Assembly: GCA_027491435.1 (NCBI GenBank)
Contig: JAOZFG010000034.1
Span: 1-62,726 of the forward strand
DNA from: Thermoproteota archaeon
GTDB taxonomy: Archaea; Korarchaeota; Korarchaeia; Korarchaeales; Korarchaeaceae
Direction of reading: 5' to 3'
DNA length: 62,726 nucleotides
Positions 1 to 62,726 of the stretch are shown here, one piece after another (position 1 is the first letter of the stretch; every line of letters begins with the position of its first letter). The position numbers and the translations under genes are program-made. The notes beneath the pieces were generated by a model. It did no database searches. It was not told the origin of the DNA and worked only from the letters and a program-made list of their open reading frames with translations.

Positions 1-226
1 CCTTACGTGATGGCGAGGCGAGAGTCAAGTTAGTCTAGAGATCATAAGGAGGCTTGGTTTCGACGTCTTCAGCAAGCTTTGCCTGCTAACGGCTGGGAAG
101 GCTTCAGTTCACGTCATAACTTCGTCAACCACATGTTCAGAGGGAGCCAGTACCTCGTATCAGCCTGATGGCGAAAGTGCTCATGCTGGTGGTCAAGTGG
201 AGGTGGCCTTAAGTTGACAGCACCCT
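1..226 (+). mobile_element. Degraded 3' end of an IS (IS6-like) with right terminal inverted repeat
   Basis: Broken frames give 'IRRLGF' and 'WEGFSSRHNFVNHM', resembling the 'GF..YNF.RPH' tail of archaeal DDE transposases. One frame stops (TTA AGT TGA) inside GTTGACAGCACCC at 213-225. Confidence 0.4.
213..226. repeat. 14-bp inverted repeat, left copy (GTTGACAGCACCCT)
   Basis: Exact reverse complement of 780-793. Confidence 0.85.
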
Positions 227-271
227 ATTCGCCATATGTTAATTTAAACTTTATGATATAGCGCCGCGAAT

Positions 272-523
272 TTAGCAATCTCTAGAGGACAAGTACTTTT
301 CCCTCTTTGATGATTTAAACGCTGTTATTACCAAGGCGTAATCACCTTCCAGCCTGTAAACGACCACAAGCGCCTTATCACCTATATCCTTTATTGCTCT
401 AACCACTTCTCCCCTGATCGCTTGATCAGGGGATTTTATGCACCCTTCCACCTCTTCCTTGCTTATCCCTCTTTGAGCCATCCTCTCTAGGGCGTGAAGC
501 GTGTATCTTATCCTATCCCTCAA
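272..523 (-). CDS. DUF4258-family putative toxin
   Basis: 'IRYTLHALERMAQRGISKEEV' and C-terminal 'VITAF'; overlaps the upstream DUF2283 gene. Confidence 0.8.
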   Translation of the reverse strand: MRDRIRYTLHALERMAQRGISKEEVEGCIKSPDQAIRGEVVRAIKDIGDKALVVVYRLEGDYALVITAFKSSKREKYLSSRDC

Positions 524-741
524 ATTTTCGCCACACTCTCCACTCCTTCTCTGATTATCTTATCTAAATCCACGCCTGACCTAGAGAAGTTGATAATCTC
601 CAGCCCTACTATTTCTCCTCTCTCATTCAGATCCACGACTATTCCCTCTTTTAATTCAACAGAATCTGAGACCTTACCCTCCCTCAGCCTTATGTACAGG
701 GCATCAGCCACCCTATCGTAAGATACCTTCAACTCCTCCAT
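520..741 (-). CDS. DUF2283-family putative antitoxin
   Basis: 'SYDRVADALYIRL...GIVVDLNERGEIVGLEI' signature. Confidence 0.85.
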   Translation of the reverse strand: MEELKVSYDRVADALYIRLREGKVSDSVELKEGIVVDLNERGEIVGLEIINFSRSGVDLDKIIREGVESVAKI

Positions 742-779
742 CGATCATGCTACCCAGTATAATAATAAAGTCTTCACAC

Positions 780-793
780 AGGGTGCTGTCAAC
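780..793. repeat. 14-bp inverted repeat, right copy (AGGGTGCTGTCAAC); IS6-like terminus
   Basis: Exact reverse complement of 213-226. Confidence 0.85.
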
Positions 794-799
794 CTGAGG

Positions 800-1162
800 T
801 TGTTTAAGCAAGGGACTCCGATGTCATATGGGACTGAAAGAGAACTTTCAACCCGTAGAGACCCCCTTGCTCAGGAACGTACCTATCCTTGGATTTTATA
901 TACAGAGTATTTATACCGATATCGCAGGAAGTACAGCACCATAAGGGTGAGGAAGGAAACGAAGAAGCTGCTGGAGAGGGCTCTCGTCAGAATGGAAGTC
1001 AAGCTTGGGAGAAGGCTCACCATGGACGAACTCCTCAGGATCCTAGCGACCGAACCTCCAAGGAGAAACCTGAGCGAGCTTACATGGTTCCTCAGAAATC
1101 CGGTAAGTGATGATAGGAAGGAGAGGATGTTAGAGGACCTAGGGAGGCTGAGGAGGGAATAG
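800..1162 (+). CDS. VapB-like antitoxin (true start uncertain, possibly lost)
   Basis: 'YSTIRVRKETKKLLE...RRLTMDELLRIL' RHH-like segment upstream of a PIN remnant; the first ~40 residues look non-coding. Confidence 0.5.
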   Translation: MFKQGTPMSYGTERELSTRRDPLAQERTYPWILYTEYLYRYRRKYSTIRVRKETKKLLERALVRMEVKLGRRLTMDELLRILATEPPRRNLSELTWFLRNPVSDDRKERMLEDLGRLRRE

Positions 1163-1189
1163 TTGGTGAAGAGGTTGGAGGGAAAATAA

Positions 1190-1620
1190 GTGAACGAAAG
1201 GAGCTACGCTGTTGATGTGAGCGTCCTCTTGGAGATAACCTTCGGCCAGCGATCTAGCCGATAAGTAATCTCTTGAGATGAAGGGGGAGATCTATTTCCA
1301 TGCAACGACGATCACCCTCTCTGAGGTCAGTACTATGCAGACACCCTGGAGGGATGAAGCCGAAGTGAGGGTGAGGAAGCTCTTGAACTCGGGCGTTATC
1401 CCTGTGGAGAGCGGTGATTAGCTGCGGGTCTTGGCCTCGGATTGCAAGTGCGCCCTTCCGATAAGCCTGGGTGATTGCTTCCTCTCTAGGGAAGGTGCTG
1501 GGTATCACTCACCTATTCCTCAGAATCGAGAGGGAGTTCGAGAACAGAGTGGGGCTGATGAGGGAATGGGTGAGAAGGGACATCGTGTTCGTGGATGATG
1601 TATTGCGACACTCGGATTAG
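1190..1620 (+). pseudogene. VapC/PIN toxin pseudogene
   Basis: Fragments 'YAVDVSVLLEI', 'ATTITLSEV' and 'KCALPISLGDCF' in PIN order, interrupted by stops and frameshifts. Confidence 0.7.
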
Positions 1621-1990
1621 GAACGAACCGCCTAGAGATCTTGTCATTCAGTTGTCCCCGCGAATCATGGCCGCTAGATCCACGGAATAGAACGTCAGAG
1701 GTGCTAATGCTCTTTTTTAACTAGTTTCTGAAGTTTTCTAGCTCCGTTCTCCAAGGTCCAGCCTTCCATCATACTCATCGCACGCTCATGGAAATGCTCT
1801 TATCGTTGAAATCGTCTACCAGCGGATTGCAGGTAAGATAACTACAGTAAGAAAGGAACCGAAGTCCTCCTCAGGGAGGTAAGGAATTCCCTACACCTAG
1901 CAGGGGGCCCTTTATTCTGGAGGGAGACTCAGAGGTCGTAATGAGGGCCCTAATACTGAGGTTGAAGAGCGAGATTATCCAGAAGATAGT

Positions 1991-2197
1991 TTGCAGGTGA
2001 GGGGGGAGGAACTGAAGTCTAGAGTTGATCGCCGGGGGGTGCTCTACACTAGTGTGCTGTTAGATTACTTGAGGGGGAGCCAGCGAGGAATCGACGAACT
2101 CTTCAGCAGGATAGGTAAGGGCGAGTTCAGGGCGTATCCAACCCATGTAACGCTTCCAGAGGTGTTTACGTGGCCTAAAGAGTTTATAAGGCGATAA
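1991..2197 (+). pseudogene. Second degraded PIN-domain toxin fragment
   Basis: 'YTSVLLDYL...THVTLPEVF': first catalytic Asp lost and truncated; an antitoxin-like remnant ('ITTVRKE') lies near 1840. Confidence 0.5.
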
Positions 2198-2447
2198 TAT
2201 CGGACCCCAATGAGAAGGCTTTGAAGTAAGTGGATTGGTTGGTCAACCCGAGGGATAGCGTTAAATGAGGGCTTGAAAAGGGTTCCTCACAAGCCCTTCA
2301 ACCTGTTCGTTCTCTCGGGAGCAGAAACACCCCCTTATGAAATGAGCCACGCCTTAGAATACGTCAGGGCCTTTCCCCTGATGGGGGCAGGCGTTATAGC
2401 CCCAGTCGGCAGGGAAACCTTATTAATGTTGAGGGGGTTAGCGGACA

Positions 2448-2846
2448 ATGCCCCTAAGGGTGTACTACGCTACCTCCGTGAGAGGGGCGGGAAGGGACTT
2501 GGAAGCTACCAGGAGGGCCATTCAGACGATAAAGGAGATGGGACACGTAGCCTTAACCGAACACCTGGCGGGAAGCGACGAGTCTTTGAGCGATCGACAG
2601 GTTTACCAGAGGGACATGAGCCTGCTAGAACAGGCTGACCTCTTAATTGCTGATGTGACCTTCCCCAGCCTGGGAGTTGGCTTTGAGATATGCAAGGCGA
2701 TCCAGCTGGGTAAACCGGTGTACCTTATCGCCAGGGAAGGGGTCAGGGTCTCCAAGCTCATAGCCGGGGTCGCTGAGGTCAGGAGGTACTCCAGCCTGGA
2801 GGAGATGTCCGCCCTCATCGAGGACATCCTTACGTCATTCGCCTAA
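2448..2846 (+). CDS. Nucleoside 2-deoxyribosyltransferase superfamily, DNPH1/Rcl-like N-hydrolase
   Basis: 'VYYATSVRG', 'LTEH', 'YQRDMSLLEQADLLIADVTFPSLGVGFEI'. Confidence 0.8.
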   Translation: MPLRVYYATSVRGAGRDLEATRRAIQTIKEMGHVALTEHLAGSDESLSDRQVYQRDMSLLEQADLLIADVTFPSLGVGFEICKAIQLGKPVYLIAREGVRVSKLIAGVAEVRRYSSLEEMSALIEDILTSFA

Positions 2847-2981
2847 TCTTTATTTTACAATAATGAAACTTTCATGGGCGGAGAACTTCCGATCTTCGAA
2901 TATTTTATTGCGATAAAAGGAATCTGAATGGCAAACTTTATTTATAACGGGGTTTGACCATTGCCGTAAGGTGATGTGACG

Positions 2982-4241
2982 ATGGTGGAAGTGCCCGTCA
3001 CTACCTCAGGCATACCAAGGTTCGGAAGGAGGAAGGTGGATCACGAGCTTTACATCACCGACACCACCCTCAGGGACGGTCAGCAGGGGAGCAGGCCCTT
3101 CTCCTTCGAGGAGGCCGTGGCCATCTACGATTTGCTGGTGGAGCTGGACAACGGGAGTGGGGTTATAAGGGATATAGAGCTCTTTCCCTACACGGAGAAG
3201 GACAGGAGGGTCATAAGGGAGATTAAGGACAGGGGGACCTATCCCAGGCCGATAGGTTGGATAAGGTCTACGGTCAACGACCTCAAGCTGGTTAAGGAGG
3301 TCGGCCTGGACACGACCATCCTGCTGGCCTCGGTATCCGACTATCACATTTACTACAAGCTCGGGATGGACAGGGAGAGCGCTAGGAGGAAGTACCTGTC
3401 GGTCATAGAGGAAGCCCTGAGGATGGGCCTTCAGGTTAAGGTGGCCCTTGAGGACATAACCAGGTCTGACGTTTACGGGTTCGTGATGCCATTCCTTCAG
3501 GAGGTGATGAGGCTAACTGAAAGGTACGGGGCCAAGTTTCACATAAAGATAAGCGACACCCTCGGCCTGGGGCTGCCCTTCATGGAGGCCCCCTTGCCCA
3601 GGAGCATTCCCAGGTTAATTAGGTTCTTGATTGACGACATGGGCGTTGACAGCGAGGGCATAGAGTTCCACGGGCACAACGACTTCCACCTAGTAATAGC
3701 AAACCACTTGGCCGCTTGGGTTTACGGGGCATCTTTGAGCAACTGCACCCTCCTGGGGATAGGGGAGAGGGCCGGCAACTGTCCACTAGAGGCGATGGCC
3801 ATATTCTACGACCAGCTCAAGGGAGGGAGCCAGTTCAACTTCAGGGCTTTGCCCAAGGTAAAGGAGCTTTTCCTGAGGATGGGCTTCAACGTGCCCGAGT
3901 TCTACCCCCTGCTGGGAGACAACGCCTTCAAGACGAAGGCAGGGATACACATAGATGGGCTACTCAAGAACCCCCAGATCTACCTGCCCTTCGACCCTGA
4001 AACTGTGATGGGCGTTCCCTACACCGTGGAGGTTACCCCCTACTCTGGAAGGGCTGGCCTGCTCTTCTGGATGGTCAAGAAGTTCGGAATAAAGGATTGG
4101 AAGAAGTACAAGAACGATGAGAGGGTGGACATGGCTTATCGCGAGGTGCTTAGGAAGTTTGAGGAGGGTAGGAAGGAGCCCTTAAAGGAGGATGAAGTTG
4201 TCAGGATAGTCTTGAAGTACATCCCCGAGCTAGTAAGGTGA
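2982..4241 (+). CDS. DRE-TIM metallolyase, Re-citrate synthase-like (IPMS/homocitrate synthase superfamily)
   Basis: 'ITDTTLRDGQQ', 'GVIRDIELFPYTEKDR', 'LEDITRSDVYGFV', 'PLPRSIPRLI', 'FHGHND', 'GERAGN'; no LeuA regulatory domain; GGTGA RBS at 2970. Confidence 0.75.
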   Translation: MVEVPVTTSGIPRFGRRKVDHELYITDTTLRDGQQGSRPFSFEEAVAIYDLLVELDNGSGVIRDIELFPYTEKDRRVIREIKDRGTYPRPIGWIRSTVNDLKLVKEVGLDTTILLASVSDYHIYYKLGMDRESARRKYLSVIEEALRMGLQVKVALEDITRSDVYGFVMPFLQEVMRLTERYGAKFHIKISDTLGLGLPFMEAPLPRSIPRLIRFLIDDMGVDSEGIEFHGHNDFHLVIANHLAAWVYGASLSNCTLLGIGERAGNCPLEAMAIFYDQLKGGSQFNFRALPKVKELFLRMGFNVPEFYPLLGDNAFKTKAGIHIDGLLKNPQIYLPFDPETVMGVPYTVEVTPYSGRAGLLFWMVKKFGIKDWKKYKNDERVDMAYREVLRKFEEGRKEPLKEDEVVRIVLKYIPELVR

Positions 4242-5488
4242 GCGAATTGAGCATGACTTTAAAGGTGCTCGGCGAAAAGGCGGGGAAGAGCGTTGAAGTA
4301 GGGGAGTACCTGGTACTGGACGTGGACCTGGTCTACGCACACGACGGGACGGCCCCCCTAGCTATAGACGTCATGAAGGATGAGTTCGGAGTTGATAAGG
4401 TCAAAGACCCCTCTAGAGTGATCTTCGTGATAGATCACGCCGCCCCAGCCCCACACGTGGAGGCGGCATTCCTGCACGTCAAGATGAGGGAATTTGCTAG
4501 GGAGCAAGGGATAAGGATCATGGAAGTTGGAGAGGGAATAAGCCACCAAGTGCTGCCTGAGAAGGGGTTCGTGAAGCCCTACTCCTTCATAGTAGGATCT
4601 GATTCCCATACAGTCACTCTGGGCGCCTTTGGGGCCTTCGCAACCGGAGTTGGAAGTACGGACGCTGCTATAGCCATGATGACCGGCAAGCTCTGGGTGA
4701 AGGTCCCCGAGCAAATGAAGGTCGAGCTCACCGGCTCCCTTAACGACGGGGTAATGGCTAGGGACGTCATACTCACCGTGATAGGGGATGTGAAGGCTGA
4801 TGGCGCCAACTACATGGCTGTCGAGTTCGTCGGAGATGGCGTGGCTGAGATGAGCGTTGACTCTAGAATGGTGCTGAGCAACATGACCGTGGAGATGGGA
4901 GCCAAGGCCGGACTAGTAGAGGTGGACTCGAAGACCTTGGATTGGCTCTATGAAAGAGGGGTTAGGGGAAGGGAGCTCCACCCAGACGGGGACGCTGAGT
5001 ACTCAAAGGAGCTGAGCTACGATTTGGGCCTAGTGGAGCCCGTAGTTTCTCTACCCCACAACGTCGATAACGTTAGGCCGGTAACTGAGGTGGAAGGCGT
5101 TGAGGTGGACCAGGCCTTTATAGGCTCCTGCTCCGGGGGAAGGTTTGAGGACTTCTACCAGGCGGCCAGGGTGCTCAGGGGGAGGCAGGTTAAGGCGAGG
5201 TGCATAGCAGTTCCGGCGTCGAGACACGTGTACCTGTCCCTCTTGGAGACGGGAATAGCCTCAGAGCTTATAAAGGCCGGCTGCACCATAGGCCCGCCTA
5301 CCTGCGGGCCCTGCATAGGGGCGCACATGGGCATACTCGGCCCCGAGGAGGTGGTGGTCAGCACTTCAACCAGGAACTTCCAGGGAAGGATGGGCCACTC
5401 CACCAGCAAGATATACTTGGCCTCTCCAGCCACAGCCGCCGCCTCAGCCGTAAAAGGGGTGATTACTGATCCGAGGTCGTTACTATGA
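4238..5488 (+). CDS. LeuC/HacA-type aconitase-family hydratase, large subunit
   Basis: 'HDGT', 'DSHT', 'IGSCSGGR', 'CGPCIG' (three [4Fe-4S] Cys), 'RNFQGRMG'. Confidence 0.9.
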   Translation: MSELSMTLKVLGEKAGKSVEVGEYLVLDVDLVYAHDGTAPLAIDVMKDEFGVDKVKDPSRVIFVIDHAAPAPHVEAAFLHVKMREFAREQGIRIMEVGEGISHQVLPEKGFVKPYSFIVGSDSHTVTLGAFGAFATGVGSTDAAIAMMTGKLWVKVPEQMKVELTGSLNDGVMARDVILTVIGDVKADGANYMAVEFVGDGVAEMSVDSRMVLSNMTVEMGAKAGLVEVDSKTLDWLYERGVRGRELHPDGDAEYSKELSYDLGLVEPVVSLPHNVDNVRPVTEVEGVEVDQAFIGSCSGGRFEDFYQAARVLRGRQVKARCIAVPASRHVYLSLLETGIASELIKAGCTIGPPTCGPCIGAHMGILGPEEVVVSTSTRNFQGRMGHSTSKIYLASPATAAASAVKGVITDPRSLL

Positions 5489-5976
5489 GGGGCAGGGTCT
5501 GGAAGTTCGGGGATGACGTGACGACCGATCACATAATCCCGGGAAGGTTGAAGTACAAGGTTAAGGACATCCAAGACATGAAGAAGTACGTCTTCCACGA
5601 CGTCAAGCCGGAGTTCGCCTCCCAAGTCAGGGAGGGGGACTTCATAGTGGCCGGGAAGAACTTCGGATACGGGTCAAGCAGGGAGCACGCCGCCAGGCTC
5701 CTCAAGGAGGTGGGAATTCAGGCGGTAATAGCCAAGTCCTTCGCCAGGATCTTCTTCAGGAACGCCATAAACGTGGGCCTTCCGGTCATAGAGGCCGAGG
5801 TCAGGGCCGAGGAAGGTGACTTGCTGGAGCTGGACATGGCCTCTGGCTTGATAAGGAACCTGACCACAGGGGAGGAGTTCAGGTTCAGGCCTTTCCCTGA
5901 GCCGATAGCTGAGATACTCAGGGAGGGAGGGATAGCGTCCTACTACAGGAAGAGAGGTAAGTTCCCATGGGACTGA
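5485..5976 (+). CDS. LeuD/HacB-type hydratase, small subunit
   Basis: 'GDDVTTDHIIPG', 'NFGYGSSREHA', 'SFARIFFRNAINVGL'. Confidence 0.9.
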   Translation: MRGRVWKFGDDVTTDHIIPGRLKYKVKDIQDMKKYVFHDVKPEFASQVREGDFIVAGKNFGYGSSREHAARLLKEVGIQAVIAKSFARIFFRNAINVGLPVIEAEVRAEEGDLLELDMASGLIRNLTTGEEFRFRPFPEPIAEILREGGIASYYRKRGKFPWD

Positions 5977-6995
5977 AGGTTGCCGTGATAAAGGGCGATG
6001 GGGTAGGGCCTGAGGTCGTGGAACAAGCCCTTAAAATCCTAGAGCTCCTGGACGTCGAGATCCTTGAGGTTAAGGCGGGCAAGTCCTACTTTAGGGAGAC
6101 GGGCAGGCCCATACAGGAGGACGGTCTTGACTTAATAAGGGAGAGCGACGCCCTGCTGAAGGGGCCTATTGCAACTCCCACCAAGGGGAAGACTTACCCC
6201 AGCGTAAACCTCCTCATAAGGAAGGAGTTCAGGTTGTACGCCAACATAAGGCCATTCCAATCGTTTCCTGGGTATTCCTTAAGGGAGATGGACTTGATCA
6301 TCGTCAGGGAGAACTTGGAGGGGCTTTACTGGGGGGAGGAGTACCTGGAGGACGGCAGGGCCGTGACCCTTAGAGTAATCACGGAAGAGGGAGCTGAGAG
6401 AATAGTGAGAAAGGCTTTTGAGCTGGCCGTTAAGGAGGGCAGGGAGAGGGTGACGGCCATCCACAAGAAGAACGTGCTAAAGAAGGGAGACGGCCTATTC
6501 CTGGACGTCTTCTACAGGGTGGCTGAGGAGTACCCCGTGAAGGCAGACGACTACATAGTTGACGCCGCAGCTTACAGGCTCGTCAAGTTCGACAACCCCT
6601 TCGACGTGATGGTAACTCCCAACCTCTACGGCGACATACTCTCAGACGTGGCCGCCGGCGTGGTTGGCAGCTTGGGCCTTTGCGGTTCGGCCATGGTGGG
6701 CGATTCCTTCGCTGCCTTCGAGCCCATACACGGGACTGCAGAGGACATAGCTGGAAGGGGGATAGCTAACCCCATAGGGACCTTCCTGGCCACGGCGATG
6801 ATGTTGGACTGGCTCTCCTCAAAGGACGAGAGGGCTGGTCGCCTGTCAAAGGCCTTAAAGGATGGGATTAGGTATCTTCTAAGGGAGAGGCTCGTCACCC
6901 CTGACCTGGGCGGAAAGCTTAAGACTTATCAGGTTACCAACCACTTACTTGACTTTATTAGGGGTTCCTATGGAGCTGAAGGGCGTGGTAATTAG
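5967..6995 (+). CDS. Isocitrate/homoisocitrate/isopropylmalate dehydrogenase family (IDH-like substrate motif)
   Basis: 'GDGVGPEV', 'SVNLLIRK', 'RENLEGLY', 'NLYGDILSD', 'FEPIHGTA'. Confidence 0.88.
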   Translation: MGLKVAVIKGDGVGPEVVEQALKILELLDVEILEVKAGKSYFRETGRPIQEDGLDLIRESDALLKGPIATPTKGKTYPSVNLLIRKEFRLYANIRPFQSFPGYSLREMDLIIVRENLEGLYWGEEYLEDGRAVTLRVITEEGAERIVRKAFELAVKEGRERVTAIHKKNVLKKGDGLFLDVFYRVAEEYPVKADDYIVDAAAYRLVKFDNPFDVMVTPNLYGDILSDVAAGVVGSLGLCGSAMVGDSFAAFEPIHGTAEDIAGRGIANPIGTFLATAMMLDWLSSKDERAGRLSKALKDGIRYLLRERLVTPDLGGKLKTYQVTNHLLDFIRGSYGAEGRGN

Positions 6996-7665
6996 GGATC
7001 ACAGGCTTATCGCCCTGGGCGTCGAGCTGGAACCCAACATCAGAACTTTTGAGGAGCTAATTCCCGTCCTCAGGAACCCTGAAAGAGTGGACAGGCTCTC
7101 TGCCGCCTACTACATGTATAGGGACCTCCCACACCTCAGGGGGAGTTGGGCCCGCTTCGACTTAACTTTAATCCCCCACTGGGTGGTGGGGGACGAGCAC
7201 TCTAAGACCCACGGCCACTACCACCTCCCGGGGGCGGCTGGCATACCTTTCCCTGAAGTTTACCAGGTCTTCAAGGGGGAGGGGCTGTTCCTACTTCAGA
7301 AGTGTGAAGGGCCCATGGTAGAGGACTTCGTCTACTTGAGGGGGAGGCCAGGTGACGTTATAATAATCCCCCCATGGTACGGGCACGTAACTGTTAACCC
7401 GGGTCCGGAGCCCCTCCTAATGGGAAACCTGATCTACAGGCTCGTCAAGTCCGACTACGAGCCCTTCAGAAAGTATAGGGGGGCTGCCTTCTACTACACC
7501 CTGAACGGATTCGTCAGAAATGAGAATTACGAGGGGAACGTGGAGCCCAGGGAGGTCGAGCCCTTCCACGAGGAGAAGCCGATAGTAGACTTATTCCTGG
7601 AGAACCCATCGAGCTACGAGTGGCTGAGGAGACCAGAGCTTTTAAGGGGTAATCCCCTTGAGTGA
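6970..7665 (+). CDS. pgiA: Cupin-type (archaeal) glucose-6-phosphate isomerase
   Basis: 'YYMYRD', 'KTHGHYH', 'PEVYQV', 'IPPWYGHVTVN'. Confidence 0.8.
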   Translation: MELKGVVIRDHRLIALGVELEPNIRTFEELIPVLRNPERVDRLSAAYYMYRDLPHLRGSWARFDLTLIPHWVVGDEHSKTHGHYHLPGAAGIPFPEVYQVFKGEGLFLLQKCEGPMVEDFVYLRGRPGDVIIIPPWYGHVTVNPGPEPLLMGNLIYRLVKSDYEPFRKYRGAAFYYTLNGFVRNENYEGNVEPREVEPFHEEKPIVDLFLENPSSYEWLRRPELLRGNPLE

Positions 7666-8281
7666 GGGCCTCCTTTCCGTCATCTGGGACTTCCTCAGGA
7701 GGAACACGACCAAGGTTTACGGGAAGGGCAATTGGGTCGAGAGCGCCGTGAAGGAAGGACTGGCCACCAAGGAGGAGGTTACAGTACCCGTTTGCAACGA
7801 TAAGCTGGCGGTGGTTACCCTCCACTGCCCAGAATGCGGGTCCTCCAAGCTCAAGGAGATTCCTGTGTGGGCTCACACCTGTGGCGAGCTAGTTTACGAG
7901 AAGCCCAAGTGCCCTAAGTGCGGCGAGGTTCCGATGGAGGAGCTTGCCTTCCTGGGCATGGGGTTCAGGTGCGTGGAGTGCGGTTCGCTCATAAACTTTC
8001 CAGAGGTCAGGACCGAATGCGGGGGGCTCAACCCTAAGATAGTTCCCGTGTACGAGCTCACATTTGAGGGTAGGTCCCTGATGCTCGCGGTTAGGAGGCT
8101 TATGGACTCAATCCCGGGCCCAAAGGCGGAGTTCGTCTGGATAGACGGCCTCCCTATAGAGATACTGGTACCCCCGGACGAGGCCTACCTGGTCTCGGAC
8201 GGGAGCGAAATTCACAGGTTCAGGGAGTCTTTGGCCAGGGACATGGGCTTTAAGGTCAAGGTACTCTCAATTTCACCCTAG
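7658..8281 (+). CDS. Multi-zinc-ribbon protein, TackOD1-like
   Basis: CPECGS, HTCG, CPKCG and CVECG motifs inserted in a wHTH-like frame ending 'YELTFEG'. Confidence 0.55.
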   Translation: MSEGLLSVIWDFLRRNTTKVYGKGNWVESAVKEGLATKEEVTVPVCNDKLAVVTLHCPECGSSKLKEIPVWAHTCGELVYEKPKCPKCGEVPMEELAFLGMGFRCVECGSLINFPEVRTECGGLNPKIVPVYELTFEGRSLMLAVRRLMDSIPGPKAEFVWIDGLPIEILVPPDEAYLVSDGSEIHRFRESLARDMGFKVKVLSISP

Positions 8282-8474
8282 GGGACTTACTTCCCGCCCT
8301 TCGAGGTCAGCTGTATGGGATGTGCTTAAGATAGCGGCGTGGTACCTCAGAAAGCGTCAGCTTACTCCCGACGCTCCCGGTTAAGGAAAGTCTTTTTTAA
8401 GAAAAGTCCTAGCTTGACATTAGGTCTACACATTTAACAAAGAGTTTATAAATTAATAACAAGTTAGGGATAAG

Positions 8475-9662
8475 ATGTATAAACTGGAGCATTTTAACAG
8501 GGATCTCAAGATCATGCTCATATCTTCAGTCCCAGCGGGCATAGCCTTAGGCATTTACTACGCGGTGTGGGTGCTCTACCTGAAGGCCGCCGGCTTCGGT
8601 AGCTCGGTGGTGGGGGCCTTTGTCTTCCTGGAAACGTCGGTTTACTCAGCCCTGATGATACCGTTCGGGATGGCGTCCGACAGGTATGGGAGGAAGGCCC
8701 TCGCCCTATCTGGCTACTTTATCTCTTTGACCTCAACAGTTCTGCTGGCCCTCTCCACCAGCCTGGCCCTGATATACGCTTCAGCAGTCCTTAGTGGCTT
8801 AGGAATGGCTCTGTCAGTTCCAGTAGGATCTGCTTGGTTCGCTGACAAGTCTGAAAACGTTTACGAGGAGGCCTTCAGCCTGTCCTATGCCATTAATCAG
8901 GGTTCCATGGCCGTCGGCAGTTTCATGGGGTGGATACCTGAGATCATGCACGGTAGGGGGATGGATTACCTCCAGGCCTACAGGTGGACCCTCCTGCTCG
9001 TAGTGGCGCTCTCAGCCCCTTCCCTACTCCTGCTAACCCTAGTTAAAGAGGGCAGGAGGGGGGAGAGGGTTAGAGCGTCGAGGATGTTCTCTAACTTCAA
9101 CCTGAACGCTTACATACTCCTTACCTTGCTTTCAGGGTTGGCCGGGGGTTTTCTAGCCCCCCTGATAAGTTACTACTTTAGCGTTAAGTACGGGGTGGAG
9201 AGCGGGCCCATAGGGACCATGTACACAATCATATATTCCCTTTCAACTATTGCCTACTTCCAGGCCTACCCGGTGGCTTCAAGGCTTGGATTAGTTAAGA
9301 CAATCCTCTTGGGCCAATCCCTAGCCTTAGCCCTGACGCCCTTGTTAGCTCTATCGCCCTCCTTCACGGTCGGGGGCCTCATATACGTGATCAGGTACCT
9401 GTCTCTCAGATTAACCTCTCCCCTCACCAGCTCGCTCCTGATGAAGATAACCCCTGCAGAGTACAGGGGGTCCATCTTCTCCGTTTACGAGTTTAGCTAC
9501 AGGATGCCCTACTCGATATCCGCAGAGCTGGGTGGCAAAATGATGGAGCAAAACCTGGACCTGCCCGTCTACGTTAACGCTACAGTAAAAGGGCTTTACG
9601 TATTAGGACTAGCCTGGCTCCTCAGGAGGCTTAGGAGAGAAGGTTTAACTGATGTCTCCTGA
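8475..9662 (+). CDS. MFS transporter
   Basis: About 12 hydrophobic helices; MFS motif A 'GMASDRYGRK'. Confidence 0.9.
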   Translation: MYKLEHFNRDLKIMLISSVPAGIALGIYYAVWVLYLKAAGFGSSVVGAFVFLETSVYSALMIPFGMASDRYGRKALALSGYFISLTSTVLLALSTSLALIYASAVLSGLGMALSVPVGSAWFADKSENVYEEAFSLSYAINQGSMAVGSFMGWIPEIMHGRGMDYLQAYRWTLLLVVALSAPSLLLLTLVKEGRRGERVRASRMFSNFNLNAYILLTLLSGLAGGFLAPLISYYFSVKYGVESGPIGTMYTIIYSLSTIAYFQAYPVASRLGLVKTILLGQSLALALTPLLALSPSFTVGGLIYVIRYLSLRLTSPLTSSLLMKITPAEYRGSIFSVYEFSYRMPYSISAELGGKMMEQNLDLPVYVNATVKGLYVLGLAWLLRRLRREGLTDVS

Positions 9663-9678
9663 AGTATGAGGGGGTACC

Positions 9679-10215
9679 ATGTCGCTCGTGTGGAAGTTCC
9701 CCGGAGGTTATAGAAGCTTAGACGTGGGCGAAGCTGGGGTGATCATCTCAGGCTCTGGAAAGGTCATGCTCGTCAGTGAGACCTCCTCCATAAAGTGGAG
9801 CGTCGAGGGCGACTTTCACCTGGCCAGGGTTTGGGAAGGTTGTGTCATGGCAGCTAGAGGGAAAGAGGTCTTGTGCTTGGCCGTGGAGGACGGCTCAGAG
9901 ATATGGAGGAAGGAGTTAGAGGGGAAGGTGAGCTCAATCGAGTTAGGGGAAAGGGCTTACGTTGGCACGGAGTCTGGCAAGGTTTACGCGTTCAACAAGG
10001 CCGGCAAGGTGTTGTGGGAGTACGAGGCTGGGAGTAAAGTTAAGGAGATAAGGGTTAGGGGGAAGGTTTACGTGCTAACCGATGAAGGGCTTCTCTGCCT
10101 CAGCGAGGAGCCGCCAAAGCCCTTCATGAGCTTTCAACCTCCTGAGCAGGAGAGCCCAGAGGAGCTCTCTGGGGAGGGTGAGTGGATCCCGGGAATGGAC
10201 GGTATCTACGGATGA
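9679..10215 (+). CDS. Small PQQ-like beta-propeller repeat protein
   Basis: 'DGSEIWR', 'GKVYAFNKAGKVLWEY' repeats; acidic tail. Confidence 0.65.
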   Translation: MSLVWKFPGGYRSLDVGEAGVIISGSGKVMLVSETSSIKWSVEGDFHLARVWEGCVMAARGKEVLCLAVEDGSEIWRKELEGKVSSIELGERAYVGTESGKVYAFNKAGKVLWEYEAGSKVKEIRVRGKVYVLTDEGLLCLSEEPPKPFMSFQPPEQESPEELSGEGEWIPGMDGIYG

Positions 10216-11452
10216 AGGTCTCCAGCAATGAGAAGTAGCCGGTTGCCGTCCCCAGGGCGAGTATGATGAGGCCCGCCTCTAGGATGGGAATCCACTGGTT
10301 GTTGTAGGGGTTTGGGGAATACTTGCCGGGGCCGCTGGCTAGGGCATAGAGATTGGCTCCCAAGGAGGCCACAAACATGCCCGCTATGGAGAGCCACCCA
10401 CCTAGCCTTCTGGCTTCAAACCAAGCCAGGGCCGTGACTAGAACAGCCACACCCCAGAGGCCGAGCAGTATGTGCCAATGTCCCACGTTATAGGCCAGCT
10501 CTGCCCAGTCCCAGGCCTCGTCCCTGAAGGGAGGGTTGAAGATCAGGGGCTTCCTAAGGCTCATCGCCACTAGGGCTCCAGGCACAGCCACTGAGGCCCA
10601 AATTATCAAGTTCATGGCCAGGAACTCCCATCGACTCCTGCTGAAGTTGAGAGAGGCCAGAGTGGTGGCTGCGATCAGGAGCAAGGCCGCTGGCGTGATG
10701 ATCAGGTGGGCCACTTTGCCTACAGGCCACACCAAGAAGCTGGCCACGGCGGTGACAAGTTGACCGATGCCTACCAGGTAAAGGGCTCTCTTTCCCCGGT
10801 ACCCCATAACCTTGGCCGCTACTAAGAATGCCAGGGTTAGGGCTAGCGATATCATCGCATGTTCGTGAGCTGTTAAGGCCCTCCAGAAGGCGTTTTCCTC
10901 GACTAGGTCTGGGTTAAACCTGGCAGCCCTGAGAGCTTCCACGAACTCCTGCCTGTGCCACATGAAGCTGGATCCAAGCCAACCGCCTATCACGCCCCCA
11001 ATCAGTAAAAGAAGGGTTGTCAGAGCTATATTCCAATCCACCAAGTCCTTAGGCCTGAACTCCGTGAGGAAGGTTAGCCCCGACGTGAAGAGCGTTGCCA
11101 GGCCCAGTATGAAGAGACCGTGCCACTCAAAGCCTCCCAGGTAGCTGTAGCCCATTCCACCGGCTGCCGTGAGGATAGCTCCCAGGGTAAGGGACTTAGC
11201 CTGCCTCTCAGCTACGGGCAGGGCGGTCATGGCTAGGAGGACTGCGAAGATCGAGTGATAAACGAAGGTCACCCTGGCCAAGAACTCGGGCGGGGCGTCA
11301 ACTTCAGCAGCCCCTAACTCGGGGTTAAACCTCCTCTTTACAGGCTCCTTTATCCCTAAAAATGACCTGACACCAGCCATGGGAGGTGAAAGGAGCACCA
11401 TGTAGGAGAGCATTAAGACCAGGATCGTGGACAGCAGCAGGTAAGCTTTCAT
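10124..11452 (-). CDS. 12-TM His-rich membrane protein of unknown function (COX1-like topology)
   Basis: Twelve hydrophobic segments with His in TM2 (YH), TM4, TM6 (HEH), TM8 and TM10 (HWH); start taken at ATG 11452. Confidence 0.7.
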   Translation of the reverse strand: MKAYLLLSTILVLMLSYMVLLSPPMAGVRSFLGIKEPVKRRFNPELGAAEVDAPPEFLARVTFVYHSIFAVLLAMTALPVAERQAKSLTLGAILTAAGGMGYSYLGGFEWHGLFILGLATLFTSGLTFLTEFRPKDLVDWNIALTTLLLLIGGVIGGWLGSSFMWHRQEFVEALRAARFNPDLVEENAFWRALTAHEHAMISLALTLAFLVAAKVMGYRGKRALYLVGIGQLVTAVASFLVWPVGKVAHLIITPAALLLIAATTLASLNFSRSRWEFLAMNLIIWASVAVPGALVAMSLRKPLIFNPPFRDEAWDWAELAYNVGHWHILLGLWGVAVLVTALAWFEARRLGGWLSIAGMFVASLGANLYALASGPGKYSPNPYNNQWIPILEAGLIILALGTATGYFSLLETFIRRYRPFPGSTHPPQRAPLGSPAQEVESS

Positions 11453-11543
11453 AATGACCCGAGTCATATAACTGGGCTTATATATTAGCTTGGAGTGGAA
11501 ACGATGCCTCATCGAATTTAAGTTCTGAATACCTGATCAGAAG

Positions 11544-13010
11544 GTGGATCCTTCCAAAGAGTACGAAGATGAGGTTAGAAGGTTAAGCTCTTTGCTCAAG
11601 CTTGATCCCGAGAGGAAAATTACGCCCAGAGTGGGGGAGGTAGAGTGCCCCTCCCTGGACGGCGAGATCCCATCAGTCAAGAGGAGCTTCATCAGAATGT
11701 TAGCCATCTCCTCCTTCATACCGGTTGAAGCTGATCGGGTAAAGCAGGTTCACGACTTCTCTTGGGCCGTGGCTGGGGTGAGTCAGGACCTCTGGCAGAG
11801 GTGTAGGGAGGTTCCAAGGGGGCCGTTCCACGATTACGACCCCTACGCCCTGCTGTCCCTCCTACCTGGAGATCAGGTGATCAAAAGCCTAAGGTCCTTC
11901 ATCCTTTACCTGAGGGCCTCAGCCTCCTCAGGCTCCCTGGACTTTCCCTCCATGTACGCCTTCCTGTTAAGGTCGGTGAACAGGAGGGTAAAGCTCACCA
12001 AGGCCGACAGGGCCTTCCTTAGGTACGTTTCCCGAAATCCCCGCTGCTTGGACGTTGACATAATAAGGGACCTGAGGCTTACCAGGCCCACGGTCTCCAG
12101 GGTTAGGAAGAAGCTAACAACCCTTGGCTACCTCTTCGGCCCCCATATAGTCAACCTAGCCAAGCTGAACCTGACCTTCCTGGTGGCCCTGGTGCCCAAC
12201 GTCAAGGGGTACAGGGAGGCCTTCTGGGAGTTCCCCTTCACCTATCACCAGGTGATACCCGCCTCCTCCAACGCAAGTTCTCACGTGTTCCTGGTTTTTC
12301 CCAAGGACGGGATAGCCCACCTTTCGAAGAACCTTCTAGATAGAGGAATTAAGGTTTACAGGGTTGGCCTCTACGTCCAGAACTTGTCGGTGGATCCCGT
12401 AAAGGACGTTATGGAATTCATGCTCTCCTCCTACGTTAAGGAGCCTCACAGGGTGTCGCCTCAAGCTGACCCTGATCCGGTGCCCCCCAACTCCCTTGAC
12501 TTGAACGACCTAAAGATATTGAACGTCGTGCTAGCCTATGGGAGGCCTGAAAAGGGCGAACTTTACAGGATGAACGTTGAAGGCATAAGGTACAGGCTGA
12601 AGAAGTTGAGGAGGATGGGGCTTCTCATCAGATCCTACACGCTCCAGCTACCAATAGGGTTGGAGAAGGTGCTTATTAGGGTGAACTGTCCCGAGCTTGA
12701 GGATGTGGGCAAGCTCTACAACGTCCTGAACAGGGTGTCTAGCTTTGTGATAATCTGGATCACTAGGGGGGAGGACAAGGCCTGCCTAGCCTTGGCCATG
12801 CCCAGGGTCGAGGGGAAGGGGGACTTCTTGAGGGCCCTCAAGCTAATATACGGGGACGGGCTCGAGTTGGCGGAGGATTTCTTGGACATACAGCCTGGTT
12901 GGAGAATTCCGATAAGCTTGTGGATAAAGGAGAGGTCCTCATTTGACTGGAAGAAGCCGCTTGATGATTTACTGAATAAACTGGACGAGCAGGCGCGGAA
13001 TTTCAGTTAA
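11544..13010 (+). CDS. Putative regulator with two tandem Lrp/AsnC-like wHTH modules
   Basis: 'LTKADRAFL...TRPTVSRVRKKLTTLGYL' and 'LDLNDLKILN...IRYRLKKLRRMGLL', each followed by an alpha/beta segment. Confidence 0.55.
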   Translation: MDPSKEYEDEVRRLSSLLKLDPERKITPRVGEVECPSLDGEIPSVKRSFIRMLAISSFIPVEADRVKQVHDFSWAVAGVSQDLWQRCREVPRGPFHDYDPYALLSLLPGDQVIKSLRSFILYLRASASSGSLDFPSMYAFLLRSVNRRVKLTKADRAFLRYVSRNPRCLDVDIIRDLRLTRPTVSRVRKKLTTLGYLFGPHIVNLAKLNLTFLVALVPNVKGYREAFWEFPFTYHQVIPASSNASSHVFLVFPKDGIAHLSKNLLDRGIKVYRVGLYVQNLSVDPVKDVMEFMLSSYVKEPHRVSPQADPDPVPPNSLDLNDLKILNVVLAYGRPEKGELYRMNVEGIRYRLKKLRRMGLLIRSYTLQLPIGLEKVLIRVNCPELEDVGKLYNVLNRVSSFVIIWITRGEDKACLALAMPRVEGKGDFLRALKLIYGDGLELAEDFLDIQPGWRIPISLWIKERSSFDWKKPLDDLLNKLDEQARNFS

Positions 13011-13430
13011 AACCGTCGAAGTGAGCTAAGTCGACGTCACACTTTAAAAGGGATCAGCGGAGGGGGGCCTGTCCCGCGGGCGACCTGGGACGGGAGCTAC
13101 ACCACTTGCTCCCTTGAGCCCCTCGACAACTGCCAAGTGTCAGTAAAAAAGTTGAGGGAGTTACCCCCCTAGGCTACTGAGGAGGAGGACAGGGTGGAAC
13201 TAGCGGTGTACCCTCCATTTTTTACCCTGAAGGTGGGTCATGGAACCCGCCAATTTGGATAATTATCTTCGAGATCTCGCCCTAAATCCGGATTTCCTTA
13301 GGGTTAATTTGGTTATATGAGCTCCTATGAACCAGGATCTCACGTAAAAATTTATCCTGGTCAGGAGGCTGACGCTGGGCGACGACATGCCCCTCTAAAT
13401 AAAATTCCCAATGTGCTTCAGGTTTATCAC

Positions 13431-14948
13431 CTAAACGCTAACGAAGAAGGCCTTCTCCCTTATCCTGTTAATTAAATCGCTTATCCTATCCCTGTAATCA
13501 TCCATAACCATTTTGTAGGCGGGATGATCCCAATTTATCTCGTAAATTCTCACTCTGGGCTTTCCCACCCCTCTTCTCCTGACTTCGCTCTCCTTTATCA
13601 CGTCCCTGGTCATTAAGTCTGTGAGGGCCTTCCTCAGCTTAACTGGACTGTTTTCATGACCGCACTCCATTAGAGGTTGGAGCTCCATGGCTGAAAACCC
13701 AATTCCCTTCTCCCTGTCCGCCATCTTCTCGGCGGCCACCTCTACCTTTCCCTCACACCTCTTTCCGAACACGATCTTAGCGAGTTCGCCCAGGATTACC
13801 TTGAAGGCCTTCTCCTTTATCAGCTTGGCCTTCCTGCCCCTCATCCTGTAGAACCTAGAGCACGTGATCATGTCCACCTCCCTCTTAAGGGCGAGGAGGG
13901 AGAGCAGATCTCTCAAGTAGGAGTCCAGCTGAAGGACCAGGAGCACATCTGGGGACCTACCTGATAGCACCATGGAGGCCACCTTGATCAGGTGGACCTG
14001 TTGAGGGTCAACGTCCAAAGGAATTGGGGCGTTAAGGTAGTAGGAGTGATAAGCTTCATCGATGCCCAGGGCGTTGTACACCCTCCAGTAGATCATCTCA
14101 AACGATTCCAGGTCCATGGAGCCCAGGGAGAGGAGGACGTGGGGGTTCAGGAATATCAGGCCCATCTTGACTGGCCAAATCCCAGACCATATGTGAGAGT
14201 TTTCTAAGAAGACTTTGAGCCCTAAGGCCAGGTCCACCGCCATCCTGGCGACTCTCCTCTTCTTCCTCCTGTAAGTGTGGAAGTTCCCCTCTTTCTGACC
14301 TGAAGGGACGAAAAAGGGCAGGACGAATCCGTCCCTGGACACGTAGATCTCTTCGGGAACGTAGTCCTTCCTCACCTTCACGTTGACCAGGACCCTCTTC
14401 AAGGGGGCGACTAACTCCTTTATCACGACCTCGTCCAGGGGATAACCCATTACCATGGCCCGCCTGTACTCCTGCTCGTCCAGCTCTATAACTGGGTAGA
14501 CCTCGGAGAAGTAGTGGGAGGCCTTCTCCAACTCCTCCCTGACTACGTTATCTGCCTTCATGGCTTTCTCTATCCTCGCCTTGACGCTCCTGATTATCCT
14601 CCTCCACCCTGCTGATGTTTCATCCAGGTTATTCAGGACGTTTAAAGTCACCCTGTAAGAGGTGAGGCCGAAGCCATACCTCCTGACCTCCAAGACGGGA
14701 ACTTGGTTGGACAAGAGCCCGTGCTTAGCTGGCACTAGGTCCAGGCCGGACTTATCTAAGCTGAACCTGAAGTACGAGCAATGATCCTTTAGGACCTTCA
14801 AGTCGAATATGCTGGACCTCCCTACCCTTTCAGAGCACAGCTCCTCCATCCTCTCGCTTTCCCAAGTTGGAGATTCAACTTTAGTGGGGTTGTAAGAGAG
14901 GTAAACCCTGGCCAGCGTTAGGACTATCCCTTTAACCTCCATCTCCAA
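13431..14948 (-). CDS. Hypothetical protein with probable C-terminal winged helix
   Basis: Long ORF with host-like codon usage; 'LRKALTDLMTRDVIKES...GKPRVRIYEIN'. Confidence 0.6.
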   Translation of the reverse strand: MEMEVKGIVLTLARVYLSYNPTKVESPTWESERMEELCSERVGRSSIFDLKVLKDHCSYFRFSLDKSGLDLVPAKHGLLSNQVPVLEVRRYGFGLTSYRVTLNVLNNLDETSAGWRRIIRSVKARIEKAMKADNVVREELEKASHYFSEVYPVIELDEQEYRRAMVMGYPLDEVVIKELVAPLKRVLVNVKVRKDYVPEEIYVSRDGFVLPFFVPSGQKEGNFHTYRRKKRRVARMAVDLALGLKVFLENSHIWSGIWPVKMGLIFLNPHVLLSLGSMDLESFEMIYWRVYNALGIDEAYHSYYLNAPIPLDVDPQQVHLIKVASMVLSGRSPDVLLVLQLDSYLRDLLSLLALKREVDMITCSRFYRMRGRKAKLIKEKAFKVILGELAKIVFGKRCEGKVEVAAEKMADREKGIGFSAMELQPLMECGHENSPVKLRKALTDLMTRDVIKESEVRRRGVGKPRVRIYEINWDHPAYKMVMDDYRDRISDLINRIREKAFFVSV

Positions 14949-14992
14949 GGGAGAATAATGAAATAATTTTTACTTTTCGGTCCAAAAAAGGT

Positions 14993-16858
14993 TTAGGAGG
15001 GGAGCACACCCATCTCCTCCATTCTGTCGGCTACTTCCTTGAGGCCCAGCCTCTCCAAGGTTTCCCTGGTGGGCCTGCCCTTGACCCAACCCCTAACCTT
15101 GTAGTATTCCGGCAGCATCTCGCCGAGCCTAGCTACCTGTCCCTTAGACGGGCCGGAGGGTATGGGTACCTTGGTCAGCCTGTCGGGCAGGGTGTCGTAC
15201 TCCTCACCGTCGCCGAAGGCCATGGCGTTAAAGGCCCTCTCAGCGTTGTATATCCTCTCGCCGACCGTGCGGAACTCCTCCACGCTCATGTCCCACCCTG
15301 TAACTGCGCTGACCTGGGCGGCTAGCTCCTTGTCCCAGTAGGCGAAGGTTACGAACTTGCAGACTACCATGCTGTCTAGGGCCGCGAACACGTCTTGGAA
15401 CTCCTTGAGCAAGGGTGCCTTCCCTTCAGTGGAGGTAGGGTCAAGCTTCTCGGGGACTCCCAGTATCTCGGGAGATATCATGTAAGCCCTGAGGTGACAC
15501 CCTCCCCTGTTACTGGTAGCGTAGCCCAAGGCGTGCCCCTGCACTCCCCTCGGGTCGTAGGCCGGGAGGGATTGTCCCCTGACCTGCATGGAGATCTCGG
15601 GCATCCCATACTTCTTGGCCAGCCTGTAGCCTCCCATCGATATGTCGTCGCCTATCCCGCTCCTATAGGCGGCACGCCAGGTCATCTCCACCAGGGCCCC
15701 GGCGTTTCCAAAGTTCAGCTCGACGCCGTCCAGCACCTCCTTGGGTATCTTGCCCTTCTCGTAGAGCTCCATGGCCACTGCTATCGCGTTACCCGTCTCT
15801 ATTGTGTCCATTCCCAGCTCGTTGCATAGGAAGTTGGCCTTGGTGACCGCGTCCAGGTCACCGACTCCGGTGTTTGCGCCTAGGGCCCAGACGGTCTCGT
15901 ACTCAGGACCGTCCCCTTCCCCTTGGAAGGGCTTCCTAGTCCTGGTGTACCTGCCGCAAGCTATTATACAACCCCAGCAGGGTTGTTTTTTCACTAAAAT
16001 CTCAGCGGCTATCCTCTCACCGCTTATGTTCTCTGCCTCCTCGAAAACAGCTTCCTGGAAGTTTCTGGTCGGGAATATTCCGGCCTGATTTATTATGTTG
16101 ACCAGCACCGCGGTCCCGTAGTTGGGTAGGGCCTCGTTGGTCACTCCACTTGCCTTTTTCTTCTCCACAGCGTCTCTTAGCACTTCCTGGAACTTCTCCT
16201 CGTCCCCTATTGGTACCTTCATGCTCCCCACGGCGACTATAGCCTTAAGCTTCTTGGAGCCCCACACAGCCCCATGGGCTCCCCTCCCCGCTGCCCTGCC
16301 CATGTCGTTTATTATGGCTGCTAGGAGGGAGAGGTTCTCGCCGGCAGGCCCTATGGCTGCGACCTTAGCGTTCTTCCCGTGCCTCTCCTCCAAGATTCTG
16401 GTAGTGTGATGGACGTCCTTACCCCAGAGGTCCTTAGCGTCCCTTATTTCAGCCTTTCCTTCCTCAAGAACCACGTAAACAGGTTCCTCGGAGGCACCCT
16501 CTATTATCAGGAAGTCGAAACCGGCAAACTTGACGTAGGGCCCAAAGTGTCCGCCGGACTGGGAATCGTGAACCGTGTTTGTAAGGGGCGACTTGGTTAC
16601 GCTAACCCACCTTCCAGCCTCTAGTCCAGCGGCTACCCCCGTCACCGGGCCTGTGAGGACGAAAGCCTTGTTGTCCGGGCTTAGTGGATCTACTCTGGGG
16701 TCAACCTCCTTCAGCATTAAGTAGACCCCAAGCCCCCTGCCTCCAATCCACTGCCTCATAACGTCCTCGGGCACCAGGTCAAAGGTGTTCTCAACCTGAA
16801 CCTTGCCCTCGGTGAGGTTAATACGGGCGTACTTACCCATATACCCTCCTTTAGGCAA
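14993..16858 (-). CDS. aor: Tungsten-dependent aldehyde:ferredoxin oxidoreductase
   Basis: 'IGGRGLG', 'KSPLT', 'IGPAGENL', 'CWGCIIACG', 'GPEYET', 'YDPRG', 'RGGCH'. Confidence 0.93.
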   Translation of the reverse strand: MPKGGYMGKYARINLTEGKVQVENTFDLVPEDVMRQWIGGRGLGVYLMLKEVDPRVDPLSPDNKAFVLTGPVTGVAAGLEAGRWVSVTKSPLTNTVHDSQSGGHFGPYVKFAGFDFLIIEGASEEPVYVVLEEGKAEIRDAKDLWGKDVHHTTRILEERHGKNAKVAAIGPAGENLSLLAAIINDMGRAAGRGAHGAVWGSKKLKAIVAVGSMKVPIGDEEKFQEVLRDAVEKKKASGVTNEALPNYGTAVLVNIINQAGIFPTRNFQEAVFEEAENISGERIAAEILVKKQPCWGCIIACGRYTRTRKPFQGEGDGPEYETVWALGANTGVGDLDAVTKANFLCNELGMDTIETGNAIAVAMELYEKGKIPKEVLDGVELNFGNAGALVEMTWRAAYRSGIGDDISMGGYRLAKKYGMPEISMQVRGQSLPAYDPRGVQGHALGYATSNRGGCHLRAYMISPEILGVPEKLDPTSTEGKAPLLKEFQDVFAALDSMVVCKFVTFAYWDKELAAQVSAVTGWDMSVEEFRTVGERIYNAERAFNAMAFGDGEEYDTLPDRLTKVPIPSGPSKGQVARLGEMLPEYYKVRGWVKGRPTRETLERLGLKEVADRMEEMGVLPS

Positions 16859-16994
16859 AAATTATCACCTTTGTATCAAGGGAGGTCATAGCAATTAAAG
16901 TTTGCGTTGACACTTGGGAATATTACGTAACAGCTATACGTTATTCACCAAGGTAAGAACGCATGATTATATTGTTAAAGCGTTCAGATGGTAG

Positions 16995-17255
16995 ATGCCA
17001 AGGGTTAGGGTGAACCTGTTCGCCCAATTCAGGGAGCTTACCGGAGTTAAGCACGTGGAGCTAGAGCTTAAGGAGGGGGCCACCGTGATGGACATGTTGA
17101 GGGAGATAGAGGAGAGGTACCCCAGGATGAGGGGCAGGCTCACCTCAGAGGGAGCTCAATACGTCCTGATGAAGGGGGGACAGTGGCCTAAGAAAGAGGA
17201 TAGGGTAGAGGACGGGGACGTCTACGCCCTGTTCCCCATAGTGGGAGGGGGTTGA
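16995..17255 (+). CDS. MoaD/ThiS/SAMP ubiquitin-like sulfur carrier
   Basis: 'VNLFAQFRE', C-terminal 'FPIVGGG'; divergent from aor. Confidence 0.88.
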   Translation: MPRVRVNLFAQFRELTGVKHVELELKEGATVMDMLREIEERYPRMRGRLTSEGAQYVLMKGGQWPKKEDRVEDGDVYALFPIVGGG

Positions 17256-17440
17256 TCAGGAGGCCATGAAACCCGCTTCAATAAAGCTAAGAGCCCCTAA
17301 ATTAACTAAAGCTTTGTTCGAAGGAGCGCCGGGCTTTCCCAGCTCAGCTACAAATTAACGTTAAAACCCTCAGCCAACATTCCTAAAAAGGGCTTATAGC
17401 TTAGACGTAAATCCCTAATACAAATGAAGTCACAAGACTG

Positions 17441-17458
17441 GAAAAACTTATATTATAC
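17441..17458 (+). promoter_or_regulatory. BRE/TATA-like promoter of the giant surface protein gene
   Basis: GAAAAACTTATATTATAC upstream of a GGAGGT RBS at 17487. Confidence 0.5.
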
Positions 17459-17480
17459 TATTGATCGATGATCCTATGGT

Positions 17481-20400
17481 GTGCAGGAGGTAGTTTATTT
17501 GATAATTCAATTGACTAGGAGATCTAGAAGAGATTCTTTTCTTCTCGTTGTCACAGCGTTGCTGTCCTTAACTATGATCTTCGATTCAACGTTGTTACAT
17601 GTGTCCGCACAACCACAACCCGAGTTATCCACAGATAAATTACATTACAGCCCCTTCCCTGATAAAGTCGTCGCTTTATGTTTTATCCTTTCCAACAGCG
17701 GTAGCGAGAGCGGGTTTAGGCCCGTAATCGAGCTAGTAGTTCCAGTAAATATAACGTTTCAGGGAGCCTCTTTCTTAGATAGCCCAATAGACTACGCAAC
17801 ATATACGATCCCTGATACGGGAAATTTAACGTACAACGTGGGCCGCTACGAGAGAACCGTAACTGGACAACCAGGTGCCGAAGTGGTCGTCTTGATGCCC
17901 CCTATAAATAACGTGCCGGTTGGGGAGCAAACCCCTGCCGTCTGTGCAGACCTTCTAGTGACGAAGGACGCCATTATAGGCAAAGACTACCTAGTTAACT
18001 CAACCTTGATATTCGCCTACGGCACGGATCCTCTTGATAACCCTAACGTGGATCCGCCTCAGGTGAGTTCACCTCTTCAGGTTACAATCACCCCTTCACT
18101 CATTAAAGTTAGGAAAGGTTTAAGCGGGACTTGGTCGGCTGATGTAGTTCCAACAGGACCCAACTACGCCTTTAACTACACTATAACGGTTTCTATGGCA
18201 GCTGTAAACTTCACTGATCTTATAATAAAAGACATGTTGCCTGAGGAAGCCATATACGTCAGGCTCGCTGAGGTAAAAAATATAACGAGTGGATCTGAGA
18301 TAACAGACTATGATATAATTGAGGAACCTTCTCCCGGCCAGTACGGCGGCAATCTAACCCTGAGGATTCCCAGAGTAATCGGCAATTCGGGGGACACCAT
18401 AGAGGTTAAGGTCACCATGTACTTCCCGTTCTACGACAAGAATGGCGCAGATCTGATAGGGTTTGACGCTCCTAAAGAGGTTAATAACGAAGTAGACGTC
18501 ACAGTCAGCTATAAGGGTAATCCAGCGTCGGCCACTAACCAGTCCAAGATTATGGCTAGCTCTATGACCTACCATAAAGGAGTTGAGATATACAGGGACA
18601 ACTATGCCCCTAACCTCTCAAGGTATGACATTTTAGAGTACACGGTCACCTTCTGGCTTTCAGACTACTACAACGTCTCTGTAATAACTTTCAATGATAC
18701 CTTGGGAGACGGCCAAAAGGTCTTGACTAATATGACCCCTGTGTTCCACGTGACCAACGGAACGCACGACTTCTCTGGACAGTTCTCTCCAGGCTCATAC
18801 ATATTCTCGCCAGATCACTCGGGCCCCGATGGGAGCACTCCTCTCTTCTTCAACCTGACCAAGGCCTTAGAGGATCAAGGAGTGCTAGGGGATCTAAGAG
18901 GAGGGATGGTAGGCAATGAAAGCTGGTCCTACAGCGGAGGGGACTTCAGATCACCCTTTGGAAGGGGCAGAACCTGGGGCTACATAAAGTTCTGGGCCTA
19001 CGTTGAGAAGGAGTATAGCTCTACCGTGCCTAGTGGCGATCAGGAAATTGACTCTGGAGACGTGTTGAGGAACGAGGTTATCATGACTTCGGAGTACTCG
19101 GACACGTCCACTGTGCCCCCGGATATAGGTCGCACCACCTCCCTCTCCATAAAGAGGCCTGTAGTGGAGAAGAGGATCGTCTACGTGAATGGAGCCCCTC
19201 CCACTAACCCAATTTACGTTAAGGCGGGCGATAAAGTAACCTACGAGCTAAAGGTGTACATCCCCACCGCCAACGCTGACGAGTTGGAGATAAAGGACAT
19301 GATCCCCCTGCCCGTGTTTAGGGTTGACTATGACAAATATGGACAAACCCCCTTCTACGACGGTCAGCTCCCGACGACCACGATACCGCCTCCTCCAGGG
19401 GAGTGGGCCATAGGCAGCGAGGATAACGTCACCTCAGTCACGGGTATACAGCCGACCCTGTCCGTGGACGAGACCAGAAACGAGCTAATTTTCAGTTACG
19501 GCAGCCCGATACATTCAGGAAACAATACACTTCTCGTGGTGGACATCCTTTACACCTTCACGGCCACGGATGATCCCTACGACGACCTCCTAGACTTAGC
19601 CAACCTAGTAACCATGAAATATAGTAACTCATTTAACGTGTTCACCTCTAAATCTTCAGAAACATTGGTTGCCACTTACTCACCGAGTCTAACTTTAAGT
19701 AAAGAGGTGGTCTCCTCAACCCAGGGAACTATTGAGAACGGAGACTTACAAGGGGCCGACGCCGGCGATACGGTCACCTTCCAGGTGAACGTGACTAACG
19801 TTGGACACAACGATGCTCACGACGTGGTAATAAAAGATGTAATACAGCCTCCCGGCGCAGGCTATTTACAAGATCTCCAGAATTTACACGTTTACGGGTG
19901 TGACGGAACTACTGAATGGGAATCCTCAACTTACACCCTAACCATAAGCCCCTCAAATGATAACCCGGAGGAGATCACCCTCTCCCTAAACGATAACGTG
20001 ATCTTGTCCCCTGGCTCGTGCATAGTGTTGAGGTATGACCTCACCCTCGCCCAGAGCGTGTACCCACTACAGGATTTGATCAACAATGGAAGTGTCGTAA
20101 GCTACTCTTCCATGGAAGGAGGCCAGAACTTCGTAGATCCTAATGATCCACTTACAGATGACGCCAAAGTCACTGTAGCCCAGCCGTCCATTGAGAAGTA
20201 CTTATTTTCCACTGATCAGAGCTTCACGCCCGACGACATCCTTGCCGTGGGCGAGGAGGCCGTCTTCGGCATCAGAGTGACCCTGCCTGAGGGAACTACA
20301 TCAGGCCTCGTTGTTAACGATACCTTACCGGAGGGTTTCACATACGAGTCGGTGGAGTTGGATTCAACTGGATTCGGGGGCAGTTTGCCCACCTACTCAG

Positions 20401-23400
20401 TTAACTACGATTCTAGCTCAAGGAACGTCACCATAACCTTCTCCGGAGATGCAGTCGTTAATAACAACAACGACCCTGGGGACAACTCCTTCCTGATAAA
20501 AGTGCACTCCAGAGTGGACAAGGACTCTGGATGGATCCCGTCAGCTAGCACCTGGGCCAGGACCAACAGGGTTAGCGTGGACTGGGATGGGAATCCCGGG
20601 ACTGAGCTGACGTCCACCTACGACGTGGAGGTGGCGACTCCGAAGGTCACTGTCACCAAGACTTTCTTCAACGAGGATTACACAACCATATCCAGCAAGG
20701 ACGCAGGAGATAAGGTGATAATGAGGGTTGAAATAGTCAGTGAGGGGGCAGCTGACGCATTCGACATTGAACTAATTGACGACCTAACTAACGTTCATGC
20801 AGACCTAGCAACCTTCGCTGAGGAAAGTAGAGCTGTCCCACCGGGCACTACAGTTTCATGGACAATATCATCTGGAAATTTGATCATTCAGGTGGATAAG
20901 TTGAGAAACATCACGGAGGATCTCTCCAACAGGAAAGTAACAATAGACTTCTCCTTCAATTTAGATGACCAGGTGGAGGCTGGGGAGACTTACTCCAACA
21001 CCATAAACTACGAGTATACCACGTTGCCAGGGGCCGACAGTTACGAGAAGACCTTCTCTGGAACCTATGCCGAGGATTTGAAGATAAAGGATCCGGAACT
21101 TGAGAAGGAGGTTCAGTCGTCATCAAACCCAGACACCTCCGGCGAGGATCTGGCCATAAGGGAGGAGGTCATCTTCCGCATAAAGGTGACCCTGCCTGAA
21201 GGTAACTTACAGGACATGGTGCTAGAGGACGTGTGGCCACAGGGCTTCGGTTACCTAGACCACACGATAGACGACACAACCCTGAACGGGAACTTGCCAA
21301 CCCCAAATCAAGTAGTAGATGAGGTTAACAGGAAGCTCAGGTTAGAGTTCAACGGTCTGACCCACGTTAACGCAGATAATGACCCAAACAACGATTACTT
21401 CTACGTAACTCTGGCCTTGAAGGTGCTGGACGACCCCAGCAACGTAGGATACCCGAGTAAAGGGGAGAAAATAAATCAAGTTTCCCTTTATTGGGACGTG
21501 GATAAGCAGGCAACGGCTCAAAAGGCAGTGTATGTGGTGGAACCTCACCTAGTTTTATCAAAGGAGTTTAATACCACAGTAGCTGACGCTGGTGACTGGG
21601 TGGAGGTCACTTTAACCCTCACCAACAATGGAAACAGCCCAGCTTACGAGGTAAATGTATCAGACGTGCTGAGTGGGGATGTGTTCGACCTCAACACAGT
21701 TACTGAGGTGTCAACGCCAGCTGGCTTCACTTACGACTTTGACGTGGGTACTGGGAAGGTGAGTTACTCAGGAAGCCGGGTAGATGTAGGGGAAACGTTC
21801 ACTTTCAAGTTCGCCGCCAAGCTTAGGGATGACGTGACGACCCTGTCCAGCTACAACGACGTAGCCCTCGCTGAAGGGAGCAGTATGCCCGATCACCTGG
21901 AAGGTGAGAGGACTTACCCAGCTGAAGGTTCGGCCACCCTAGACGTAGGCGAGGCGATCTTGAGCAAGCAACTAGTAGACACCAGTGAGCCTACTGAGGG
22001 CAATGAGGTGACCGTAGGGGAGATTGTGATCTACAACTTGACGGCGTCTGTGCCAGAAGGCACCCTCAATAACGTGACCTTCTACGACGTATTGCCAGCC
22101 GATTCTAACGCGCTCATGTCATTCATGAACGCCAACATAACGACTAATAAGGCGGGAGTATCCAGCAGCGAGGTCACTCTCACCCCTGGCTCCTGGACCG
22201 AGATAACGCCGACGCAGACGGGCAACGTGCTGGCCTTCTACCTGGGTGACATAACCAACACCAACGACGACGTGGAGCAGGAGACCATAACCGTTAGGGT
22301 GAAGCTACTCGTGCTTAACCTACCCGAAAATCAAGCAGGTAGTAAACTCGTCAATTCCTTCAAGATAGGGTACACCAACTCCTCTAACGATTACGTGTAC
22401 AGCGATGAAGTGCAACATACTCTGACAGTCGTTGAACCTCAACTCTGGTCCGTCCTGACCGCTGACCCGATAACGGTCGGCTGGAGTGGTGACGAGGTCG
22501 TGCTCCAGTTTAACGTGACCAACTTGGACACAGCTACCTCGAGCACTGCCTACGATCTTGACATATTATCGCTGCTCCCTCCAGAGTTCTCCGACCTCCA
22601 GGTGCTGAACATCGACTCTTCAAACGCTGGCCCTGTAGTTGACTCGTCCACCTCTGGCGAGCTGAAACTGCACTCATCTTACCTCCAGCCAGGCGGGTGG
22701 ATCAACGTAACCTTCAAGGTGGTGCTCCAACCTAACGCCATATTCGGTCAGAGGATAGAGATAGAGGCCTGCGCCAACGGTACAACCACTCCAGGAAGTA
22801 AAGGAAGTTGGAACGAAATTCCTGGTGATCCAGGAGAGCAGAACGGAGAGAGAATCGGGAATGGGGTCTCGCCCAATAACATAAGGACCTGTGATCCAGC
22901 GTCGGTCACCGTAGGCACTCCCAACGTCGACAAGGACGTCCTAACCCCTAAGGTTAGGTACGCTCCAGGAGATATAGTTAGGTACCAGATAACGATAGGC
23001 ACGCCGAAGGGATCCACTAGCGACCTGAAGATTACTGACACCCTGGCAGAGGGACTTCTCTACTCCAACGATCTGGACGTGGAGGTGCCGAGTGGCGTCA
23101 CGATCTCCAACACGCCAGGGGAATTGCCGCCCTTCTTCTCTCACACTGACACTGGAACCACTGAAATCTTGGTTTTTGACTTCGGCTCCTTCACCAACTC
23201 GAACAGCGGAGGTGTTAACTCCTACATAAGGTTCACCGCCACCGTGGAGGATAAAGCTGGCAACGTGGATGGAAAGGTCCTGAGCAACGAGGCGCTCCTC
23301 ACTTATTTGGACAGCGACTCCAACGAGAAGGACGTAGGCCCTGTAAGCGTGACAATCACGTTAGGTGAGCCTGAGCTGAGCGATCTAAATAAGGTCAATC

Positions 23401-25844
23401 TGTCAGACCTGAGAGGAGGGCAAGTGAGCTGGTTCCTGCTCAGTTTCCGTAACTCAGGAAGTACAGCTGCCTACGACACGAACGTGACGGACGTGTTACC
23501 TCCGGAGCTCAGGGGAGATGTTCCCGAAGTAAGCTACGTGAAGATAGGGAGCAGAACTTTAACTGATGGTGACTATGAAGTTAACTATTATGAGTCTAAC
23601 GGCACCCTTAAGATACACTTCATCACGCCTAGCGAGGACTCTAACGCGAGGATAGAGCCTGGCGAACCTGTGGAAATAAAGGTAGGCGCTAGGGCTCTCC
23701 CACACGTCCCCTTAAGTTACGGGGCGGTGAACTCGTTTACTTTGAAGTACTCATCAAGGCCAGGGTCAGCTGATGAAGAGAGGAGCTACTCAGCCGGGCC
23801 GTCAAGCGTTGTGATCTATTCCCAGGACCCTGCGGTTAGCAAGATAGTCCTATCAACTGAGACTCCGCCTCCAGACCCAAGCGACTTAACCAGGAGCAGG
23901 GCCACGGTTGACGAGATCATCATGTACAACGTCACCTTCAAGATGCCTCAGGGCACCTGGGCTGAGGATGTGGAGTTCCACGACACTTTACCCGATGGGT
24001 TAGAGGTAATAAACGCTACAGCTAGGGGGTTAAATGCTACAGGTTTAATTACAGGGACCGCTAGCGTTACGGAGGCCAGTGGAAGGTATTACGTCACTGC
24101 CACCTTTGGTAAGTTGGTGGATGCTGAGGTAAACGTCACGATCTACGCAAGGGTCAATTACTACTACTCCGGTGGAGCTCCAGTTAGAGCGGGCGACTTA
24201 CTGATTAACGGCAACGAAACTAACCCGAGCTATTACTCCTGGAGCAACGGAATCGAAACTAAGAGGAAGGACAGCAACGAGGTAATTACCGAGGTAGTAA
24301 AGAGCGAAGCTAATCTGACCATAAGAAAGTCGTTCAACCCCAAGCTGCTCAGGTTCGGCGACGTGACCGTGGCCACTATAACGGTGGTGAACAGGGGTAA
24401 CGGAACCTCATATCAAACAGTCCTACAAGACGAGTTCTGCAACAGTTTTGAATTTCTAAACGCCAGTGTAGATCCAGATAGCGTGGCCGGAAACGTGTTA
24501 ACCTGGAACATAGGCGAACTGAGGCCCGGAGAAATGTGGACAGTTGACGTTGCCTTTAAGCTGTCCTCGTGTGACTGTCTAAACAACAACGCCACAGTGT
24601 CTTACATCAACCCAGGTGATCCGTCAACCGTTAAGGAGGTGAAGGCCAACGACAGCGTGGACGTAGTTAAGGAGCTGGACTTCATTAAGTTGGCTGAACC
24701 TGAAAACCTGAAACCAGGTGACGCAGTGAAGTTCAGCTTGTTAGTACATAACCCAACGTGCATGGTGGTCGATAAGCTAAACTTCACCGATAAGCTGCCA
24801 GAAGGGCTCACTTATATAGCTGGAAGCTCTAAACTGAACGGCACGGAAGTGAATCCCAACGGGTCTAAGTTGACGTGGAACGCCTCCCTTACCCTAAACC
24901 CTGGCGAATCTTACTTGCTGGAGTTCTTCGCTAAGGCCTCCCCAGGCATTAGCGGGGAGTTAATCAACCTCGCACTAGTACAGGGAATAGGAGATGGCTT
25001 ACTAGTGGAGGCTAACGATACAGCTTCAGTCAACGTGAGGGGGGAGAGGGGCAGGGTCCTCTTCTCCAAGAAGAGCTATTCCAGGGACGTCAAAGTAAAT
25101 GACACGGTGAAATTCACCATAACTGTGGTAAACAGATGGAACGCCCCGATAACGGATATAGACGTGTGGGACGTGCTCCCCTGTTGCATGACCTTTGAGA
25201 GGAGTCTCGGCCCAGAACCTGAACGCCCAAGCGGGCTTCCACCAGGTACAGTAGTTAGAAAGGCAGGAAATGTCTCAACCAACGCCTTAAAGAGGTGTAG
25301 CGGGGAAAGAATACTGAAGTGGCACATAGATTGGATGGACCCAGGGGATAGCTTTACTATAGAGTTCGAGGCCAAAGTTAAGTGCTCCGGTTTGCTGAAG
25401 AACACCGCAAAGATCTTCTACAAGACGGAAGGCGGCCTTAAATGCTCCGGAAGATCTGACGCGCTGGTCTACAGCTACTCATCCCCAGTCATAGTGAAGA
25501 GGAGCACGGGCCGAGTGTCAAAGATAGGGGGCACTACAGTTCATCAAACTCCTGGGGAAATATCAACTGAGGGCGAGAAGGCGCCTATCGCCAAGGAAAA
25601 CTCCACTCAAGTAGAGGAAAAGAGTACTGAGGTAAAGGAAGTGGAGGCCAAAGAAACCACGACGCCTAAGGAAACAGCTAAGGGAGAAGCTCAGGTAAGT
25701 GAGAAGACAACTACTTCCAACAAAGAGGAAGGGCGTAAAGAGAGCTCATCTCTACCAACTTCCTGGCTAGCATTCTTGTTAGCAGTTGCCTTCATAGCTC
25801 TGGCTCTCTACTTAACCTTGAGAAGAAGGGGCTTTGGGCAGTAA
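17481..25844 (+). CDS. Giant cell-surface protein with tandem DUF11/isopeptide-forming Ig-like domains
   Basis: Signal peptide; ~16 repeats with Lys in the first strand, D-x-L-P-x-G and Asn in the last strand; Glu/Lys/Thr linker; C-terminal TM followed by RRR. Start may be TTG 17499. Confidence 0.85.
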   Translation: MQEVVYLIIQLTRRSRRDSFLLVVTALLSLTMIFDSTLLHVSAQPQPELSTDKLHYSPFPDKVVALCFILSNSGSESGFRPVIELVVPVNITFQGASFLDSPIDYATYTIPDTGNLTYNVGRYERTVTGQPGAEVVVLMPPINNVPVGEQTPAVCADLLVTKDAIIGKDYLVNSTLIFAYGTDPLDNPNVDPPQVSSPLQVTITPSLIKVRKGLSGTWSADVVPTGPNYAFNYTITVSMAAVNFTDLIIKDMLPEEAIYVRLAEVKNITSGSEITDYDIIEEPSPGQYGGNLTLRIPRVIGNSGDTIEVKVTMYFPFYDKNGADLIGFDAPKEVNNEVDVTVSYKGNPASATNQSKIMASSMTYHKGVEIYRDNYAPNLSRYDILEYTVTFWLSDYYNVSVITFNDTLGDGQKVLTNMTPVFHVTNGTHDFSGQFSPGSYIFSPDHSGPDGSTPLFFNLTKALEDQGVLGDLRGGMVGNESWSYSGGDFRSPFGRGRTWGYIKFWAYVEKEYSSTVPSGDQEIDSGDVLRNEVIMTSEYSDTSTVPPDIGRTTSLSIKRPVVEKRIVYVNGAPPTNPIYVKAGDKVTYELKVYIPTANADELEIKDMIPLPVFRVDYDKYGQTPFYDGQLPTTTIPPPPGEWAIGSEDNVTSVTGIQPTLSVDETRNELIFSYGSPIHSGNNTLLVVDILYTFTATDDPYDDLLDLANLVTMKYSNSFNVFTSKSSETLVATYSPSLTLSKEVVSSTQGTIENGDLQGADAGDTVTFQVNVTNVGHNDAHDVVIKDVIQPPGAGYLQDLQNLHVYGCDGTTEWESSTYTLTISPSNDNPEEITLSLNDNVILSPGSCIVLRYDLTLAQSVYPLQDLINNGSVVSYSSMEGGQNFVDPNDPLTDDAKVTVAQPSIEKYLFSTDQSFTPDDILAVGEEAVFGIRVTLPEGTTSGLVVNDTLPEGFTYESVELDSTGFGGSLPTYSVNYDSSSRNVTITFSGDAVVNNNNDPGDNSFLIKVHSRVDKDSGWIPSASTWARTNRVSVDWDGNPGTELTSTYDVEVATPKVTVTKTFFNEDYTTISSKDAGDKVIMRVEIVSEGAADAFDIELIDDLTNVHADLATFAEESRAVPPGTTVSWTISSGNLIIQVDKLRNITEDLSNRKVTIDFSFNLDDQVEAGETYSNTINYEYTTLPGADSYEKTFSGTYAEDLKIKDPELEKEVQSSSNPDTSGEDLAIREEVIFRIKVTLPEGNLQDMVLEDVWPQGFGYLDHTIDDTTLNGNLPTPNQVVDEVNRKLRLEFNGLTHVNADNDPNNDYFYVTLALKVLDDPSNVGYPSKGEKINQVSLYWDVDKQATAQKAVYVVEPHLVLSKEFNTTVADAGDWVEVTLTLTNNGNSPAYEVNVSDVLSGDVFDLNTVTEVSTPAGFTYDFDVGTGKVSYSGSRVDVGETFTFKFAAKLRDDVTTLSSYNDVALAEGSSMPDHLEGERTYPAEGSATLDVGEAILSKQLVDTSEPTEGNEVTVGEIVIYNLTASVPEGTLNNVTFYDVLPADSNALMSFMNANITTNKAGVSSSEVTLTPGSWTEITPTQTGNVLAFYLGDITNTNDDVEQETITVRVKLLVLNLPENQAGSKLVNSFKIGYTNSSNDYVYSDEVQHTLTVVEPQLWSVLTADPITVGWSGDEVVLQFNVTNLDTATSSTAYDLDILSLLPPEFSDLQVLNIDSSNAGPVVDSSTSGELKLHSSYLQPGGWINVTFKVVLQPNAIFGQRIEIEACANGTTTPGSKGSWNEIPGDPGEQNGERIGNGVSPNNIRTCDPASVTVGTPNVDKDVLTPKVRYAPGDIVRYQITIGTPKGSTSDLKITDTLAEGLLYSNDLDVEVPSGVTISNTPGELPPFFSHTDTGTTEILVFDFGSFTNSNSGGVNSYIRFTATVEDKAGNVDGKVLSNEALLTYLDSDSNEKDVGPVSVTITLGEPELSDLNKVNLSDLRGGQVSWFLLSFRNSGSTAAYDTNVTDVLPPELRGDVPEVSYVKIGSRTLTDGDYEVNYYESNGTLKIHFITPSEDSNARIEPGEPVEIKVGARALPHVPLSYGAVNSFTLKYSSRPGSADEERSYSAGPSSVVIYSQDPAVSKIVLSTETPPPDPSDLTRSRATVDEIIMYNVTFKMPQGTWAEDVEFHDTLPDGLEVINATARGLNATGLITGTASVTEASGRYYVTATFGKLVDAEVNVTIYARVNYYYSGGAPVRAGDLLINGNETNPSYYSWSNGIETKRKDSNEVITEVVKSEANLTIRKSFNPKLLRFGDVTVATITVVNRGNGTSYQTVLQDEFCNSFEFLNASVDPDSVAGNVLTWNIGELRPGEMWTVDVAFKLSSCDCLNNNATVSYINPGDPSTVKEVKANDSVDVVKELDFIKLAEPENLKPGDAVKFSLLVHNPTCMVVDKLNFTDKLPEGLTYIAGSSKLNGTEVNPNGSKLTWNASLTLNPGESYLLEFFAKASPGISGELINLALVQGIGDGLLVEANDTASVNVRGERGRVLFSKKSYSRDVKVNDTVKFTITVVNRWNAPITDIDVWDVLPCCMTFERSLGPEPERPSGLPPGTVVRKAGNVSTNALKRCSGERILKWHIDWMDPGDSFTIEFEAKVKCSGLLKNTAKIFYKTEGGLKCSGRSDALVYSYSSPVIVKRSTGRVSKIGGTTVHQTPGEISTEGEKAPIAKENSTQVEEKSTEVKEVEAKETTTPKETAKGEAQVSEKTTTSNKEEGRKESSSLPTSWLAFLLAVAFIALALYLTLRRRGFGQ

Positions 25845-25875
25845 TACCTCTTTTTAATTTTTCTCTTTTTTCCTT
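25845..25875 (+). terminator. Oligo-T archaeal terminator
   Basis: Several T-runs directly after the stop codon. Confidence 0.55.
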
Positions 25876-25962
25876 GAAACTATATTACTTATTAATCATT
25901 ACAGCCCAGCTTACCTAGAAAAAGTGTGATAAAGATAAGCTTGGCTTGATCATTAATTTTCC

Positions 25963-26973
25963 CTAAGCATGTCCGAGTTTCCTCATGGCTTCCCTTATAG
26001 TTTGTATATCAATGGCTGTCTCAGCTATGTCCAAGCTGTAGCCCAATATCCTATTTATGCTGTTCACGATGATCTGGAACCTTGACTCAACAAATTCCTC
26101 CTCCCTCATTAGCTTGGCGGCCTCGTCAATAACCTTGGCCGCCTTAGAGGCAAGCTCTGCATCCGGGTTCAAGAAGGCCTTTGAAGATTCGTCAAATAGC
26201 TCCTTAGCATTTCTGAACTCATCTACCAGGTGATCGGGGATCTCCTGGCCTTCAGAAATTAGGGAAGCAGATCTAGCCGATATGATAGATACATGATCGG
26301 CTATTCTCTCCATAGATTTTACGGCTAAGAACATATAAGGGGCCTCAGCAGCTGTTTCTATCCCATACTCTTTTACCGAAATTGGGTTAATAAGTATACT
26401 GGTAATCTGCTTCACCACAAATAGGTACAGCTTGTCGACGAGCTGATCCTGATCTATCACGCTCTTTAGTACTATGGCATCTCTCTTATCCATGCCCTCA
26501 ATGGCGTCATCCATCATGTAGTATACCCCCTCGTAGAGTTTGAAGATAGCATCCCTTAAGTCTATACTTTCCTCGTCGATAACGGAATAAAATGTAAAGG
26601 AAAATCTGCTCTCCTTAAGCACACTGAATCCTAGAATCGACGACTCTAATATTCTTCTTACATTCATCGCGAGCTCCCTATCCTTGGGATCGAACCTTAG
26701 GGTGAGATTGGAGAAGCCAGCTAGGTAGGCTGCTATTACCCTCCTTATCAGGCTTCCTAAGTCATCTTCTTCAATAAAAATTTCTTTTGACAGAGACTTC
26801 TTCTCCCTGCGGTAACTCGCATAAATTTTCAACGATCCATCCGATAGTATTTCTATATATAATTTTGATCCCTTATTCAATCTTAAAGATTTGACCCATT
26901 CCTTAGGTAGCGATATCGTATATGTAGTCCTGCCGGTGAGCTGGAGATTTCTAACGTAGAGCTTCCTCCGCAT
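25963..26973 (-). CDS. phoU: AbrB-PhoU phosphate uptake regulator
   Basis: N-terminal 'RNLQLTGRTTYTISLPKEW' AbrB domain; 'MERIADH' PhoU motif. Confidence 0.88.
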   Translation of the reverse strand: MRRKLYVRNLQLTGRTTYTISLPKEWVKSLRLNKGSKLYIEILSDGSLKIYASYRREKKSLSKEIFIEEDDLGSLIRRVIAAYLAGFSNLTLRFDPKDRELAMNVRRILESSILGFSVLKESRFSFTFYSVIDEESIDLRDAIFKLYEGVYYMMDDAIEGMDKRDAIVLKSVIDQDQLVDKLYLFVVKQITSILINPISVKEYGIETAAEAPYMFLAVKSMERIADHVSIISARSASLISEGQEIPDHLVDEFRNAKELFDESSKAFLNPDAELASKAAKVIDEAAKLMREEEFVESRFQIIVNSINRILGYSLDIAETAIDIQTIREAMRKLGHA

Positions 26974-27076
26974 AACCCCACCTACTTACACTATATAGTT
27001 TACTGCTAAAACTATTTTTACATACATAAATGTTAAGAAAAGCACGTAGTTCTGGACATAGCCAAGGTGGCGAGGT

Positions 27077-28216
27077 ATGAGAACGAGCTACGCGCTAGCG
27101 ATATTTATCGTAGTGCTAGCGGGACTAGGATATCTCTTTTTCCTTACAGGAAAAAACCCATTTGGAAGCCCTGGTCCTGCTCACCCACAAACCGTTACTA
27201 AGACGGGCCCCGTGACAAGCAAGAAGGTCAAGCTCTTAGGTTCAGGGGCTACGTTCCCTTACCCTCAGCTAGCAGCTTGGCTAGACGATTTCCACAAGAA
27301 GCACCCAGATATAACCATAAGCTATAATCCGATAGGAAGCGGAGCTGGGCAGAAGCAGTTCTTCTCTAGGTTGGTGGACTTCGCCGGCACAGACCCGCCC
27401 GTAACCAGGGCTAAGTGGCAGGAGTGGAATGGCAAGTTCGTGCAGATTCCATACCTTCTTGGAGGCGTGGTTATAACTTATAACTTACCTGAACTTTCAG
27501 GTCATGAACTTAAATTAGATGCCGAGACAATAGCCCTGATCTTTAAAGCTGAAATAAAGTACTGGGACGACCCCAGAATATCGTCACTGAACCCTGGAGT
27601 TAAGCTCCCCCATAAAAAGATAATAGCAGTCCACAGGTCTGACTCGAGCGGGACCACGAACATATTTACTTTCTTCCTACACAAGGCTGCCCCTAACGTA
27701 TGGCCTAAGAGCCTAGTTGGCAAGACCATAGAGTGGCCTGTGGATGGGGCGGGGAATGGCCTTGGGGGAAAGGGGAACCAAGGCGTGGCCCAAATAATCT
27801 TATCAACTGAGTACTCAATAGGTTACGTGGAATTAGCTTATGCCTTGGAGAGTAAGATGCCGGTAGCCCTCATAAAGAACAGGGAGGGCAAATTCGTCAG
27901 ACCTACTACTGAGACCACAACAGCCGCTGCCGTTGGAGCCCTATCTTCCCTACCGAAAACTCCCCTGGACGACTTCAGCGAGGACCTAAATGCTGTGATA
28001 TTTGCCCCTGGCGAGAACGCCTATCCACTGACGGCCTTTACACACCTTCTCTTCTACACAAAGTACGATGACCCAGATAAGCTGAGGGCCATAAAAGAGT
28101 TCATAAAATACGTGAATACCGAGGGACAGGATAAGATAGTACCGGGCTATGCCCCTATACCAGAGGAACTTAGGAAAATCAACCTAAAGGCGTTGGAAAT
28201 AATAGAGGGGCCTTGA
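27077..28216 (+). CDS. pstS: Phosphate ABC transporter substrate-binding protein
   Basis: 'GSGATFPYP', 'GSGAG', 'DFAGTD', 'HRSDSSGTT', 'IGYVELAYA'. Confidence 0.93.
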   Translation: MRTSYALAIFIVVLAGLGYLFFLTGKNPFGSPGPAHPQTVTKTGPVTSKKVKLLGSGATFPYPQLAAWLDDFHKKHPDITISYNPIGSGAGQKQFFSRLVDFAGTDPPVTRAKWQEWNGKFVQIPYLLGGVVITYNLPELSGHELKLDAETIALIFKAEIKYWDDPRISSLNPGVKLPHKKIIAVHRSDSSGTTNIFTFFLHKAAPNVWPKSLVGKTIEWPVDGAGNGLGGKGNQGVAQIILSTEYSIGYVELAYALESKMPVALIKNREGKFVRPTTETTTAAAVGALSSLPKTPLDDFSEDLNAVIFAPGENAYPLTAFTHLLFYTKYDDPDKLRAIKEFIKYVNTEGQDKIVPGYAPIPEELRKINLKALEIIEGP

Positions 28217-28439
28217 ACCCTCCTTAACTTTTTTCAACATAAATTGTACATGAACTCAATTCAGAAATCATGCTACAATACACAGCGTGAAGGCGGGGTG
28301 ATACTACTTACAAGAGGGATCTTCAATTCACCAACGTAAAAGGGCTTTAATAAGCTCTAGTTATCCCTGATCCCCTCTATTGCCTTAAAATTCTTGGTCT
28401 TGTGACCGTGAGAAATTTAACTAAACTACGGCTAACTTA

Positions 28440-28461
28440 TATTATAGCCTGGGCTATAATA
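28440..28461. promoter_or_regulatory. Palindrome between TATA box and start codon (candidate operator)
   Basis: TATTATAGCC-TG-GGCTATAATA, perfect 10-bp arms. Confidence 0.6.
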
Positions 28462-28464
28462 GTT

Positions 28465-29790
28465 ATGACTCGAAAATTCGTGGACAGGGAGTATGAGCTC
28501 TCCCTCCTAGAGGAAAGCTGGTCTAAAGGGGATCGCCTAATAATAGTGTATGGCAGGAGGAGGGTAGGTAAGACAGAGCTTCTTAAGCGCTTTATGAGGG
28601 ACAAGCCCTCCATCTACTACCTTTGCTCCTTAAGGAAGCTACCTTACAACCTGAAGAGGTTTTCAAGCAAGGTCTCCAAGTTCCTGGGCATTCCTGAAGT
28701 CACCTTCTCGAGCTTTCAAGACGCCTTCCGGGCCCTCTCGGGGAAAAGGGCCCTGGTCATAATTGACGAGTTCGGTTACCTTTTGAGGGATGATCCCGGG
28801 GTGCTCAGCGACTTTCAGGAGGTGGTGGACGAAATTCTGGACTCGGTAACCTTGGTGCTCTGCGGCTCAAGCGTCTCCATGATGGAGTCCCAGGTATTGG
28901 ACGTCAAGTCCCCCTTGTACGGGAGGGCGGACAGGTACCTTAGGGTGGGGCCCTTCAAGCTGAAGCAGCTGGTGGAGTGGTTCCCTGGCTCCAGCTCCGA
29001 GGACCTATTCAAGGTTTACGCCGTAACCGGAGGGGTAGCCAAGTACTTGGAATTCTTCTCTGGAGTTAAGGTTGACGAAGAGGTGGAGAGGAACTTCTTC
29101 GACCCGACCTCCTTCCTTTACATGGACGCCCTGAACCTGCTCTCTGAGGAGCTCAGGGACTACACCACTTACGTCCAGGTACTGGAGGCCATAAGCTTGG
29201 GATACAACAGGGTGACGGAGATAGCTAACTACGCCTTCCTCCAGCCTAAGGACGTTCACTTCTACCTAAAGGTGCTGTCCTCCTTAGGGATAGTCCGAAG
29301 GATCGTGCCAGTCCTAAAGCCAAAGAGGTACAGAAGGGGGATTTACGAGATAGTTGACAACTACTTTGACTTCTGGTTCGGCTTCGTGGCTCCCTTCCAG
29401 TCAGAGATCGAATCCGGTTTCCTCGAGCCGGTCAAGGAGAACTTCAGAGCGAAGTTTCCGGCTTACCTTGGAAGGGTGCTCGAAAGGGAGATTAGGGGCT
29501 CTATCAGGGAGCTGCTCCCCTTCAGGGTCAGGGAGTCAGGCAAGTGGTGGCACAAGGACTTAGAGATAGATGTGGTGGCCTACGGCGATGACATTGCCTT
29601 CATAGAGGTTAAGTGGTCCAGGATAACCTTGAGGGAGGCCAGGAGGATCCTGGACAAGTTAGTTGAGAGGTCTGAAGCAGTTAAATTCCGAGGTGAGAGG
29701 TACTACGGGCTAGTGGCCAGGGAGGTCGAGGGCAAGGAGGAGCTCAGGGGGGAGGGGTTTTTGGTCTACGAGCTTGACGACCTGTTGTAG
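28465..29790 (+). CDS. Archaeal AAA+ ATPase with wHTH and C-terminal DUF234 PD-(D/E)xK domain
   Basis: 'FVDRE', Walker A 'GRRRVGKT', Walker B 'IIDEF', 'GKWW...EIDVVA...FIEVKW'. Confidence 0.88.
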   Translation: MTRKFVDREYELSLLEESWSKGDRLIIVYGRRRVGKTELLKRFMRDKPSIYYLCSLRKLPYNLKRFSSKVSKFLGIPEVTFSSFQDAFRALSGKRALVIIDEFGYLLRDDPGVLSDFQEVVDEILDSVTLVLCGSSVSMMESQVLDVKSPLYGRADRYLRVGPFKLKQLVEWFPGSSSEDLFKVYAVTGGVAKYLEFFSGVKVDEEVERNFFDPTSFLYMDALNLLSEELRDYTTYVQVLEAISLGYNRVTEIANYAFLQPKDVHFYLKVLSSLGIVRRIVPVLKPKRYRRGIYEIVDNYFDFWFGFVAPFQSEIESGFLEPVKENFRAKFPAYLGRVLEREIRGSIRELLPFRVRESGKWWHKDLEIDVVAYGDDIAFIEVKWSRITLREARRILDKLVERSEAVKFRGERYYGLVAREVEGKEELRGEGFLVYELDDLL

Positions 29791-29866
29791 GAACGTGATG
29801 CTGAGGGGCTTAAAACACACCATTTCGCTTGGGAGCCATGTCCCGGCTGATTTGACCCACGATATC

Positions 29867-31198
29867 TCAGGGCCTTCTGACTTCCAGTACCTCCAGCTTG
29901 GCCTCCATTTCGTCGTAGTAAATGTTTCCCCCGTCCCACTCAGCCTCGCCCCTCTGGCTGTCAACCGGGTCTGACCTGAAGTGCTCCTTTGGCGGGTCGA
30001 ACGGGTAGTTAACCTCCGAGTTAAAGGCGAGCCTGTAACCCTCTATCCCGCCGAAGTAAAAGTCCCTCCTCCACTCCTCTCCATCCCTGGGATGGCCGAA
30101 GCTCGGGTCTACGTAAATCCAGCCTAACGGCTCCAAGTAAGCCTGAGCCCAATCGTGCATCCCCCAGCTCACAGGGTTGGCGTACCACCCGGACTGCCAC
30201 CTGGCAGGTATCCCAGCAGCCCTGAGCATCGTTATCAAGAGGATCGCCTGAACTCCGCAGTCCCCTCTCCTCTTTCGGAAGATGAACTCGCTTATGTTGT
30301 CGAAGAGGGCGTAATCGTGGACATAGGTGTACTTAGTGTTGCCTATCACCCAGTCCCAAATCCTCCTCGCCTTAGTTAGGGGACTGTCGGCATCTGCTGT
30401 GAGGGAGCTGACCACTTCCTTCAACTCCTTGGAGAAGGTGATGTGGGGCACCCTCTCCTCCAGGTGACGGAGCTCAGCCTTCCCCTCACCTCCCGAGTTG
30501 GGGGCCCTGGGCTCCACTAACGCCTCGTACTCCACCCAGGCCTCGGCCCCGTCCTTCCAGGTCACCTCAAAGTAGGCAGTCCTCTGGGGGTGATCCTCGC
30601 TGGAGATGTAGGGCTCATCGCTGTAGCTTATTACCCTCACCTCCGGGTGGAGGGGGCTCACCCTCGGTATCGGAAGCCATATCCTGACTCTCTCCCCTCT
30701 AGGAACGCCGCCTTTCACTTTGAGCGAGGCCCTCACCCTGAAGGTTAGGGAGGTAGCTTCGCCCCTCATGACCTTAAGGGCCCTCTCCCTGAGGGCCTCC
30801 CTGGCCCTCCTCCTGACCCCGTTTTCCTCCTCGTACCTTCCCCTGAGGGAGGGGCAGAGCCAGACCATGTTGGGCAGGAACCTCTCGAAGACCCTGACTT
30901 CGCCCTCTAGCCTTATGTGGTCCACGCATCCAGATGAGAGCAGTTGCCTGAACTCCTCCCTGTCCAATCCTTCAATCCTCCTAGCCGCCAGGTTGAAGGC
31001 TTCCTCCTCGTCATAAGGATACTGGAGGGGCCACCTCCTTAATCTTTCCAGCTCAAACTCTAGCCTCCTCCTGTAGCTTCCCTCAGCTGACTTGAGCAGC
31101 TCCTCAATTTGAAACCTGGCCTCCGAATGCTTTCCTTCCCTTATAAGGGCTTCCAGATCTCTCGGAAGCCTGTGGACCATGAAATCCAGGACGTTCAT
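29867..31198 (-). CDS. Transglutaminase-like domain protein
   Basis: Cys-His-Asp triad: 'GDCG', 'GIPARWQSG', 'HDWAQ', 'WIYVDP'. Confidence 0.85.
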   Translation of the reverse strand: MNVLDFMVHRLPRDLEALIREGKHSEARFQIEELLKSAEGSYRRRLEFELERLRRWPLQYPYDEEEAFNLAARRIEGLDREEFRQLLSSGCVDHIRLEGEVRVFERFLPNMVWLCPSLRGRYEEENGVRRRAREALRERALKVMRGEATSLTFRVRASLKVKGGVPRGERVRIWLPIPRVSPLHPEVRVISYSDEPYISSEDHPQRTAYFEVTWKDGAEAWVEYEALVEPRAPNSGGEGKAELRHLEERVPHITFSKELKEVVSSLTADADSPLTKARRIWDWVIGNTKYTYVHDYALFDNISEFIFRKRRGDCGVQAILLITMLRAAGIPARWQSGWYANPVSWGMHDWAQAYLEPLGWIYVDPSFGHPRDGEEWRRDFYFGGIEGYRLAFNSEVNYPFDPPKEHFRSDPVDSQRGEAEWDGGNIYYDEMEAKLEVLEVRRP

Positions 31199-31613
31199 AT
31201 TGGAGTTGAGTGGTGGTTATCTAAAAACCCCTGGGGATGTGGGTATGTTATAAACGTAGGGGGGTCACCTAATTACCTTCGAGCTTCTCGCTCGAACGGG
31301 GTTGGGCACAGGAAATGCAGATAAAAGTTTGGTAGAGCAAGTAAAGGCTGCTTTTAACAGTAAGTAGCTCACTACACAGAACCTCACTTCTCACAACCTT
31401 TGCTCCTCTTCCTGCGTTGTCAACTTACTTGATAACCTTGAGCTCGGATCCCAAGTAATGTTCATAGTTATAATGGTTTGCTCAGTTAGATTTGAAGTCC
31501 TTCCCAAGCTAGGCCAGCAGAAGTTCTTAAGTTGTAGCACGTACCCATATTTTCCAAATAGCCGTGCTACTTAGGAATAAACGGAAAATTCCTTTTTATA
31601 CCACACAATCACT

Positions 31614-32141
31614 TTGACCACAATGAGGGTTTTATCTGAGATCTTCACCGATAAGGGGAGCTTTACCCTAGTGGAAGGCAGATTTAAAGTTCTGCACGAG
31701 ATCCCCCTTAGGAACACACTCCTCAGGACTTTTGACGGGCATGAGCACCTCCACAACGTAGCGGTGATCTTCAAGGACGGGAAGAAGGAGGAGATTATAG
31801 GGGAGGTGGATCTAATACTTTATCAGAGCATAAAGCTGACTTTCCTCCACCTGTTTGAGTTTAAGACCAGATTAAGTACTAAAGTAGCTAAACAAGTAGT
31901 GAAGCAGGTGAGAAGGGCGTCTATCATAGCTGAGATGGTCAGAGTATGGTTGAACAGCCTGGGGATGGAGGTAAAGAAGTGGAGCTATACAGTGCTCGTT
32001 AGGGGTGAGGTGGAGAGTGCGGTGCTGAGATACTTGATTGAGCGATCTATAGGGGTCATCACTTGGGATGAGCTCACCGAGGAGGGGAAGAAAATCCTAA
32101 GGAAAATCCCCAAGAGGGAGTTCTCAGAGCTTAGAGGTTAG
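31614..32141 (+). CDS. Hypothetical protein, PD-(D/E)xK nuclease-like
   Basis: 'GEVDLIL...HLFEFKT' motif. Confidence 0.5.
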   Translation: MTTMRVLSEIFTDKGSFTLVEGRFKVLHEIPLRNTLLRTFDGHEHLHNVAVIFKDGKKEEIIGEVDLILYQSIKLTFLHLFEFKTRLSTKVAKQVVKQVRRASIIAEMVRVWLNSLGMEVKKWSYTVLVRGEVESAVLRYLIERSIGVITWDELTEEGKKILRKIPKREFSELRG

Positions 32142-32229
32142 GGGAGTCGGTTACCCCTGGGGCAATCACAATTCAGTCTGGGATGGCTTCGTCATCCTCC
32201 CCGGTTAACTACCAGAACCATTGATAACC

Positions 32230-32847
32230 TTATCGTAACGCCTCCAGAAGCTCCCTTATTAGAACCCCCTCCCTCAAAGATATCTGGCCTGGAGCTACTG
32301 GCCTGTCCAAGTAAGTGTACAGTAGGGGAGCCCCCAGAAGGGCCGAAGCCCTCCTGCTGAAGGAGCCCAACTCTCCCATGGCGAAGGCTATCAGCCTATC
32401 CCTGTACTCGCTCCCGTAAAGGCCGAGCACCCTGTACCCGTCCTCAACGCTCCTTGCCATTGTGACGACCTTGATCAGTTCGGCCTTGGACAGCTCTCTA
32501 ACAACTTCCATAAGCTCCTCCTTCGATGGGGTGCCCGAGAAGTCGTGCCAAGATCCTATCACCCCCTCCCCGCTGACCTCCGATAAGTACTCCAGCTCCA
32601 CGTCCAGGTAGGCGACGGACCCCCTGTAGCTCAGGAGCCTCTCCAGCTCTCCATCGGTCATGATCCCCTTGCCTCCATGCCTCCTGCTCCTGTAGGTGAG
32701 CAAGATCCTGTCAGAGTGGCGCCAGGGAAACTCGTCTTGGTCTGGGACCTTGCCCCAGATGAGGTCCGCCCTAAGTTCCACTAGGTCAGCTTCCTCCAGA
32801 GCTTTATCCAGGTCTAAAGACTGGAGGCTCACCACCACCTTAACCAA
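32230..32847 (-). CDS. aroD: Type I 3-dehydroquinate dehydratase
   Basis: 'ELRAD', 'LTYRS..HGG', 'SWHDF', 'IKVV', 'FAMG', 'APGQ'. Confidence 0.88.
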   Translation of the reverse strand: MVKVVVSLQSLDLDKALEEADLVELRADLIWGKVPDQDEFPWRHSDRILLTYRSRRHGGKGIMTDGELERLLSYRGSVAYLDVELEYLSEVSGEGVIGSWHDFSGTPSKEELMEVVRELSKAELIKVVTMARSVEDGYRVLGLYGSEYRDRLIAFAMGELGSFSRRASALLGAPLLYTYLDRPVAPGQISLREGVLIRELLEALR

Positions 32848-33619
32848 GGAGCTCCACCGCCTCTTCCGGCTTCATTCCCTTGTATATTATCCCCCTGATA
32901 GCCTCCAGGAACTTACCCGGATCATCCCTCTGGAAGACGTTCCTCCCGAAGGCTATGCCCGCAGCTCCAGCCTGAACGGCGTCGTAAACCATCTTAAGGA
33001 CGTCCAGGTCGCTACTGACCTTGGGGCCTCCAGCTATTACCACTGGGACGTGCACCCCGTTAACCACTTTCTCAAAGCTCTCCCTGCTACCCGTGTAGGG
33101 AACCTTCACTATGTCAGCCCCCAGCTCGGCCCCGACCCTGGCCACAAGGGCTATCTTCTCTGGGTCGTACTTGTCCTTGATGTTGGGCCCTCTGGCGTAC
33201 ATCATGGCCAGCAATGGAACTCCTAGCTCGTCAGCCTCAGCGGCCACCTCTCCTAGCTTCCTAAGCATTTCCGGTTCGCTAGGCTCTCCCCCAACGTTGA
33301 CGTGAACGCTTACCCCTTCAGCCCCCAGCCTCAGGGCCTCAAGCACGTCCCCAACCCTGACTTTGTGGTTGGGCTCCGGGCCGACGTAGGTGCTGGCAGA
33401 GAGGTGCATCATCACCGAAACATTGGGGGGCTCCCTCAACGCCTTTATCGAGCCCTTATGAAGCACCACGCAGGTGGCTTGCCCCTCAACCCTCTTCACC
33501 GCTTCCACTATGTTCTCTATTCCCTTTATCGGTCCATCAGTCACCCCGTGATCCATAGGGACGCAAATCATCTTTCCTTGAGGCATTAACCTCGCTAACC
33601 TCACCTGCTTGCCCCACAT
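32840..33619 (-). CDS. aroA': 2-amino-3,7-dideoxy-D-threo-hept-6-ulosonate synthase (class I aldolase, AroA')
   Basis: 'VPMDHGVTDGP', 'MHLSAST', 'VSVHVNVG', 'AELGADIVK', 'IAGGPK'; coupled to aroD. Confidence 0.8.
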   Translation of the reverse strand: MWGKQVRLARLMPQGKMICVPMDHGVTDGPIKGIENIVEAVKRVEGQATCVVLHKGSIKALREPPNVSVMMHLSASTYVGPEPNHKVRVGDVLEALRLGAEGVSVHVNVGGEPSEPEMLRKLGEVAAEADELGVPLLAMMYARGPNIKDKYDPEKIALVARVGAELGADIVKVPYTGSRESFEKVVNGVHVPVVIAGGPKVSSDLDVLKMVYDAVQAGAAGIAFGRNVFQRDDPGKFLEAIRGIIYKGMKPEEAVELLG

Positions 33620-33910
33620 AGAGGTCCCAGCACAGCCCCTAACAGTACTTATTGTTTATCCCTGCGGGCCGCCCTGCAGTAGGCGGAGGACGTTTTTCAG
33701 CTAAAAAACGTTCGACTTCAGGCCAATCACTCAACTCTTAATTTCACATTTACATACTAGGCTGTTATCACCAACATATAATTAACATAACTGATTTATT
33801 TATAAAAAATATAACTTAAAAATTTTTATCAGAAATTAAGCTAACGAAAAGTTTAAATATGATAAATGCTAGTCGCGCGTGGAGCCTCTTTTCGGGGGGT
33901 GAGACGTTTG

Positions 33911-34072
33911 ATGGTGAGGCTAGGGAGCAAGGGGTTACTCAGGATACCCATGTACCTGTTGAAGGAGCTCAACCTCAAGGAGGGGTCGGTCCTCCACCTG
34001 GAAGTTGAGGATGGCAAGATAGTCCTCAGGCCCAGGATAGCCAGGGCCAACTGCACTGGTATGGTGGGCTAG
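33911..34072 (+). CDS. AbrB/MazE/SpoVT-family DNA-binding protein
   Basis: 'VRLGSKGLLRIP...LNLKEGSVLHLEVEDGKIVLRP'. Confidence 0.75.
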   Translation: MVRLGSKGLLRIPMYLLKELNLKEGSVLHLEVEDGKIVLRPRIARANCTGMVG

Positions 34073-35371
34073 GCCCTGGCTTCCCCTCCCGTCAACCACT
34101 TCCAGATGGGAACTACTTTTATCTTGCACCTCTCCAGCAGAGTCTGCTCCTCATCCCAGGTGACTACCGTTGCTTCCTTAATCCTGAGCTCCGGCTGTTA
34201 GGAGGGAAATAAACGCCTTGAGAAGTTTTTGTTGCTTCCTTAATCCTGAGCTCCCTACATGCTTCTAACACTTTCTTTAGGTGGACGTGCTCTAGCTTAA
34301 GGGTAACTTCCACCAACTCAACGGGCTTGCCTGCACGTCGGACCACGAAGTCCACCTCACGGCCAGATTTAGTGACGTAGTATGAAATCTCCTCCCCCGG
34401 TCCCCTAGACCTCCTCTTCAGTTCAAGATAGACCGAGTTCTCCACTCTCCTGCCCAGATCCATGACCGAGCTGAAGACGTTAGATATGGCCACATCCACA
34501 AGGTAGACTTTCTTTGGGGAGATTCTCCTTATCCTCTCTGATGCGGAGCTCCTATACACGGTGAATATTAGGAAGGCTTCCCTCATATACTCCACGTAGT
34601 TTATCAAGGTCTTGGTATCTACACTAACCCCCTGGGCTTTTAACAACCTCCTCAGAGAGTTCCAGGTCACCAGATTGGAATAGTTGGAGAGTACGAAGTA
34701 GACACGTCCCTAAACTCGCTTAAATCCCTTATACCGTGCCTTTCTATCACGTCCCTGTAAAAGATAGTCTCAAGCAGTGAGATCACCTTCTCTCTGGACC
34801 TGAAGAGCCAGACCTCAGGAAATCCTCCCCACTTCAAGTAGTCGTTGAGGAGAGACCTTATCCTCCCCCTCTCCCTGAAGGTCAAGCCCTTAGAGCTTGC
34901 CACCTCTCTAAAGGAGAGGGGGAGGAGCAACTTTGAGCTGTAGCGTCCCCTAAGCTGGGTAGGTATCTCGGATGAATGAAGGGCTGAGGATGAGCCGGAA
35001 ACGTAAAGATAGAAATCTTTGACGTCGTGAAGCCAACGAAGCTTTCTACCCCAGTCCGGCCACTCCTGAACCTCATCCAGGAAGAGGTGAACCCTCCCTT
35101 CAGGATACTCAGCTCTAACCATCTCAGCAAACTCCCTAGCCTCGACTTTTCTGACTAGTGGTTCATCAAAAGGTATATAGAGAGCCTGTCCTCCCTTATC
35201 CAAGATGGATTGAGCTAATTTCAGCATGATGAAGGTCTTCCCAACTCTTCTAGGTCCTATGACAGCTATTATGTCCGGGAACGATTGAGGAAGGGAGAAA
35301 TCTCTGGGAACCTCCTGGACGTACTTTAGGGAGCCAAGGTACTCAAGGGTGAGCTCCTTTAGGAAACCCAT
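34069..35371 (-). pseudogene. AAA+ ATPase (AAA_14/DUF4143) pseudogene with two lesions
   Basis: 'GPRRVGKT', 'FLDEVQ', 'GGFPE', 'KKVYLVD', 'EVDFV'. Frameshift near 34702 and a 62-bp insertion at 34169-34254; the original tail 'VVTWDEE...KVVPIWKWL' is recoverable. Confidence 0.88.
34169..34254. repeat. Two exact 24-bp direct repeats separated by a 38-bp insert (single repeat-spacer-repeat unit)
   Basis: GTTGCTTCCTTAATCCTGAGCTCC at 34169-34192 and 34231-34254. Confidence 0.92.
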
Positions 35372-35704
35372 AGACTTATACTCCACAGATATATAAATAG
35401 TTTGGATTGGTAGTCAATAGAATTAGTCAGTAATGTTGGTCAGTCCAACCGAGGTTTAGCTGCTCTATCAAGCGGAGGGCGATCTGTAGGGCTTGCCCTG
35501 ATAGATTCTATGGGATAGCCCTGCAGAAAATTTCTCTCATACCCTTCATAGCTTAGGGTAGATTTCCCAAAGGAGCTTAGGAAAAGTCCTCGAAAGCCCT
35601 CAGGTGGTAAGAAATGCAGGAGAACTGCATAGTTGGGTTCGCTGAGTACTCGTCCAACAGCTGTTCCCCTGTGCCTGTCATTCCCTTAACTTTCACTTCC
35701 TTAT

Positions 35705-36490
35705 TTAGCTCCCCATTATCCTGCGATAATCCCCTTCCACAAGCCCTCCTACCAAGTCTAGGTAGACTTGGGTGGTGTTCAAGTTTGAGTGGCCCAGTAT
35801 GGCCTGTAAGGCCCTTATGTTACCTCCCCTCAGAAGGTAGAGTATGGCGAAGCTGTGCCTGACCTTGTGGGGCGAGGAGTTGAGTGCCTGCTTGACCCAC
35901 CTCCTAATTGTTCTATCAGACCTGGGGAATACCCTTTCACCCCCGCTCACCGCCTTAAGCTCCCTCAAAACGCTGGCAGTATAGTCGGTGAAGTAAACGA
36001 CCCTGTCCTTCTCACCCTTCCCCCTGACCAGGGCTTTCCTGGCCTCCAAGTCGATCCGATCCCAGGTCAGGGAGACGAGCTCGCTGACCCTGACCCCTGT
36101 ATCAGCTAGGAAGAGCAAGGCAGCCTTCCTGATAAGGGGCAAGTCCTTAACAGCTTCCCTCAGGGACTGAACTGACTCTAAGAGCTCCCTGCTAACCCTG
36201 GGCTTTGGAGGAGGAGCCCTCATGCTCTTAGCTAGTCTTCTAACCTCCTGAAGGAGGTCTTGTCTGCCAGCGACTTCAAAGAGGCGGACTAACCTCCGGA
36301 GGTAGGTCCTCAGGGTGATGGGCTTCACCCTCTCCTGCATCAAAGCTACCCAGGCCCTCAAGTCAAGTGGGGTCAGCTGGTCCAGGGGCTTAAAGCTCAG
36401 GAGGGACCTGAACAGGCCCTCGTACTTTTTCCTGGATAGGGGCGAGAGCCCGGCGAGGGCCGCCTTTATCAGCACGTCCTCTTCCATCAA
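35705..36490 (-). CDS. Tyrosine recombinase, XerA-like
   Basis: 'TGVRVSEL', 'GKGEKDR', 'HKVRHSFA', 'LGHSNLNTTQVY': full R-K-H-R-H-Y set. Confidence 0.9.
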   Translation of the reverse strand: MMEEDVLIKAALAGLSPLSRKKYEGLFRSLLSFKPLDQLTPLDLRAWVALMQERVKPITLRTYLRRLVRLFEVAGRQDLLQEVRRLAKSMRAPPPKPRVSRELLESVQSLREAVKDLPLIRKAALLFLADTGVRVSELVSLTWDRIDLEARKALVRGKGEKDRVVYFTDYTASVLRELKAVSGGERVFPRSDRTIRRWVKQALNSSPHKVRHSFAILYLLRGGNIRALQAILGHSNLNTTQVYLDLVGGLVEGDYRRIMGS

Positions 36491-36535
36491 ACTTTTTGGA
36501 AGCCGCCCTTTAAATTTTAGAGGGTTGCCTTCCAG

Positions 36536-37744
36536 ATGGCCTGCATCTCAGGGAAGGCGTTCGTCGGAGGCAGGTTCCTGGACCTGTTCATCCGCTTCTC
36601 TGAAGTTATAGAGAGGATCAGCCTAGTGAAGGAGCCTGGTTGCGACGAGGCCTATCTAATACTGCCCGGCTTTGTTGACCTTCACGTCCACATGAGGGGG
36701 CTCAATCAGAGGCACAAAGGGGACTGGGGCTCTGAGTCGCTGGCCGCCTTGCACGGGGGCGTCACGGTGGTGGCGGATATGCCCAACAACGATCCCCCGA
36801 TAAGGGATCGTGGTTCCCTTGAGAGGAAATACGAGGAGGCCTCAAAGGAGAGCTACGTGGACTTTCTTTTCTACACCTTAGCCCCATTCCTTCCGGAGGA
36901 CCCTATAGTCGTAGGTGTGAAGGTTTACCCAGAGCAGCTCTACGACCTGACCCCCTTCAGGAGGTCTGGGGAGCTCGGGAAGGAGCTAGTGGTGCACGCC
37001 GAGGACCCTGAGGTCCTCAAGCTCGGGGAAACTGTAAACAGCCCGGATTATCACTGGAAGGCTCGTCCCGATTCGGCTGAGCTAGTGGCAGTTGAAAAAG
37101 TCGTCGAGATGTCCAGGCTGACCGGAAGTCGTCTTAGGATAGCCCACGCCTCCCTTCCCGACTCAGTAATTACTGCTAAGAGAGCTGGCTCCAAGGTTGA
37201 GGTGACCCCGCATCACCTCTTTTTCTCTAGGGAAGACGTTAGAGGGCCCCTAGCCAAGGTGAATCCCCCGTTAAGGTCTGATGAGGACGTATCAAGGCTG
37301 ATGAAGCTGGTTTCCTCCGGTTCCGTCGACTTCCTGGTCACGGATCACGCCCCTCATTCCAGGGAGGAGAAGTCAAGGGATTACGAGGAAATGCCCCCGG
37401 GAATTCCCTGGCTGGACGTAATGGCCCCCTTCCTGCTCAGCAAGGTTAAGGAGGGGTTCCCAACCATAATACTGGAGATGTACTCATCTGCTCCTGCCTC
37501 CCACATGGGGCTGAACAGGGGGACCATCGCCCCGGGGATGCTCGCCGACCTAGTTGTGCTTTCCAAGGAGGAGTGGACCGTCTCTGAGAGAAGCCTATAC
37601 ACAAGGGCCGGAGACTCCCTGCTCATGGGCAAGAGACTGCCCTACAAGGTCGAGAAGGTCTTCCTGAGGGGAGAGTTGGTGTTCCACGATGGGCCGGTGG
37701 ATGGGCCCAAGGGGGGCTTGGCAAACTCCAGGGGGTCACTCTAA
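36536..37744 (+). CDS. pyrC: Dihydroorotase (amidohydrolase family)
   Basis: 'DLHVHMR', 'DMPN', 'HAED', 'EVTPHHL', 'KVNPPLR', 'TDHAPH'. Confidence 0.85.
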   Translation: MACISGKAFVGGRFLDLFIRFSEVIERISLVKEPGCDEAYLILPGFVDLHVHMRGLNQRHKGDWGSESLAALHGGVTVVADMPNNDPPIRDRGSLERKYEEASKESYVDFLFYTLAPFLPEDPIVVGVKVYPEQLYDLTPFRRSGELGKELVVHAEDPEVLKLGETVNSPDYHWKARPDSAELVAVEKVVEMSRLTGSRLRIAHASLPDSVITAKRAGSKVEVTPHHLFFSREDVRGPLAKVNPPLRSDEDVSRLMKLVSSGSVDFLVTDHAPHSREEKSRDYEEMPPGIPWLDVMAPFLLSKVKEGFPTIILEMYSSAPASHMGLNRGTIAPGMLADLVVLSKEEWTVSERSLYTRAGDSLLMGKRLPYKVEKVFLRGELVFHDGPVDGPKGGLANSRGSL

Positions 37745-38155
37745 GCTGAAATCCCTAACGTGTTTAGCCCTACCCCCCACCTTCCTCAAGAGCTTCTCAT
37801 CAGCTGTATAGGCTACTGTGCCTAAAAGCTCAGCTAAAGCTACGTACGAGGCGTCGTAAACGGTTACCCCCTTCCTCATAGCCACCTCCAAGGTTTTAGA
37901 GGAGAGTTCACCTGAGAGCTCGTGCAGGGTAAACTGGAAGTCATCCATTATCTCAGCTACTCGTTTAAGCTCCTCCTCTCCAAAGGCCCCTGAGTACTTC
38001 AGGGCGTTTAACACCTCATAGGGAAGCAGGCTGGGAGCCTCTAGATCGACGACCCCTGATGCGTAGGCCTGTTTTATAAGCCTTGCCTCGCGGCTGTACT
38101 CCTCCTCCACGAACCACTTAACCACTACAGAGGCATCTACAACAATTCTCTCCAT
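37736..38155 (-). CDS. vapC: VapC PIN-domain toxin
   Basis: 'VVDASVVVKW', 'YEVLNAL', 'VYDASYVALA', 'TAD'. Confidence 0.9.
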   Translation of the reverse strand: MERIVVDASVVVKWFVEEEYSREARLIKQAYASGVVDLEAPSLLPYEVLNALKYSGAFGEEELKRVAEIMDDFQFTLHELSGELSSKTLEVAMRKGVTVYDASYVALAELLGTVAYTADEKLLRKVGGRAKHVRDFSLE

Positions 38156-38388
38156 CTTCTTATCTCCCTCGTTGAATTCCAGTCTCTAACCCTCCTAGAT
38201 AAGGTTTCAGATTTCAAGGCCGCCTTCTTAATCCTAGAAAGGTCCTTTTCACGCCTCTTCTCCTCCTCCCTCCTTATTGTATCTATTATGGCCTGCCTGA
38301 CTACCTCGCTCCAATTTACGTGTTTAAGCTCATCCATCTTCCTCTTGACTTCCCTATCTATTCTGAAGCTGACCACCACAGACATCAA
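38137..38388 (-). CDS. vapB: VapB antitoxin
   Basis: 'VVVSFRID...VNWSEVVRQAI'; overlaps vapC. Confidence 0.82.
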   Translation of the reverse strand: MMSVVVSFRIDREVKRKMDELKHVNWSEVVRQAIIDTIRREEEKRREKDLSRIKKAALKSETLSRRVRDWNSTREIRRWRELL

Positions 38389-38441
38389 CTAGTAATACGT
38401 GTGCGTAATATAAGTATGACCCTCCAAAAAAAGGGGGAGGG

Positions 38442-39572
38442 TTAGTCCTTGAGCAGCAGGTAGAAGAGGGCGGCCATGGCCAGCAGTAGAGGCACCAGCA
38501 TCACGGCGGTTATGGTGTAGAGCTCGGGCACGTTTGCGAGGCTGTTCACGTTAGTGGTCAGGAGGGCGTTCTTCAACAGGTCAGGCAATTTGTTAACGAC
38601 CTCTGGCTGAGCCACGAAGTACGGGAGTTGGCTGTGCATGTTTAGCATTTCCCCAGAGGCCACGGTCAGCAAGGCCAGGGGGCCTACGGCCTTGACGTAG
38701 TTTAGGTTGAACTCCCCACTGTAGAGGGAGTAGGCTAAGAACAGCTGAGCTAAAACCAAGACCATTTTGAGTATGAACAGCCAAGTAAAATCTAGCTTTG
38801 GTTTCATTCCCACGAGGAATCCGAACACGTTAGCGAACTTGTAGGGAGTTGTGAAGTAGAGGACTATAGAATACCAGGTCCCGAACACCAGCATTAGCAC
38901 TAGAGAAGTTAGTCCATACTTTAAGTTCAGCCTGACCAGCTTCATGTACCTTTCATCCTTGCTCTTGTGATACCTCAACCCATAGGCAGTAACTAGAACC
39001 AAGGAGCCCGCTGCCAAAGCTCCGAATATGCTCTTTAGGTATAGAGGCCACAGGGTTGGGTTCATCAGGGCCTCTCCAACGTCCAGCATCGGTTTAGGCT
39101 CTAGCTTGAGGCCAGCAGGGTAGTTAAGGAAGGCGAAAACTGCCCTGAACCCTAAGGGCACCAGGAGGCCGGTTAGGGCCAGAAGGGCTCCCAGCAGGTC
39201 ATGGAGCTCGTTGGATATCTTGCCCCAAAGGTACCAGTAGGACACTATGGAGAAGAACCTGAGCACTATCATTAGGATTGCCAGCCCGAAAGGAACCCAG
39301 GTCAGGTGTCCTGCAAGCCCTATAAATTGGGGGTAGAAGCTAAGCAGTATGACGGTAAAGGCCGTTCCAAAGACGCCTGCAACGGCGTAAGTAGCTGCGT
39401 AGTATCTCATCAGGTATTTTGCCCTCTCTACCAGGAATTCGTCGCCCTCTTTAGTGCCCTTCCACTTCATCCATGGTATGAAAATGCTCAGGGCTATGTC
39501 CAGGTTGACCAACACTATGTGAACGCCGAAGGTTAGGGTTATCAAGGTGGAAACTGGAAGTGGGGCCACCAT
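38442..39572 (-). CDS. cydA': Cytochrome bd second subunit, CydA-derived (CydA')
   Basis: CydA-like N-terminus 'FGVHIVLVN', 'YAVAGVFGT'; degenerate 'SQLPY' in place of GRQPW. Confidence 0.75.
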   Translation of the reverse strand: MVAPLPVSTLITLTFGVHIVLVNLDIALSIFIPWMKWKGTKEGDEFLVERAKYLMRYYAATYAVAGVFGTAFTVILLSFYPQFIGLAGHLTWVPFGLAILMIVLRFFSIVSYWYLWGKISNELHDLLGALLALTGLLVPLGFRAVFAFLNYPAGLKLEPKPMLDVGEALMNPTLWPLYLKSIFGALAAGSLVLVTAYGLRYHKSKDERYMKLVRLNLKYGLTSLVLMLVFGTWYSIVLYFTTPYKFANVFGFLVGMKPKLDFTWLFILKMVLVLAQLFLAYSLYSGEFNLNYVKAVGPLALLTVASGEMLNMHSQLPYFVAQPEVVNKLPDLLKNALLTTNVNSLANVPELYTITAVMLVPLLLAMAALFYLLLKD

Positions 39573-39578
39573 AGATCA

Positions 39579-41171
39579 TCACCTCTTCCAAAGGAACCAG
39601 TAAACTGCTAGCACTAAAGCCACTAGTATTGCTGTGAGGTACAAAGCCACCCCAACTAATTGCCAAGCAGGAGGAGGATTTATTGTGAGTTCTGTTTGAA
39701 CGTCCATGATCCCGTATATGGCCCATGGTTTCCTACCCATTTCTCTAACACCCCATCCTAAGAAGCTAGTTAGCTGTGCTATTGCTGGAGATATTACCAA
39801 AATCGTAAGAAGCCACTTAGGCACTTCTGTCTTGAAGAAGGCGTAGAAGGTCGCCAGCAAGGCAATTAAACCTAGCAACACACCAAGCCCTATCTTAGTG
39901 TAGTACAGGTAGTGAATTATTAGAGGTGGTCTGAAATTAACGTCTATCTTATCGTATATTGGTAACTTAGCGTTTGGATCGCCGTAAGCCATCATAGGCA
40001 TCAACTGTTTCTCGACAAGGTCTTTTAACCCTATCAGCGATGGTAAAGTCGTTATACTCGAACTGGTCCCCTCCATGGCTGCGAACTTTTCAGGGTTATG
40101 TTTAGCTACAGCCACGCCCATCTCATGTCCGGAGATCATCCCTTGATAAGCTATGGCTAGCAGAGCTACTACAGCAGCGAATTTAAGAGATCTCATGAAG
40201 AACTCCCTGTCAGGGGATTCGGGCATCTTAAGGAGCCTTAGCGAGTAGCCCCCCATTATTGTGAAGGCTGACACAGCTATTGCTGCCCCTATTACGTGGA
40301 AGAATGTGGCTAGATACCCACCTGATAAGAACGTTATCATAAAAGTTCCAGCGTTCATGACGGTAGTTGCAACTATTTGATCTATGACTGTTTTGAGAGG
40401 TAACCCGGATACGGAGGACAAAGCCTCTTTTTTAATAACCAAAGCCAGGGTGCTCTCTCCTACAGTCTTGCCCGCAAAGGCTTCGCTCATTAAGGTTCTA
40501 ACGAGACCTGAGGGTAAGATTACTTTGACGAAGCCATCTCCAGTTCCAAGTACGCTTGCACCTACGGACTTTAAAGCGTTTACATCTATTACCTTAGCTA
40601 ATTCAGTTGGAACGAACAGTAAGACTTCTGGAGGAGCCCATTTGCCCGATATGGGGTCATATCTAGCTAAAACGTTCACAGGAGCTTGCATGAAGGAGTT
40701 GACGCTGAGAATCATTGCTGCTGAGTACCAAGCCCCTGCAAATGCTAGAATACCCACTAGCAGGTGTACTTTAGGCGGAAGTTTGTCCTCAGCGTAGAAG
40801 TACATGTAGATAAAAGCTACTTCCATGAGGAAAGCAAAGACCTCCATGTAAAGGGGGAAGTATATGTACCTGCCGGCAGCCTCGGTTAAGTTAGGCCATA
40901 GCAATACCAAGCCAAACTCTGAAGCGGTCCCAGTAGCGGCTCCTACAGCAAATACCATGACGAAGCCTTTGGCTAGCGTCCTCGATAGTCTCTTCCACTG
41001 CTCATTTCCCGTCTTCATCCAGATGGCCTCAGCTATTACTGCCAAGAAGGGGAGACCTATTACGTACTGTAATATGAACCAGTGAACCTCTATTCCTATC
41101 ATGGAGAGCAACCTTTCCCAGCCTGCCGGGTAACTGGAAAGCCATTGGGAAATTAGACCAAAGGGATCCAT
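39579..41171 (-). CDS. cydA: Cytochrome bd quinol oxidase subunit I
   Basis: 'EVHW', 'FAVGAATGTASEF', 'FFHV', 'PEKFAAMEG', 'REMGRKPW'; start taken at ATG 41171. Confidence 0.9.
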   Translation of the reverse strand: MDPFGLISQWLSSYPAGWERLLSMIGIEVHWFILQYVIGLPFLAVIAEAIWMKTGNEQWKRLSRTLAKGFVMVFAVGAATGTASEFGLVLLWPNLTEAAGRYIYFPLYMEVFAFLMEVAFIYMYFYAEDKLPPKVHLLVGILAFAGAWYSAAMILSVNSFMQAPVNVLARYDPISGKWAPPEVLLFVPTELAKVIDVNALKSVGASVLGTGDGFVKVILPSGLVRTLMSEAFAGKTVGESTLALVIKKEALSSVSGLPLKTVIDQIVATTVMNAGTFMITFLSGGYLATFFHVIGAAIAVSAFTIMGGYSLRLLKMPESPDREFFMRSLKFAAVVALLAIAYQGMISGHEMGVAVAKHNPEKFAAMEGTSSSITTLPSLIGLKDLVEKQLMPMMAYGDPNAKLPIYDKIDVNFRPPLIIHYLYYTKIGLGVLLGLIALLATFYAFFKTEVPKWLLTILVISPAIAQLTSFLGWGVREMGRKPWAIYGIMDVQTELTINPPPAWQLVGVALYLTAILVALVLAVYWFLWKR

Positions 41172-41548
41172 GATCAGACCCCACTGGAGAATGCAACGTT
41201 CTAATATAAGGATTACCTTCAAACCCGATGCTTTCATCATTAGAATATTCATCTTTACACTTTTAATAAAATATTTTTGGGCAAATTTCCGATTAATTTA
41301 GATATATTCCGACTAGAACCGCGCCTATTCGACGTAACCTTAACGGTATTTCGATATAAGGCGACCTAAAAAGATGCGTATGTTAGGGACAAATTAGTTT
41401 GTAATTGAAGAGAATATCTTCGACGTTATAACGACTATTTTGGTCTACATGAACCTTTTATATAGATTATCGTTCACATAGCAGGGGATATTAGTTTATA
41501 TAATTGTTCTAATGTTAATCTTTTTATTTAAGGCCAGTCAGTTAAGTT

Positions 41549-42694
41549 ATGGCATCAAATTATGGTGAAGATAAGAGGCCCGTGGTGACCGAATGTAAGT
41601 GTGGAGGGACTTGGATCTCGGTCATTACCCTTATAGTGGCCTTAATAATACTGATACTGCTTCTCCAATGTTGTGGATTCAAGTTCATAGTTGAGGGAGG
41701 CAGGGAGAAGACTGTCACAATAACTGCCGGGTCCCCTCCACCTGAGACGGTCACCTACACCAGCACCGGGCCGGGCGGAGTTGTCACCTACACCAGGACC
41801 GTCACCACAGGGTATACGAGGACCATTACCCAGACAGGGCCCACTAAGACAGTCACTAAGACCGAGACTCAAACTTCAACCACCATGCCAACCTTCACAG
41901 CGACCTTCACGAAGCCCCCTGAGATTTATGAGTGTAGGGAACCCAAACCTTCAGTTTTAGACTTTGAAACTAAGAGCAAAACAATTTGTTACTCGGACAC
42001 CCGGTACCCAGGTTCAAGAACCGGGGGCAAGATTGTCTGCATGTTCCCAAACGATTTTAAAGAATCCATAGTTATGTTCGAGACTAATGAGGCAATAAGC
42101 AGCTTTGATATAAATGGAGGAACCCTATACTACGTAGATTGGAATAGAAATTACATATACAAGGTTGATAACTTCTTCAACAAGAACTCCAAGCCCACGG
42201 CCATCTACAGGCACAGCACCTACGTGAGGGCCGTTAGAGTGGGGTTAGATGGCAAGATATACTTCAGCGAGAGCGATGGGAGTAAGGGAAGCATATACGT
42301 GCTGGAGGGGGGAAGGGCCACCAAAGTCCTAGTGGTCAGCGGACCGTTCAGGTTCTCGGGCTTCTTCGACTTCGATGACAGCGGAAACATATGGATTTCA
42401 ACAGGTGAGACTGGCTACCTCTACGCTTGGACCGGAAGCCGCTGGGAGTTCAGGTACAAGAGCCCGGGCGACTCAGTTTACGGCTTCTTCTTTCTCAAGC
42501 TGGGGACCAGGAAGGGGGTGTGCCCAGAGCTAGTTTACGCCGCTTGGACCGGGAAAGTCGTGTGGACCATACCTGGTGGGAGCTACAGGAAGGAGATAAA
42601 GACGATCCCTTACGACCCCAACGCCTGGATATCTGACGTCAACTCGGTTGAGTTAGCTAAAATCTACAGTTTAGGAGAGGGGCAGCCCGGTTAG
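41549..42694 (+). CDS. Membrane-anchored protein with Thr-rich stalk and probable beta-propeller
   Basis: N-terminal TM flanked by Cys, Thr-rich linker, 'LYYVD', 'GLDGKIYFSE', 'FDDSGNIWIS' blades. Confidence 0.65.
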   Translation: MASNYGEDKRPVVTECKCGGTWISVITLIVALIILILLLQCCGFKFIVEGGREKTVTITAGSPPPETVTYTSTGPGGVVTYTRTVTTGYTRTITQTGPTKTVTKTETQTSTTMPTFTATFTKPPEIYECREPKPSVLDFETKSKTICYSDTRYPGSRTGGKIVCMFPNDFKESIVMFETNEAISSFDINGGTLYYVDWNRNYIYKVDNFFNKNSKPTAIYRHSTYVRAVRVGLDGKIYFSESDGSKGSIYVLEGGRATKVLVVSGPFRFSGFFDFDDSGNIWISTGETGYLYAWTGSRWEFRYKSPGDSVYGFFFLKLGTRKGVCPELVYAAWTGKVVWTIPGGSYRKEIKTIPYDPNAWISDVNSVELAKIYSLGEGQPG

Positions 42695-42754
42695 GTGCTG
42701 TCACCCTCATTTTTACTCAGTAGCCTTTTTAATGGTTTGAAGTAGTTAGCTTGG

Positions 42755-43057
42755 ATGAATATGCTAGATCTGTACTTAGAGGTTAAGGAGGTTAGAAAGA
42801 TCCCTCAGGGAATACAGCTCGCGTTGGGAAGGCCCGCGAGCGTTCAGGAAGTGCCAATGCCCGAAAGTGAAGAGGAGGCGATGATGTACCAGATGATCAG
42901 GGCTATGGAGAAGTACGTGAAGATACCGGTGATGGCGGTGACCGTGGAGTCGCCTATTGTAGCCACAATAACCCTCACGGAGGAGGAGTACCATAGCTTA
43001 GGCAAGCCCACCGTTGGGGACGTGCTCAGGATAGCTCTGAGCAGGGGCGAGGGTTAG
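42755..43057 (+). CDS. Arcadin-1-like protein
   Basis: C-terminal 'ITLTEEEYHSLGKPTVGDVLRI' and central 'ESEEEAMMYQMI' helix resemble arcadin-1. Confidence 0.6.
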   Translation: MNMLDLYLEVKEVRKIPQGIQLALGRPASVQEVPMPESEEEAMMYQMIRAMEKYVKIPVMAVTVESPIVATITLTEEEYHSLGKPTVGDVLRIALSRGEG

Positions 43058-44082
43058 TGTCCTCCCCCTTCCTGTTACTGTTGCTTCTGACCCTCACAGG
43101 TGGCTTCGTCAGGTTCGCCGTAGCTGACATCAACGGAGACGGTTCTTTGGAATTCATAGCCTATGATGGCCGATTTCTGAAGGCCTTCTCCCAATCGGGA
43201 GAGGTACTCCACAAGTGGAAGTATAAGGTGAGTAGCGGGATCGCTGTAGCGGACCTCGACGAAGACGGCATGGAGGAGCTAATATTTGGGACTGAGGATG
43301 GGAGGCTCCTGGCCGTAAACTCTGATGGTAAACTTTGGTCGGTGAGGACGGGAACTCCTGTCGTTGCTAAGCCCGCAGTAGGTGATTACGTGGTTGCAGT
43401 GGACTTCAGGGGCGTTCTCTACTTCATTAAGGGCGGTGAGATCGTCAAGAAGATGAGGATGCTTGGCTGTTGCTGTCACGTTCAGAACCCTCCTGCTCTA
43501 GGAGATCTGAACGGAGACGGCGATGATGAAGTTGTAGTGGCCACAGATCCCGGGAGGGTCTTTATCATATCGGAAGGCAGGGTCTCCAGGAACTTCACCC
43601 TGAGAGGGTTCCCCTCCAAGCCCAAAGTTGTGAACGGAACCCTCTACCTGGGGACTAGGGGCCTCATAATGATTGGAAGTAGGAAGGTGGAGCTCGAACC
43701 TGACGAGTACCCCTTGGACTACGGGCCAGAGGGCTGGGTGAGCACTAAGAGGGTGGTATATCGGGGTAAAGAGGTTTTCAGGGGCGAGGTCAAGAGCGGG
43801 GTTATTCACCCGCTGCCCGTCTTCGTCGCCGGCGACGGCCTCTACTTTTACAACGGCTCCTTGGTCAAGGTGGATGAGGGAGACTTCCTACTCTACACCA
43901 GAGGGGACAAGGTGTTTGCCCTCTCCAGGGAGGAGTTTAAGGTTCACGTTTTAACCCCGCCCCAGAGGATCGAAAAGTCACCTGAAAAAGTCGAGACGCC
44001 CCTCGCAAAGGAGGTGGATTACTGGCCCCTCCTGCTTCTTCTACCGCTGGTTGTAATCCTGATCAAGAGACGGCCTTCCTGA
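43057..44082 (+). CDS. FG-GAP/VCBS-like repeat surface protein
   Basis: 'ADINGDGSLE', 'ADLDEDGMEE', 'GDLNGDGDDE'; signal peptide; C-terminal TM followed by KRR. Confidence 0.75.
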   Translation: MSSPFLLLLLLTLTGGFVRFAVADINGDGSLEFIAYDGRFLKAFSQSGEVLHKWKYKVSSGIAVADLDEDGMEELIFGTEDGRLLAVNSDGKLWSVRTGTPVVAKPAVGDYVVAVDFRGVLYFIKGGEIVKKMRMLGCCCHVQNPPALGDLNGDGDDEVVVATDPGRVFIISEGRVSRNFTLRGFPSKPKVVNGTLYLGTRGLIMIGSRKVELEPDEYPLDYGPEGWVSTKRVVYRGKEVFRGEVKSGVIHPLPVFVAGDGLYFYNGSLVKVDEGDFLLYTRGDKVFALSREEFKVHVLTPPQRIEKSPEKVETPLAKEVDYWPLLLLLPLVVILIKRRPS

Positions 44083-45109
44083 CCACCTCTAAACCCTCCC
44101 TTATCACCCTGTACCTGGCAGAGAACCTCCCGCCCTCCTCCTCGTACTCCACCACCTTCTCCAGCCTCGGCACGACCCTGTGGTTGAAGGCGGGGAAAAG
44201 CATGGCGTTCACGTCCTCCTTCCTCACCTCCCCCCTCCCGCTCAGGTAGGCCCAAGCCTTGGAGAGCTTCAAGAGGTGTATCCCTCCTCTAGGGCTAACC
44301 CCTAGCTCGAAGAACTCCCCGACCTGTGGCAGGAACTCCGGCCTGGTCAGCCTGGTGAGCAGGGTGACGTGCTCCAGCACCTCCTCGCTCACCTTCACCC
44401 TGACCACTTCGTCCTGAGCTCTTATCACGTCCTCTGGGTCGGCCACCTTCATAACTTCTTGAAGGGGCTCCTCAATCCTGCCCTCATGCAGCTTGAGGAT
44501 TTCCCTCTCCTCCTCCACGCTCTCAGGGTAGCCCATCACCACCCTGGTCACGAACCTGTCAAGCTGGGCCTCCGGGAGTGGATAAGTGCCCTCCTGCTCC
44601 ACCGGGTTCTGTGTGGCCGCGACGAAGAAGAACTTCCCCCTGGACCGATCCTCCAGAAAGTAGGTCTTGTTCCCTATTGTGACGCTCCTCTCCTGCATCG
44701 CCTCCAGCAGGGCCGACTGGGTCCTGGGAGTGGCCCTGTTTATCTCGTCGGCCAGCACGAAGTAAGCGAATATGGGCCCGAGCCTAGGCTCGAAGTCCCT
44801 GGTCCTGGGGTTAAAGACCAGGCTTCCCGTTACGTCTGAGGGCATTAGATCAGGGGTGAACTGGATCCTTGAAAAGCCAGAGAACTCGACTCCGTTTACA
44901 GTAACCTTTTCCCCCAGCAGCCCAAGGGACTTGGAGAGGGCCCTCACCAAGGTTGTCTTCGCTATTCCCGGAACTCCCTCCAGGAGGACGTGTCCCCTGG
45001 CCAGCAGGGAAGCCACTACTATCTTCTTCTCCAGCCTATATCCTATGACCGACCTGTCCAAGGCCTCCAGGACCTTCTTTATCCTAGTTAGTGATGATGA
45101 AGTCCCCAA
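44063..45109 (-). CDS. moxR: MoxR-family AAA+ ATPase
   Basis: 'GVPGIAKT', 'RIQFTPDLMPSD', 'LADEINRA', 'ATQNPVEQEGTYPLPEAQLDRF'. Confidence 0.93.
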   Translation of the reverse strand: MGTSSSLTRIKKVLEALDRSVIGYRLEKKIVVASLLARGHVLLEGVPGIAKTTLVRALSKSLGLLGEKVTVNGVEFSGFSRIQFTPDLMPSDVTGSLVFNPRTRDFEPRLGPIFAYFVLADEINRATPRTQSALLEAMQERSVTIGNKTYFLEDRSRGKFFFVAATQNPVEQEGTYPLPEAQLDRFVTRVVMGYPESVEEEREILKLHEGRIEEPLQEVMKVADPEDVIRAQDEVVRVKVSEEVLEHVTLLTRLTRPEFLPQVGEFFELGVSPRGGIHLLKLSKAWAYLSGRGEVRKEDVNAMLFPAFNHRVVPRLEKVVEYEEEGGRFSARYRVIREGLEVVRKAVS

Positions 45110-45953
45110 CCTTCTTCACCTCCGACCAAGGGACGTCTTCGTAGAGGTCCTCCCCCTCAACTTTGACCACTTTATCAGAGAGCTCGTCCAGGACCTCCTG
45201 AGGGGCCTCCATCTTCTTCAGGACTTCCTTCACCTCCTCATATCTCTCCGCCGAAAGCTTGGGCTCCTTGTAAGGGTCAGCCAGTCTGGTAAGCTCCTCC
45301 ACCAACTCCCTGTAGCCCTTCCTCCTGAGCCAGGTGATGAAGGGGAGCCACCTTATCACCTTAGAGGACCCTTTCCTGGAGTAGACCCTGACGCCCGGGT
45401 GTCCAAAGCCTATTACTAGTTCACCGGCAATGCCCAGGATGCCCCTTTCCCTGCTCAGAACCACCTTCTGTCTGACCATATCGGGAAGGGGGTTCTCAGG
45501 CCTCATCAGCGGTTCCATCCCCCTGTACCACACCTCCCTCGGGGTGTCCAGAAGTATCACCCTGAGCTCCCTCCTCACGCCCTCATACTCCACTGTGAGG
45601 TCGTCCACCCACTTGACCTCCGAGACCGGAACCTTGGCCTTGAGCACTTTTACTTCGGCGCTATACACCTTCTTGGGGAGCTCTATCCCGTGATCTCTGG
45701 CCACGCTCACCATGCCCTCCAAGGGGGCGTCGGGAGGGAGGGTTATGCCCTTGCTCTCAAGCCTTATCCTCAGTTCCTCAACGTCTACGGTGCTCTCTCC
45801 CACTCTTACAGGCATTTCCACCAGGAGGAAGGGCCCTTCCTCCGTGAACTCGGCCCCTCCACATAAGCCGTAGTGTAAGCCATCCGAGTCGACCACCTCG
45901 TAGCCAACCAGCTCCTCTGGCGTGAAGAACCTCTCTTTTAGCTCGGACCTCAT
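45084..45953 (-). CDS. Hypothetical protein with two probable PRC-barrel domains
   Basis: 'ELVGYEVVDSDGLHYG...VPVSEVKWVDD..VILL' and 'KVVLSRERGILG...VPWSEVKKVGDFII'. Confidence 0.55.
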   Translation of the reverse strand: MRSELKERFFTPEELVGYEVVDSDGLHYGLCGGAEFTEEGPFLLVEMPVRVGESTVDVEELRIRLESKGITLPPDAPLEGMVSVARDHGIELPKKVYSAEVKVLKAKVPVSEVKWVDDLTVEYEGVRRELRVILLDTPREVWYRGMEPLMRPENPLPDMVRQKVVLSRERGILGIAGELVIGFGHPGVRVYSRKGSSKVIRWLPFITWLRRKGYRELVEELTRLADPYKEPKLSAERYEEVKEVLKKMEAPQEVLDELSDKVVKVEGEDLYEDVPWSEVKKVGDFIITN

Positions 45954-45961
45954 ACAATTTT

Positions 45962-46789
45962 ATGGGTAGACCTCCCTATTATAGTATGTCATTTTGTAAG
46001 AGGGTGAGGTCAGAGCTCAGGGCCGGGCTCAGCCGGTCGGCGAACATGGCAGTTGGCGAGTCCCCTGTTGACGTCGTGGGAATTGGGCTTGAGTACCTAG
46101 ACCTGAGGGAGTACAGATATGGGGATGACGTGAGGAGAGTTGACTGGCGTGCTTCAGCCAGGAGCGTTGACGAGAGGTTGTTCGTTAAGGTTTACAGGGT
46201 TGAGAGGAGGGTTCAGGTTAACCTGGTGGTGGACCTCACCTCCTCAATGGGGTTCAAGGAGAAGCCCCTTATCCTGGCCAGAGCGTTGGGCTTAGTCTTG
46301 GGCTTGGCCTCCAGGCTGAAGGACGTTGTAAGGCCTGTGGTGCTGGCTGACAGGGTGAGGGTGTACCCACCCATGGAGGGGGAGAAGGCCTCATACCTGT
46401 TGCTCAGGGAGGCCTGCTCGGGGTTTAAGGGTGGCTTAACCCTGGGCGCGTTGAAGTTTAGGGGGAGGAGCGTCGTATTCACCGACCCAGCCCAGCCTTT
46501 GGAGGAGGTGAGAAGAGCCAGGGGGATGGGCGCCTCCCTCTTCCTGGTGGCGTCTAAGGGAGAGTTGGGCCTGCCCGTCAGCGGAGCCGGGGCGGTAGGG
46601 GACCTGGAGCTCGGGTTAAATGAGTTCTACGATTTAAACGAGTTCAGCACGGCAGTCAGGGTGCACCTGAACTCCATGAAGGCTTTGCTAGGGGACAGGG
46701 GAGCTTTGCTTACAGAGGACACTGTAAGAAGGCCCCTAAGCGTCGCCCTGCCCTACGTGAGGTGGACTAGGGGAGGTGTCCCCCATTAG
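45962..46789 (+). CDS. DUF58 domain protein (MoxR-associated)
   Basis: 'LREYRYGDDVRRVDWRASAR', 'VDLTSSMGF'. Confidence 0.88.
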   Translation: MGRPPYYSMSFCKRVRSELRAGLSRSANMAVGESPVDVVGIGLEYLDLREYRYGDDVRRVDWRASARSVDERLFVKVYRVERRVQVNLVVDLTSSMGFKEKPLILARALGLVLGLASRLKDVVRPVVLADRVRVYPPMEGEKASYLLLREACSGFKGGLTLGALKFRGRSVVFTDPAQPLEEVRRARGMGASLFLVASKGELGLPVSGAGAVGDLELGLNEFYDLNEFSTAVRVHLNSMKALLGDRGALLTEDTVRRPLSVALPYVRWTRGGVPH

Positions 46790-47642
46790 GCGGGATGGCA
46801 AGAACGTCCTGATATTCGCCGGCTTGCTAGCCCTCCTGCTGGCCATTTTCGCCATCACGCTTATCCCCGAAGCTGAGGCAAAGTACGACCTTAGGGAGCT
46901 TCCAGAGGACTTCATCCGGGCAGTTCACGGCCTGAACCTGAGCGTGAACTCCCTTCACATGAAACTGGACACTAGGGCCCTTGCCGAGGAGATGGGCTCC
47001 CTGGCCAAGAGGTTGATGAAGGTCCACGAGGAGGGGCTCTTCAAGGGCAAGTTGGGGAAGTTATTGAACGAGGCCTCCCTCTCCTACTCCAAGGTGGCTG
47101 AGGCTGCCAGGTACGTTAGTGAGCTCTCCTCCGAGCTCAGGGAGAAAAGGGACGAGTTGAGCCTTATGTTCAGTTACCTGGAGAACTGCAGCGTTGAGGA
47201 GGCCAGGGACTTAGTCGAGAAGCTGGAGCTAGAGAGCACCCTGGAGAAAGCCTCTTCTGCCTTGAACGCCCTGAATCAAGTTAATGAGACCTCTTTACTA
47301 TCAGAGGAACACAGACGCGTTTACAACGAGTCAGTTCATAAGGTGAAGAAAATTTACGATATGTTGGTGGAGCTGATCAAGGTCAGGGATCTCCTGAGTG
47401 AGGAGGACCCCAAGGTGTTGAGGGAGCTCTGCCTGGCCAGAAAGCTGGGCAGGAGGCCTGATCCCTCCCTATCATACGGGAGTGCCTTATCTAGGCTACG
47501 ACAGTTGGACCCAAGCTCTGGGTACGACTACGCTTTCCAGATATACCAGGTCAAGTCTTGGCTTAAGGGAGCTCGGTGCAGGGGTTCAAGTGGCAGAGCT
47601 GGCTCAGGCGCTGGCACCTGGTACCCGGAGAGTGACGATTGA
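46776..47642 (+). CDS. Membrane-anchored helical hypothetical protein
   Basis: N-terminal TM, coiled-coil-like body, Gly-rich tail; overlaps both neighbours. Confidence 0.6.
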   Translation: MSPIRRDGKNVLIFAGLLALLLAIFAITLIPEAEAKYDLRELPEDFIRAVHGLNLSVNSLHMKLDTRALAEEMGSLAKRLMKVHEEGLFKGKLGKLLNEASLSYSKVAEAARYVSELSSELREKRDELSLMFSYLENCSVEEARDLVEKLELESTLEKASSALNALNQVNETSLLSEEHRRVYNESVHKVKKIYDMLVELIKVRDLLSEEDPKVLRELCLARKLGRRPDPSLSYGSALSRLRQLDPSSGYDYAFQIYQVKSWLKGARCRGSSGRAGSGAGTWYPESDD

Positions 47643-48505
47643 TGTTCCAGAGGCCTGAGCTATTGATCCTCTTAGCCTTGATGGTGCCCCTCCTGTTACT
47701 TCACAGGAGAGCGGCCCTCAGGTTCAAGTTCGCATTGAAATACTTCGACTATTCCGGGGACCATCGACTCCGACTGACCGTTAGTTCAGCTAGGCTACTG
47801 GCCCTCCTCCTCATCGTGATCTCAGCAGCTACGCCAGCGTTTAAACAAACTGTTAAGGAGGAAGTCCCTCTGGAGATGGCAGAACTCCTCTCCGGGAGGC
47901 AAGTCCTCCTGGTCATAATGGTAGACGTCTCCAAGAGCATGATTGGAAGGTTGGATAGGGTGAAAGCCGTTCTGAGCGAGATGAACTACCCCAACACCAC
48001 AGTTCACCTGGCCACCTTCTCAGGTAAGGTCAGGCCAGTGTACAGTGGGACGGCGGAAGGGCTAGCGTCTGTACTCCCAAGCCTGAAAGCTGGGGAGAGG
48101 TACACGGCCATAGGGGACGCCCTGGTTTACGCCAGGTCCTATGCCCTTGGCTACCCGCTGCCCTCGGCGGTGATCCTGTTCTCAGACGGCAGGCAGAACT
48201 ACGGGAGCGATCCCCTCAAGGTGGCCAGGGGTTACGGAGTGCCTTTAATAGTGGTGGCCGTTGACGAGGTCAACGTGTTAGGCCAAGTAGCGGCACTGGC
48301 CGAGGGTAAGATTTACAGCTTAGAGGACTTCCCAGCGGATTACAAGCAGTTCGCCAAGGAGCTCATGTTGAGGTCTAGGTACTTAGCGTTGAAGGCTAAG
48401 GGAGAGGCATACGTGGAGAGGGAGGTTCTGGACTACTTCCCCACCCTCCTGGCGCTAGCCCTCTCCCTGGTGACCTTCATAATATCCCAGGGTGACGGGC
48501 TTTGA
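47639..48505 (+). CDS. vWA-domain membrane protein (BatA/B-like)
   Basis: 'FQRPELLILL' BatA-like N-terminus; MIDAS 'DVSKSM', 'TAIGDAL', 'FSDG'. Confidence 0.82.
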   Translation: MMFQRPELLILLALMVPLLLLHRRAALRFKFALKYFDYSGDHRLRLTVSSARLLALLLIVISAATPAFKQTVKEEVPLEMAELLSGRQVLLVIMVDVSKSMIGRLDRVKAVLSEMNYPNTTVHLATFSGKVRPVYSGTAEGLASVLPSLKAGERYTAIGDALVYARSYALGYPLPSAVILFSDGRQNYGSDPLKVARGYGVPLIVVAVDEVNVLGQVAALAEGKIYSLEDFPADYKQFAKELMLRSRYLALKAKGEAYVEREVLDYFPTLLALALSLVTFIISQGDGL

Positions 48506-49467
48506 TCGAGTTCGAGAACCCCTACGTGCTCTTGCTCATCATCCCAGCTTGGGCCCTACTTCTCTGGGGGCACAAGAGTTTTCTATACTCGAAGATTTAC
48601 TCCTTAAGGAACCCCATGGCTAGAGTGGTCAGGCCTAGAAAGCTGAAGAGGCGAAGGCTTGGGACCCTGGCCCTAAAGCTGGCCGTGTCCGCCCTACTAG
48701 TGATCAGCCTCTCCGGACCTTATTTAATCAGGACTAAGGTTGTGGAGAAGGAGCTTACCAGCGAGCTAGAACAGGTGTTGAAGGCTGGAAGGCCTGCTGT
48801 CGTAATCTGCCTTGACGTCTCGGGGAGCATGGCCGACCCCTTCCCCGGAGGTGTAAAAATACAGGTGGCTAAAGAGGTGATTAACAGGTTTCTGGACCTA
48901 ATACCTGAGGGGGTGGACGTGGGGCTAATAGCCTTCTCCCATTCGGTGGTGGAAGAGGTGGCCCCTACTGAAGATAGGTCCCTGGTCAGGGAGGCGTTGG
49001 CAAAGCTCAAGGCTGAAGGAGGGACCATGTACACCTACCCGCTCACCTCAGCTCTTAACTACCTAATGGCCTACAGGGTGTTGAACCTCTCCACGATGGT
49101 GATCTTCGTGACCGATGGAATGCCAGGGGATCAGTACAGGCCACTCCTCCAGAAGTTCGTTAAGTGGGGAGTTCCCATATACACGGTCTACATAGGCTCC
49201 GGTCAGGGCGCCTCGGAAACCGAGTTCATGGCCTCTAAAACTGGAGGGAGGATGTTCACAGCTGAAAGCGCTGATGAGCTCAGGGCCATCTTTCAAGATC
49301 TGGTCAAGGAGGCTAAGAAGCTTAAGGTTAAGTCTCAGGTCAGGCTTAAGTTCCGAAAAGAGGTTAAGGTGAGGGAACCCCTATCCTGGATGTTCTCCTC
49401 CCTAGCGGCCCTTCTCTTCCTTGCCCTTTCGTTTAAGAGGTACCAGATTTCTAAGCTTACTCCTTAG
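48502..49467 (+). CDS. vWA-domain membrane protein (BatA/B-like)
   Basis: 'FENPYVLLL'; MIDAS 'DVSGSM', 'GGT', 'VTDG'. Confidence 0.85.
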   Translation: MIEFENPYVLLLIIPAWALLLWGHKSFLYSKIYSLRNPMARVVRPRKLKRRRLGTLALKLAVSALLVISLSGPYLIRTKVVEKELTSELEQVLKAGRPAVVICLDVSGSMADPFPGGVKIQVAKEVINRFLDLIPEGVDVGLIAFSHSVVEEVAPTEDRSLVREALAKLKAEGGTMYTYPLTSALNYLMAYRVLNLSTMVIFVTDGMPGDQYRPLLQKFVKWGVPIYTVYIGSGQGASETEFMASKTGGRMFTAESADELRAIFQDLVKEAKKLKVKSQVRLKFRKEVKVREPLSWMFSSLAALLFLALSFKRYQISKLTP

Positions 49468-50088
49468 GCCAGAATACTCGTCCTTGTTGTAGTAGTAGTG
49501 GACTACGACCGTTACAGCCCCTATGGCCGCCGCGTCGAGGGCCCTTATCAACTGGTTCCTGGAGGGCCTTATGTAGGCTTCCAGAGAGGCGACAACGTCT
49601 GGAATGATGTAGGGTTGATTCCCCCTCTTGGACCTGACCACTGTGATCAGGGTCACTTCCTTACCGGTGGGTATGGGAAGGGCGCACTCCCCCTGTAATA
49701 GGTCGCAGGACGCCACCTCATTAGCTTCAAGCGTCTTTATCAGCCTCATGAACCCTCCCTCATCCCTGAGCTCATTGCGCACAACCTTATCTACCTTAGA
49801 GTTCGGGCTCAGGATCAGGTAAGCTCTTGCGAAACTGGGCTTAATCGGTTGAGGCCTCATCGCCGGAATTTGTACCCTAACCCTGTAGCTGTACCCTTCC
49901 ACCTTCTTGACCTCTATTGGCCCGTTTATCATGACGTCTATTTGGTCCCCTCTCAGGGTTGAAGTTATCACCGGCGTTCCCCCGTAGAAGCCCCAGTAAG
50001 AGGTGACGGTCTGACCGCTCATAACCAGTAAGACTGCTAGAGTGGCCAGGCCAGATATTAGGATGGCCAACCCAACTTCCCTAAGCAT
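49402..50088 (-). CDS. Hypothetical membrane protein
   Basis: N- and C-terminal TM segments; start overlaps the permease stop (TAATG). Confidence 0.6.
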   Translation of the reverse strand: MLREVGLAILISGLATLAVLLVMSGQTVTSYWGFYGGTPVITSTLRGDQIDVMINGPIEVKKVEGYSYRVRVQIPAMRPQPIKPSFARAYLILSPNSKVDKVVRNELRDEGGFMRLIKTLEANEVASCDLLQGECALPIPTGKEVTLITVVRSKRGNQPYIIPDVVASLEAYIRPSRNQLIRALDAAAIGAVTVVVHYYYNKDEYSGLRSKLRNLVPLKRKGKEEKGR

Positions 50089-50855
50089 TAGCTCCTCACC
50101 TCCATCCTGTACTTGGCGTAAAGGAGGGTAAGGCCCCAGGACGCTAGGGCTATCAGGACGGTCGCAGGCCAAGGGGAGCTATTAATCGGGAGCATAGTGC
50201 GATAGGAAGGGTAAAAGGCCAGCATGACCCGGAGCAGAGGCGTGGCTCGCTGATGGGGGGGCACCAAAGTTATGGATATAGCGAACAGGGAGATCATCGG
50301 CAGGAAGTAGTACAGGATCAGGCCTACTATTATCGCCTTACCTCTGCCCCTAAAAATGGAAGAAATCAAGAAGAGCAGAGAGCCCAGCTCAAATATCTCC
50401 AGGATCTTCAAGAATATCTCCCTGAACTTCAGGGCCTCCACCAGGCTTGGGTTTATTATCAGCAAGGGGATCAGTATGCTGAGGAAGTATATCAGGGTGG
50501 TGGTGACCAGAGATGCAAGCATCCAGGAGAGGACGTAAGAAGTCCTGGAGATGGGATGAGAAAGGGCTAGGGTGACCCCCCCGCTCAGAAGCTCCTCTGA
50601 GTACGTGGCGACGGCAAATATAAGAGTTAAGGAGAGAAAGAATGATGTGAAGTTTAGGAAGAACATGTCCAGCCCGCCCATCGCAGTGGGCCTCACCCTT
50701 ATGGATGCGGAGGCGTTCAGCAGGATGAAGGAGTGTATGGGCACTATTATCAGGACGGTAATGACCAGGGACAACACCACGATTCCGTGGACGTAACCCT
50801 GGTAGATGCTTATCTCCCTAAACTTTCGCCTTAAGGACCCTCTCATACATGTCAC
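50088..50855 (-). CDS. ABC-2-type transporter permease
   Basis: Six TM; 'EELLSGGVTLALSHPISR' motif. Confidence 0.78.
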   Translation of the reverse strand: MTCMRGSLRRKFREISIYQGYVHGIVVLSLVITVLIIVPIHSFILLNASASIRVRPTAMGGLDMFFLNFTSFFLSLTLIFAVATYSEELLSGGVTLALSHPISRTSYVLSWMLASLVTTTLIYFLSILIPLLIINPSLVEALKFREIFLKILEIFELGSLLFLISSIFRGRGKAIIVGLILYYFLPMISLFAISITLVPPHQRATPLLRVMLAFYPSYRTMLPINSSPWPATVLIALASWGLTLLYAKYRMEVRS

Positions 50856-51732
50856 CCAGCTCCGACCCGTGATGGTTTAGCCCTGTTATCCCGTAGGCCT
50901 GCCTAAGCTTCTCAAGCTCATTTATCAGCTCCTCCCTCATCCTCCCATCCACCTTCACAATTACCCCTTCCCGAGCGAGCTCCACGCCCCTAACGTAATC
51001 TAGGGAGATCAGGTGTCTAGCAAGCTCTCTGCTCCTCCTAGCCCTAACCTCGTAGCTGCTGATGACTCCGTACCTCTTGGCAAGCTCGTCCAGTGGGCCC
51101 CAATCCAGGGTAACGCCCCCTCCTATGAATATGGCGTAGTCACACACTTCCTTGAGCTCTGGAAGTATGTGGCTAGATATCAAGATGGTAACGCCCAGCT
51201 CCCTCTTTAAGAGCTTAATCAGCTTGAGGATCTCCAACCTAGCTAGAGGATCGAGGTTTGCAGTTGGTTCGTCAAGCAGAAGCACTTCAGGATCTCCTAG
51301 AAGGGCTTGGGCCAGGCCAAGCCTCTGAAGGTAGCCCCTAGATAGGGCCTCAACCCTCTTATCTAGGTATCCAGTGATGCCCGTCAGCTTAGCTACCCTC
51401 TCAACTTCCTCCATCCCGTAGCCTCTAAGCTTGGCCAGGTACTTAAGAAGGGTCTTCACAGTCACCTTAATGGGATATATGGGAACCTCGTGAAGCACTC
51501 CCAGGGAGCTTCTCACCTCCACCTCCTGCTCCCACGGGTCCATTCCCAGGACCCTGACTTCTCCCGCGTCCCTCCTAAGGAGCCCCACCAGGACCTTTAT
51601 GGTTGTGGTCTTCCCGCTCCCGTTGGGCCCCAAGAAGCCAGCGGTGCTTCCCCTGGGTAAAGAGAAGGTCACGTCCTTAAGGGCCTCAAACTTGCCGAAC
51701 CTTTTCCTTAACCCCTTAACCTCTATTATCAT
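50818..51732 (-). CDS. ABC transporter ATP-binding protein
   Basis: 'GPNGSGKTT', 'LSRGYLQR', 'LLLDEPT', 'SSH'. Confidence 0.93.
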   Translation of the reverse strand: MIIEVKGLRKRFGKFEALKDVTFSLPRGSTAGFLGPNGSGKTTTIKVLVGLLRRDAGEVRVLGMDPWEQEVEVRSSLGVLHEVPIYPIKVTVKTLLKYLAKLRGYGMEEVERVAKLTGITGYLDKRVEALSRGYLQRLGLAQALLGDPEVLLLDEPTANLDPLARLEILKLIKLLKRELGVTILISSHILPELKEVCDYAIFIGGGVTLDWGPLDELAKRYGVISSYEVRARRSRELARHLISLDYVRGVELAREGVIVKVDGRMREELINELEKLRQAYGITGLNHHGSELGDMYERVLKAKV

Positions 51733-51773
51733 CGGCCTTTTACATCGGGAAGAAATTTAAACATTTTCATAGG

Positions 51774-52475
51774 TTATTGGAGGTCTGCCAGGTAGAATTC
51801 AGTCATGTTCCCCTTCCTCCTCTCCCAGACCAGGCCCACCCTCTCTAGGACGCTTAAGTGCCACCTAAGCGTGCCCAAGCTGAGGCCCAGGTCCCTTGAC
51901 ATCTGCCTCAGGTGGGCCCCGGGGTTAACCCTCAGGTACTCTATTATGGCCTGCCTGGTTGAGTTAGTCTCGGGGATCTCAAGGGGCTTAACCACCAGGT
52001 AACAGTCAAAGTTAGAGCAGCAGCTAACCTGCTCAACGTAGACGGGCCTCCCCAGGTGATTTGACAGGAAGCCAGCCAAAAAGCCCCTCATGAAGTTACA
52101 GCCCCTGGTCTTCTTGACCTCCTCGCTGGACTCAACCCTCACCATTATCTCTTCGCCCATCCCTTCGAACTTAACGTCCTTAGCCACTCCTAAAGATTCT
52201 ATAACCGCCTTCAAGCCAGATAGGGGATCCGAGAGCTTCGTCAACTTCTTTGCAATCCTCTCCCCTAACCTGAGGCCGAACATGTATATAAGGAGGCCGC
52301 CCTCAGGGCTTGAGCTTTCCACCAGGGTTATTAAGGTGTAGCAAGCGCTCTTCAGCACACTAGAGGGCTGTTCCCCTAGCACGTCCTTGAGGACGGCCTT
52401 TACCTCCTCAGCCAATCCGGTCCCCTCTTCCCCAGCAGCAGGAGCTTTTAGACTTTCTAGACGTTTGTGCCACAT
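51774..52475 (-). CDS. V4R-domain + C-terminal wHTH regulator
   Basis: 'CNFMRGFLAGF...EQVSCCSNFDCY' V4R; 'TRQAIIEYLRVNPGAHLRQMSRDLGLSLGTLRWHL' HTH. Confidence 0.75.
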   Translation of the reverse strand: MWHKRLESLKAPAAGEEGTGLAEEVKAVLKDVLGEQPSSVLKSACYTLITLVESSSPEGGLLIYMFGLRLGERIAKKLTKLSDPLSGLKAVIESLGVAKDVKFEGMGEEIMVRVESSEEVKKTRGCNFMRGFLAGFLSNHLGRPVYVEQVSCCSNFDCYLVVKPLEIPETNSTRQAIIEYLRVNPGAHLRQMSRDLGLSLGTLRWHLSVLERVGLVWERRKGNMTEFYLADLQ

Positions 52476-52513
52476 CAGTTATTAAATACTTTTTCATATT
52501 ATACAGGGTCAAT

Positions 52514-52975
52514 ATGACTAACAAGCTCATGATAGTGGTCAGCAAGGGAACCCTGGACATGGCCTACCCTCCCCTGATCTTGGGGCAGATAGCCGCAAGC
52601 CTTGGGATGGAAGTGGGCTTATTCTTCACGTTCTGGGGGCTAGACGTCATAAGGAAGGATAAGGTGGACAAGCTCAAAGTATCGCCGGTGGGCAACCCTT
52701 CCATGGGAATGCCCAACATCCTGGGGATAATACCTGGCATGACCGACCTGGCGACGTGGATGATGAAGAAGAAGGCAGCTCAGATAGGCATGAAGCCCAT
52801 CAGGGAGATGATAAAGGAGTGCAAAGAGTTAGGAGTTAAGTTCTACGCCTGCTCTAACACCATGGAGATGATGGGCCTGAAGAGGGAGGACCTATTGGAT
52901 GAAGTTGACGACGTGGTAGGGGCCACAGCCTTCCTTAACATGGCCTCTGAGGACTCCATAGTCATGTTCATATAA
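52514..52975 (+). CDS. DsrE2/DrsH-like sulfur-relay family protein
   Basis: 'SKGTLDMAYPPLIL', 'FFTFWGL', 'YACSNTMEMMG', 'VGATAFL'. Confidence 0.85.
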   Translation: MTNKLMIVVSKGTLDMAYPPLILGQIAASLGMEVGLFFTFWGLDVIRKDKVDKLKVSPVGNPSMGMPNILGIIPGMTDLATWMMKKKAAQIGMKPIREMIKECKELGVKFYACSNTMEMMGLKREDLLDEVDDVVGATAFLNMASEDSIVMFI

Positions 52976-53017
52976 CCTAACAATTTTTTATTGAAACTGT
53001 CCAGTTCCCGGATGGCC

Positions 53018-53947
53018 ATGAGGTTCGCGGTCACCGGTGGGGCCGGGTTCATCGGGAGCAACTTGACAGCCAAACTGCTGTGCGAGGGCCACAAGGTATA
53101 CGTGGTGGACAACCTAACGACCGGATCTCCGGAGGTGGTCAAGCTCCTCAAAAGGGGAGGGGCTGAGTTCATACAGGGCAACGCTTCCAAGGCCGCCGAG
53201 CTACAGGTAGACGGGATATTTCACCTGGGAATGCCTTCAAGCTCTCCCATGTACAAGGAGAACCCGGAGCTAGTGGTTGAGGTGATGCAGGACTTCGTCA
53301 GGATAATGGAGAGGGCTAAGGAAGGTGTTAAGGTGGTGATGGCCTCAACCTCATCCCTCTACAACGGGCACGAGCCCCCCCATCACGAGGACCTGCCCGT
53401 CCTAGTTACCGATTACTACACCGAAGCCAGGTATTGGGCCGAGAGGTTGGCCCAGGTTTACAGGCTATTGCACGAAGTTGAGTACGTTGCGTTAAGGTTG
53501 TTCAGCGTTTACGGGCCCAATGAAAGGCCTAAGGGGAGGTTTGCCAACGTCCTCTCCCAGATGATATGGGCTGGCCTGGAGGGAAGGCCCTTCGTAATAT
53601 ACGGGGACGGGAGCCAGACCAGAGACTTCGTTTACGTGGAGGACGTGGTCGATGCCTTCATCAAGTCCATGGAGAAGGACGTCAGTGGCGTCTTTAACGT
53701 GGGGACAGGAAAGGAGACCAGCTTTAACGAGCTCGCGGCCAAGATAAGGGAAGTCACGGGTCTAAATCTGAAGCTGGAGTACAGGGAGAACCCCATAAAG
53801 AATTACGTGTACAGGACTGGGGCCTCCACCGTTAGGGCTGAAAAGGAGCTTGGGTTTAAGGCCAAGGTCACCCTGGAGGAGGGGATAAGCAAGGTTTACC
53901 CAGTGTACAAGGAGGGAAAGCTGGAGTTCATTTGTAAGGTGGTTTAA
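53018..53947 (+). CDS. NAD-dependent epimerase/dehydratase
   Basis: 'VTGGAGFIGS', 'ASTSSLY', 'SVYGP', 'GDGSQTRDFVYV'; the YxxxK motif appears as YTEAR. Confidence 0.88.
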   Translation: MRFAVTGGAGFIGSNLTAKLLCEGHKVYVVDNLTTGSPEVVKLLKRGGAEFIQGNASKAAELQVDGIFHLGMPSSSPMYKENPELVVEVMQDFVRIMERAKEGVKVVMASTSSLYNGHEPPHHEDLPVLVTDYYTEARYWAERLAQVYRLLHEVEYVALRLFSVYGPNERPKGRFANVLSQMIWAGLEGRPFVIYGDGSQTRDFVYVEDVVDAFIKSMEKDVSGVFNVGTGKETSFNELAAKIREVTGLNLKLEYRENPIKNYVYRTGASTVRAEKELGFKAKVTLEEGISKVYPVYKEGKLEFICKVV

Positions 53948-53968
53948 ACGGAAGAGGCTAAGGAGGTA

Positions 53969-55402
53969 GTGCGGGGAGGGCTCTGGCTCTCCCTGAGAAC
54001 AGCCGTGAACACGGTGGTGGGGCTTCTCTACTGGCTCTTAATGTCGCTCGTCATAAGCCCAGAGCAAGTGGGCATGGCCAGCGCCGTCGTGACCATGTAC
54101 ACCGTGGTGACCGGCATCTCCTTCTTGGGGATGCCCTCCGCCCTGCAGAAGTTCATAGGCTCATCTTTGGGAAGGGGCGATAAGGAGCACGCCGATAGGC
54201 TATTCTGGAGCGCCTTGACCTTCCTAACGCTTATAGACTTGCTAGCTGGTTTAGCGTTCATGGTCTTAGGGACCTACGGAATTTCGATCATCTCCTTTAG
54301 CCCAGACATGATGGTTTACACGGGCCTGCTCACCTGTTTAGGCTGGTCAGCTATCCTGGACTCGTTGCTCATTGCCCACCAGAGGGTCAAGGCTAACTCC
54401 CTCTTCAGGATTGCAGGCAACGTGGTCAGGCTCATCTCGGGACTAGCCCTAGTGTTTATGGGAATGGGGTGGTTGGGCGCTGTTTTAGGCTACCTCTTGG
54501 GATTTTTGACCGCCGCCCTAGGGATTAGCCTCTACTCCATTAGGATCATCTCCCTCAGGTCGCCATCAGCCAGGTGCGTCTTTAAGCTCTTGAAAGCCGG
54601 TGTCTCAATATACTTACCCAACGCCATAAGGTTGGTTGGACAGCACGCCAGTGTCTTAGCCGTCTACGGGGTGGGAGGGGGATTTGAGACGGGCCCCTAC
54701 TACATGGCTTACATGGGGGCTACGATAGCTATCATGTTCAGCAACATGCTCTTCTCCTACCTAATCCCGGTATTGAGTAGGATGGAGGTAAGCAGGAGGG
54801 AGGAACTGGCGTACAGGGTGACCAAGCTCGGGATGCTCCTCACCTCCCTAATAGCCGCTGAGCTCTTCTCCTTTCCTGAGTTCTTCCTGGGCTTCCTGGG
54901 AAAGGGATACCTGGTAGCTTCCACCCCCTTGAGGATACTGTCCCTAGCAGCTACCCTCTCCTCCCTCATCTTCGTCTCTAGCGTGGTGACCTTCGTTAAC
55001 GACAAGTACCTGTACACCCTAAGCATAGGGCTAGCCTCCAGCGTCCCCAGGCTAATCCTCTACTTCTACTTGGCCCCTGCCATGGGGAGCGTTGGTGCCT
55101 CCCTGGCCTTTCTAATAGGGGCCGTTATAGGGATTGCGTTCTCGATGTACACCCTTCACAGGATAGGCTTCCGCCTGATTAGGAAGGACGTTCTCATCAT
55201 TTCCTTCTCTCCATTTGTAGTGGGCGCCCTGCTTTCCCTCACCTGGCCGCCTTTAGGCGTCCTGTTAATCCCGATCGTGACCTTGTTCGCCTTCATGAGG
55301 GCTAAACTGTTGAAAAAAGGGGAAATTAAGTTGGTGGTGGAGACCCTCGCCCCAGGCCTGAAGGTTCCGAGCTGGCTTGTCCAATTCGTTTTCGGCTCAT
55401 AA
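53969..55402 (+). CDS. Oligosaccharide flippase (Wzx/MOP family)
   Basis: 12-14 TM; 'LISGLALVFMGMGWLGAVLG'; follows a sugar epimerase. Confidence 0.78.
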   Translation: MRGGLWLSLRTAVNTVVGLLYWLLMSLVISPEQVGMASAVVTMYTVVTGISFLGMPSALQKFIGSSLGRGDKEHADRLFWSALTFLTLIDLLAGLAFMVLGTYGISIISFSPDMMVYTGLLTCLGWSAILDSLLIAHQRVKANSLFRIAGNVVRLISGLALVFMGMGWLGAVLGYLLGFLTAALGISLYSIRIISLRSPSARCVFKLLKAGVSIYLPNAIRLVGQHASVLAVYGVGGGFETGPYYMAYMGATIAIMFSNMLFSYLIPVLSRMEVSRREELAYRVTKLGMLLTSLIAAELFSFPEFFLGFLGKGYLVASTPLRILSLAATLSSLIFVSSVVTFVNDKYLYTLSIGLASSVPRLILYFYLAPAMGSVGASLAFLIGAVIGIAFSMYTLHRIGFRLIRKDVLIISFSPFVVGALLSLTWPPLGVLLIPIVTLFAFMRAKLLKKGEIKLVVETLAPGLKVPSWLVQFVFGS

Positions 55403-55759
55403 CATCCTCGCTATTCCCAGCACTATCAGCACAATTATGTTAAGAATCCAGGCAACTACTGAGATGAGGATTGCATGCCCCCAGCCCACGTTAAACCAAG
55501 ACTTGAGCAGGAGCAGCCAGAGTATCAAGACAACTATTCCCAATATCAGGCGGCTTAACGGAAATCTGAAGAGGGCTAGCAACACTTTGTTGAATATGAA
55601 GTCCACTATGGCCCAAACTATAGCTAAGCCTAGCACTGAGATGAACGGCTTCTCCTTCTCCTTAGGGAGCACAAATATCTGGGCCGCCCATATAACGACT
55701 GCCGAAACGATCAAACTTATGATGGCCCTGAAGAGGGCAGCAATAGTCAACGCTACCAT
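55397..55759 (-). CDS. Small 4-TM hypothetical membrane protein
   Basis: Hydrophobic ORF; 'WFNVGWGHAILI'. Confidence 0.65.
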   Translation of the reverse strand: MVALTIAALFRAIISLIVSAVVIWAAQIFVLPKEKEKPFISVLGLAIVWAIVDFIFNKVLLALFRFPLSRLILGIVVLILWLLLLKSWFNVGWGHAILISVVAWILNIIVLIVLGIARML

Positions 55760-55972
55760 ATGTCATTGGGAAGCCCTTTCATTTAACCCTTTGCTGACCC
55801 TCCAGTACTAGTTCAGGGACGGGCCGCAATAAAGTTGCTGTGTGATTATAAGCGCTTTGAGAGGGGCCTCCAGGCCCTCCACTAACAACCTTATCCAAGA
55901 GGGTCAAGATCTGCAAACGTGACAGCGCCGGGAAATTAATTAGTTTTCAGTGTCTTACGGCTGGGTGATAGC

Positions 55973-57163
55973 AGGGCCAAGCTTCTGGAGTATCAGTCCA
56001 AGGAGATCCTCCGTGATTATGGGATTCGAGTTCCTAGGGGCGTAGTCTTGGATTCCCCTAGGGAGGTGGATATGGGGCCTGTTTACATTAAGGCACAGCT
56101 TCCATTCACGGGCAGGAAGTCCGTGGGAGCTGTAATTAGGGCGGAGCCCCACCAGGTTAAGGAAGTGGTGGAAAGGCTCCTCTCCTCAGAGTTTAGGGGC
56201 TTCAGGCCTAAGAAAGTGTTGGTGGAGGAGGCCGTCCCAGTAATAGCTGAACTGATGGTTGGTGTGACCGTAAACTACTCCAGGAAGGTGAAAGGGCCCG
56301 TAGTAGTTGCCTCGCCATCAGGTGGAACTGGTGTAGAGGAGAGGGAAGCTTTAAGTGTGCCTGTAAACTACTTGGAGGGCCCACCCGACCTCACCGATAA
56401 GCTCAGGGAGATGGGCTTTCCCAGGGCCGAGGAAGTGAACAGGATAATAGAGAAGGTTTACCAGATTTTCGTGGACTACGACGCTAGAAGCGTTGAAATC
56501 AACCCTTTAGCCTTAACTCCGGACGGGTTCGTGGCCCTAGACGCCAGAATAGACCTGGACGATCACGCCCTCTTCAGGCATCAGGTTAGGGTAGAGGTGC
56601 CCAAGGACTTAAACAGAGATCCCACAGAGCTTGAGCTAGCCATGTGGTACTGGGACGAGGTGGATCCAAGGGGAACGGGCTACTTCATACTCCTACCCGT
56701 GGAAGGCGAGCCCTACGTTGGGTTTCATGGGATAGGTGGAGGAGGGGCCATGCTGGCCGCGGACGCTTTGATTAGGAAGGGGGTAAGGATAGCGAACTAC
56801 GCAGACACTAGTGGGGACCCACCAGCGTCCAAGGTTTACAGGGTGATAAGGACCATCCTCAGCATCCCGGGGATCAGCGGCTACATAATGATGGGCAGCG
56901 TAATGGCTAGCCAGGAGCAGTGGCACCACGCCCACGCCCTGGTCAAGGCCTTCAGGGAGATGCTCTCAGACAGGAAGGGCTTTCCTGCCCTGATCCTGCT
57001 GGCAGGTAACAAGGAGAGGGAGAGCCACGAAATAATAAGGAGGGGGCTTAGGGGCCTTCCAATAAGGTACGAGCTTTACGGCAGGGACTACATCTACGAG
57101 ACCGATTACATAGCTGAGAGGATGAAAGTCATGGTGGAGGAGTATAGGGAGGGGATGTCATGA
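55973..57163 (+). CDS. ADP-forming acyl-CoA synthetase beta subunit (SucC/citryl-CoA synthetase/MtkA-like); canonical start codon missing
   Basis: In-frame 'KLLEYQSKEIL..YGI.VP.G' begins at 55979, upstream of the listed ORF; 'IKAQ', 'EINPL', 'GGGGAM', 'ANYADTSGDP'. Confidence 0.8.
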   Translation, partial: RAKLLEYQSKEILRDYGIRVPRGVVLDSPREVDMGPVYIKAQLPFTGRKSVGAVIRAEPHQVKEVVERLLSSEFRGFRPKKVLVEEAVPVIAELMVGVTVNYSRKVKGPVVVASPSGGTGVEEREALSVPVNYLEGPPDLTDKLREMGFPRAEEVNRIIEKVYQIFVDYDARSVEINPLALTPDGFVALDARIDLDDHALFRHQVRVEVPKDLNRDPTELELAMWYWDEVDPRGTGYFILLPVEGEPYVGFHGIGGGGAMLAADALIRKGVRIANYADTSGDPPASKVYRVIRTILSIPGISGYIMMGSVMASQEQWHHAHALVKAFREMLSDRKGFPALILLAGNKERESHEIIRRGLRGLPIRYELYGRDYIYETDYIAERMKVMVEEYREGMS

Positions 57164-57423
57164 TCTCATTTAGGACCAGGACCGCCACCGTTAGGATAAA
57201 CTTGGACGAGTGTGTCGCTCCCGATTGCGGCTTCGCCTGCGTAAAGGCGTGCAGGCTGTACGGTAGAGGAGTTCTAAAGATAGAGAAAGGAAAGCCGGCG
57301 ATGGCCGTTACAGAGGAAGAAGCCGAGAGGATAGATAACGAGTGCCTAGCCTGTGAGATCCACTGCTACTGGTATGGAAGCGGGGCAGTTTCAGTCATAG
57401 TACCTATGGAGGTGCCCCCATGA
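57160..57423 (+). CDS. Atypical ferredoxin-like Fe-S protein
   Basis: C-x4-C-x3-C-x3-C and C-x2-C-x3-C; overlaps both neighbours. Confidence 0.7.
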   Translation: MISFRTRTATVRINLDECVAPDCGFACVKACRLYGRGVLKIEKGKPAMAVTEEEAERIDNECLACEIHCYWYGSGAVSVIVPMEVPP

Positions 57424-58298
57424 TAGGTGCAGACACCAGGGTATTAGTTCAGGGGATAACTGGCCGTACGGGCGAGTTCGCCACAAGGTACATGCTCGAG
57501 TATGGAACTAGAGTTGTTGGCGGCGTCACCCCGGGCCGGGGAGGGAGGAAGGTTTGGGGCGTACCAGTCTTCGACACGGTCTCTGAGGCAGTGGAGAAGG
57601 TGGGGCCCATTGACGCCTCGGTTGCTTTAGTCCCTCCCTCTCACATAAAGGAGGCCGTGCTTGAGGCCATAGATTCTGGGATAAAGTTAATACTGGTTCC
57701 CACGGAGAGGGTTCCCCTCCACGACGCCATGTACTTCCTGGCCTACGCGGAAAGGAAGGGTACCAGGGTGATAGGCCCCGGTTCCTTCGGAATTATAAGG
57801 CCGGGGGAGGCTGTGATGGGGTGGGTAGGCGGCTCCCTGGAGCTATCCAGGGAGGCGTTCAGGCCCGGGATCGTGGGGGTCATATCCAGGAGCGGAGGCC
57901 AGACGACCACCATATCCTGGGCTCTAAGCCAGGCTGGTCTGGGGGTCTCCTTAGCTGTACACGTGGGCTCAGAGCCCCTGGTCGGCACTACAGAGTACGA
58001 CGTCCTGGAGTTCATGGGCAAGGACGATAGAACCAAAGCGGTGGTCATATTCGCTGAGATAGGAGGGGTTCAAGAGGAGGAGGCCGCCGAGCTCATTAAG
58101 GAGTATGAGAAGCCTGTAGTAGCTTATGTGGCTGGAAGCATGCTCCCCAAGGGGATGAGATTCTCCCACGCTAGCGCCATCGTTGAAGGGGATAAGGGAT
58201 CGGCTGAAAGCAAGATAAGGGCCTTTAAGGAGTCGGGAGCTTTGGTTGCGTCCTCCCCTAAGGAAATCGTCGAGCTGGTTAGGAGGTCGGTAAAATGA
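57420..58298 (+). CDS. ADP-forming acyl-CoA synthetase alpha subunit (SucD-like)
   Basis: 'VLVQGITG', 'GGVTPGRGG', 'ISRSGG', 'EIGG', phospho-His 'FSHASAI'. Confidence 0.88.
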   Translation: MIGADTRVLVQGITGRTGEFATRYMLEYGTRVVGGVTPGRGGRKVWGVPVFDTVSEAVEKVGPIDASVALVPPSHIKEAVLEAIDSGIKLILVPTERVPLHDAMYFLAYAERKGTRVIGPGSFGIIRPGEAVMGWVGGSLELSREAFRPGIVGVISRSGGQTTTISWALSQAGLGVSLAVHVGSEPLVGTTEYDVLEFMGKDDRTKAVVIFAEIGGVQEEEAAELIKEYEKPVVAYVAGSMLPKGMRFSHASAIVEGDKGSAESKIRAFKESGALVASSPKEIVELVRRSVK

Positions 58299-59155
58299 TG
58301 AGGTCACTACTTTTCGTCCCGGCCAACAGCTGGAGGCTTCTCCTAAGCTCGGTCAAGTCTGAAGCGGACGCTGTCGTTCTAGACCTGGAGGACTCGGTCC
58401 CCATAGGGGAGAAGGAAACTGCCAGGTGGTTCGTCAAGGAGTTCCTTAGGGAGGTTAGAGACAGCTATAGGGGTAAGGTGTTCGTCAGGGTGAACGGGAT
58501 CGAGACTGGCCTCACAGAGGAGGATTTAAAGTACGTGGTCAACAGGGGCTTAGATGGGCTCGTCCTCCCTAAGGCGACCGCTGAGGGCGTGGTCAAGCTA
58601 ACTTCAATGGTCAAGCCTTTAGAATCTAGCGAGCTGAGGTTGCCCGTGATCCCCCTACTAGAGACCGCTAGAGGGGTCCTGGAAGCCAAGGAGGTCGTGT
58701 CACTGCCTAGGGTTCGAGCCTTGGCCTTTGGTATGGGCGATTACCTGAGGGAGCTAGGCTTGGACGTGAACGTGTCGGACCAGGAGTGGGAGGTGCTCTT
58801 CGCCAGGTCAATGGTGAGTACCTCGGCGGCCATGGGAAACGTCCCAGCCATAGACACGCCGTTCCTGGGGCTTATAATAGATAGGGAGGGTGTGAGGAGG
58901 CAGGCCCTGATAGCTAGGAGGCTGGGCTTCAGCGGGAAGTTCGCCATCCACCCATCGCACGTTCCGGTGATAAACGAGGTATTTACCCCCTCTGAGACCG
59001 AGGTCAGGGAGGCTGAGGAGATAGTTAGAGCCTACGAGGAAGCGGTAAGAAGGGGGCTAGGTGCCACCTCTCTGAGGGGGATGATGATAGACAGAATGAA
59101 TTACGAGAGGGCTAAGAGGTTGTTGAGGGAGGTAAGCGAACTTGACGGCGGTTGA
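58295..59155 (+). CDS. CitE/malyl-CoA/citramalyl-CoA lyase family CoA-ester lyase
   Basis: 'RSLLFVPA', 'DLEDSV', 'VRVN', 'LETARG', 'FGMGDY', 'GKFAIHP'. Confidence 0.88.
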   Translation: MMRSLLFVPANSWRLLLSSVKSEADAVVLDLEDSVPIGEKETARWFVKEFLREVRDSYRGKVFVRVNGIETGLTEEDLKYVVNRGLDGLVLPKATAEGVVKLTSMVKPLESSELRLPVIPLLETARGVLEAKEVVSLPRVRALAFGMGDYLRELGLDVNVSDQEWEVLFARSMVSTSAAMGNVPAIDTPFLGLIIDREGVRRQALIARRLGFSGKFAIHPSHVPVINEVFTPSETEVREAEEIVRAYEEAVRRGLGATSLRGMMIDRMNYERAKRLLREVSELDGG

Positions 59156-60392
59156 GGAGTTAGTTCAAAGCGTCTGGAACATGGAACCCAGTGAAGCCTC
59201 CCTGAAGGAGGCGTTAAAGGCCCTTGTTGATACGGTAAACGTGGCCATCCTGGGCTATAAGAGGTCGAAGGAAGCCAGGTCCTTTGCCGACTCCTTCGAC
59301 TGTACGGGCGAGGCGCTGGTCCTGGGCAGGTGGTCCAAGGCCTGCCCCACGGTGGCGGCCATGGTCAACGCCTTCTTAGCCCACTCCCTGGAGTACGATG
59401 ATTGGTTGAGGGCTGGTTACGTGCACGCCGGAAGCGTGGTTGTGCCCGTAGCCCTAGCGCTGGCTGAAAGCTGGGACGACCTGCTCAGGTCCCTGGTGGT
59501 GGGATATGAGGTCGCAGCTAGAGTGGGGGCGACCTTGGGGAGAAGTCACTATTCCAAGTGGCACACCACCAGCACAGCAGGCTCCTTCGGAGCTACGGCA
59601 ACGGCCTCAATGCTCATGGGCCTCAACGAAGAGGAGACGTCCCACGCACTTTCCATAGCTGGCTACTACGCCTCGGGCCTCTGGGGCTTCATATCATCGG
59701 GCTCCTCAGTTAAGCCCTTCAGCCCAGCCCATGCGGTCTTCGTAGGGATGAACGCAGCTAAGCTAGCCTCTCTAGGCGTTAGGACCAACCTCAGGGTCTT
59801 CGAGGATGAGAGGGGTGTTTGCGCTAATATGTCCGGGGAGTGCAACTTGGAGAAGTTGACGGAGCCGGGCTGGGATTATGCGATCCTTTTAAACGGGTAC
59901 AAGCTGTTCCCTACCTGTAGGCACACCCACACGGCAATAGCTGCTGCCCTATCCCTTAAAGGTGAATTCTCCGAGGTTCAGGTCCTCACCTTCAAGGAGG
60001 CGTTGAGGATAGCCAACATAAGATCTCCCAGGACTGTGGAAGAGGCTAGGTTTAGCACCTCCTTCCTCGTCTCCCTCGCCTTAACTTACGGCAAGGTGGA
60101 CCTGGACTCAATAAAGAGGGGGCTTAAAGACCTTAAGGTGATGAGGCTGGAGGACAGGGTGGTGGTAATGGAGGAGACAGCCCACACGGCAAGCTATCCC
60201 GAGGAGCAGCCGACCACCGTTAGGGTTCTAACGGAAAAGGGATGGCTGGAGAGCACCGTCATAATCCCACCTGGCGATCCAATGAACCCGGTGATCTTAG
60301 AGGATCTGCTAAAGAAGGTGGAAAATGAGTTCACCAGAAAGCTGGTGGAACAGGCCGAGGAAGGAGGAGCCCTTAGGCTTTCACCTCCCTGA
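59142..60392 (+). CDS. MmgE/PrpD family protein
   Basis: 'AHSLEYDD', 'HAGSVVVP', 'GYEV', 'WHTTST', 'KLFPTCRHTH'. Confidence 0.88.
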   Translation: MTAVEELVQSVWNMEPSEASLKEALKALVDTVNVAILGYKRSKEARSFADSFDCTGEALVLGRWSKACPTVAAMVNAFLAHSLEYDDWLRAGYVHAGSVVVPVALALAESWDDLLRSLVVGYEVAARVGATLGRSHYSKWHTTSTAGSFGATATASMLMGLNEEETSHALSIAGYYASGLWGFISSGSSVKPFSPAHAVFVGMNAAKLASLGVRTNLRVFEDERGVCANMSGECNLEKLTEPGWDYAILLNGYKLFPTCRHTHTAIAAALSLKGEFSEVQVLTFKEALRIANIRSPRTVEEARFSTSFLVSLALTYGKVDLDSIKRGLKDLKVMRLEDRVVVMEETAHTASYPEEQPTTVRVLTEKGWLESTVIIPPGDPMNPVILEDLLKKVENEFTRKLVEQAEEGGALRLSPP

Positions 60393-62238
60393 CCTCGCTG
60401 AGCTCCACCCTGCCATTCCCGTTCAGGTCCCTCCAGATGAGGTGGGTGACGGGCCCAACCTCCCTTGAGGATAACCAGAGCAGGGCAGCCCTGGTACCGT
60501 ACCTAGTGAGGCCTCCAGCCCAGACGAACCTGAAGTTCCCGCACCCCTTAACTAGGATGAGGGCCTCATCCTCCCTCCCGTAGCTGGCTTCCCTCAAGTT
60601 GAAGGGGTAGGGCCACCAGTTGACTGCAGGCCCCCCAACGAATATGAAGGTTGTAGCTAAGGAGGAATTTCTGAGGCCAACCCTGTCCACCGGAGATGGG
60701 GCTATGTAGATGGCCCCCTTAACAGTTAGCGAAGAATTCGACAGGTTGGAGAAGCTTAGGTATAAGGTCTCGGGGTACGTGCTGGCGTTCTTAAGAGACC
60801 AGTCATCAAAAGAAAACACGAGCCCGAAGTTCCTAGCTCCAGAGAGGCCGAGCACGTTATCCCACACGTCCACCACACAACCGTTAAGGGAGAAGTTCAG
60901 GTGTATCAGGCCCCCGGTATCCTCGCCCTTTACGTCGAACTCGTAGAAAGGCGGTTCATCACGGGGCTTTATCAGAACGTCATACCCTGGCCTCTCCTCA
61001 GGTATTACGTCAAACTGCACTCCCTTCCTGAGAAGTTCTTCCACCACCTTCCTGTACTCAGCCATGTACTTGGTGTCGGTCATGTCGTATGGCCCGTAGA
61101 CGTATGTGTCCACCCTGTCCCTTAACCTGTAGGAAAAGACCACAGCTACCCTAGCCGTGGACTTTTTAACGCCTGTGAGAGCCCAAACCAGCTTGAAGGC
61201 CTTTTTCCTGAACCCCTCTCCCACAGTGCCCGTCATGTAACAATCGGCGTTCGTCTCGAAGAATCCGTCGGCCATGGACAGGATTATCCCCAGCTGCCTT
61301 CCCGAGTCTACTGGGTCTGCGCCGTAGGTTAGAGGGATCATCACCTTAGAGCTGGACCTGACGTACTTGAGCTGAGCCACGAAGTGGGACCACATTGTGA
61401 AGTTGGCTTCCCTGAACCCCTTACACGGAGGTCCCACCTCGGGCACCTGGTATCCGCCGTAAAGGGAGGGCTCGAAGGCCAGCTCATTTCCCCAGTCTGT
61501 GGCGGAGCTTTCCACCAAGACGGGCACGTTAACTGAGGATGCTAGGTACCTGAGGTAGTCGGCGACGACTTGATGCCTCCACTCCATCCAGTCCCAGAAG
61601 GCTGGCCCCTCTAACTTTTTAGGGAGGTCGTGTCCATACCTGGATCTGAAGTCCTCAACGCCCCAAGGGGAGGCGTCAGGCCACAAGTCTTCCTTGTCCT
61701 CAGACAGGTAAGAGGGCATGTGGGGGACGTCCAGCCATATACCGTCGACTCCAGCCTTCTCCAGGTCTATTAGCAGCTCTTTAACCTTCTCCCTGTGAGG
61801 GGAGAGAGGAGACATCCAGTTTGAGTACTCGCCTTCCTCCAACCAGAAGAAGTCAGCTTCCCTCCAGGAAGCTGCGACAGGCCTTCCGTCAAGGGACCTC
61901 TGAACCCAGCTTAGGACCCCGTCGCTTATCACCTCTAAAGAGGGCACGTAGACCACCACCTTCAACCCATGAGCGTGAGCCCTCCTGACGACCTCCTTAA
62001 CCAGCTCTAGCTTATAGCTCCTATCTCCGTAGAAAGAGGACTCGTGGTTTAGGTCGACGTCTAGCTCTATCACGGAGACGCCCTGTTCCCTAAGTTTTAC
62101 CATGTCGGGTATGTCTTCAAGGGATTCCACGTAGACTGAGACTACCCTGGCGCCTACAAGCCAGCTCTCCTCAGCGCTCAAGGAATTGATAGAGAGTAAC
62201 CACAACGTTAGTAGAGCTAACCCTTTGCTGTTAGCCAA
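60373..62238 (-). CDS. Secreted putative glycoside hydrolase (TIM-barrel) with S-layer-like C-terminal domain
   Basis: Signal peptide; 'AHAHGLKVVVY', 'GVDGIWLD'; tail 'FVGGPAVN...GLTRYGTRAA...WRDLNGNG'. Confidence 0.6.
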   Translation of the reverse strand: MANSKGLALLTLWLLSINSLSAEESWLVGARVVSVYVESLEDIPDMVKLREQGVSVIELDVDLNHESSFYGDRSYKLELVKEVVRRAHAHGLKVVVYVPSLEVISDGVLSWVQRSLDGRPVAASWREADFFWLEEGEYSNWMSPLSPHREKVKELLIDLEKAGVDGIWLDVPHMPSYLSEDKEDLWPDASPWGVEDFRSRYGHDLPKKLEGPAFWDWMEWRHQVVADYLRYLASSVNVPVLVESSATDWGNELAFEPSLYGGYQVPEVGPPCKGFREANFTMWSHFVAQLKYVRSSSKVMIPLTYGADPVDSGRQLGIILSMADGFFETNADCYMTGTVGEGFRKKAFKLVWALTGVKKSTARVAVVFSYRLRDRVDTYVYGPYDMTDTKYMAEYRKVVEELLRKGVQFDVIPEERPGYDVLIKPRDEPPFYEFDVKGEDTGGLIHLNFSLNGCVVDVWDNVLGLSGARNFGLVFSFDDWSLKNASTYPETLYLSFSNLSNSSLTVKGAIYIAPSPVDRVGLRNSSLATTFIFVGGPAVNWWPYPFNLREASYGREDEALILVKGCGNFRFVWAGGLTRYGTRAALLWLSSREVGPVTHLIWRDLNGNGRVELSEVREVKA

Positions 62239-62552
62239 GCTAAGGCACCCACCAAGATGGAGAGAACTACTAGGATAGCGTGGGATGCCGTGAAGTAGAG
62301 GGGCTTAGAGAAGTCTAGAGCGGCGTCTAAGACCCTAGCGGCGTTAAAACCTGCCACCCATGCTAGAGGGATCTCAGACCACCTAACCGCTCTAAGGTAA
62401 CCGAAGGACAGGTAACAAAGGGCCAATACCACGTTCTCAGCCAGCAACCACCACAGAGGGTTGTGAAACACGTAAATCAACAGGACGTCTTGAACCAAGT
62501 AACCTGCCGTTAACAGGAGGGACAGGTACTTCAACGCCTTTGACGGAGACAT
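62217..62552 (-). CDS. Small hypothetical membrane protein
   Basis: Four hydrophobic segments; overlaps the next gene's start. Confidence 0.6.
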   Translation of the reverse strand: MSPSKALKYLSLLLTAGYLVQDVLLIYVFHNPLWWLLAENVVLALCYLSFGYLRAVRWSEIPLAWVAGFNAARVLDAALDFSKPLYFTASHAILVVLSILVGALAWLTAKG

Positions 62553-62613
62553 AAAATAGCAAGGTGTTGCACGATATAAGTTTATCGCGAACCAAAAAGG
62601 AGGGGAGGGGAGT

Positions 62614-62726
62614 TCAGCCGGCGGGCTTGGGCAGCCCTACCGGCACCACGACGACGGGCTTGACGGTGACCTTGGTGGGCGGCTTGGTGGGCTGTATTCC
62701 TATGACTATCACTGCCGGGGCGTTGT
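62614..62726 (-). CDS. 3' end of a CDS running off the window (Pro/Thr/Val-rich tail)
   Basis: '...NAPAVIVIGIQPTKPPTKVTVKPVVVVPVGLPKPAG*' followed by a pyrimidine/T-run terminator. Confidence 0.55.
   Translation of the reverse strand, partial: NAPAVIVIGIQPTKPPTKVTVKPVVVVPVGLPKPAG

What the first reader, a model, noticed from the sequence alone, without database searches (positions are those of the whole stretch)
34169..34254. Fossil of an off-target CRISPR spacer integration inside a protein-coding gene
Seen: an exact 24-bp duplication (GTTGCTTCCTTAATCCTGAGCTCC) flanks a 38-bp insert (GGCTGTTAGGAGGGAAATAAACGCCTTGAGAAGTTTTT) for which I saw no match elsewhere in the window. Removing insert plus one copy (62 bp) restores the ATPase frame to its family-typical end: ...RELRIKEATVVTWDEEQTLLERCKIKVVPIWKWL. 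The repeat is therefore duplicated coding sequence. Knowledge: Cas1-Cas2 duplicates one repeat length around a spacer; crenarchaeal arrays have ~24-25-bp repeats and ~38-42-bp spacers; IS target duplications are usually much shorter. The minus-strand copy ends GCAAC, like many repeat ends. Inference: a natural ectopic adaptation event that disrupted a gene and created a one-spacer neo-array.
Basis: partly seen in the sequence, partly recalled or inferred. Interest (0 to 1): 0.85.

Follow-up and report, generated by a model that had tools for sequence, protein, structure and literature searches.

The report
Stray CRISPR spacer inside a gene
An archaeal ATPase gene is interrupted by a 38-base foreign insert flanked by a 24-base duplication of the gene's own sequence, sizes that match this organism's CRISPR spacers and repeats, so it is most likely a rare natural scar of the CRISPR memory enzyme inserting a spacer in the wrong place.

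Summary
An exact 24-bp direct repeat (34169-34192, 34231-34254) flanks a unique 38-bp insert (34193-34230) in the 3' part of a minus-strand AAA_14/DUF4143 ATPase gene. The displaced C-terminal coding tail follows in another frame. In 62 of 63 metagenome and 36 of 37 genome homologue loci the same two segments are contiguous and in frame.

The host assembly has CRISPR arrays with 24-nt repeats and 35-40-nt spacers. It also has two intact type I-A csa1-cas1-cas2-cas4 modules. A complete congener has 24/25-nt repeats, and 38 nt is the second commonest of 119 spacer lengths. The target weakly mimics the host leader-repeat junction and has G at both joining positions.

Best reading (about 0.68): a natural off-target Cas1-Cas2 spacer integration. 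This process is known from E. coli and from in vitro work.

Not shown: no protospacer was found, although a control with 119 genuine spacers also found none. No reads or same-species empty allele were available. The gene carries a second lesion, a 1-nt deletion. "Neo-array" function is unsupported.

Caution: I found other clean repeat-insert-repeat events with spacer-sized inserts but duplications of 22, 35, 39 and 230 bp. One is in a genome with no detectable Cas2.

The parts
34169..34192 (.). Copy 1 of the exact 24-bp target-site duplication. On the gene (minus) strand this is the second, downstream copy, still joined to the original C-terminal coding tail.
34193..34230 (.). 38-bp unique insert, the putative spacer. 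Its GC content is 0.42 against 0.518 for the genome.
   Evidence: No exact match in viral, metagenome or genome collections.
34231..34254 (.). Copy 2 of the 24-bp duplication. On the gene strand this is the first, upstream copy, still joined to the body of the gene.
   Evidence: The blastn alignment to the intact homologue L004 ends exactly at 34231.
34069..35386 (-). AAA_14 + DUF4143 ATPase gene, now a pseudogene in three frame segments. It carries two lesions: the 62-bp insertion and a 1-nt deletion.
   Evidence: ORFs 34667-35386 and 34164-34670. (PF13173 E 8.2e-30; PF13635 E 2.5e-16). (tblastn in frames -1, -3, -2: 181/223, 123/160 and 18/36 identical to an intact homologue).
34069..34168 (-). 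Displaced original C-terminal coding tail plus stop codon, out of frame with the gene body because of the 62-bp insertion.
   Evidence: It is contiguous and in frame in 62 of 63 and 36 of 37 homologue loci.
34700..34703 (-). Second, independent lesion: a 1-nt deletion (frameshift) between the AAA_14 and DUF4143 parts.
   Evidence: the HSPs meet at window 34703/34700 in different frames.
33866..34072 (+). Context only: convergent small AbrB/MazE-type gene. Its end overlaps the old ATPase stop codon.
   Evidence: PF04014, E 1.2e-09.
35705..36490 (-). Context only: tyrosine recombinase (phage integrase family) gene upstream of the ATPase gene. No tRNA gene lies nearby.
   Evidence: (PF00589, E 1.7e-27).

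Best explanation
This is a fossil of an off-target (ectopic) spacer integration by the host's type I-A Cas1-Cas2 integrase.

Proposed steps:
1. A spacer-sized (38-bp) DNA fragment held by Cas1-Cas2 was joined by its two 3' ends to the two strands of the ATPase gene, at points 24 bp apart. This is the same stagger the enzyme uses on a CRISPR repeat.
2. Filling the two single-stranded gaps duplicated the 24 bp of coding sequence on either side of the insert.
3. The net 62-bp insertion shifts the frame and cuts off the last ~35 codons.

What is shown: the anatomy, the ancestral uninterrupted state in homologues, the match to the host's repeat and spacer sizes, and the presence of intact adaptation genes.

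What is inferred: that Cas1-Cas2 did it, that the 38 bp came from foreign DNA, and the orientation. On the gene strand the upstream side plays the part of the leader.

The structure is most likely inert. It is a mutation and a cost of adaptive immunity, not a working CRISPR locus.
For: 1. Dimensions.
- The duplication is 24 bp and the insert 38 bp.
- Both host repeat families are 24 nt. The 9 assembled host spacers are 35-40 nt, giving a period of 59-64 against 62 here.
- A complete congener (G012) has 25- and 24-nt repeats. Of 119 spacers in its main 25-nt array, 33 are 38 nt and 49 are 39 nt.

2. Machinery.
- There are two open, full-length cas1 genes (232.9 and 226.7 bits), each with cas2, cas4 and csa1.
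- One module sits beside an array. The other sits in a type I-A locus with cas3', cas3'' and cas5a.
- Two versions of the leader-proximal end of one array, with different spacers and an identical 78/78 flank, suggest recent acquisition in the population.

3. True insertion.
- The segments before and after the insert are contiguous and in frame in 62 of 63 metagenome loci and 36 of 37 genome loci. These include 5 loci from genomes found in the relatives search.
- The two exceptions are the same distant (33% identical) homologue with a spurious tail hit 1.5 kb away.

4. The insert is foreign to the assembly and unique. It has no terminal inverted repeat on inspection of the sequence. The flanks are unrelated.

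5. Target features.
- G is the first duplicated base on both strands. Cas1 of S. solfataricus and E. coli prefers G at this +1 position (PMC4574026, passages).
- In the gene-strand orientation the site matches 9 of the 16 positions shared by the two host leader(10 nt)+repeat(24 nt) junctions. Only 0.63% of all genome sites score as high, and the other orientation scores 3 of 16.

6. Precedent.
- Off-target integration and 'neo-CRISPR' formation are reported for E. coli (Nivala et al. 2018, seen only through citing passages in 10.1101/148544, PMC7054753 and PMC6698737).
- Type I-A Cas1-Cas2 has low intrinsic specificity in vitro (PMC5815122, passages and section 19).

7. A second, polymorphic event of the same build exists in another archaeon: a 22-bp duplication plus a 38-bp insert. 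Filled and empty alleles are 99.6% identical over the 600 bp compared around the site. This shows that such insertions are real in nature.
Against: - No protospacer or PAM was found: 0 exact hits in viral, metagenome and genome collections. Phage hits were only chance-level (best 26 of 30, E 0.1). There was no plasmid hit, and nothing significant in 40 genomes of the class (best 25 of 30 in a housekeeping gene, E about 0.01 per genome). This blank is weak evidence: 119 genuine spacers of the congener also gave no phage hit.
- No reads were available and no same-species contig exists (best 79-81% amino-acid identity). The assembly and the polymorphism are therefore unchecked.
- The duplicated 24-mer is only 9 of 24 and 10 of 24 identical to the host repeats. 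That places it in the top 13% and 5% of genome sites. The conserved-position test was designed after seeing the data.
- Clean repeat-insert-repeat events with spacer-sized inserts but other duplication lengths exist: 39/33 on contig C25 of this same assembly, 35/35 and 22/38 in genome G052, and 230/40 in G012.
- G052 shows only a solo cas1 interrupted by an in-frame stop. It shows no Cas2, Csa1, Cas4 or Cas3 above cut-off. Some other process may therefore make such structures, in which case the 24-bp length would be a coincidence.
- A complete congener has no event of CRISPR dimensions outside its arrays.
Confidence: 0.68

Rival explanations
1. A generic, Cas-independent 'duplication plus filler' mutation. 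Examples would be repair of a staggered break, or a replication template switch that duplicates a short stretch and traps an unrelated piece of DNA. On this view the size match to the CRISPR unit is a coincidence.
For: Other clean events have different duplication lengths: C25:5482 (39/33), L157:3301 (35/35), L215:14992 (230/40) and L085:3767 (22/38). Two of these are in G052, where no Cas2, Csa1 or Cas4 was detected.
Against: - The duplication equals the host repeat length exactly, and the insert sits at the mode of the lineage's spacer lengths.
- The inserts checked against their own genomes (C40, C25, L215, L085) are not templated from there.
- From my own knowledge, no process other than Cas1-type integration is known to insert unrelated 33-40-bp DNA with a target duplication.
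- The inserts cluster at 33-40 bp in 5 events, which itself looks like a spacer ruler.
- G052's completeness is not given, and arrays are often missing from bins.
Confidence: 0.2
2. An assembly artefact, or a chimera of strain variants in a metagenome-assembled genome.
For: The assembly is fragmented (43 contigs, 2.54% contamination). No sequencing run could be listed, so no read check was possible. The same gene also carries a 1-nt frameshift, which could be a sequencing error.
Against: The 38 bp occur nowhere else in the assembly, so reads must span both junctions for a graph assembler to place them (inference). An equivalent event in another lineage is present in two separately deposited records, and two more records carry the empty site.
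Confidence: 0.07
3. The footprint or remnant of a mobile element: an IS/MITE, a casposon, or an integrase-mediated element using the neighbouring tyrosine recombinase.
For: A phage-integrase-family gene lies 320 bp upstream of the ATPase gene. AAA_14/DUF4143 genes often sit in variable regions (my own knowledge).
Against: - The insert has no terminal inverted repeats (seen directly in the sequence).
- There is no second copy of insert or repeat in the genome, and no tRNA target.
- From my own knowledge, a 24-bp duplication is longer than known IS or casposon duplications.
- The two 38-bp inserts (window and L085) share only one 6-mer (my inspection), so they are not a family.
Confidence: 0.03
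4. A spliced element: an archaeal bulge-helix-bulge intron whose removal of 62 nt would restore the frame in the mRNA.
For: Removing any 62-nt register within the repeat-insert-repeat restores the frame.
Against: The RNA folds worse than all 200 shuffles (z = +2.75). There is no Rfam match. The gene has a separate frameshift. 98 of 100 homologue loci lack any insert at this place.
Confidence: 0.02

Closest known systems
Off-target ('non-canonical') spacer integration and neo-CRISPR formation by Cas1-Cas2 in E. coli (Nivala, Shipman & Church 2018). The paper itself was not held; I saw it only through citing passages in 10.1101/148544, PMC7054753, PMC6698737 and PMC9456107.
   Same: A spacer-sized insert at a non-CRISPR site, flanked by a duplication of about one repeat length. 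The target has a weak likeness to the leader-repeat junction.
   Different: The published cases come from cells over-producing type I-E Cas1-Cas2. For natural genomes, 10.1101/148544 speaks only of 'circumstantial evidence' in two other species. From recall, not from a call, I believe these were Yersinia pestis and Sulfolobus islandicus. The present case is a natural event in an uncultured Thermoproteota archaeon with type I-A, inside a protein-coding gene. It has one spacer only and no sign of later expansion.
In vitro off-target integration by archaeal Cas1-Cas2: P. furiosus (PMC6698737) and S. solfataricus type I-A (PMC5815122, PMC4574026).
   Same: Type I-A Cas1-Cas2 integrates promiscuously without host factors. 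It prefers G at +1. Off-target sites share features with repeats. This site has G at +1 on both strands and a T at -3.
   Different: Those are plasmid assays, mostly scored as half-site or PCR products. Here a completed, repaired, inherited full-site event is seen in a chromosome.
Canonical CRISPR array, or a virus-borne or orphan mini-array.
   Same: Repeat-spacer-repeat layout with a 24+38 period.
   Different: The 'repeat' is ATPase coding sequence, 9-10 of 24 identical to the host repeats. It lacks their palindromic core and 3' end. No leader is present. A genuine two-repeat mini-array seen in locus L130 carries a recognisable CRISPR-type repeat resembling those of G000 and G012, unlike this site.
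Transposon, IS or casposon target-site duplication.
   Same: A direct duplication of target sequence flanking inserted DNA, made by staggered joining and gap repair.
   Different: The insert is only 38 bp, carries no inverted ends and no gene, and is single-copy. The duplication is 24 bp and equals the CRISPR repeat length.

Membership tests
Off-target Cas1-Cas2 spacer integration | Target duplication of one CRISPR repeat length of the host | tested here: met
   The duplication is 24 bp, and both host repeat families are 24 nt.
Off-target Cas1-Cas2 spacer integration | Insert length within the host's spacer-length range | tested here: met
   The insert is 38 bp. The 9 host spacers are 35-40 nt. 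In the congener's 119 spacers, 38 nt occurs 33 times and 39 nt 49 times.
Off-target Cas1-Cas2 spacer integration | Host encodes Cas1 and Cas2 | tested here: met
   Two csa1-cas1-cas2-cas4 modules with open frames and scores above the curated cut-offs.
Off-target Cas1-Cas2 spacer integration | Uninterrupted (empty) target site is the ancestral state | tested here: met
   Contiguous and in frame in 62 of 63 and 36 of 37 homologue loci. No same-species allele was available; the best match has 79-81% amino-acid identity.
Off-target Cas1-Cas2 spacer integration | Insert derives from foreign DNA, with a protospacer and PAM | tested here: inconclusive
   No match was found. The control with 119 genuine spacers also found nothing in the phage collection.
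Off-target Cas1-Cas2 spacer integration | Target resembles the leader-repeat junction, and Cas1's preferred acceptor base is present | tested here: inconclusive
   G at +1 on both strands. 9 of 16 conserved junction positions match, which puts the site in the top 0.63% of genome sites, but the test was post hoc and about 20,700 sites score as well. Whole-repeat identity is only 9-10 of 24.
Off-target Cas1-Cas2 spacer integration | Junctions confirmed in reads, and integration reproduced by the host enzyme | not testable with these tools
   No sequencing run was listed. The biochemistry is not available here.
Functional CRISPR array (neo-CRISPR) | Repeats recognisable by the host's processing and adaptation machinery, a leader with promoter, and further spacers | tested here: not met
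   Repeat identity to the host repeats is 9-10 of 24. There are two copies only. No structure or Rfam CRISPR match was found at the site. Expression could not be tested.
IS / MITE / casposon insertion | Terminal inverted repeats, multiple copies, and a short duplication (from my own knowledge, up to about 15 bp) | tested here: not met
   No inverted ends in the insert. It is single-copy in the genome. The duplication is 24 bp.
Archaeal bulge-helix-bulge intron | Stable helix-bulge structure at both junctions | tested here: not met
   The fold is weaker than all 200 shuffles, and there is no Rfam hit.

The most novel reading that the evidence does not exclude
The window's event may be one member of a wider, unrecognised class. 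In this class, unique spacer-sized inserts (33-40 bp) are flanked by target duplications of variable length: 22, 24, 35, 39 and 230 bp. They are scattered through archaeal chromosomes at gene ends, gene starts and in frame inside genes. At least one is polymorphic in nature.

If all are Cas1-family integrations with a variable stagger, including in a genome where only a solo cas1 is seen, they would be a readable mutational signature of CRISPR adaptation. They would also be a natural source of gene disruption, in-frame protein insertions and proto-arrays.

If instead they are Cas-independent, they point to an undescribed insertion mechanism with a ~35-40-bp ruler.
Probability: 0.2. Interest if true: 0.8.

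Novelty: new member of a known kind. Interest (0 to 1): 0.6.

Why it matters
Off-target spacer integration is the presumed route by which new CRISPR arrays are born, and it is also a hidden cost of adaptive immunity. The evidence so far comes almost entirely from E. coli over-producing Cas1-Cas2 and from test-tube reactions.

This would be a clean natural scar in an uncultured hyperthermophile-type archaeon with a type I-A system. It would imply that the 24-bp spacing of the two joining reactions is kept on a target that is only about 40% identical to the repeat. In other words, the spacing would be set by the enzyme and not by the repeat sequence. It would also show that such events can hit protein-coding genes.

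The event gives a concrete substrate (this 24-mer with its flanks) for testing what the type I-A integrase recognises. The extra events found in passing suggest that a systematic scan of archaeal genomes for repeat-insert-repeat scars would be worthwhile.

Tried and rejected
Protospacer searches. All were blank or at chance level.
- The exact 38-mer gave 0 hits in viral contigs, metagenome contigs and genome contigs.
- blastn against phages gave a best hit of 26 of 30, E 0.1, to Staphylococcus phages. There was no plasmid hit.
- The own genome gave only 14-mers.
- In 40 genomes of the class the best hit was 25 of 30, at the same place in G013 and G019, inside a flavoprotein/4Fe-4S housekeeping gene, with E 0.01-0.02 per genome. 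I judged this chance.
- Control: the 7.5-kb array of G012 (119 spacers) also gave no phage hit, so these blanks say little.
- The inserts of the four other events were also searched exactly in viral contigs, with 0 hits. The L085 insert gave no phage hit and nothing else in G052.

Reads. The look-up of sequencing runs listed no run: none was listed, no RNA holder was listed, and read laying was therefore not used.

Same-species empty allele. None was found. The closest DNA was 73-75% identical. The closest proteins were 79-81% identical.

Whole-repeat similarity of the target to the host repeats and leaders was weak: 9 of 24 and 10 of 24. I do not rest on it.

Rejected readings.
- Intron: rejected.
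- tRNA-linked integration: rejected.
- Decayed tandem repeat: rejected.

Scan of the complete congener G012. It found no event of CRISPR dimensions outside arrays. The candidates with 18-26-bp repeats there are periodic coiled-coil-type coding repeats whose flanks are often related (12-23 of 45 identical).

G052 searches. Only a solo cas1 interrupted by an in-frame stop was found. Cas2, Csa1, Cas3 core above cut-off, Cas4 and arrays with a TGAAAG-ending repeat were not found. G052's completeness is not given.

Orientation of the host arrays. The Rfam CRISPR-DR matches to host repeat A were below the gathering score and gave no reliable orientation. Orientation rests on two things: the degenerate last repeat of the G012 array, and my recalled knowledge that the ...GATTGAAAG end gives the crRNA 5' tag.

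Literature and tools.
- The Marsarchaeota + CRISPR search gave nothing useful.
- Nivala et al. 2018 is not held.
- Supplements of papers were not consulted. Those of PMC6698737 and PMC5815122 may list off-target site sequences that bear on the target motif.
- Not used: the structure, complex, atlas, homologous-protein, protein-representative and cluster tools.
Full report
THE OBSERVATION

The window carries an exact 24-bp direct repeat at 34169-34192 and 34231-34254, separated by 38 bp. At up to three mismatches these are the only two copies in the window, and none of 100 shuffles gave two. The 38-mer occurs once in the window. The repeat cannot be extended by one base on either side. The 45 bp flanking the two copies are unrelated (12 and 9 of 45 identical). 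It is therefore a clean repeat-insert-repeat and not a decayed tandem repeat.

The structure lies in the 3' part of a minus-strand gene. The two ORFs of that gene carry AAA_14 (E 8.2e-30) and DUF4143 (E 2.5e-16).

WHAT THE GENE LOOKED LIKE BEFORE

A tblastn of an intact 413-residue homologue (locus L004) against the window gives three collinear pieces in three frames:
- residues 3-225, 181 of 223 identical;
- residues 227-386, 123 of 160 identical;
- residues 376-411, 18 of 36 identical.

The last piece is the natural translation of 34072-34191, ending ...VVPIWKWLTGGEARA, with the stop at 34069-34071. The blastn alignment to that homologue ends exactly at 34231. Four homologues in genomes of the same genus end in the same ...PLWKWL motif without any insert.

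I then asked, for every fetched homologue locus that matched both the segment before and the segment after the insert, whether the two are contiguous and in frame. They are in 62 of 63 metagenome loci (first count) and in 36 of 37 genome loci. Some records occur in both sets. The single exception in each set is the same distant homologue (33% identical), whose 'tail' hit lies 1.5 kb away in another frame.

The gene is therefore broken twice, and the order of the two events is unknown.

THE HOST'S CRISPR SYSTEM

The window is contig C40 of a 1.64-Mb, 43-contig assembly (99.46% complete, 2.54% contamination). The closest named relatives of the ATPase are MAGs labelled Thermoproteota or Crenarchaeota archaeon.

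A scan of the assembly found two repeat families, both 24 nt:
- one at C4:10202-10538 and C15:38-183;
- the other at C15:575-722.

The nine spacers are 35-40 nt long, giving a period of 59-64. The end of C4 and the start of C15 share an identical 78-bp flank, offset by one base at the junction, but carry different flank-proximal spacers. This looks like population variation at the leader end, that is, recent acquisition.

Two adaptation modules (csa1, cas1, cas2, cas4) are intact. One is beside the C4 array. The other is in a type I-A locus on C43 with cas3', cas3'' and cas5a.

A complete genome of the same genus (G012), which I tiled and scanned, has 120 copies of a 25-nt repeat. Its spacer lengths are 36 nt (3 spacers), 37 (17), 38 (33), 39 (49), 40 (12), 41 (3), 43 (1) and 49 (1). 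It also has small arrays, one of them with a 24-nt repeat.

So 24 + 38 is exactly one unit of this lineage's arrays.

OTHER FEATURES OF THE SITE

The first duplicated base is G on both strands. Cas1 of S. solfataricus and E. coli prefers G at the acceptor (+1) position (PMC4574026, passages).

Whole-repeat identity of the 24-mer to the host repeats is low. It is 9 of 24 and 10 of 24 in the gene-strand orientation, and 4 and 5 of 24 in the other.

I then restricted the comparison to the 16 positions that the two host leader(10 nt)+repeat(24 nt) junctions share. The site matches 9 of them in the gene-strand orientation and 3 in the other. Only 0.63% of all sites on both strands of the genome score 9 or more. 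I devised this test after seeing the data, and about 20,700 sites score as well. It is a modest pointer to orientation and to target mimicry, no more.

The region has:
- no RNA structure (z = +2.75, all 200 shuffles fold at least as well);
- no Rfam match of note;
- no tRNA gene nearby;
- no terminator-like site.

ORIGIN OF THE INSERT

The 38-mer has no second copy in the assembly. It has no exact match in the viral, metagenome or genome collections, and no credible match in the phage or plasmid collections. A 25-of-30 match in two related genomes falls in a housekeeping gene and is at chance level for the space searched.

As a control I searched the congener's whole array, with 119 genuine spacers, against the phage collection. 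It also found nothing. The viruses of this lineage are simply not in the collection, and the blank does not count against a spacer origin.

The insert's GC content (0.42) is below the genome's (0.518) and within the range of the host spacers (0.37-0.56).

MECHANISM

The best explanation is a full-site off-target integration by the type I-A Cas1-Cas2 complex. Two transesterifications occur 24 bp apart on opposite strands, gap filling duplicates the 24 bp, and a 62-bp frameshifting insertion results.

The process is known:
- Citing passages describe off-target integration and 'neo-CRISPR arrays' in E. coli over-producing Cas1-Cas2. They mention only circumstantial evidence in two other species (10.1101/148544; PMC7054753).
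- P. furiosus Cas1-Cas2 integrates in vitro at non-CRISPR sites that share features with repeats (PMC6698737).
- S. solfataricus type I-A Cas1-Cas2 is promiscuous without host factors (PMC5815122).

I could not read Nivala et al. 2018 itself.

If the reading is right, the exact 24-bp stagger on a target that is only about 40% identical to the repeat argues that the spacing is set by the enzyme and not by repeat-internal motifs. This is inference.

Nothing supports a working 'neo-array'. The duplicated sequence does not resemble the host repeat, there are only two copies, and expression could not be examined.

A CAUTION FOUND ON THE WAY

I scanned the 142 foreign loci fetched by then (590,669 bases), then G000, the tiled G012 and the later loci, for exact repeats with unrelated flanks. 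This turned up further clean repeat-insert-repeat events.

The clearest is in loci L085 and L142, the latter titled a Candidatus Marsarchaeota MAG:
- It has a 22-bp duplication around a 38-bp unique insert.
- It lies about 25 bp downstream of the stop of a homologue of the same ATPase family.
- It covers the start codon of the next gene.
- Two contigs (L077, L089), 99.6% identical over the 600 bp compared around the site, have the empty site with one 22-mer.
- It is therefore a genuine insertion polymorphism.

That genome (G052) shows only a solo cas1 interrupted by an in-frame stop. It shows no Cas2, Csa1, Cas4 or Cas3 above cut-off, though its completeness is not stated.

Other events:
- 35/35 on G052's contig C48, covering the start of a gene;
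- 39/33 on contig C25 of this very assembly, in frame;
- 230/40 in G012, in frame.

The inserts of the C25 and G012 events have no other copy in their genomes. None of the four inserts has an exact viral match.

So the inserts cluster at 33-40 bp in five events, while the duplications range from 22 to 230 bp. Two readings are possible. Cas1-type integration may occur with a variable stagger, which would widen the finding. Or a Cas-independent 'duplication plus filler' process may exist, in which case the 24-bp length here could be a coincidence. I cannot decide between them, and this is why confidence stays near 0.68.

VERDICT

- It is a new natural member of a known kind of event.
- It is of moderate interest in itself. 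The interest would be higher if the wider class of spacer-sized insertions proves to be a Cas1 signature.

Noticed in passing
L085:3767-3848 (same as L142:3767-3848 and G052:C46:1026-1107); empty sites at L077:3767-3788 and L089:3648-3669: A second insertion of the same build in another archaeal lineage (record titled Candidatus Marsarchaeota MAG). An exact 22-bp duplication flanks a unique 38-bp insert, about 25 bp past the stop of an AAA_14/DUF4143 ATPase homologue, and covers the GTG start of the next (HEPN-like) gene. Contigs 99.6% identical over the 600 bp compared carry the empty site. In that genome only a solo cas1 with an in-frame stop was found, and no Cas2, Csa1 or Cas4.
   Followed up: partly
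G000 contig C25:5482-5592 (not in the window): An exact 39-bp duplication flanks a unique 33-bp insert, in frame (72 bp) inside an ORF (...NASGGSSSDMES / PREVVPATGHTK / NASGGSSSDMES...). A similar ~13-bp motif lies before the first copy and after the second. C25 has the lowest GC content of the assembly (0.479).
   Followed up: partly
G012:C1, locus L215:14992-15491: An exact 230-bp duplication flanks a unique 40-bp insert, in frame (270 bp) inside a nucleotidyltransferase-like ORF of a complete congeneric genome. The insert has no other copy in that genome.
   Followed up: partly
G052:C48 = L157:3301-3405; contig ends of L157: An exact 35-bp duplication flanks a unique 35-bp insert, covering the ATG of an HTH-like gene. 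The same 13-kb contig carries the interrupted solo cas1 among glycosyltransferase genes, and its two ends are inverted copies of each other over about 100 bp. That could be an artefact or an element; I did not pursue it.
   Followed up: no
G000 C4:10202-10538 and C15:38-262: The base of repeat family A that lies furthest from the leader-side flank varies between copies (C, C, A, A, T, T on the plus strand of C4; C in all three copies on C15). The C4 and C15 versions of the repeat-flank junction differ by one extra base. This could mean that this position is supplied by the incoming spacer, or that integration slips by 1 nt.
   Followed up: no
window 34700-34703 (minus-strand gene): A one-base deletion frameshifts the ATPase gene between its AAA_14 and DUF4143 parts, independently of the 62-bp insertion. 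It may be real or a sequencing error.
   Followed up: partly
L130:1843-1937 (record titled Candidatus Brockarchaeota MAG): A genuine two-repeat mini CRISPR array lies about 600 bp upstream of an ATPase homologue. Its repeat is 25 nt and recognisably of the CRISPR type seen in G000 and G012; the first copy is degenerate at five bases.
   Followed up: no
L058, L125, L130 (about 2369-2449), L059:263: Pairs of 18-22-bp palindromic boxes spaced 34 bp apart lie just upstream of several ATPase homologues. They look like operator sites.
   Followed up: no

Follow-up and report, generated by a model that had tools for sequence, protein, structure and literature searches.

The succinyl-CoA-synthetase/ATP-citrate-lyase superfamily comprises textbook ligases that are not known to need a metal cluster. 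Succinyl-CoA synthetase (SCS, SucCD) has two subunits, and in citryl-CoA synthetase (CCS, CcsAB) with its lyase Ccl, as in ATP-citrate lyase (ACL, AclAB), a ligase makes a hydroxy-acid CoA ester from which a lyase releases acetyl-CoA; we know of no ferredoxin-fold third subunit in CCS or ACL. In the serine cycle, the genes for a SucCD-type ligase (MtkAB) and a CitE-superfamily lyase (Mcl) lie side by side. The Ict/Ich/Ccl (RipABC) enzymes, considered here together with IRG1/CAD, include a CoA transferase, a hydratase and a CitE-type lyase, and the malyl-CoA pathway of glycolate- and glyoxylate-fermenting anaerobes rests on physiological and enzymatic evidence, as far as the accessible part of its description goes (PMC8092247).

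The five-gene locus analyzed here lies on a 62,726-nucleotide contig of a Korarchaeaceae archaeon, the whole of which we call the window. Its ligase shares superfamily, domain order, and ATP-grasp, CoA-binding and phospho-His motifs with SucCD, but the locus encodes a third, Cys-rich protein that is predicted to bind beta, and it differs further in a distinct beta C-domain and in an alpha insertion, 'GW.GG..E', that is specific to the module family. The two-step logic would be that of CcsAB with Ccl (Hydrogenobacter thermophilus, PDB 6HXQ) and of AclAB, and beta shares an 'ANY..SG.P' type motif with both. However, the lyase is of the CitE/HpcH type, whereas theirs has the citrate-synthase fold, either as CCL or as the ACL C-terminal module, and the subunit with a predicted ferredoxin fold sets the module apart from both. 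MtkAB and Mcl offer the same pairing of ligase and lyase genes, but beta scores far below the MtkA cut-off and the Fe-S subunit is extra. RipC and IRG1 have relatives in the module's lyase and PrpD-family protein, yet the module lacks a CoA transferase or hydratase, would use ATP-dependent activation, and scores far below the equivalog cut-offs. We propose, at slightly better than even confidence, that this single operon encodes an Fe-S-bearing hydroxy-dicarboxylate thiokinase and an acyl-CoA lyase that together act on a 2-hydroxy-dicarboxylic acid.

Gene layout and the ligase subunits

The five genes (55973/56048-60392, plus strand) overlap successively by 4, 4, 4 and 14 nt and are translationally coupled. 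A sequence-only reading of the window had described five overlapping or abutting genes and had named their products; both descriptions hold, the latter through Pfam domains and, for the small protein, through its seven cysteines and ferredoxin-fold model. The beta gene is less straightforward at its 5' end. Its canonical ORF runs from a TTG at 56048 to 57163, while the homologous region is taken as 55973 to 57163. Directly after a stop at 55937-55939, the homologous frame is open from 55940 onward, and it encodes the N-terminus shared with homologues (AKLLEYQSK...) starting at 55976, but codon 55973, which the earlier reading had named as the start, is AGG at the position of the homologues' Met. 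No in-frame ATG, GTG or TTG occurs between the stop and the TTG at 56048, and a GTG at 55965 belongs to a different frame, which closes at 56043-56045. Since no canonical start stands at the homologous N-terminus, the 5' end must reflect a frameshift, a mistake in the assembly or a start codon outside the canonical set, and the window's own copy of beta may be damaged or mis-assembled.

Beta matches the Pfam families ATP-grasp_2 (PF08442) and Citrate_bind (PF16114; 28.6 bits, cut-off 26.8). Against NCBIfam SucC it scores 132.5 bits (cut-off 370), and lower still, 87.9 bits, against the malate--CoA ligase beta model MtkA (cut-off 604). The motifs GIGGGGAM and ANYADTSGDP, from which the sequence-only reading had placed beta closer to ATP-citrate lyase and citryl-CoA synthetase, are both present and near-invariant across the module family, and the best solved relative is indeed a citryl-CoA synthetase chain, 6hxq_B (E 1.3e-32), although identity to CCS is low, with E on the order of 1e-32 only. 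For the C-domain alone, CCS (41 bits) ranks above Chlorobium ACL (35) and Thermus SCS (25). These solved relatives and the Pfam citrate-binding domain favor a tricarboxylate substrate. Against this, the A-N-F-T loop of Chlorobium ACL, which in ACL binds citrate, aligns with A-S-Q-E in beta, where the full stretch is A-S-Q-E-Q-W-H-H, and the motif A[SN]QE[QM]WHH is specific to the module family. Phylogeny places 72 module betas apart from 3 SCS-like betas with an SH-aLRT of 100.

The alpha subunit (57420-58298, plus strand) carries CoA_binding (PF02629) and Succ_CoA_lig/Ligase_CoA (PF00549/PF13607) domains. The His of its 'FSHASA' motif, His250, lines up with that of 'GHAGA' in SCS paralogues, and the catalytic His and CoA-binding motifs are invariant among 22 alphas. 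Alpha falls short of both NCBIfam SucD models (289.3 bits against a cut-off of 336, and 305 against 353.2), whereas a SucCD pair on contig C28 of the same genome exceeds its cut-offs (406.2 against 370 and 417.6 against 353.2). Identity between the module and this pair is 33% for beta and 48% for alpha. By these domain matches and scores, beta and alpha belong to the succinyl-CoA synthetase/NDP-forming acyl-CoA synthetase superfamily, and the module ligase is a paralogue rather than the cell's succinyl-CoA synthetase, much as the sequence-only reading had held.

A predicted Fe-S subunit and a conserved gene order

Wedged between the two ligase genes is a gene for an 87-residue protein (57160-57423, plus strand) with cysteines at positions 18, 23, 27, 31, 62, 65 and 69, in the unusual spacing C-x4-C-x3-C-x3-C ... 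C-x2-C-x3-C. Across 28 homologues, six of the seven never vary, while position 31 holds either Cys or Asp; an eighth Cys is present in members that are further removed. The protein has no Pfam match at E<=0.01 (best Fer4_2, E 0.48), and a Foldseek search with its structure model (pLDDT 90) gave a best E of 0.065. In VIA-align, the best ferredoxin-type domains reached Z 6.9 (rmsd 2.8, 76 aligned) and Z 6.7 (rmsd 2.6, 63 aligned), and nearly all of the 50 matches listed were Fe-S ferredoxin-type domains. Modeled together with beta, the protein gave an ipSAE of 0.87 in 3 of 3 runs, against 0.00 for the best of 3 controls, with a partner pLDDT of 92; ipSAE is the model's own confidence, obtained here with alignments made for this analysis, and of the solved complexes, 116 of 157 reach the mark used, against 2 of 215 among mismatched pairs. 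The predicted contacts fall on the beta C-domain (residues 222-233, 284-294, 317-325 and 354-358), and we read the small protein as a third, Fe-S subunit that docks there.

A motif scan across 185,579 species, with one genome per species, returned 365 stretches encoding relatives. Gene order was counted at 80 genome-collection loci, with loci that had room for the gene concerned as denominators. The Fe-S gene follows beta in 76/76 loci, alpha is in place in 71/71 and the lyase in 64/67, and all 12 relatives' loci that were examined separately keep the order beta-FeS-alpha-lyase. Beta and the Fe-S protein are fused in 8 of the 76, two of these fusions being verified by translation. A PrpD-family gene is near the module in 36/80 loci and missing in 44/80, many of the latter on short contigs. 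Within the genus, 8 genomes have both the Fe-S and PrpD-family genes, one has only the Fe-S gene (on a contig that breaks off within the lyase) and one, 78% complete, has only PrpD; in the same distribution search, 0 of 15 genomes from the family's other genera matched. The five-gene order, whose conservation the earlier reading had proposed as a check, is kept as far as the lyase, a fixed partner, while PrpD is a frequent companion that is co-distributed in the genus but not universal.

Module carriers range from Thermoproteota to Desulfobacterota and Dehalococcoidia, and include Archaeoglobi, Bathyarchaeia and others, groups that we take to be anaerobes. A word-indexed search around one member returned 4,681 protein clusters at E<=1e-60, and automatic database names include 'succinyl-CoA synthetase beta subunit', 'acetate--CoA ligase family protein' and 'ATP-grasp domain-containing protein'. 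Our literature search found no paper describing the module, which is widespread in anaerobes but apparently unstudied.

The lyase, the PrpD-family protein and genome context

The lyase (58295-59155, plus strand) matches HpcH_HpaI (PF03328; 132.6 bits, cut-off 25), and its solved relatives are 1sgj, malyl-CoA lyases, RipC and CLYBL. By sequence it is a member of the CitE/HpcH acyl-CoA lyase superfamily, with scores below the CitE equivalog TIGR01588 (167 against 443.4) and the RipC_Ccl model (153.9 against 375). It sits in a large clade whose members occur in PrpD, Tfr and fumarase contexts. Across the loci, operons with the module also encode class-I fumarase-like alpha and beta proteins (7 and 6 loci), TfrA-like flavoproteins (22) and TfrB-like proteins (7); fumarase- and Tfr-like neighbors occur in other members of this clade, and these genes count towards a C4 or C5 acid. 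A separate lyase clade (L067, L074) has the module beside GlcD/GlcE-like proteins, a malate dehydrogenase over its cut-off, and oxaloacetate decarboxylase alpha and beta; a CCG Fe-S protein also lies beside the module in this glycolate-oxidase clade. The genes there match the enzyme set of the physiologically described malyl-CoA pathway (PMC8092247). The window's lyase, however, lies outside this clade and is only 33-34% identical to its lyase, so a malate assignment is not simply transferable, and no glyoxylate-forming or glyoxylate-related gene is linked to the module in the window or its genus.

The PrpD-family protein (59142-60392, plus strand) is the only MmgE/PrpD member in the genome. 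It matches MmgE_PrpD_N and MmgE_PrpD_C at 165.5 and 80.8 bits (cut-off 32.1), but the equivalogs for PrpD, 2-methylcitrate dehydratase, at only 35.4 against 950 and 21.1 against 575 bits. Its nearest solved chains are IDS epimerase and Bacillus subtilis IRG1 (E 5.7e-31), followed by cis-aconitate decarboxylases (E about 1e-16), and by eye the aligned His/Lys positions of IRG1 and the decarboxylases are kept. This placement, nearer IDS epimerase and IRG1-like proteins than PrpD, counts against assuming dehydratase chemistry.

The sequence-only reading had also suggested that the module may complement an operon at 3-7 kb that it described as citrate-forming. The genes there encode an HMGL-type synthase that falls under all NCBIfam cut-offs, along with a LeuC/HacA-LeuD/HacB dehydratase and an isopropylmalate/homoisocitrate-type dehydrogenase; the operon is 50 kb away and is a neighbor of the module in 0/92 related loci examined. 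The genome also has its own classical citrate synthase (the sole citrate-synthase-family gene, on another contig) and an aconitase. Given this gene content, the distance, the absence from related loci and the separate citrate synthase, the link is unsupported.

Proposed route and alternatives

In the route that we favor, beta, the Fe-S protein and alpha would assemble into an ADP-forming acid-CoA ligase with three subunits, a member of the succinyl-CoA-synthetase/ATP-citrate-lyase superfamily that works through phospho-His250 of alpha, and the CitE-type lyase would cleave the acyl-CoA so formed, giving acetyl-CoA and, as the 2-oxo acid, either glyoxylate or pyruvate. In reverse, the pair would condense both products and conserve the thioester as ATP. 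The PrpD-family enzyme would use (de)hydration or isomerization, in a step adjoining the ligase, to interconvert the hydroxy acid with an acid that is unsaturated or isomeric. The Fe-S protein, a fixed subunit, would occupy a part of the beta C-domain surface that is specific to the family, next to the loop where relatives bind the acid, and its role would be structural, redox-sensing, electron-carrying or catalytic. The analysis itself shows which genes are present, their conservation, the beta-FeS fusion, a predicted docking and the retained catalytic His; from there we infer the direction, the parts for the PrpD-family protein and the clusters, and a substrate that is most likely malate or citramalate and less likely citrate. 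Gene order is the basis on which the direction, the substrate and a conversion of the acid by PrpD before activation appear plausible.

The alternative that fares best, though we think it doubtful, concerns direction. Here acetyl-CoA and glyoxylate (or pyruvate) would be condensed and the ligase would release malate (or citramalate) and ATP, giving an energy-limited anaerobe an ATP-yielding stand-in for malate or citramalate synthase, with the PrpD-type enzyme processing the product. ADP-forming ligases of this superfamily are reversible, and the genome has four further ACD-type alpha homologues, which are typical of ATP-conserving archaeal fermenters. Glyoxylate and glycolate breakdown 'with ATP synthesis' via malyl-CoA is on record for anaerobes (PMC8092247), and the GlcD/E, malate dehydrogenase and oxaloacetate decarboxylase context of the sister clade fits this direction, as does a near relative (78% to the L067 beta) labeled Desulfofustis sp., a genus described on glycolate. 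But sequence does not reveal direction, that clade's lyase is distant from the window's, and the module has no linked glyoxylate-forming gene in the window or genus.

Two further readings are each unlikely. In one, the module is a two-step ATP-citrate lyase of new make, in which the ligase would be a citryl-CoA synthetase, CitE would replace CCL as citryl-CoA lyase and the PrpD-type enzyme would hydrate aconitate to citrate, serving citrate/tricarboxylate catabolism or the reductive TCA cycle. The affinity of beta and its C-domain to CCS and the Citrate_bind match suit this, as do a CitMHS-family transporter that adjoins the module divergently in 2 loci, Na+-decarboxylase beta subunits among the neighbors in 4 loci, and the tricarboxylate substrates of PrpD-family enzymes; CitE, according to PMC3832036, is the citryl-thioester lyase family. 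Yet the citrate-binding loop of ACL is replaced, the CitE equivalog score is far below its cut-off, citrate synthase and aconitase are already in the genome, and the recurrent neighbors are fumarase-, fumarate-reductase- and glycolate-oxidase-like rather than aconitase or isocitrate dehydrogenase. The other, to which we give an equally small chance, is that the Fe-S subunit makes the ligase an undescribed, redox-linked class of thiokinase and that the unit is the missing malyl-CoA-type gene set of strict anaerobes. Clusters lying against the family-specific W-H-H loop, which stands in place of ACL's acid-binding loop, could then act as aconitase-like Lewis acids for (de)hydration at an open-iron cluster, the genus having only 7 Cys, or could connect the ligase to the Tfr-like flavoproteins encoded alongside in many lineages, so that one complex would combine the ATP-dependent activation with a redox or hydration reaction.

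An itaconate route is far less probable. It would have the PrpD-family protein act as an IRG1-like cis-aconitate decarboxylase, the ligase form itaconyl-CoA and the lyase serve as a RipC/Ccl-like citramalyl-CoA lyase, and it draws on the IRG1 and decarboxylase matches, the kept His/Lys positions and the RipC_Ccl score. However, those residues are common to the whole MmgE/PrpD family and are not diagnostic of a decarboxylase, the RipC_Ccl score is well under its cut-off, and the required itaconyl-CoA hydratase has no candidate, as no MaoC/enoyl-CoA hydratase family occurs in the scanned neighbor clusters (25 in at least 4 loci and 17 smaller). Finally, an ordinary succinyl-CoA synthetase with unrelated neighbors and a chance small ORF, as the automatic names might suggest and as the sequence-only reading had set against its own proposal, can be practically discarded, being contradicted by sub-cut-off SucC/SucD scores, a genuine SucCD pair elsewhere in the genome, a small ORF with invariant cysteines that is present in 76/76 loci and fused to beta in 8, and the conserved lyase.

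The module represents a distinct branch of a textbook superfamily, in which a subunit with a predicted ferredoxin fold is apparently obligatory and a CitE-type lyase is the fixed partner. Mislabeled as succinyl-CoA synthetase or acetate-CoA ligase, it may be misread in metabolic reconstructions as a step of the TCA or reductive TCA cycle. Knowing its substrate would fix a so far unassigned step in the carbon metabolism of anaerobes, one that forms acetyl-CoA or conserves ATP, and the module may supply genes for the malyl-CoA pathway.

A five-gene operon built around an unusual ligase

The operon consists of five forward-strand ORFs in series, with successive overlaps of 4, 4, 4 and 14 nt, in an archaeal genome of 1.64 Mb on 43 contigs. 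ORF and Pfam domain evidence identifies a SucC-like beta subunit (55973/56048-57163), a SucD-like alpha subunit (57420-58298), a CitE/HpcH lyase (58295-59155) and an MmgE/PrpD-family protein (59142-60392), while an ORF for an 87-aa Cys-rich protein, here called FeS (57160-57423), sits between the two ligase subunits. The tightly packed operon described by the sequence-only reading is thus borne out. Genes for a sugar epimerase and a polysaccharide-synthesis membrane protein lie upstream, and a convergent gene for a 621-aa secreted-looking protein lies downstream; none of these is kept next to the beta-FeS-alpha-lyase module in the other loci compared.

The 5' end of beta is less straightforward. 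Position 55973, proposed earlier as the start, does correspond to the Met of homologues (MARLYEYQGK...), but the codon there is AGG. The in-frame reading upstream of it is ...LRLGDSRAKLLEYQSKEIL..., and the beta frame contains no ATG, GTG or TTG from the stop at 55937-55939 up to TTG 56048. The database copy of beta (P0047, 371 aa) begins at that TTG, a start that costs the protein 25 residues, including the invariant E6, K10, L13 and P21. GTG 55965 is in a different frame, closed by a stop at 56043-56045; a single added base downstream of it, ahead of the conserved N-terminal coding that begins at about 55976, would place this GTG in the beta frame. The likeliest causes of the missing start are a one-base indel, either genuine or an assembly error, or a non-canonical start. 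A candidate promoter may lie in the AT-rich box near 55933-55943.

Gene order within the module is strongly conserved. It is intact in 12 of 12 loci from relatives' genomes, and a motif scan of the genome collection returned 375 stretches, 365 of them encoding relatives, of which the best 80 loci were analysed. Where loci were GC-rich, ORF picking sometimes took antisense shadow ORFs (clusters c18, c23 and c24), and module genes were therefore counted by tblastn and not from ORF clusters. Among these best 80 of 365, FeS follows beta in all 76 loci with room for it; alpha comes next in all 71 with room, and the lyase then in 64 of 67 (exceptions L079, L081 and L118). The PrpD-family gene is a common neighbour, though not a constant one, found at 90 bits or more in 36 of the 80. 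In L079 and L081, both from Desulfohalobiaceae MAGs, beta-FeS-alpha is followed by genes for AFOR, a 3-hydroxyisobutyrate-dehydrogenase-like protein, AA_synth (PF06684) and a family-III CoA transferase, with no lyase; these loci put the Fe-S ligase to a variant use. Second ligases also occur nearby: a Dehalococcoides MAG (L053, 6998-12506) has an SCS-like beta/alpha pair, lacking an Fe-S gene, directly behind the module, and a Desulfobacteraceae MAG (L093, 1889-10455) has an SCS-like pair lacking an Fe-S gene along with an upstream PrpD gene on the opposite strand.

The earlier suggestion that this ligase is unlike an ordinary succinyl-CoA synthetase (SCS), and nearer to ATP-citrate lyase (ACL) and citryl-CoA synthetase (CCS), agrees with several comparisons. 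With the SucC equivalog model beta reaches 132.5 bits, against a cut-off of 370, and with the SucD models alpha reaches 289-305 bits, against cut-offs of 336-353. A separate SucCD pair on another contig of the same genome (C28) clears both cut-offs, at 406 and 418 bits, and the window's beta and alpha are 33% and 48% identical to it. On that contig (1426-3501) sucC (-) and sucD (+) are divergent and 60 nt apart, unlike the usual sucCD operon. A quick maximum-likelihood tree sets 72 module betas apart from an outgroup of just three SCS-like betas (SH-aLRT 100), CCS, ACL and malate thiokinase references not being part of that tree. The nearest solved chain to beta is the CCS large subunit (6hxq_B, 1.3e-32), followed by Thermus SCS and Chlorobium ACL, and the C-domain alone is closest to CCS, then ACL, then SCS. 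Alpha retains the catalytic His H250 (FSHASA vs GHAGA) and the CoA-binding glycines, and carries a family-specific insertion. The A-N-F-T loop of ACL, which we take to be citrate-binding, aligns in beta with A-S-Q-E, followed by an invariant W-H-H. The acid site thus appears to combine an ACL/CCS-type scaffold with residues of another kind.

The iron-sulfur protein as a putative ligase subunit

FeS is hard to place by family. It matches no Pfam family at E<=0.01 (best Fer4_2, E 0.48), and the ESM Atlas returns only clusters that are unnamed or labelled 'putative 4Fe-4S ferredoxin-type' (score 0.92). Six of its Cys are invariant across 28 homologues, Cys31 is either Cys or Asp, and an eighth Cys is present in distant members. 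With its AlphaFold model (pLDDT 90.1), Foldseek found nothing in the PDB at E<=0.001; the matches it did give, to ferredoxins and the Fe-S domain of ABCE1, were weak (best E 0.065). VIA-align gave Z 6.9 (rmsd 2.8, 76 aligned) and Z 6.7 (rmsd 2.6, 63 aligned), where Z<8 is middling by the tool's own scale, and among the 50 matches listed ferredoxin-type Fe-S domains appear nearly throughout. A word-indexed homologue search yielded 46 clusters, which understates the spread of FeS given its recovery by tblastn in every locus with room.

That recovery shows that the small Fe-S protein noticed earlier between the ligase subunits is conserved, and 8 of those 76 loci encode it in a single reading frame with beta. 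The fusion was confirmed by translation in two, a Sulfolobales MAG (L075) and a Nezhaarchaeota MAG (L078). These fusions are independent support for FeS as a ligase subunit. A multimer prediction, suggested by the sequence-only reading, places FeS on beta: the three-chain complex, on author-built alignments, scored 0.87 each of the three times it was run, while the best control out of three scored 0.00. In the calibration, which is only rough here, 116 of the 157 solved complexes and 2 of the 215 mismatched ones attained the score mark. The contacts were reproduced in full (100%), at a partner pLDDT of 92. All confident FeS contacts fall on beta (222-233, 284-294, 317-325 and 354-358, including the W317-H318...H321 stretch), and those on the FeS side include 60-67, around Cys62 and Cys65. 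The predicted contacts thus favour binding of FeS to beta.

Neighbouring genes and the choice of acid

The PrpD-family gene is the sole MmgE/PrpD member in the genome, and it scores 35 bits on the PrpD equivalog, below the cut-off of 950. Its product most resembles IDS epimerase (8e-33), with IRG1 of B. subtilis next (6e-31). The His and Lys positions traceable by eye are kept, and since these are common to the whole family we dropped them as a guide to substrate. Elsewhere PrpD-family genes either precede beta or come after the lyase, with two to three copies in some Desulfobacterota loci; in the PrpD tree, whose deep nodes are weak and long-branched, the window's copy is on a long branch within the half holding most 'downstream' copies. 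Across 20 other genomes of the window's genus, FeS is present in 9, PrpD over cut-off in 9 and both in 8. One genome has FeS only, on a contig ending inside the lyase (G007), and one, 78% complete, has PrpD only (G008); neither gene was found in 15 genomes of the family's four other genera. In the genus, whose genomes, being kin, are not independent, the five genes are distributed like a single accessory unit.

To survey neighbours, 948 ORFs from the 80 loci were clustered and representatives scanned. By ORF cluster the PrpD family occurs in 41 loci, and the survey also found a TfrA/SdhA-like flavoprotein (22), a LivK-type binding protein (14), a GntR/UTRA regulator (13), a cyclic amidohydrolase of allantoinase/hydantoinase-like type (11), the Cys-rich DUF1847 (8), class-I fumarase-like alpha (7) and beta (6), a TfrB-like Fe-S/CCG protein (7), AFOR (7), and a family-III CoA transferase, a TRAP permease and a Na+-decarboxylase beta (4 each). 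DUF1847 lies in module operons including L047, L049, L061, L064, L092, L100 and L113, and in Archaeoglobi it is accompanied by a small cupin and an unnamed 288-aa protein. Three loci (L046, L061 and L092) carry FumA-FumB-TfrA-TfrB-beta-FeS-alpha-lyase operons, which suggest a series from saturated to unsaturated to hydroxy acid leading into the ligase. PrpD is absent from the analysed stretch in five of the seven FumA loci, and class-I fumarase-like genes appear to fill its job in several other lineages.

The lyase tree separates a small clade of 7 rows, where L067, L074, L084 and L117 sit on a long branch, from a large clade of 50 rows that includes the window's lyase and has PrpD, Tfr and fumarase contexts. 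L067 and L074 neighbour genes for a GlcD-like protein (517 bits vs 568), a GlcE-like protein, a CCG Fe-S protein, a malate dehydrogenase over cut-off (453 vs 352), oxaloacetate decarboxylase alpha/beta and a GlcC/LldR-like regulator. The malyl-CoA pathway of glycolate/glyoxylate-fermenting anaerobes has been described physiologically, and its enzyme set is the same as this gene context (PMC8092247). A beta 78% identical to that of L067 is labelled Desulfofustis sp., a genus described on glycolate according to a reference title in the same paper. Because the window's lyase falls outside this glycolate-oxidase-linked clade, malate is a lead for the window and not a result. Two loci of the small clade, both from Thermoproteota, have a CitMHS-family transporter beside the module. 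Among solved structures, the best matches of the lyase (1sgj 136, Mcl 120, RipC 115, Mcl 113 and CLYBL 104 bits) score too close together to discriminate among substrates, and this approach was dropped.

Central metabolism and proposed working

The operon at 2976-6995, read earlier as citrate-forming and as a possible complement to the module, lends that reading no support. It encodes an HMGL-type synthase that passes none of the NCBIfam cut-offs (best match homocitrate synthase, 187 bits vs 463), a LeuC/HacA-family large subunit (557 bits vs 410), a LeuD/HacB small subunit and an isopropylmalate/homoisocitrate-type dehydrogenase, and on these homologies is a putative 2-oxoacid elongation set. 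A cupin-type glucose-6-phosphate isomerase gene (6949-7665) lies behind it. Other genes of central metabolism in the genome include those for a classical citrate synthase and a class-I fumarase, part of an aconitase gene at the end of a contig, and one SdhA/TfrA-like gene.

Several other features of the window are separate from the module. A single 2787-aa ORF occupies 17481-25844 (+). Two neighbouring cytochrome bd subunit-I-like genes (557 and 376 aa; 38442-41252) contrast with an otherwise anaerobic-looking genome (AFOR at 14993-16858, several ACD-type ligases elsewhere). At 34164-36490 a tyrosine-recombinase gene of the phage integrase family adjoins AAA_14 (34667-35386) and DUF4143 (34164-34670) genes; these two domains are often found in one protein, so a split ATPase and the border of a mobile element may lie here. 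A MoxR-VWA cluster (44063-49467) comprises a MoxR AAA+ ATPase, DUF58 and two VWA-domain genes, and adjoins an arcadin-1-like gene (42755-43057) and an FG-GAP beta-propeller gene.

The module most likely encodes a thiokinase-lyase pair for a 2-hydroxy-dicarboxylate. Alpha would act through phospho-His catalysis, the CitE-type lyase would make or consume acetyl-CoA, and the PrpD-family enzyme may contribute an adjacent (de)hydration or isomerisation. As to the acid, malate is the tentative first choice by a small margin, citramalate is close behind it, citrate is less likely, and some other acid takes up the remainder. Searches of open-access PMC papers and bioRxiv turned up no account of a ligase in this superfamily with an Fe-S subunit, nor of the gene set; one preprint mentions 'CCS homologues' in Deltaproteobacteria and other groups but gives neither point. 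The most interesting lead is the predicted location of the putative clusters, which would lie beside the family-specific acid loop. In energy-limited anaerobes, the ATP-forming direction would be as plausible for such a ligase as cleavage.
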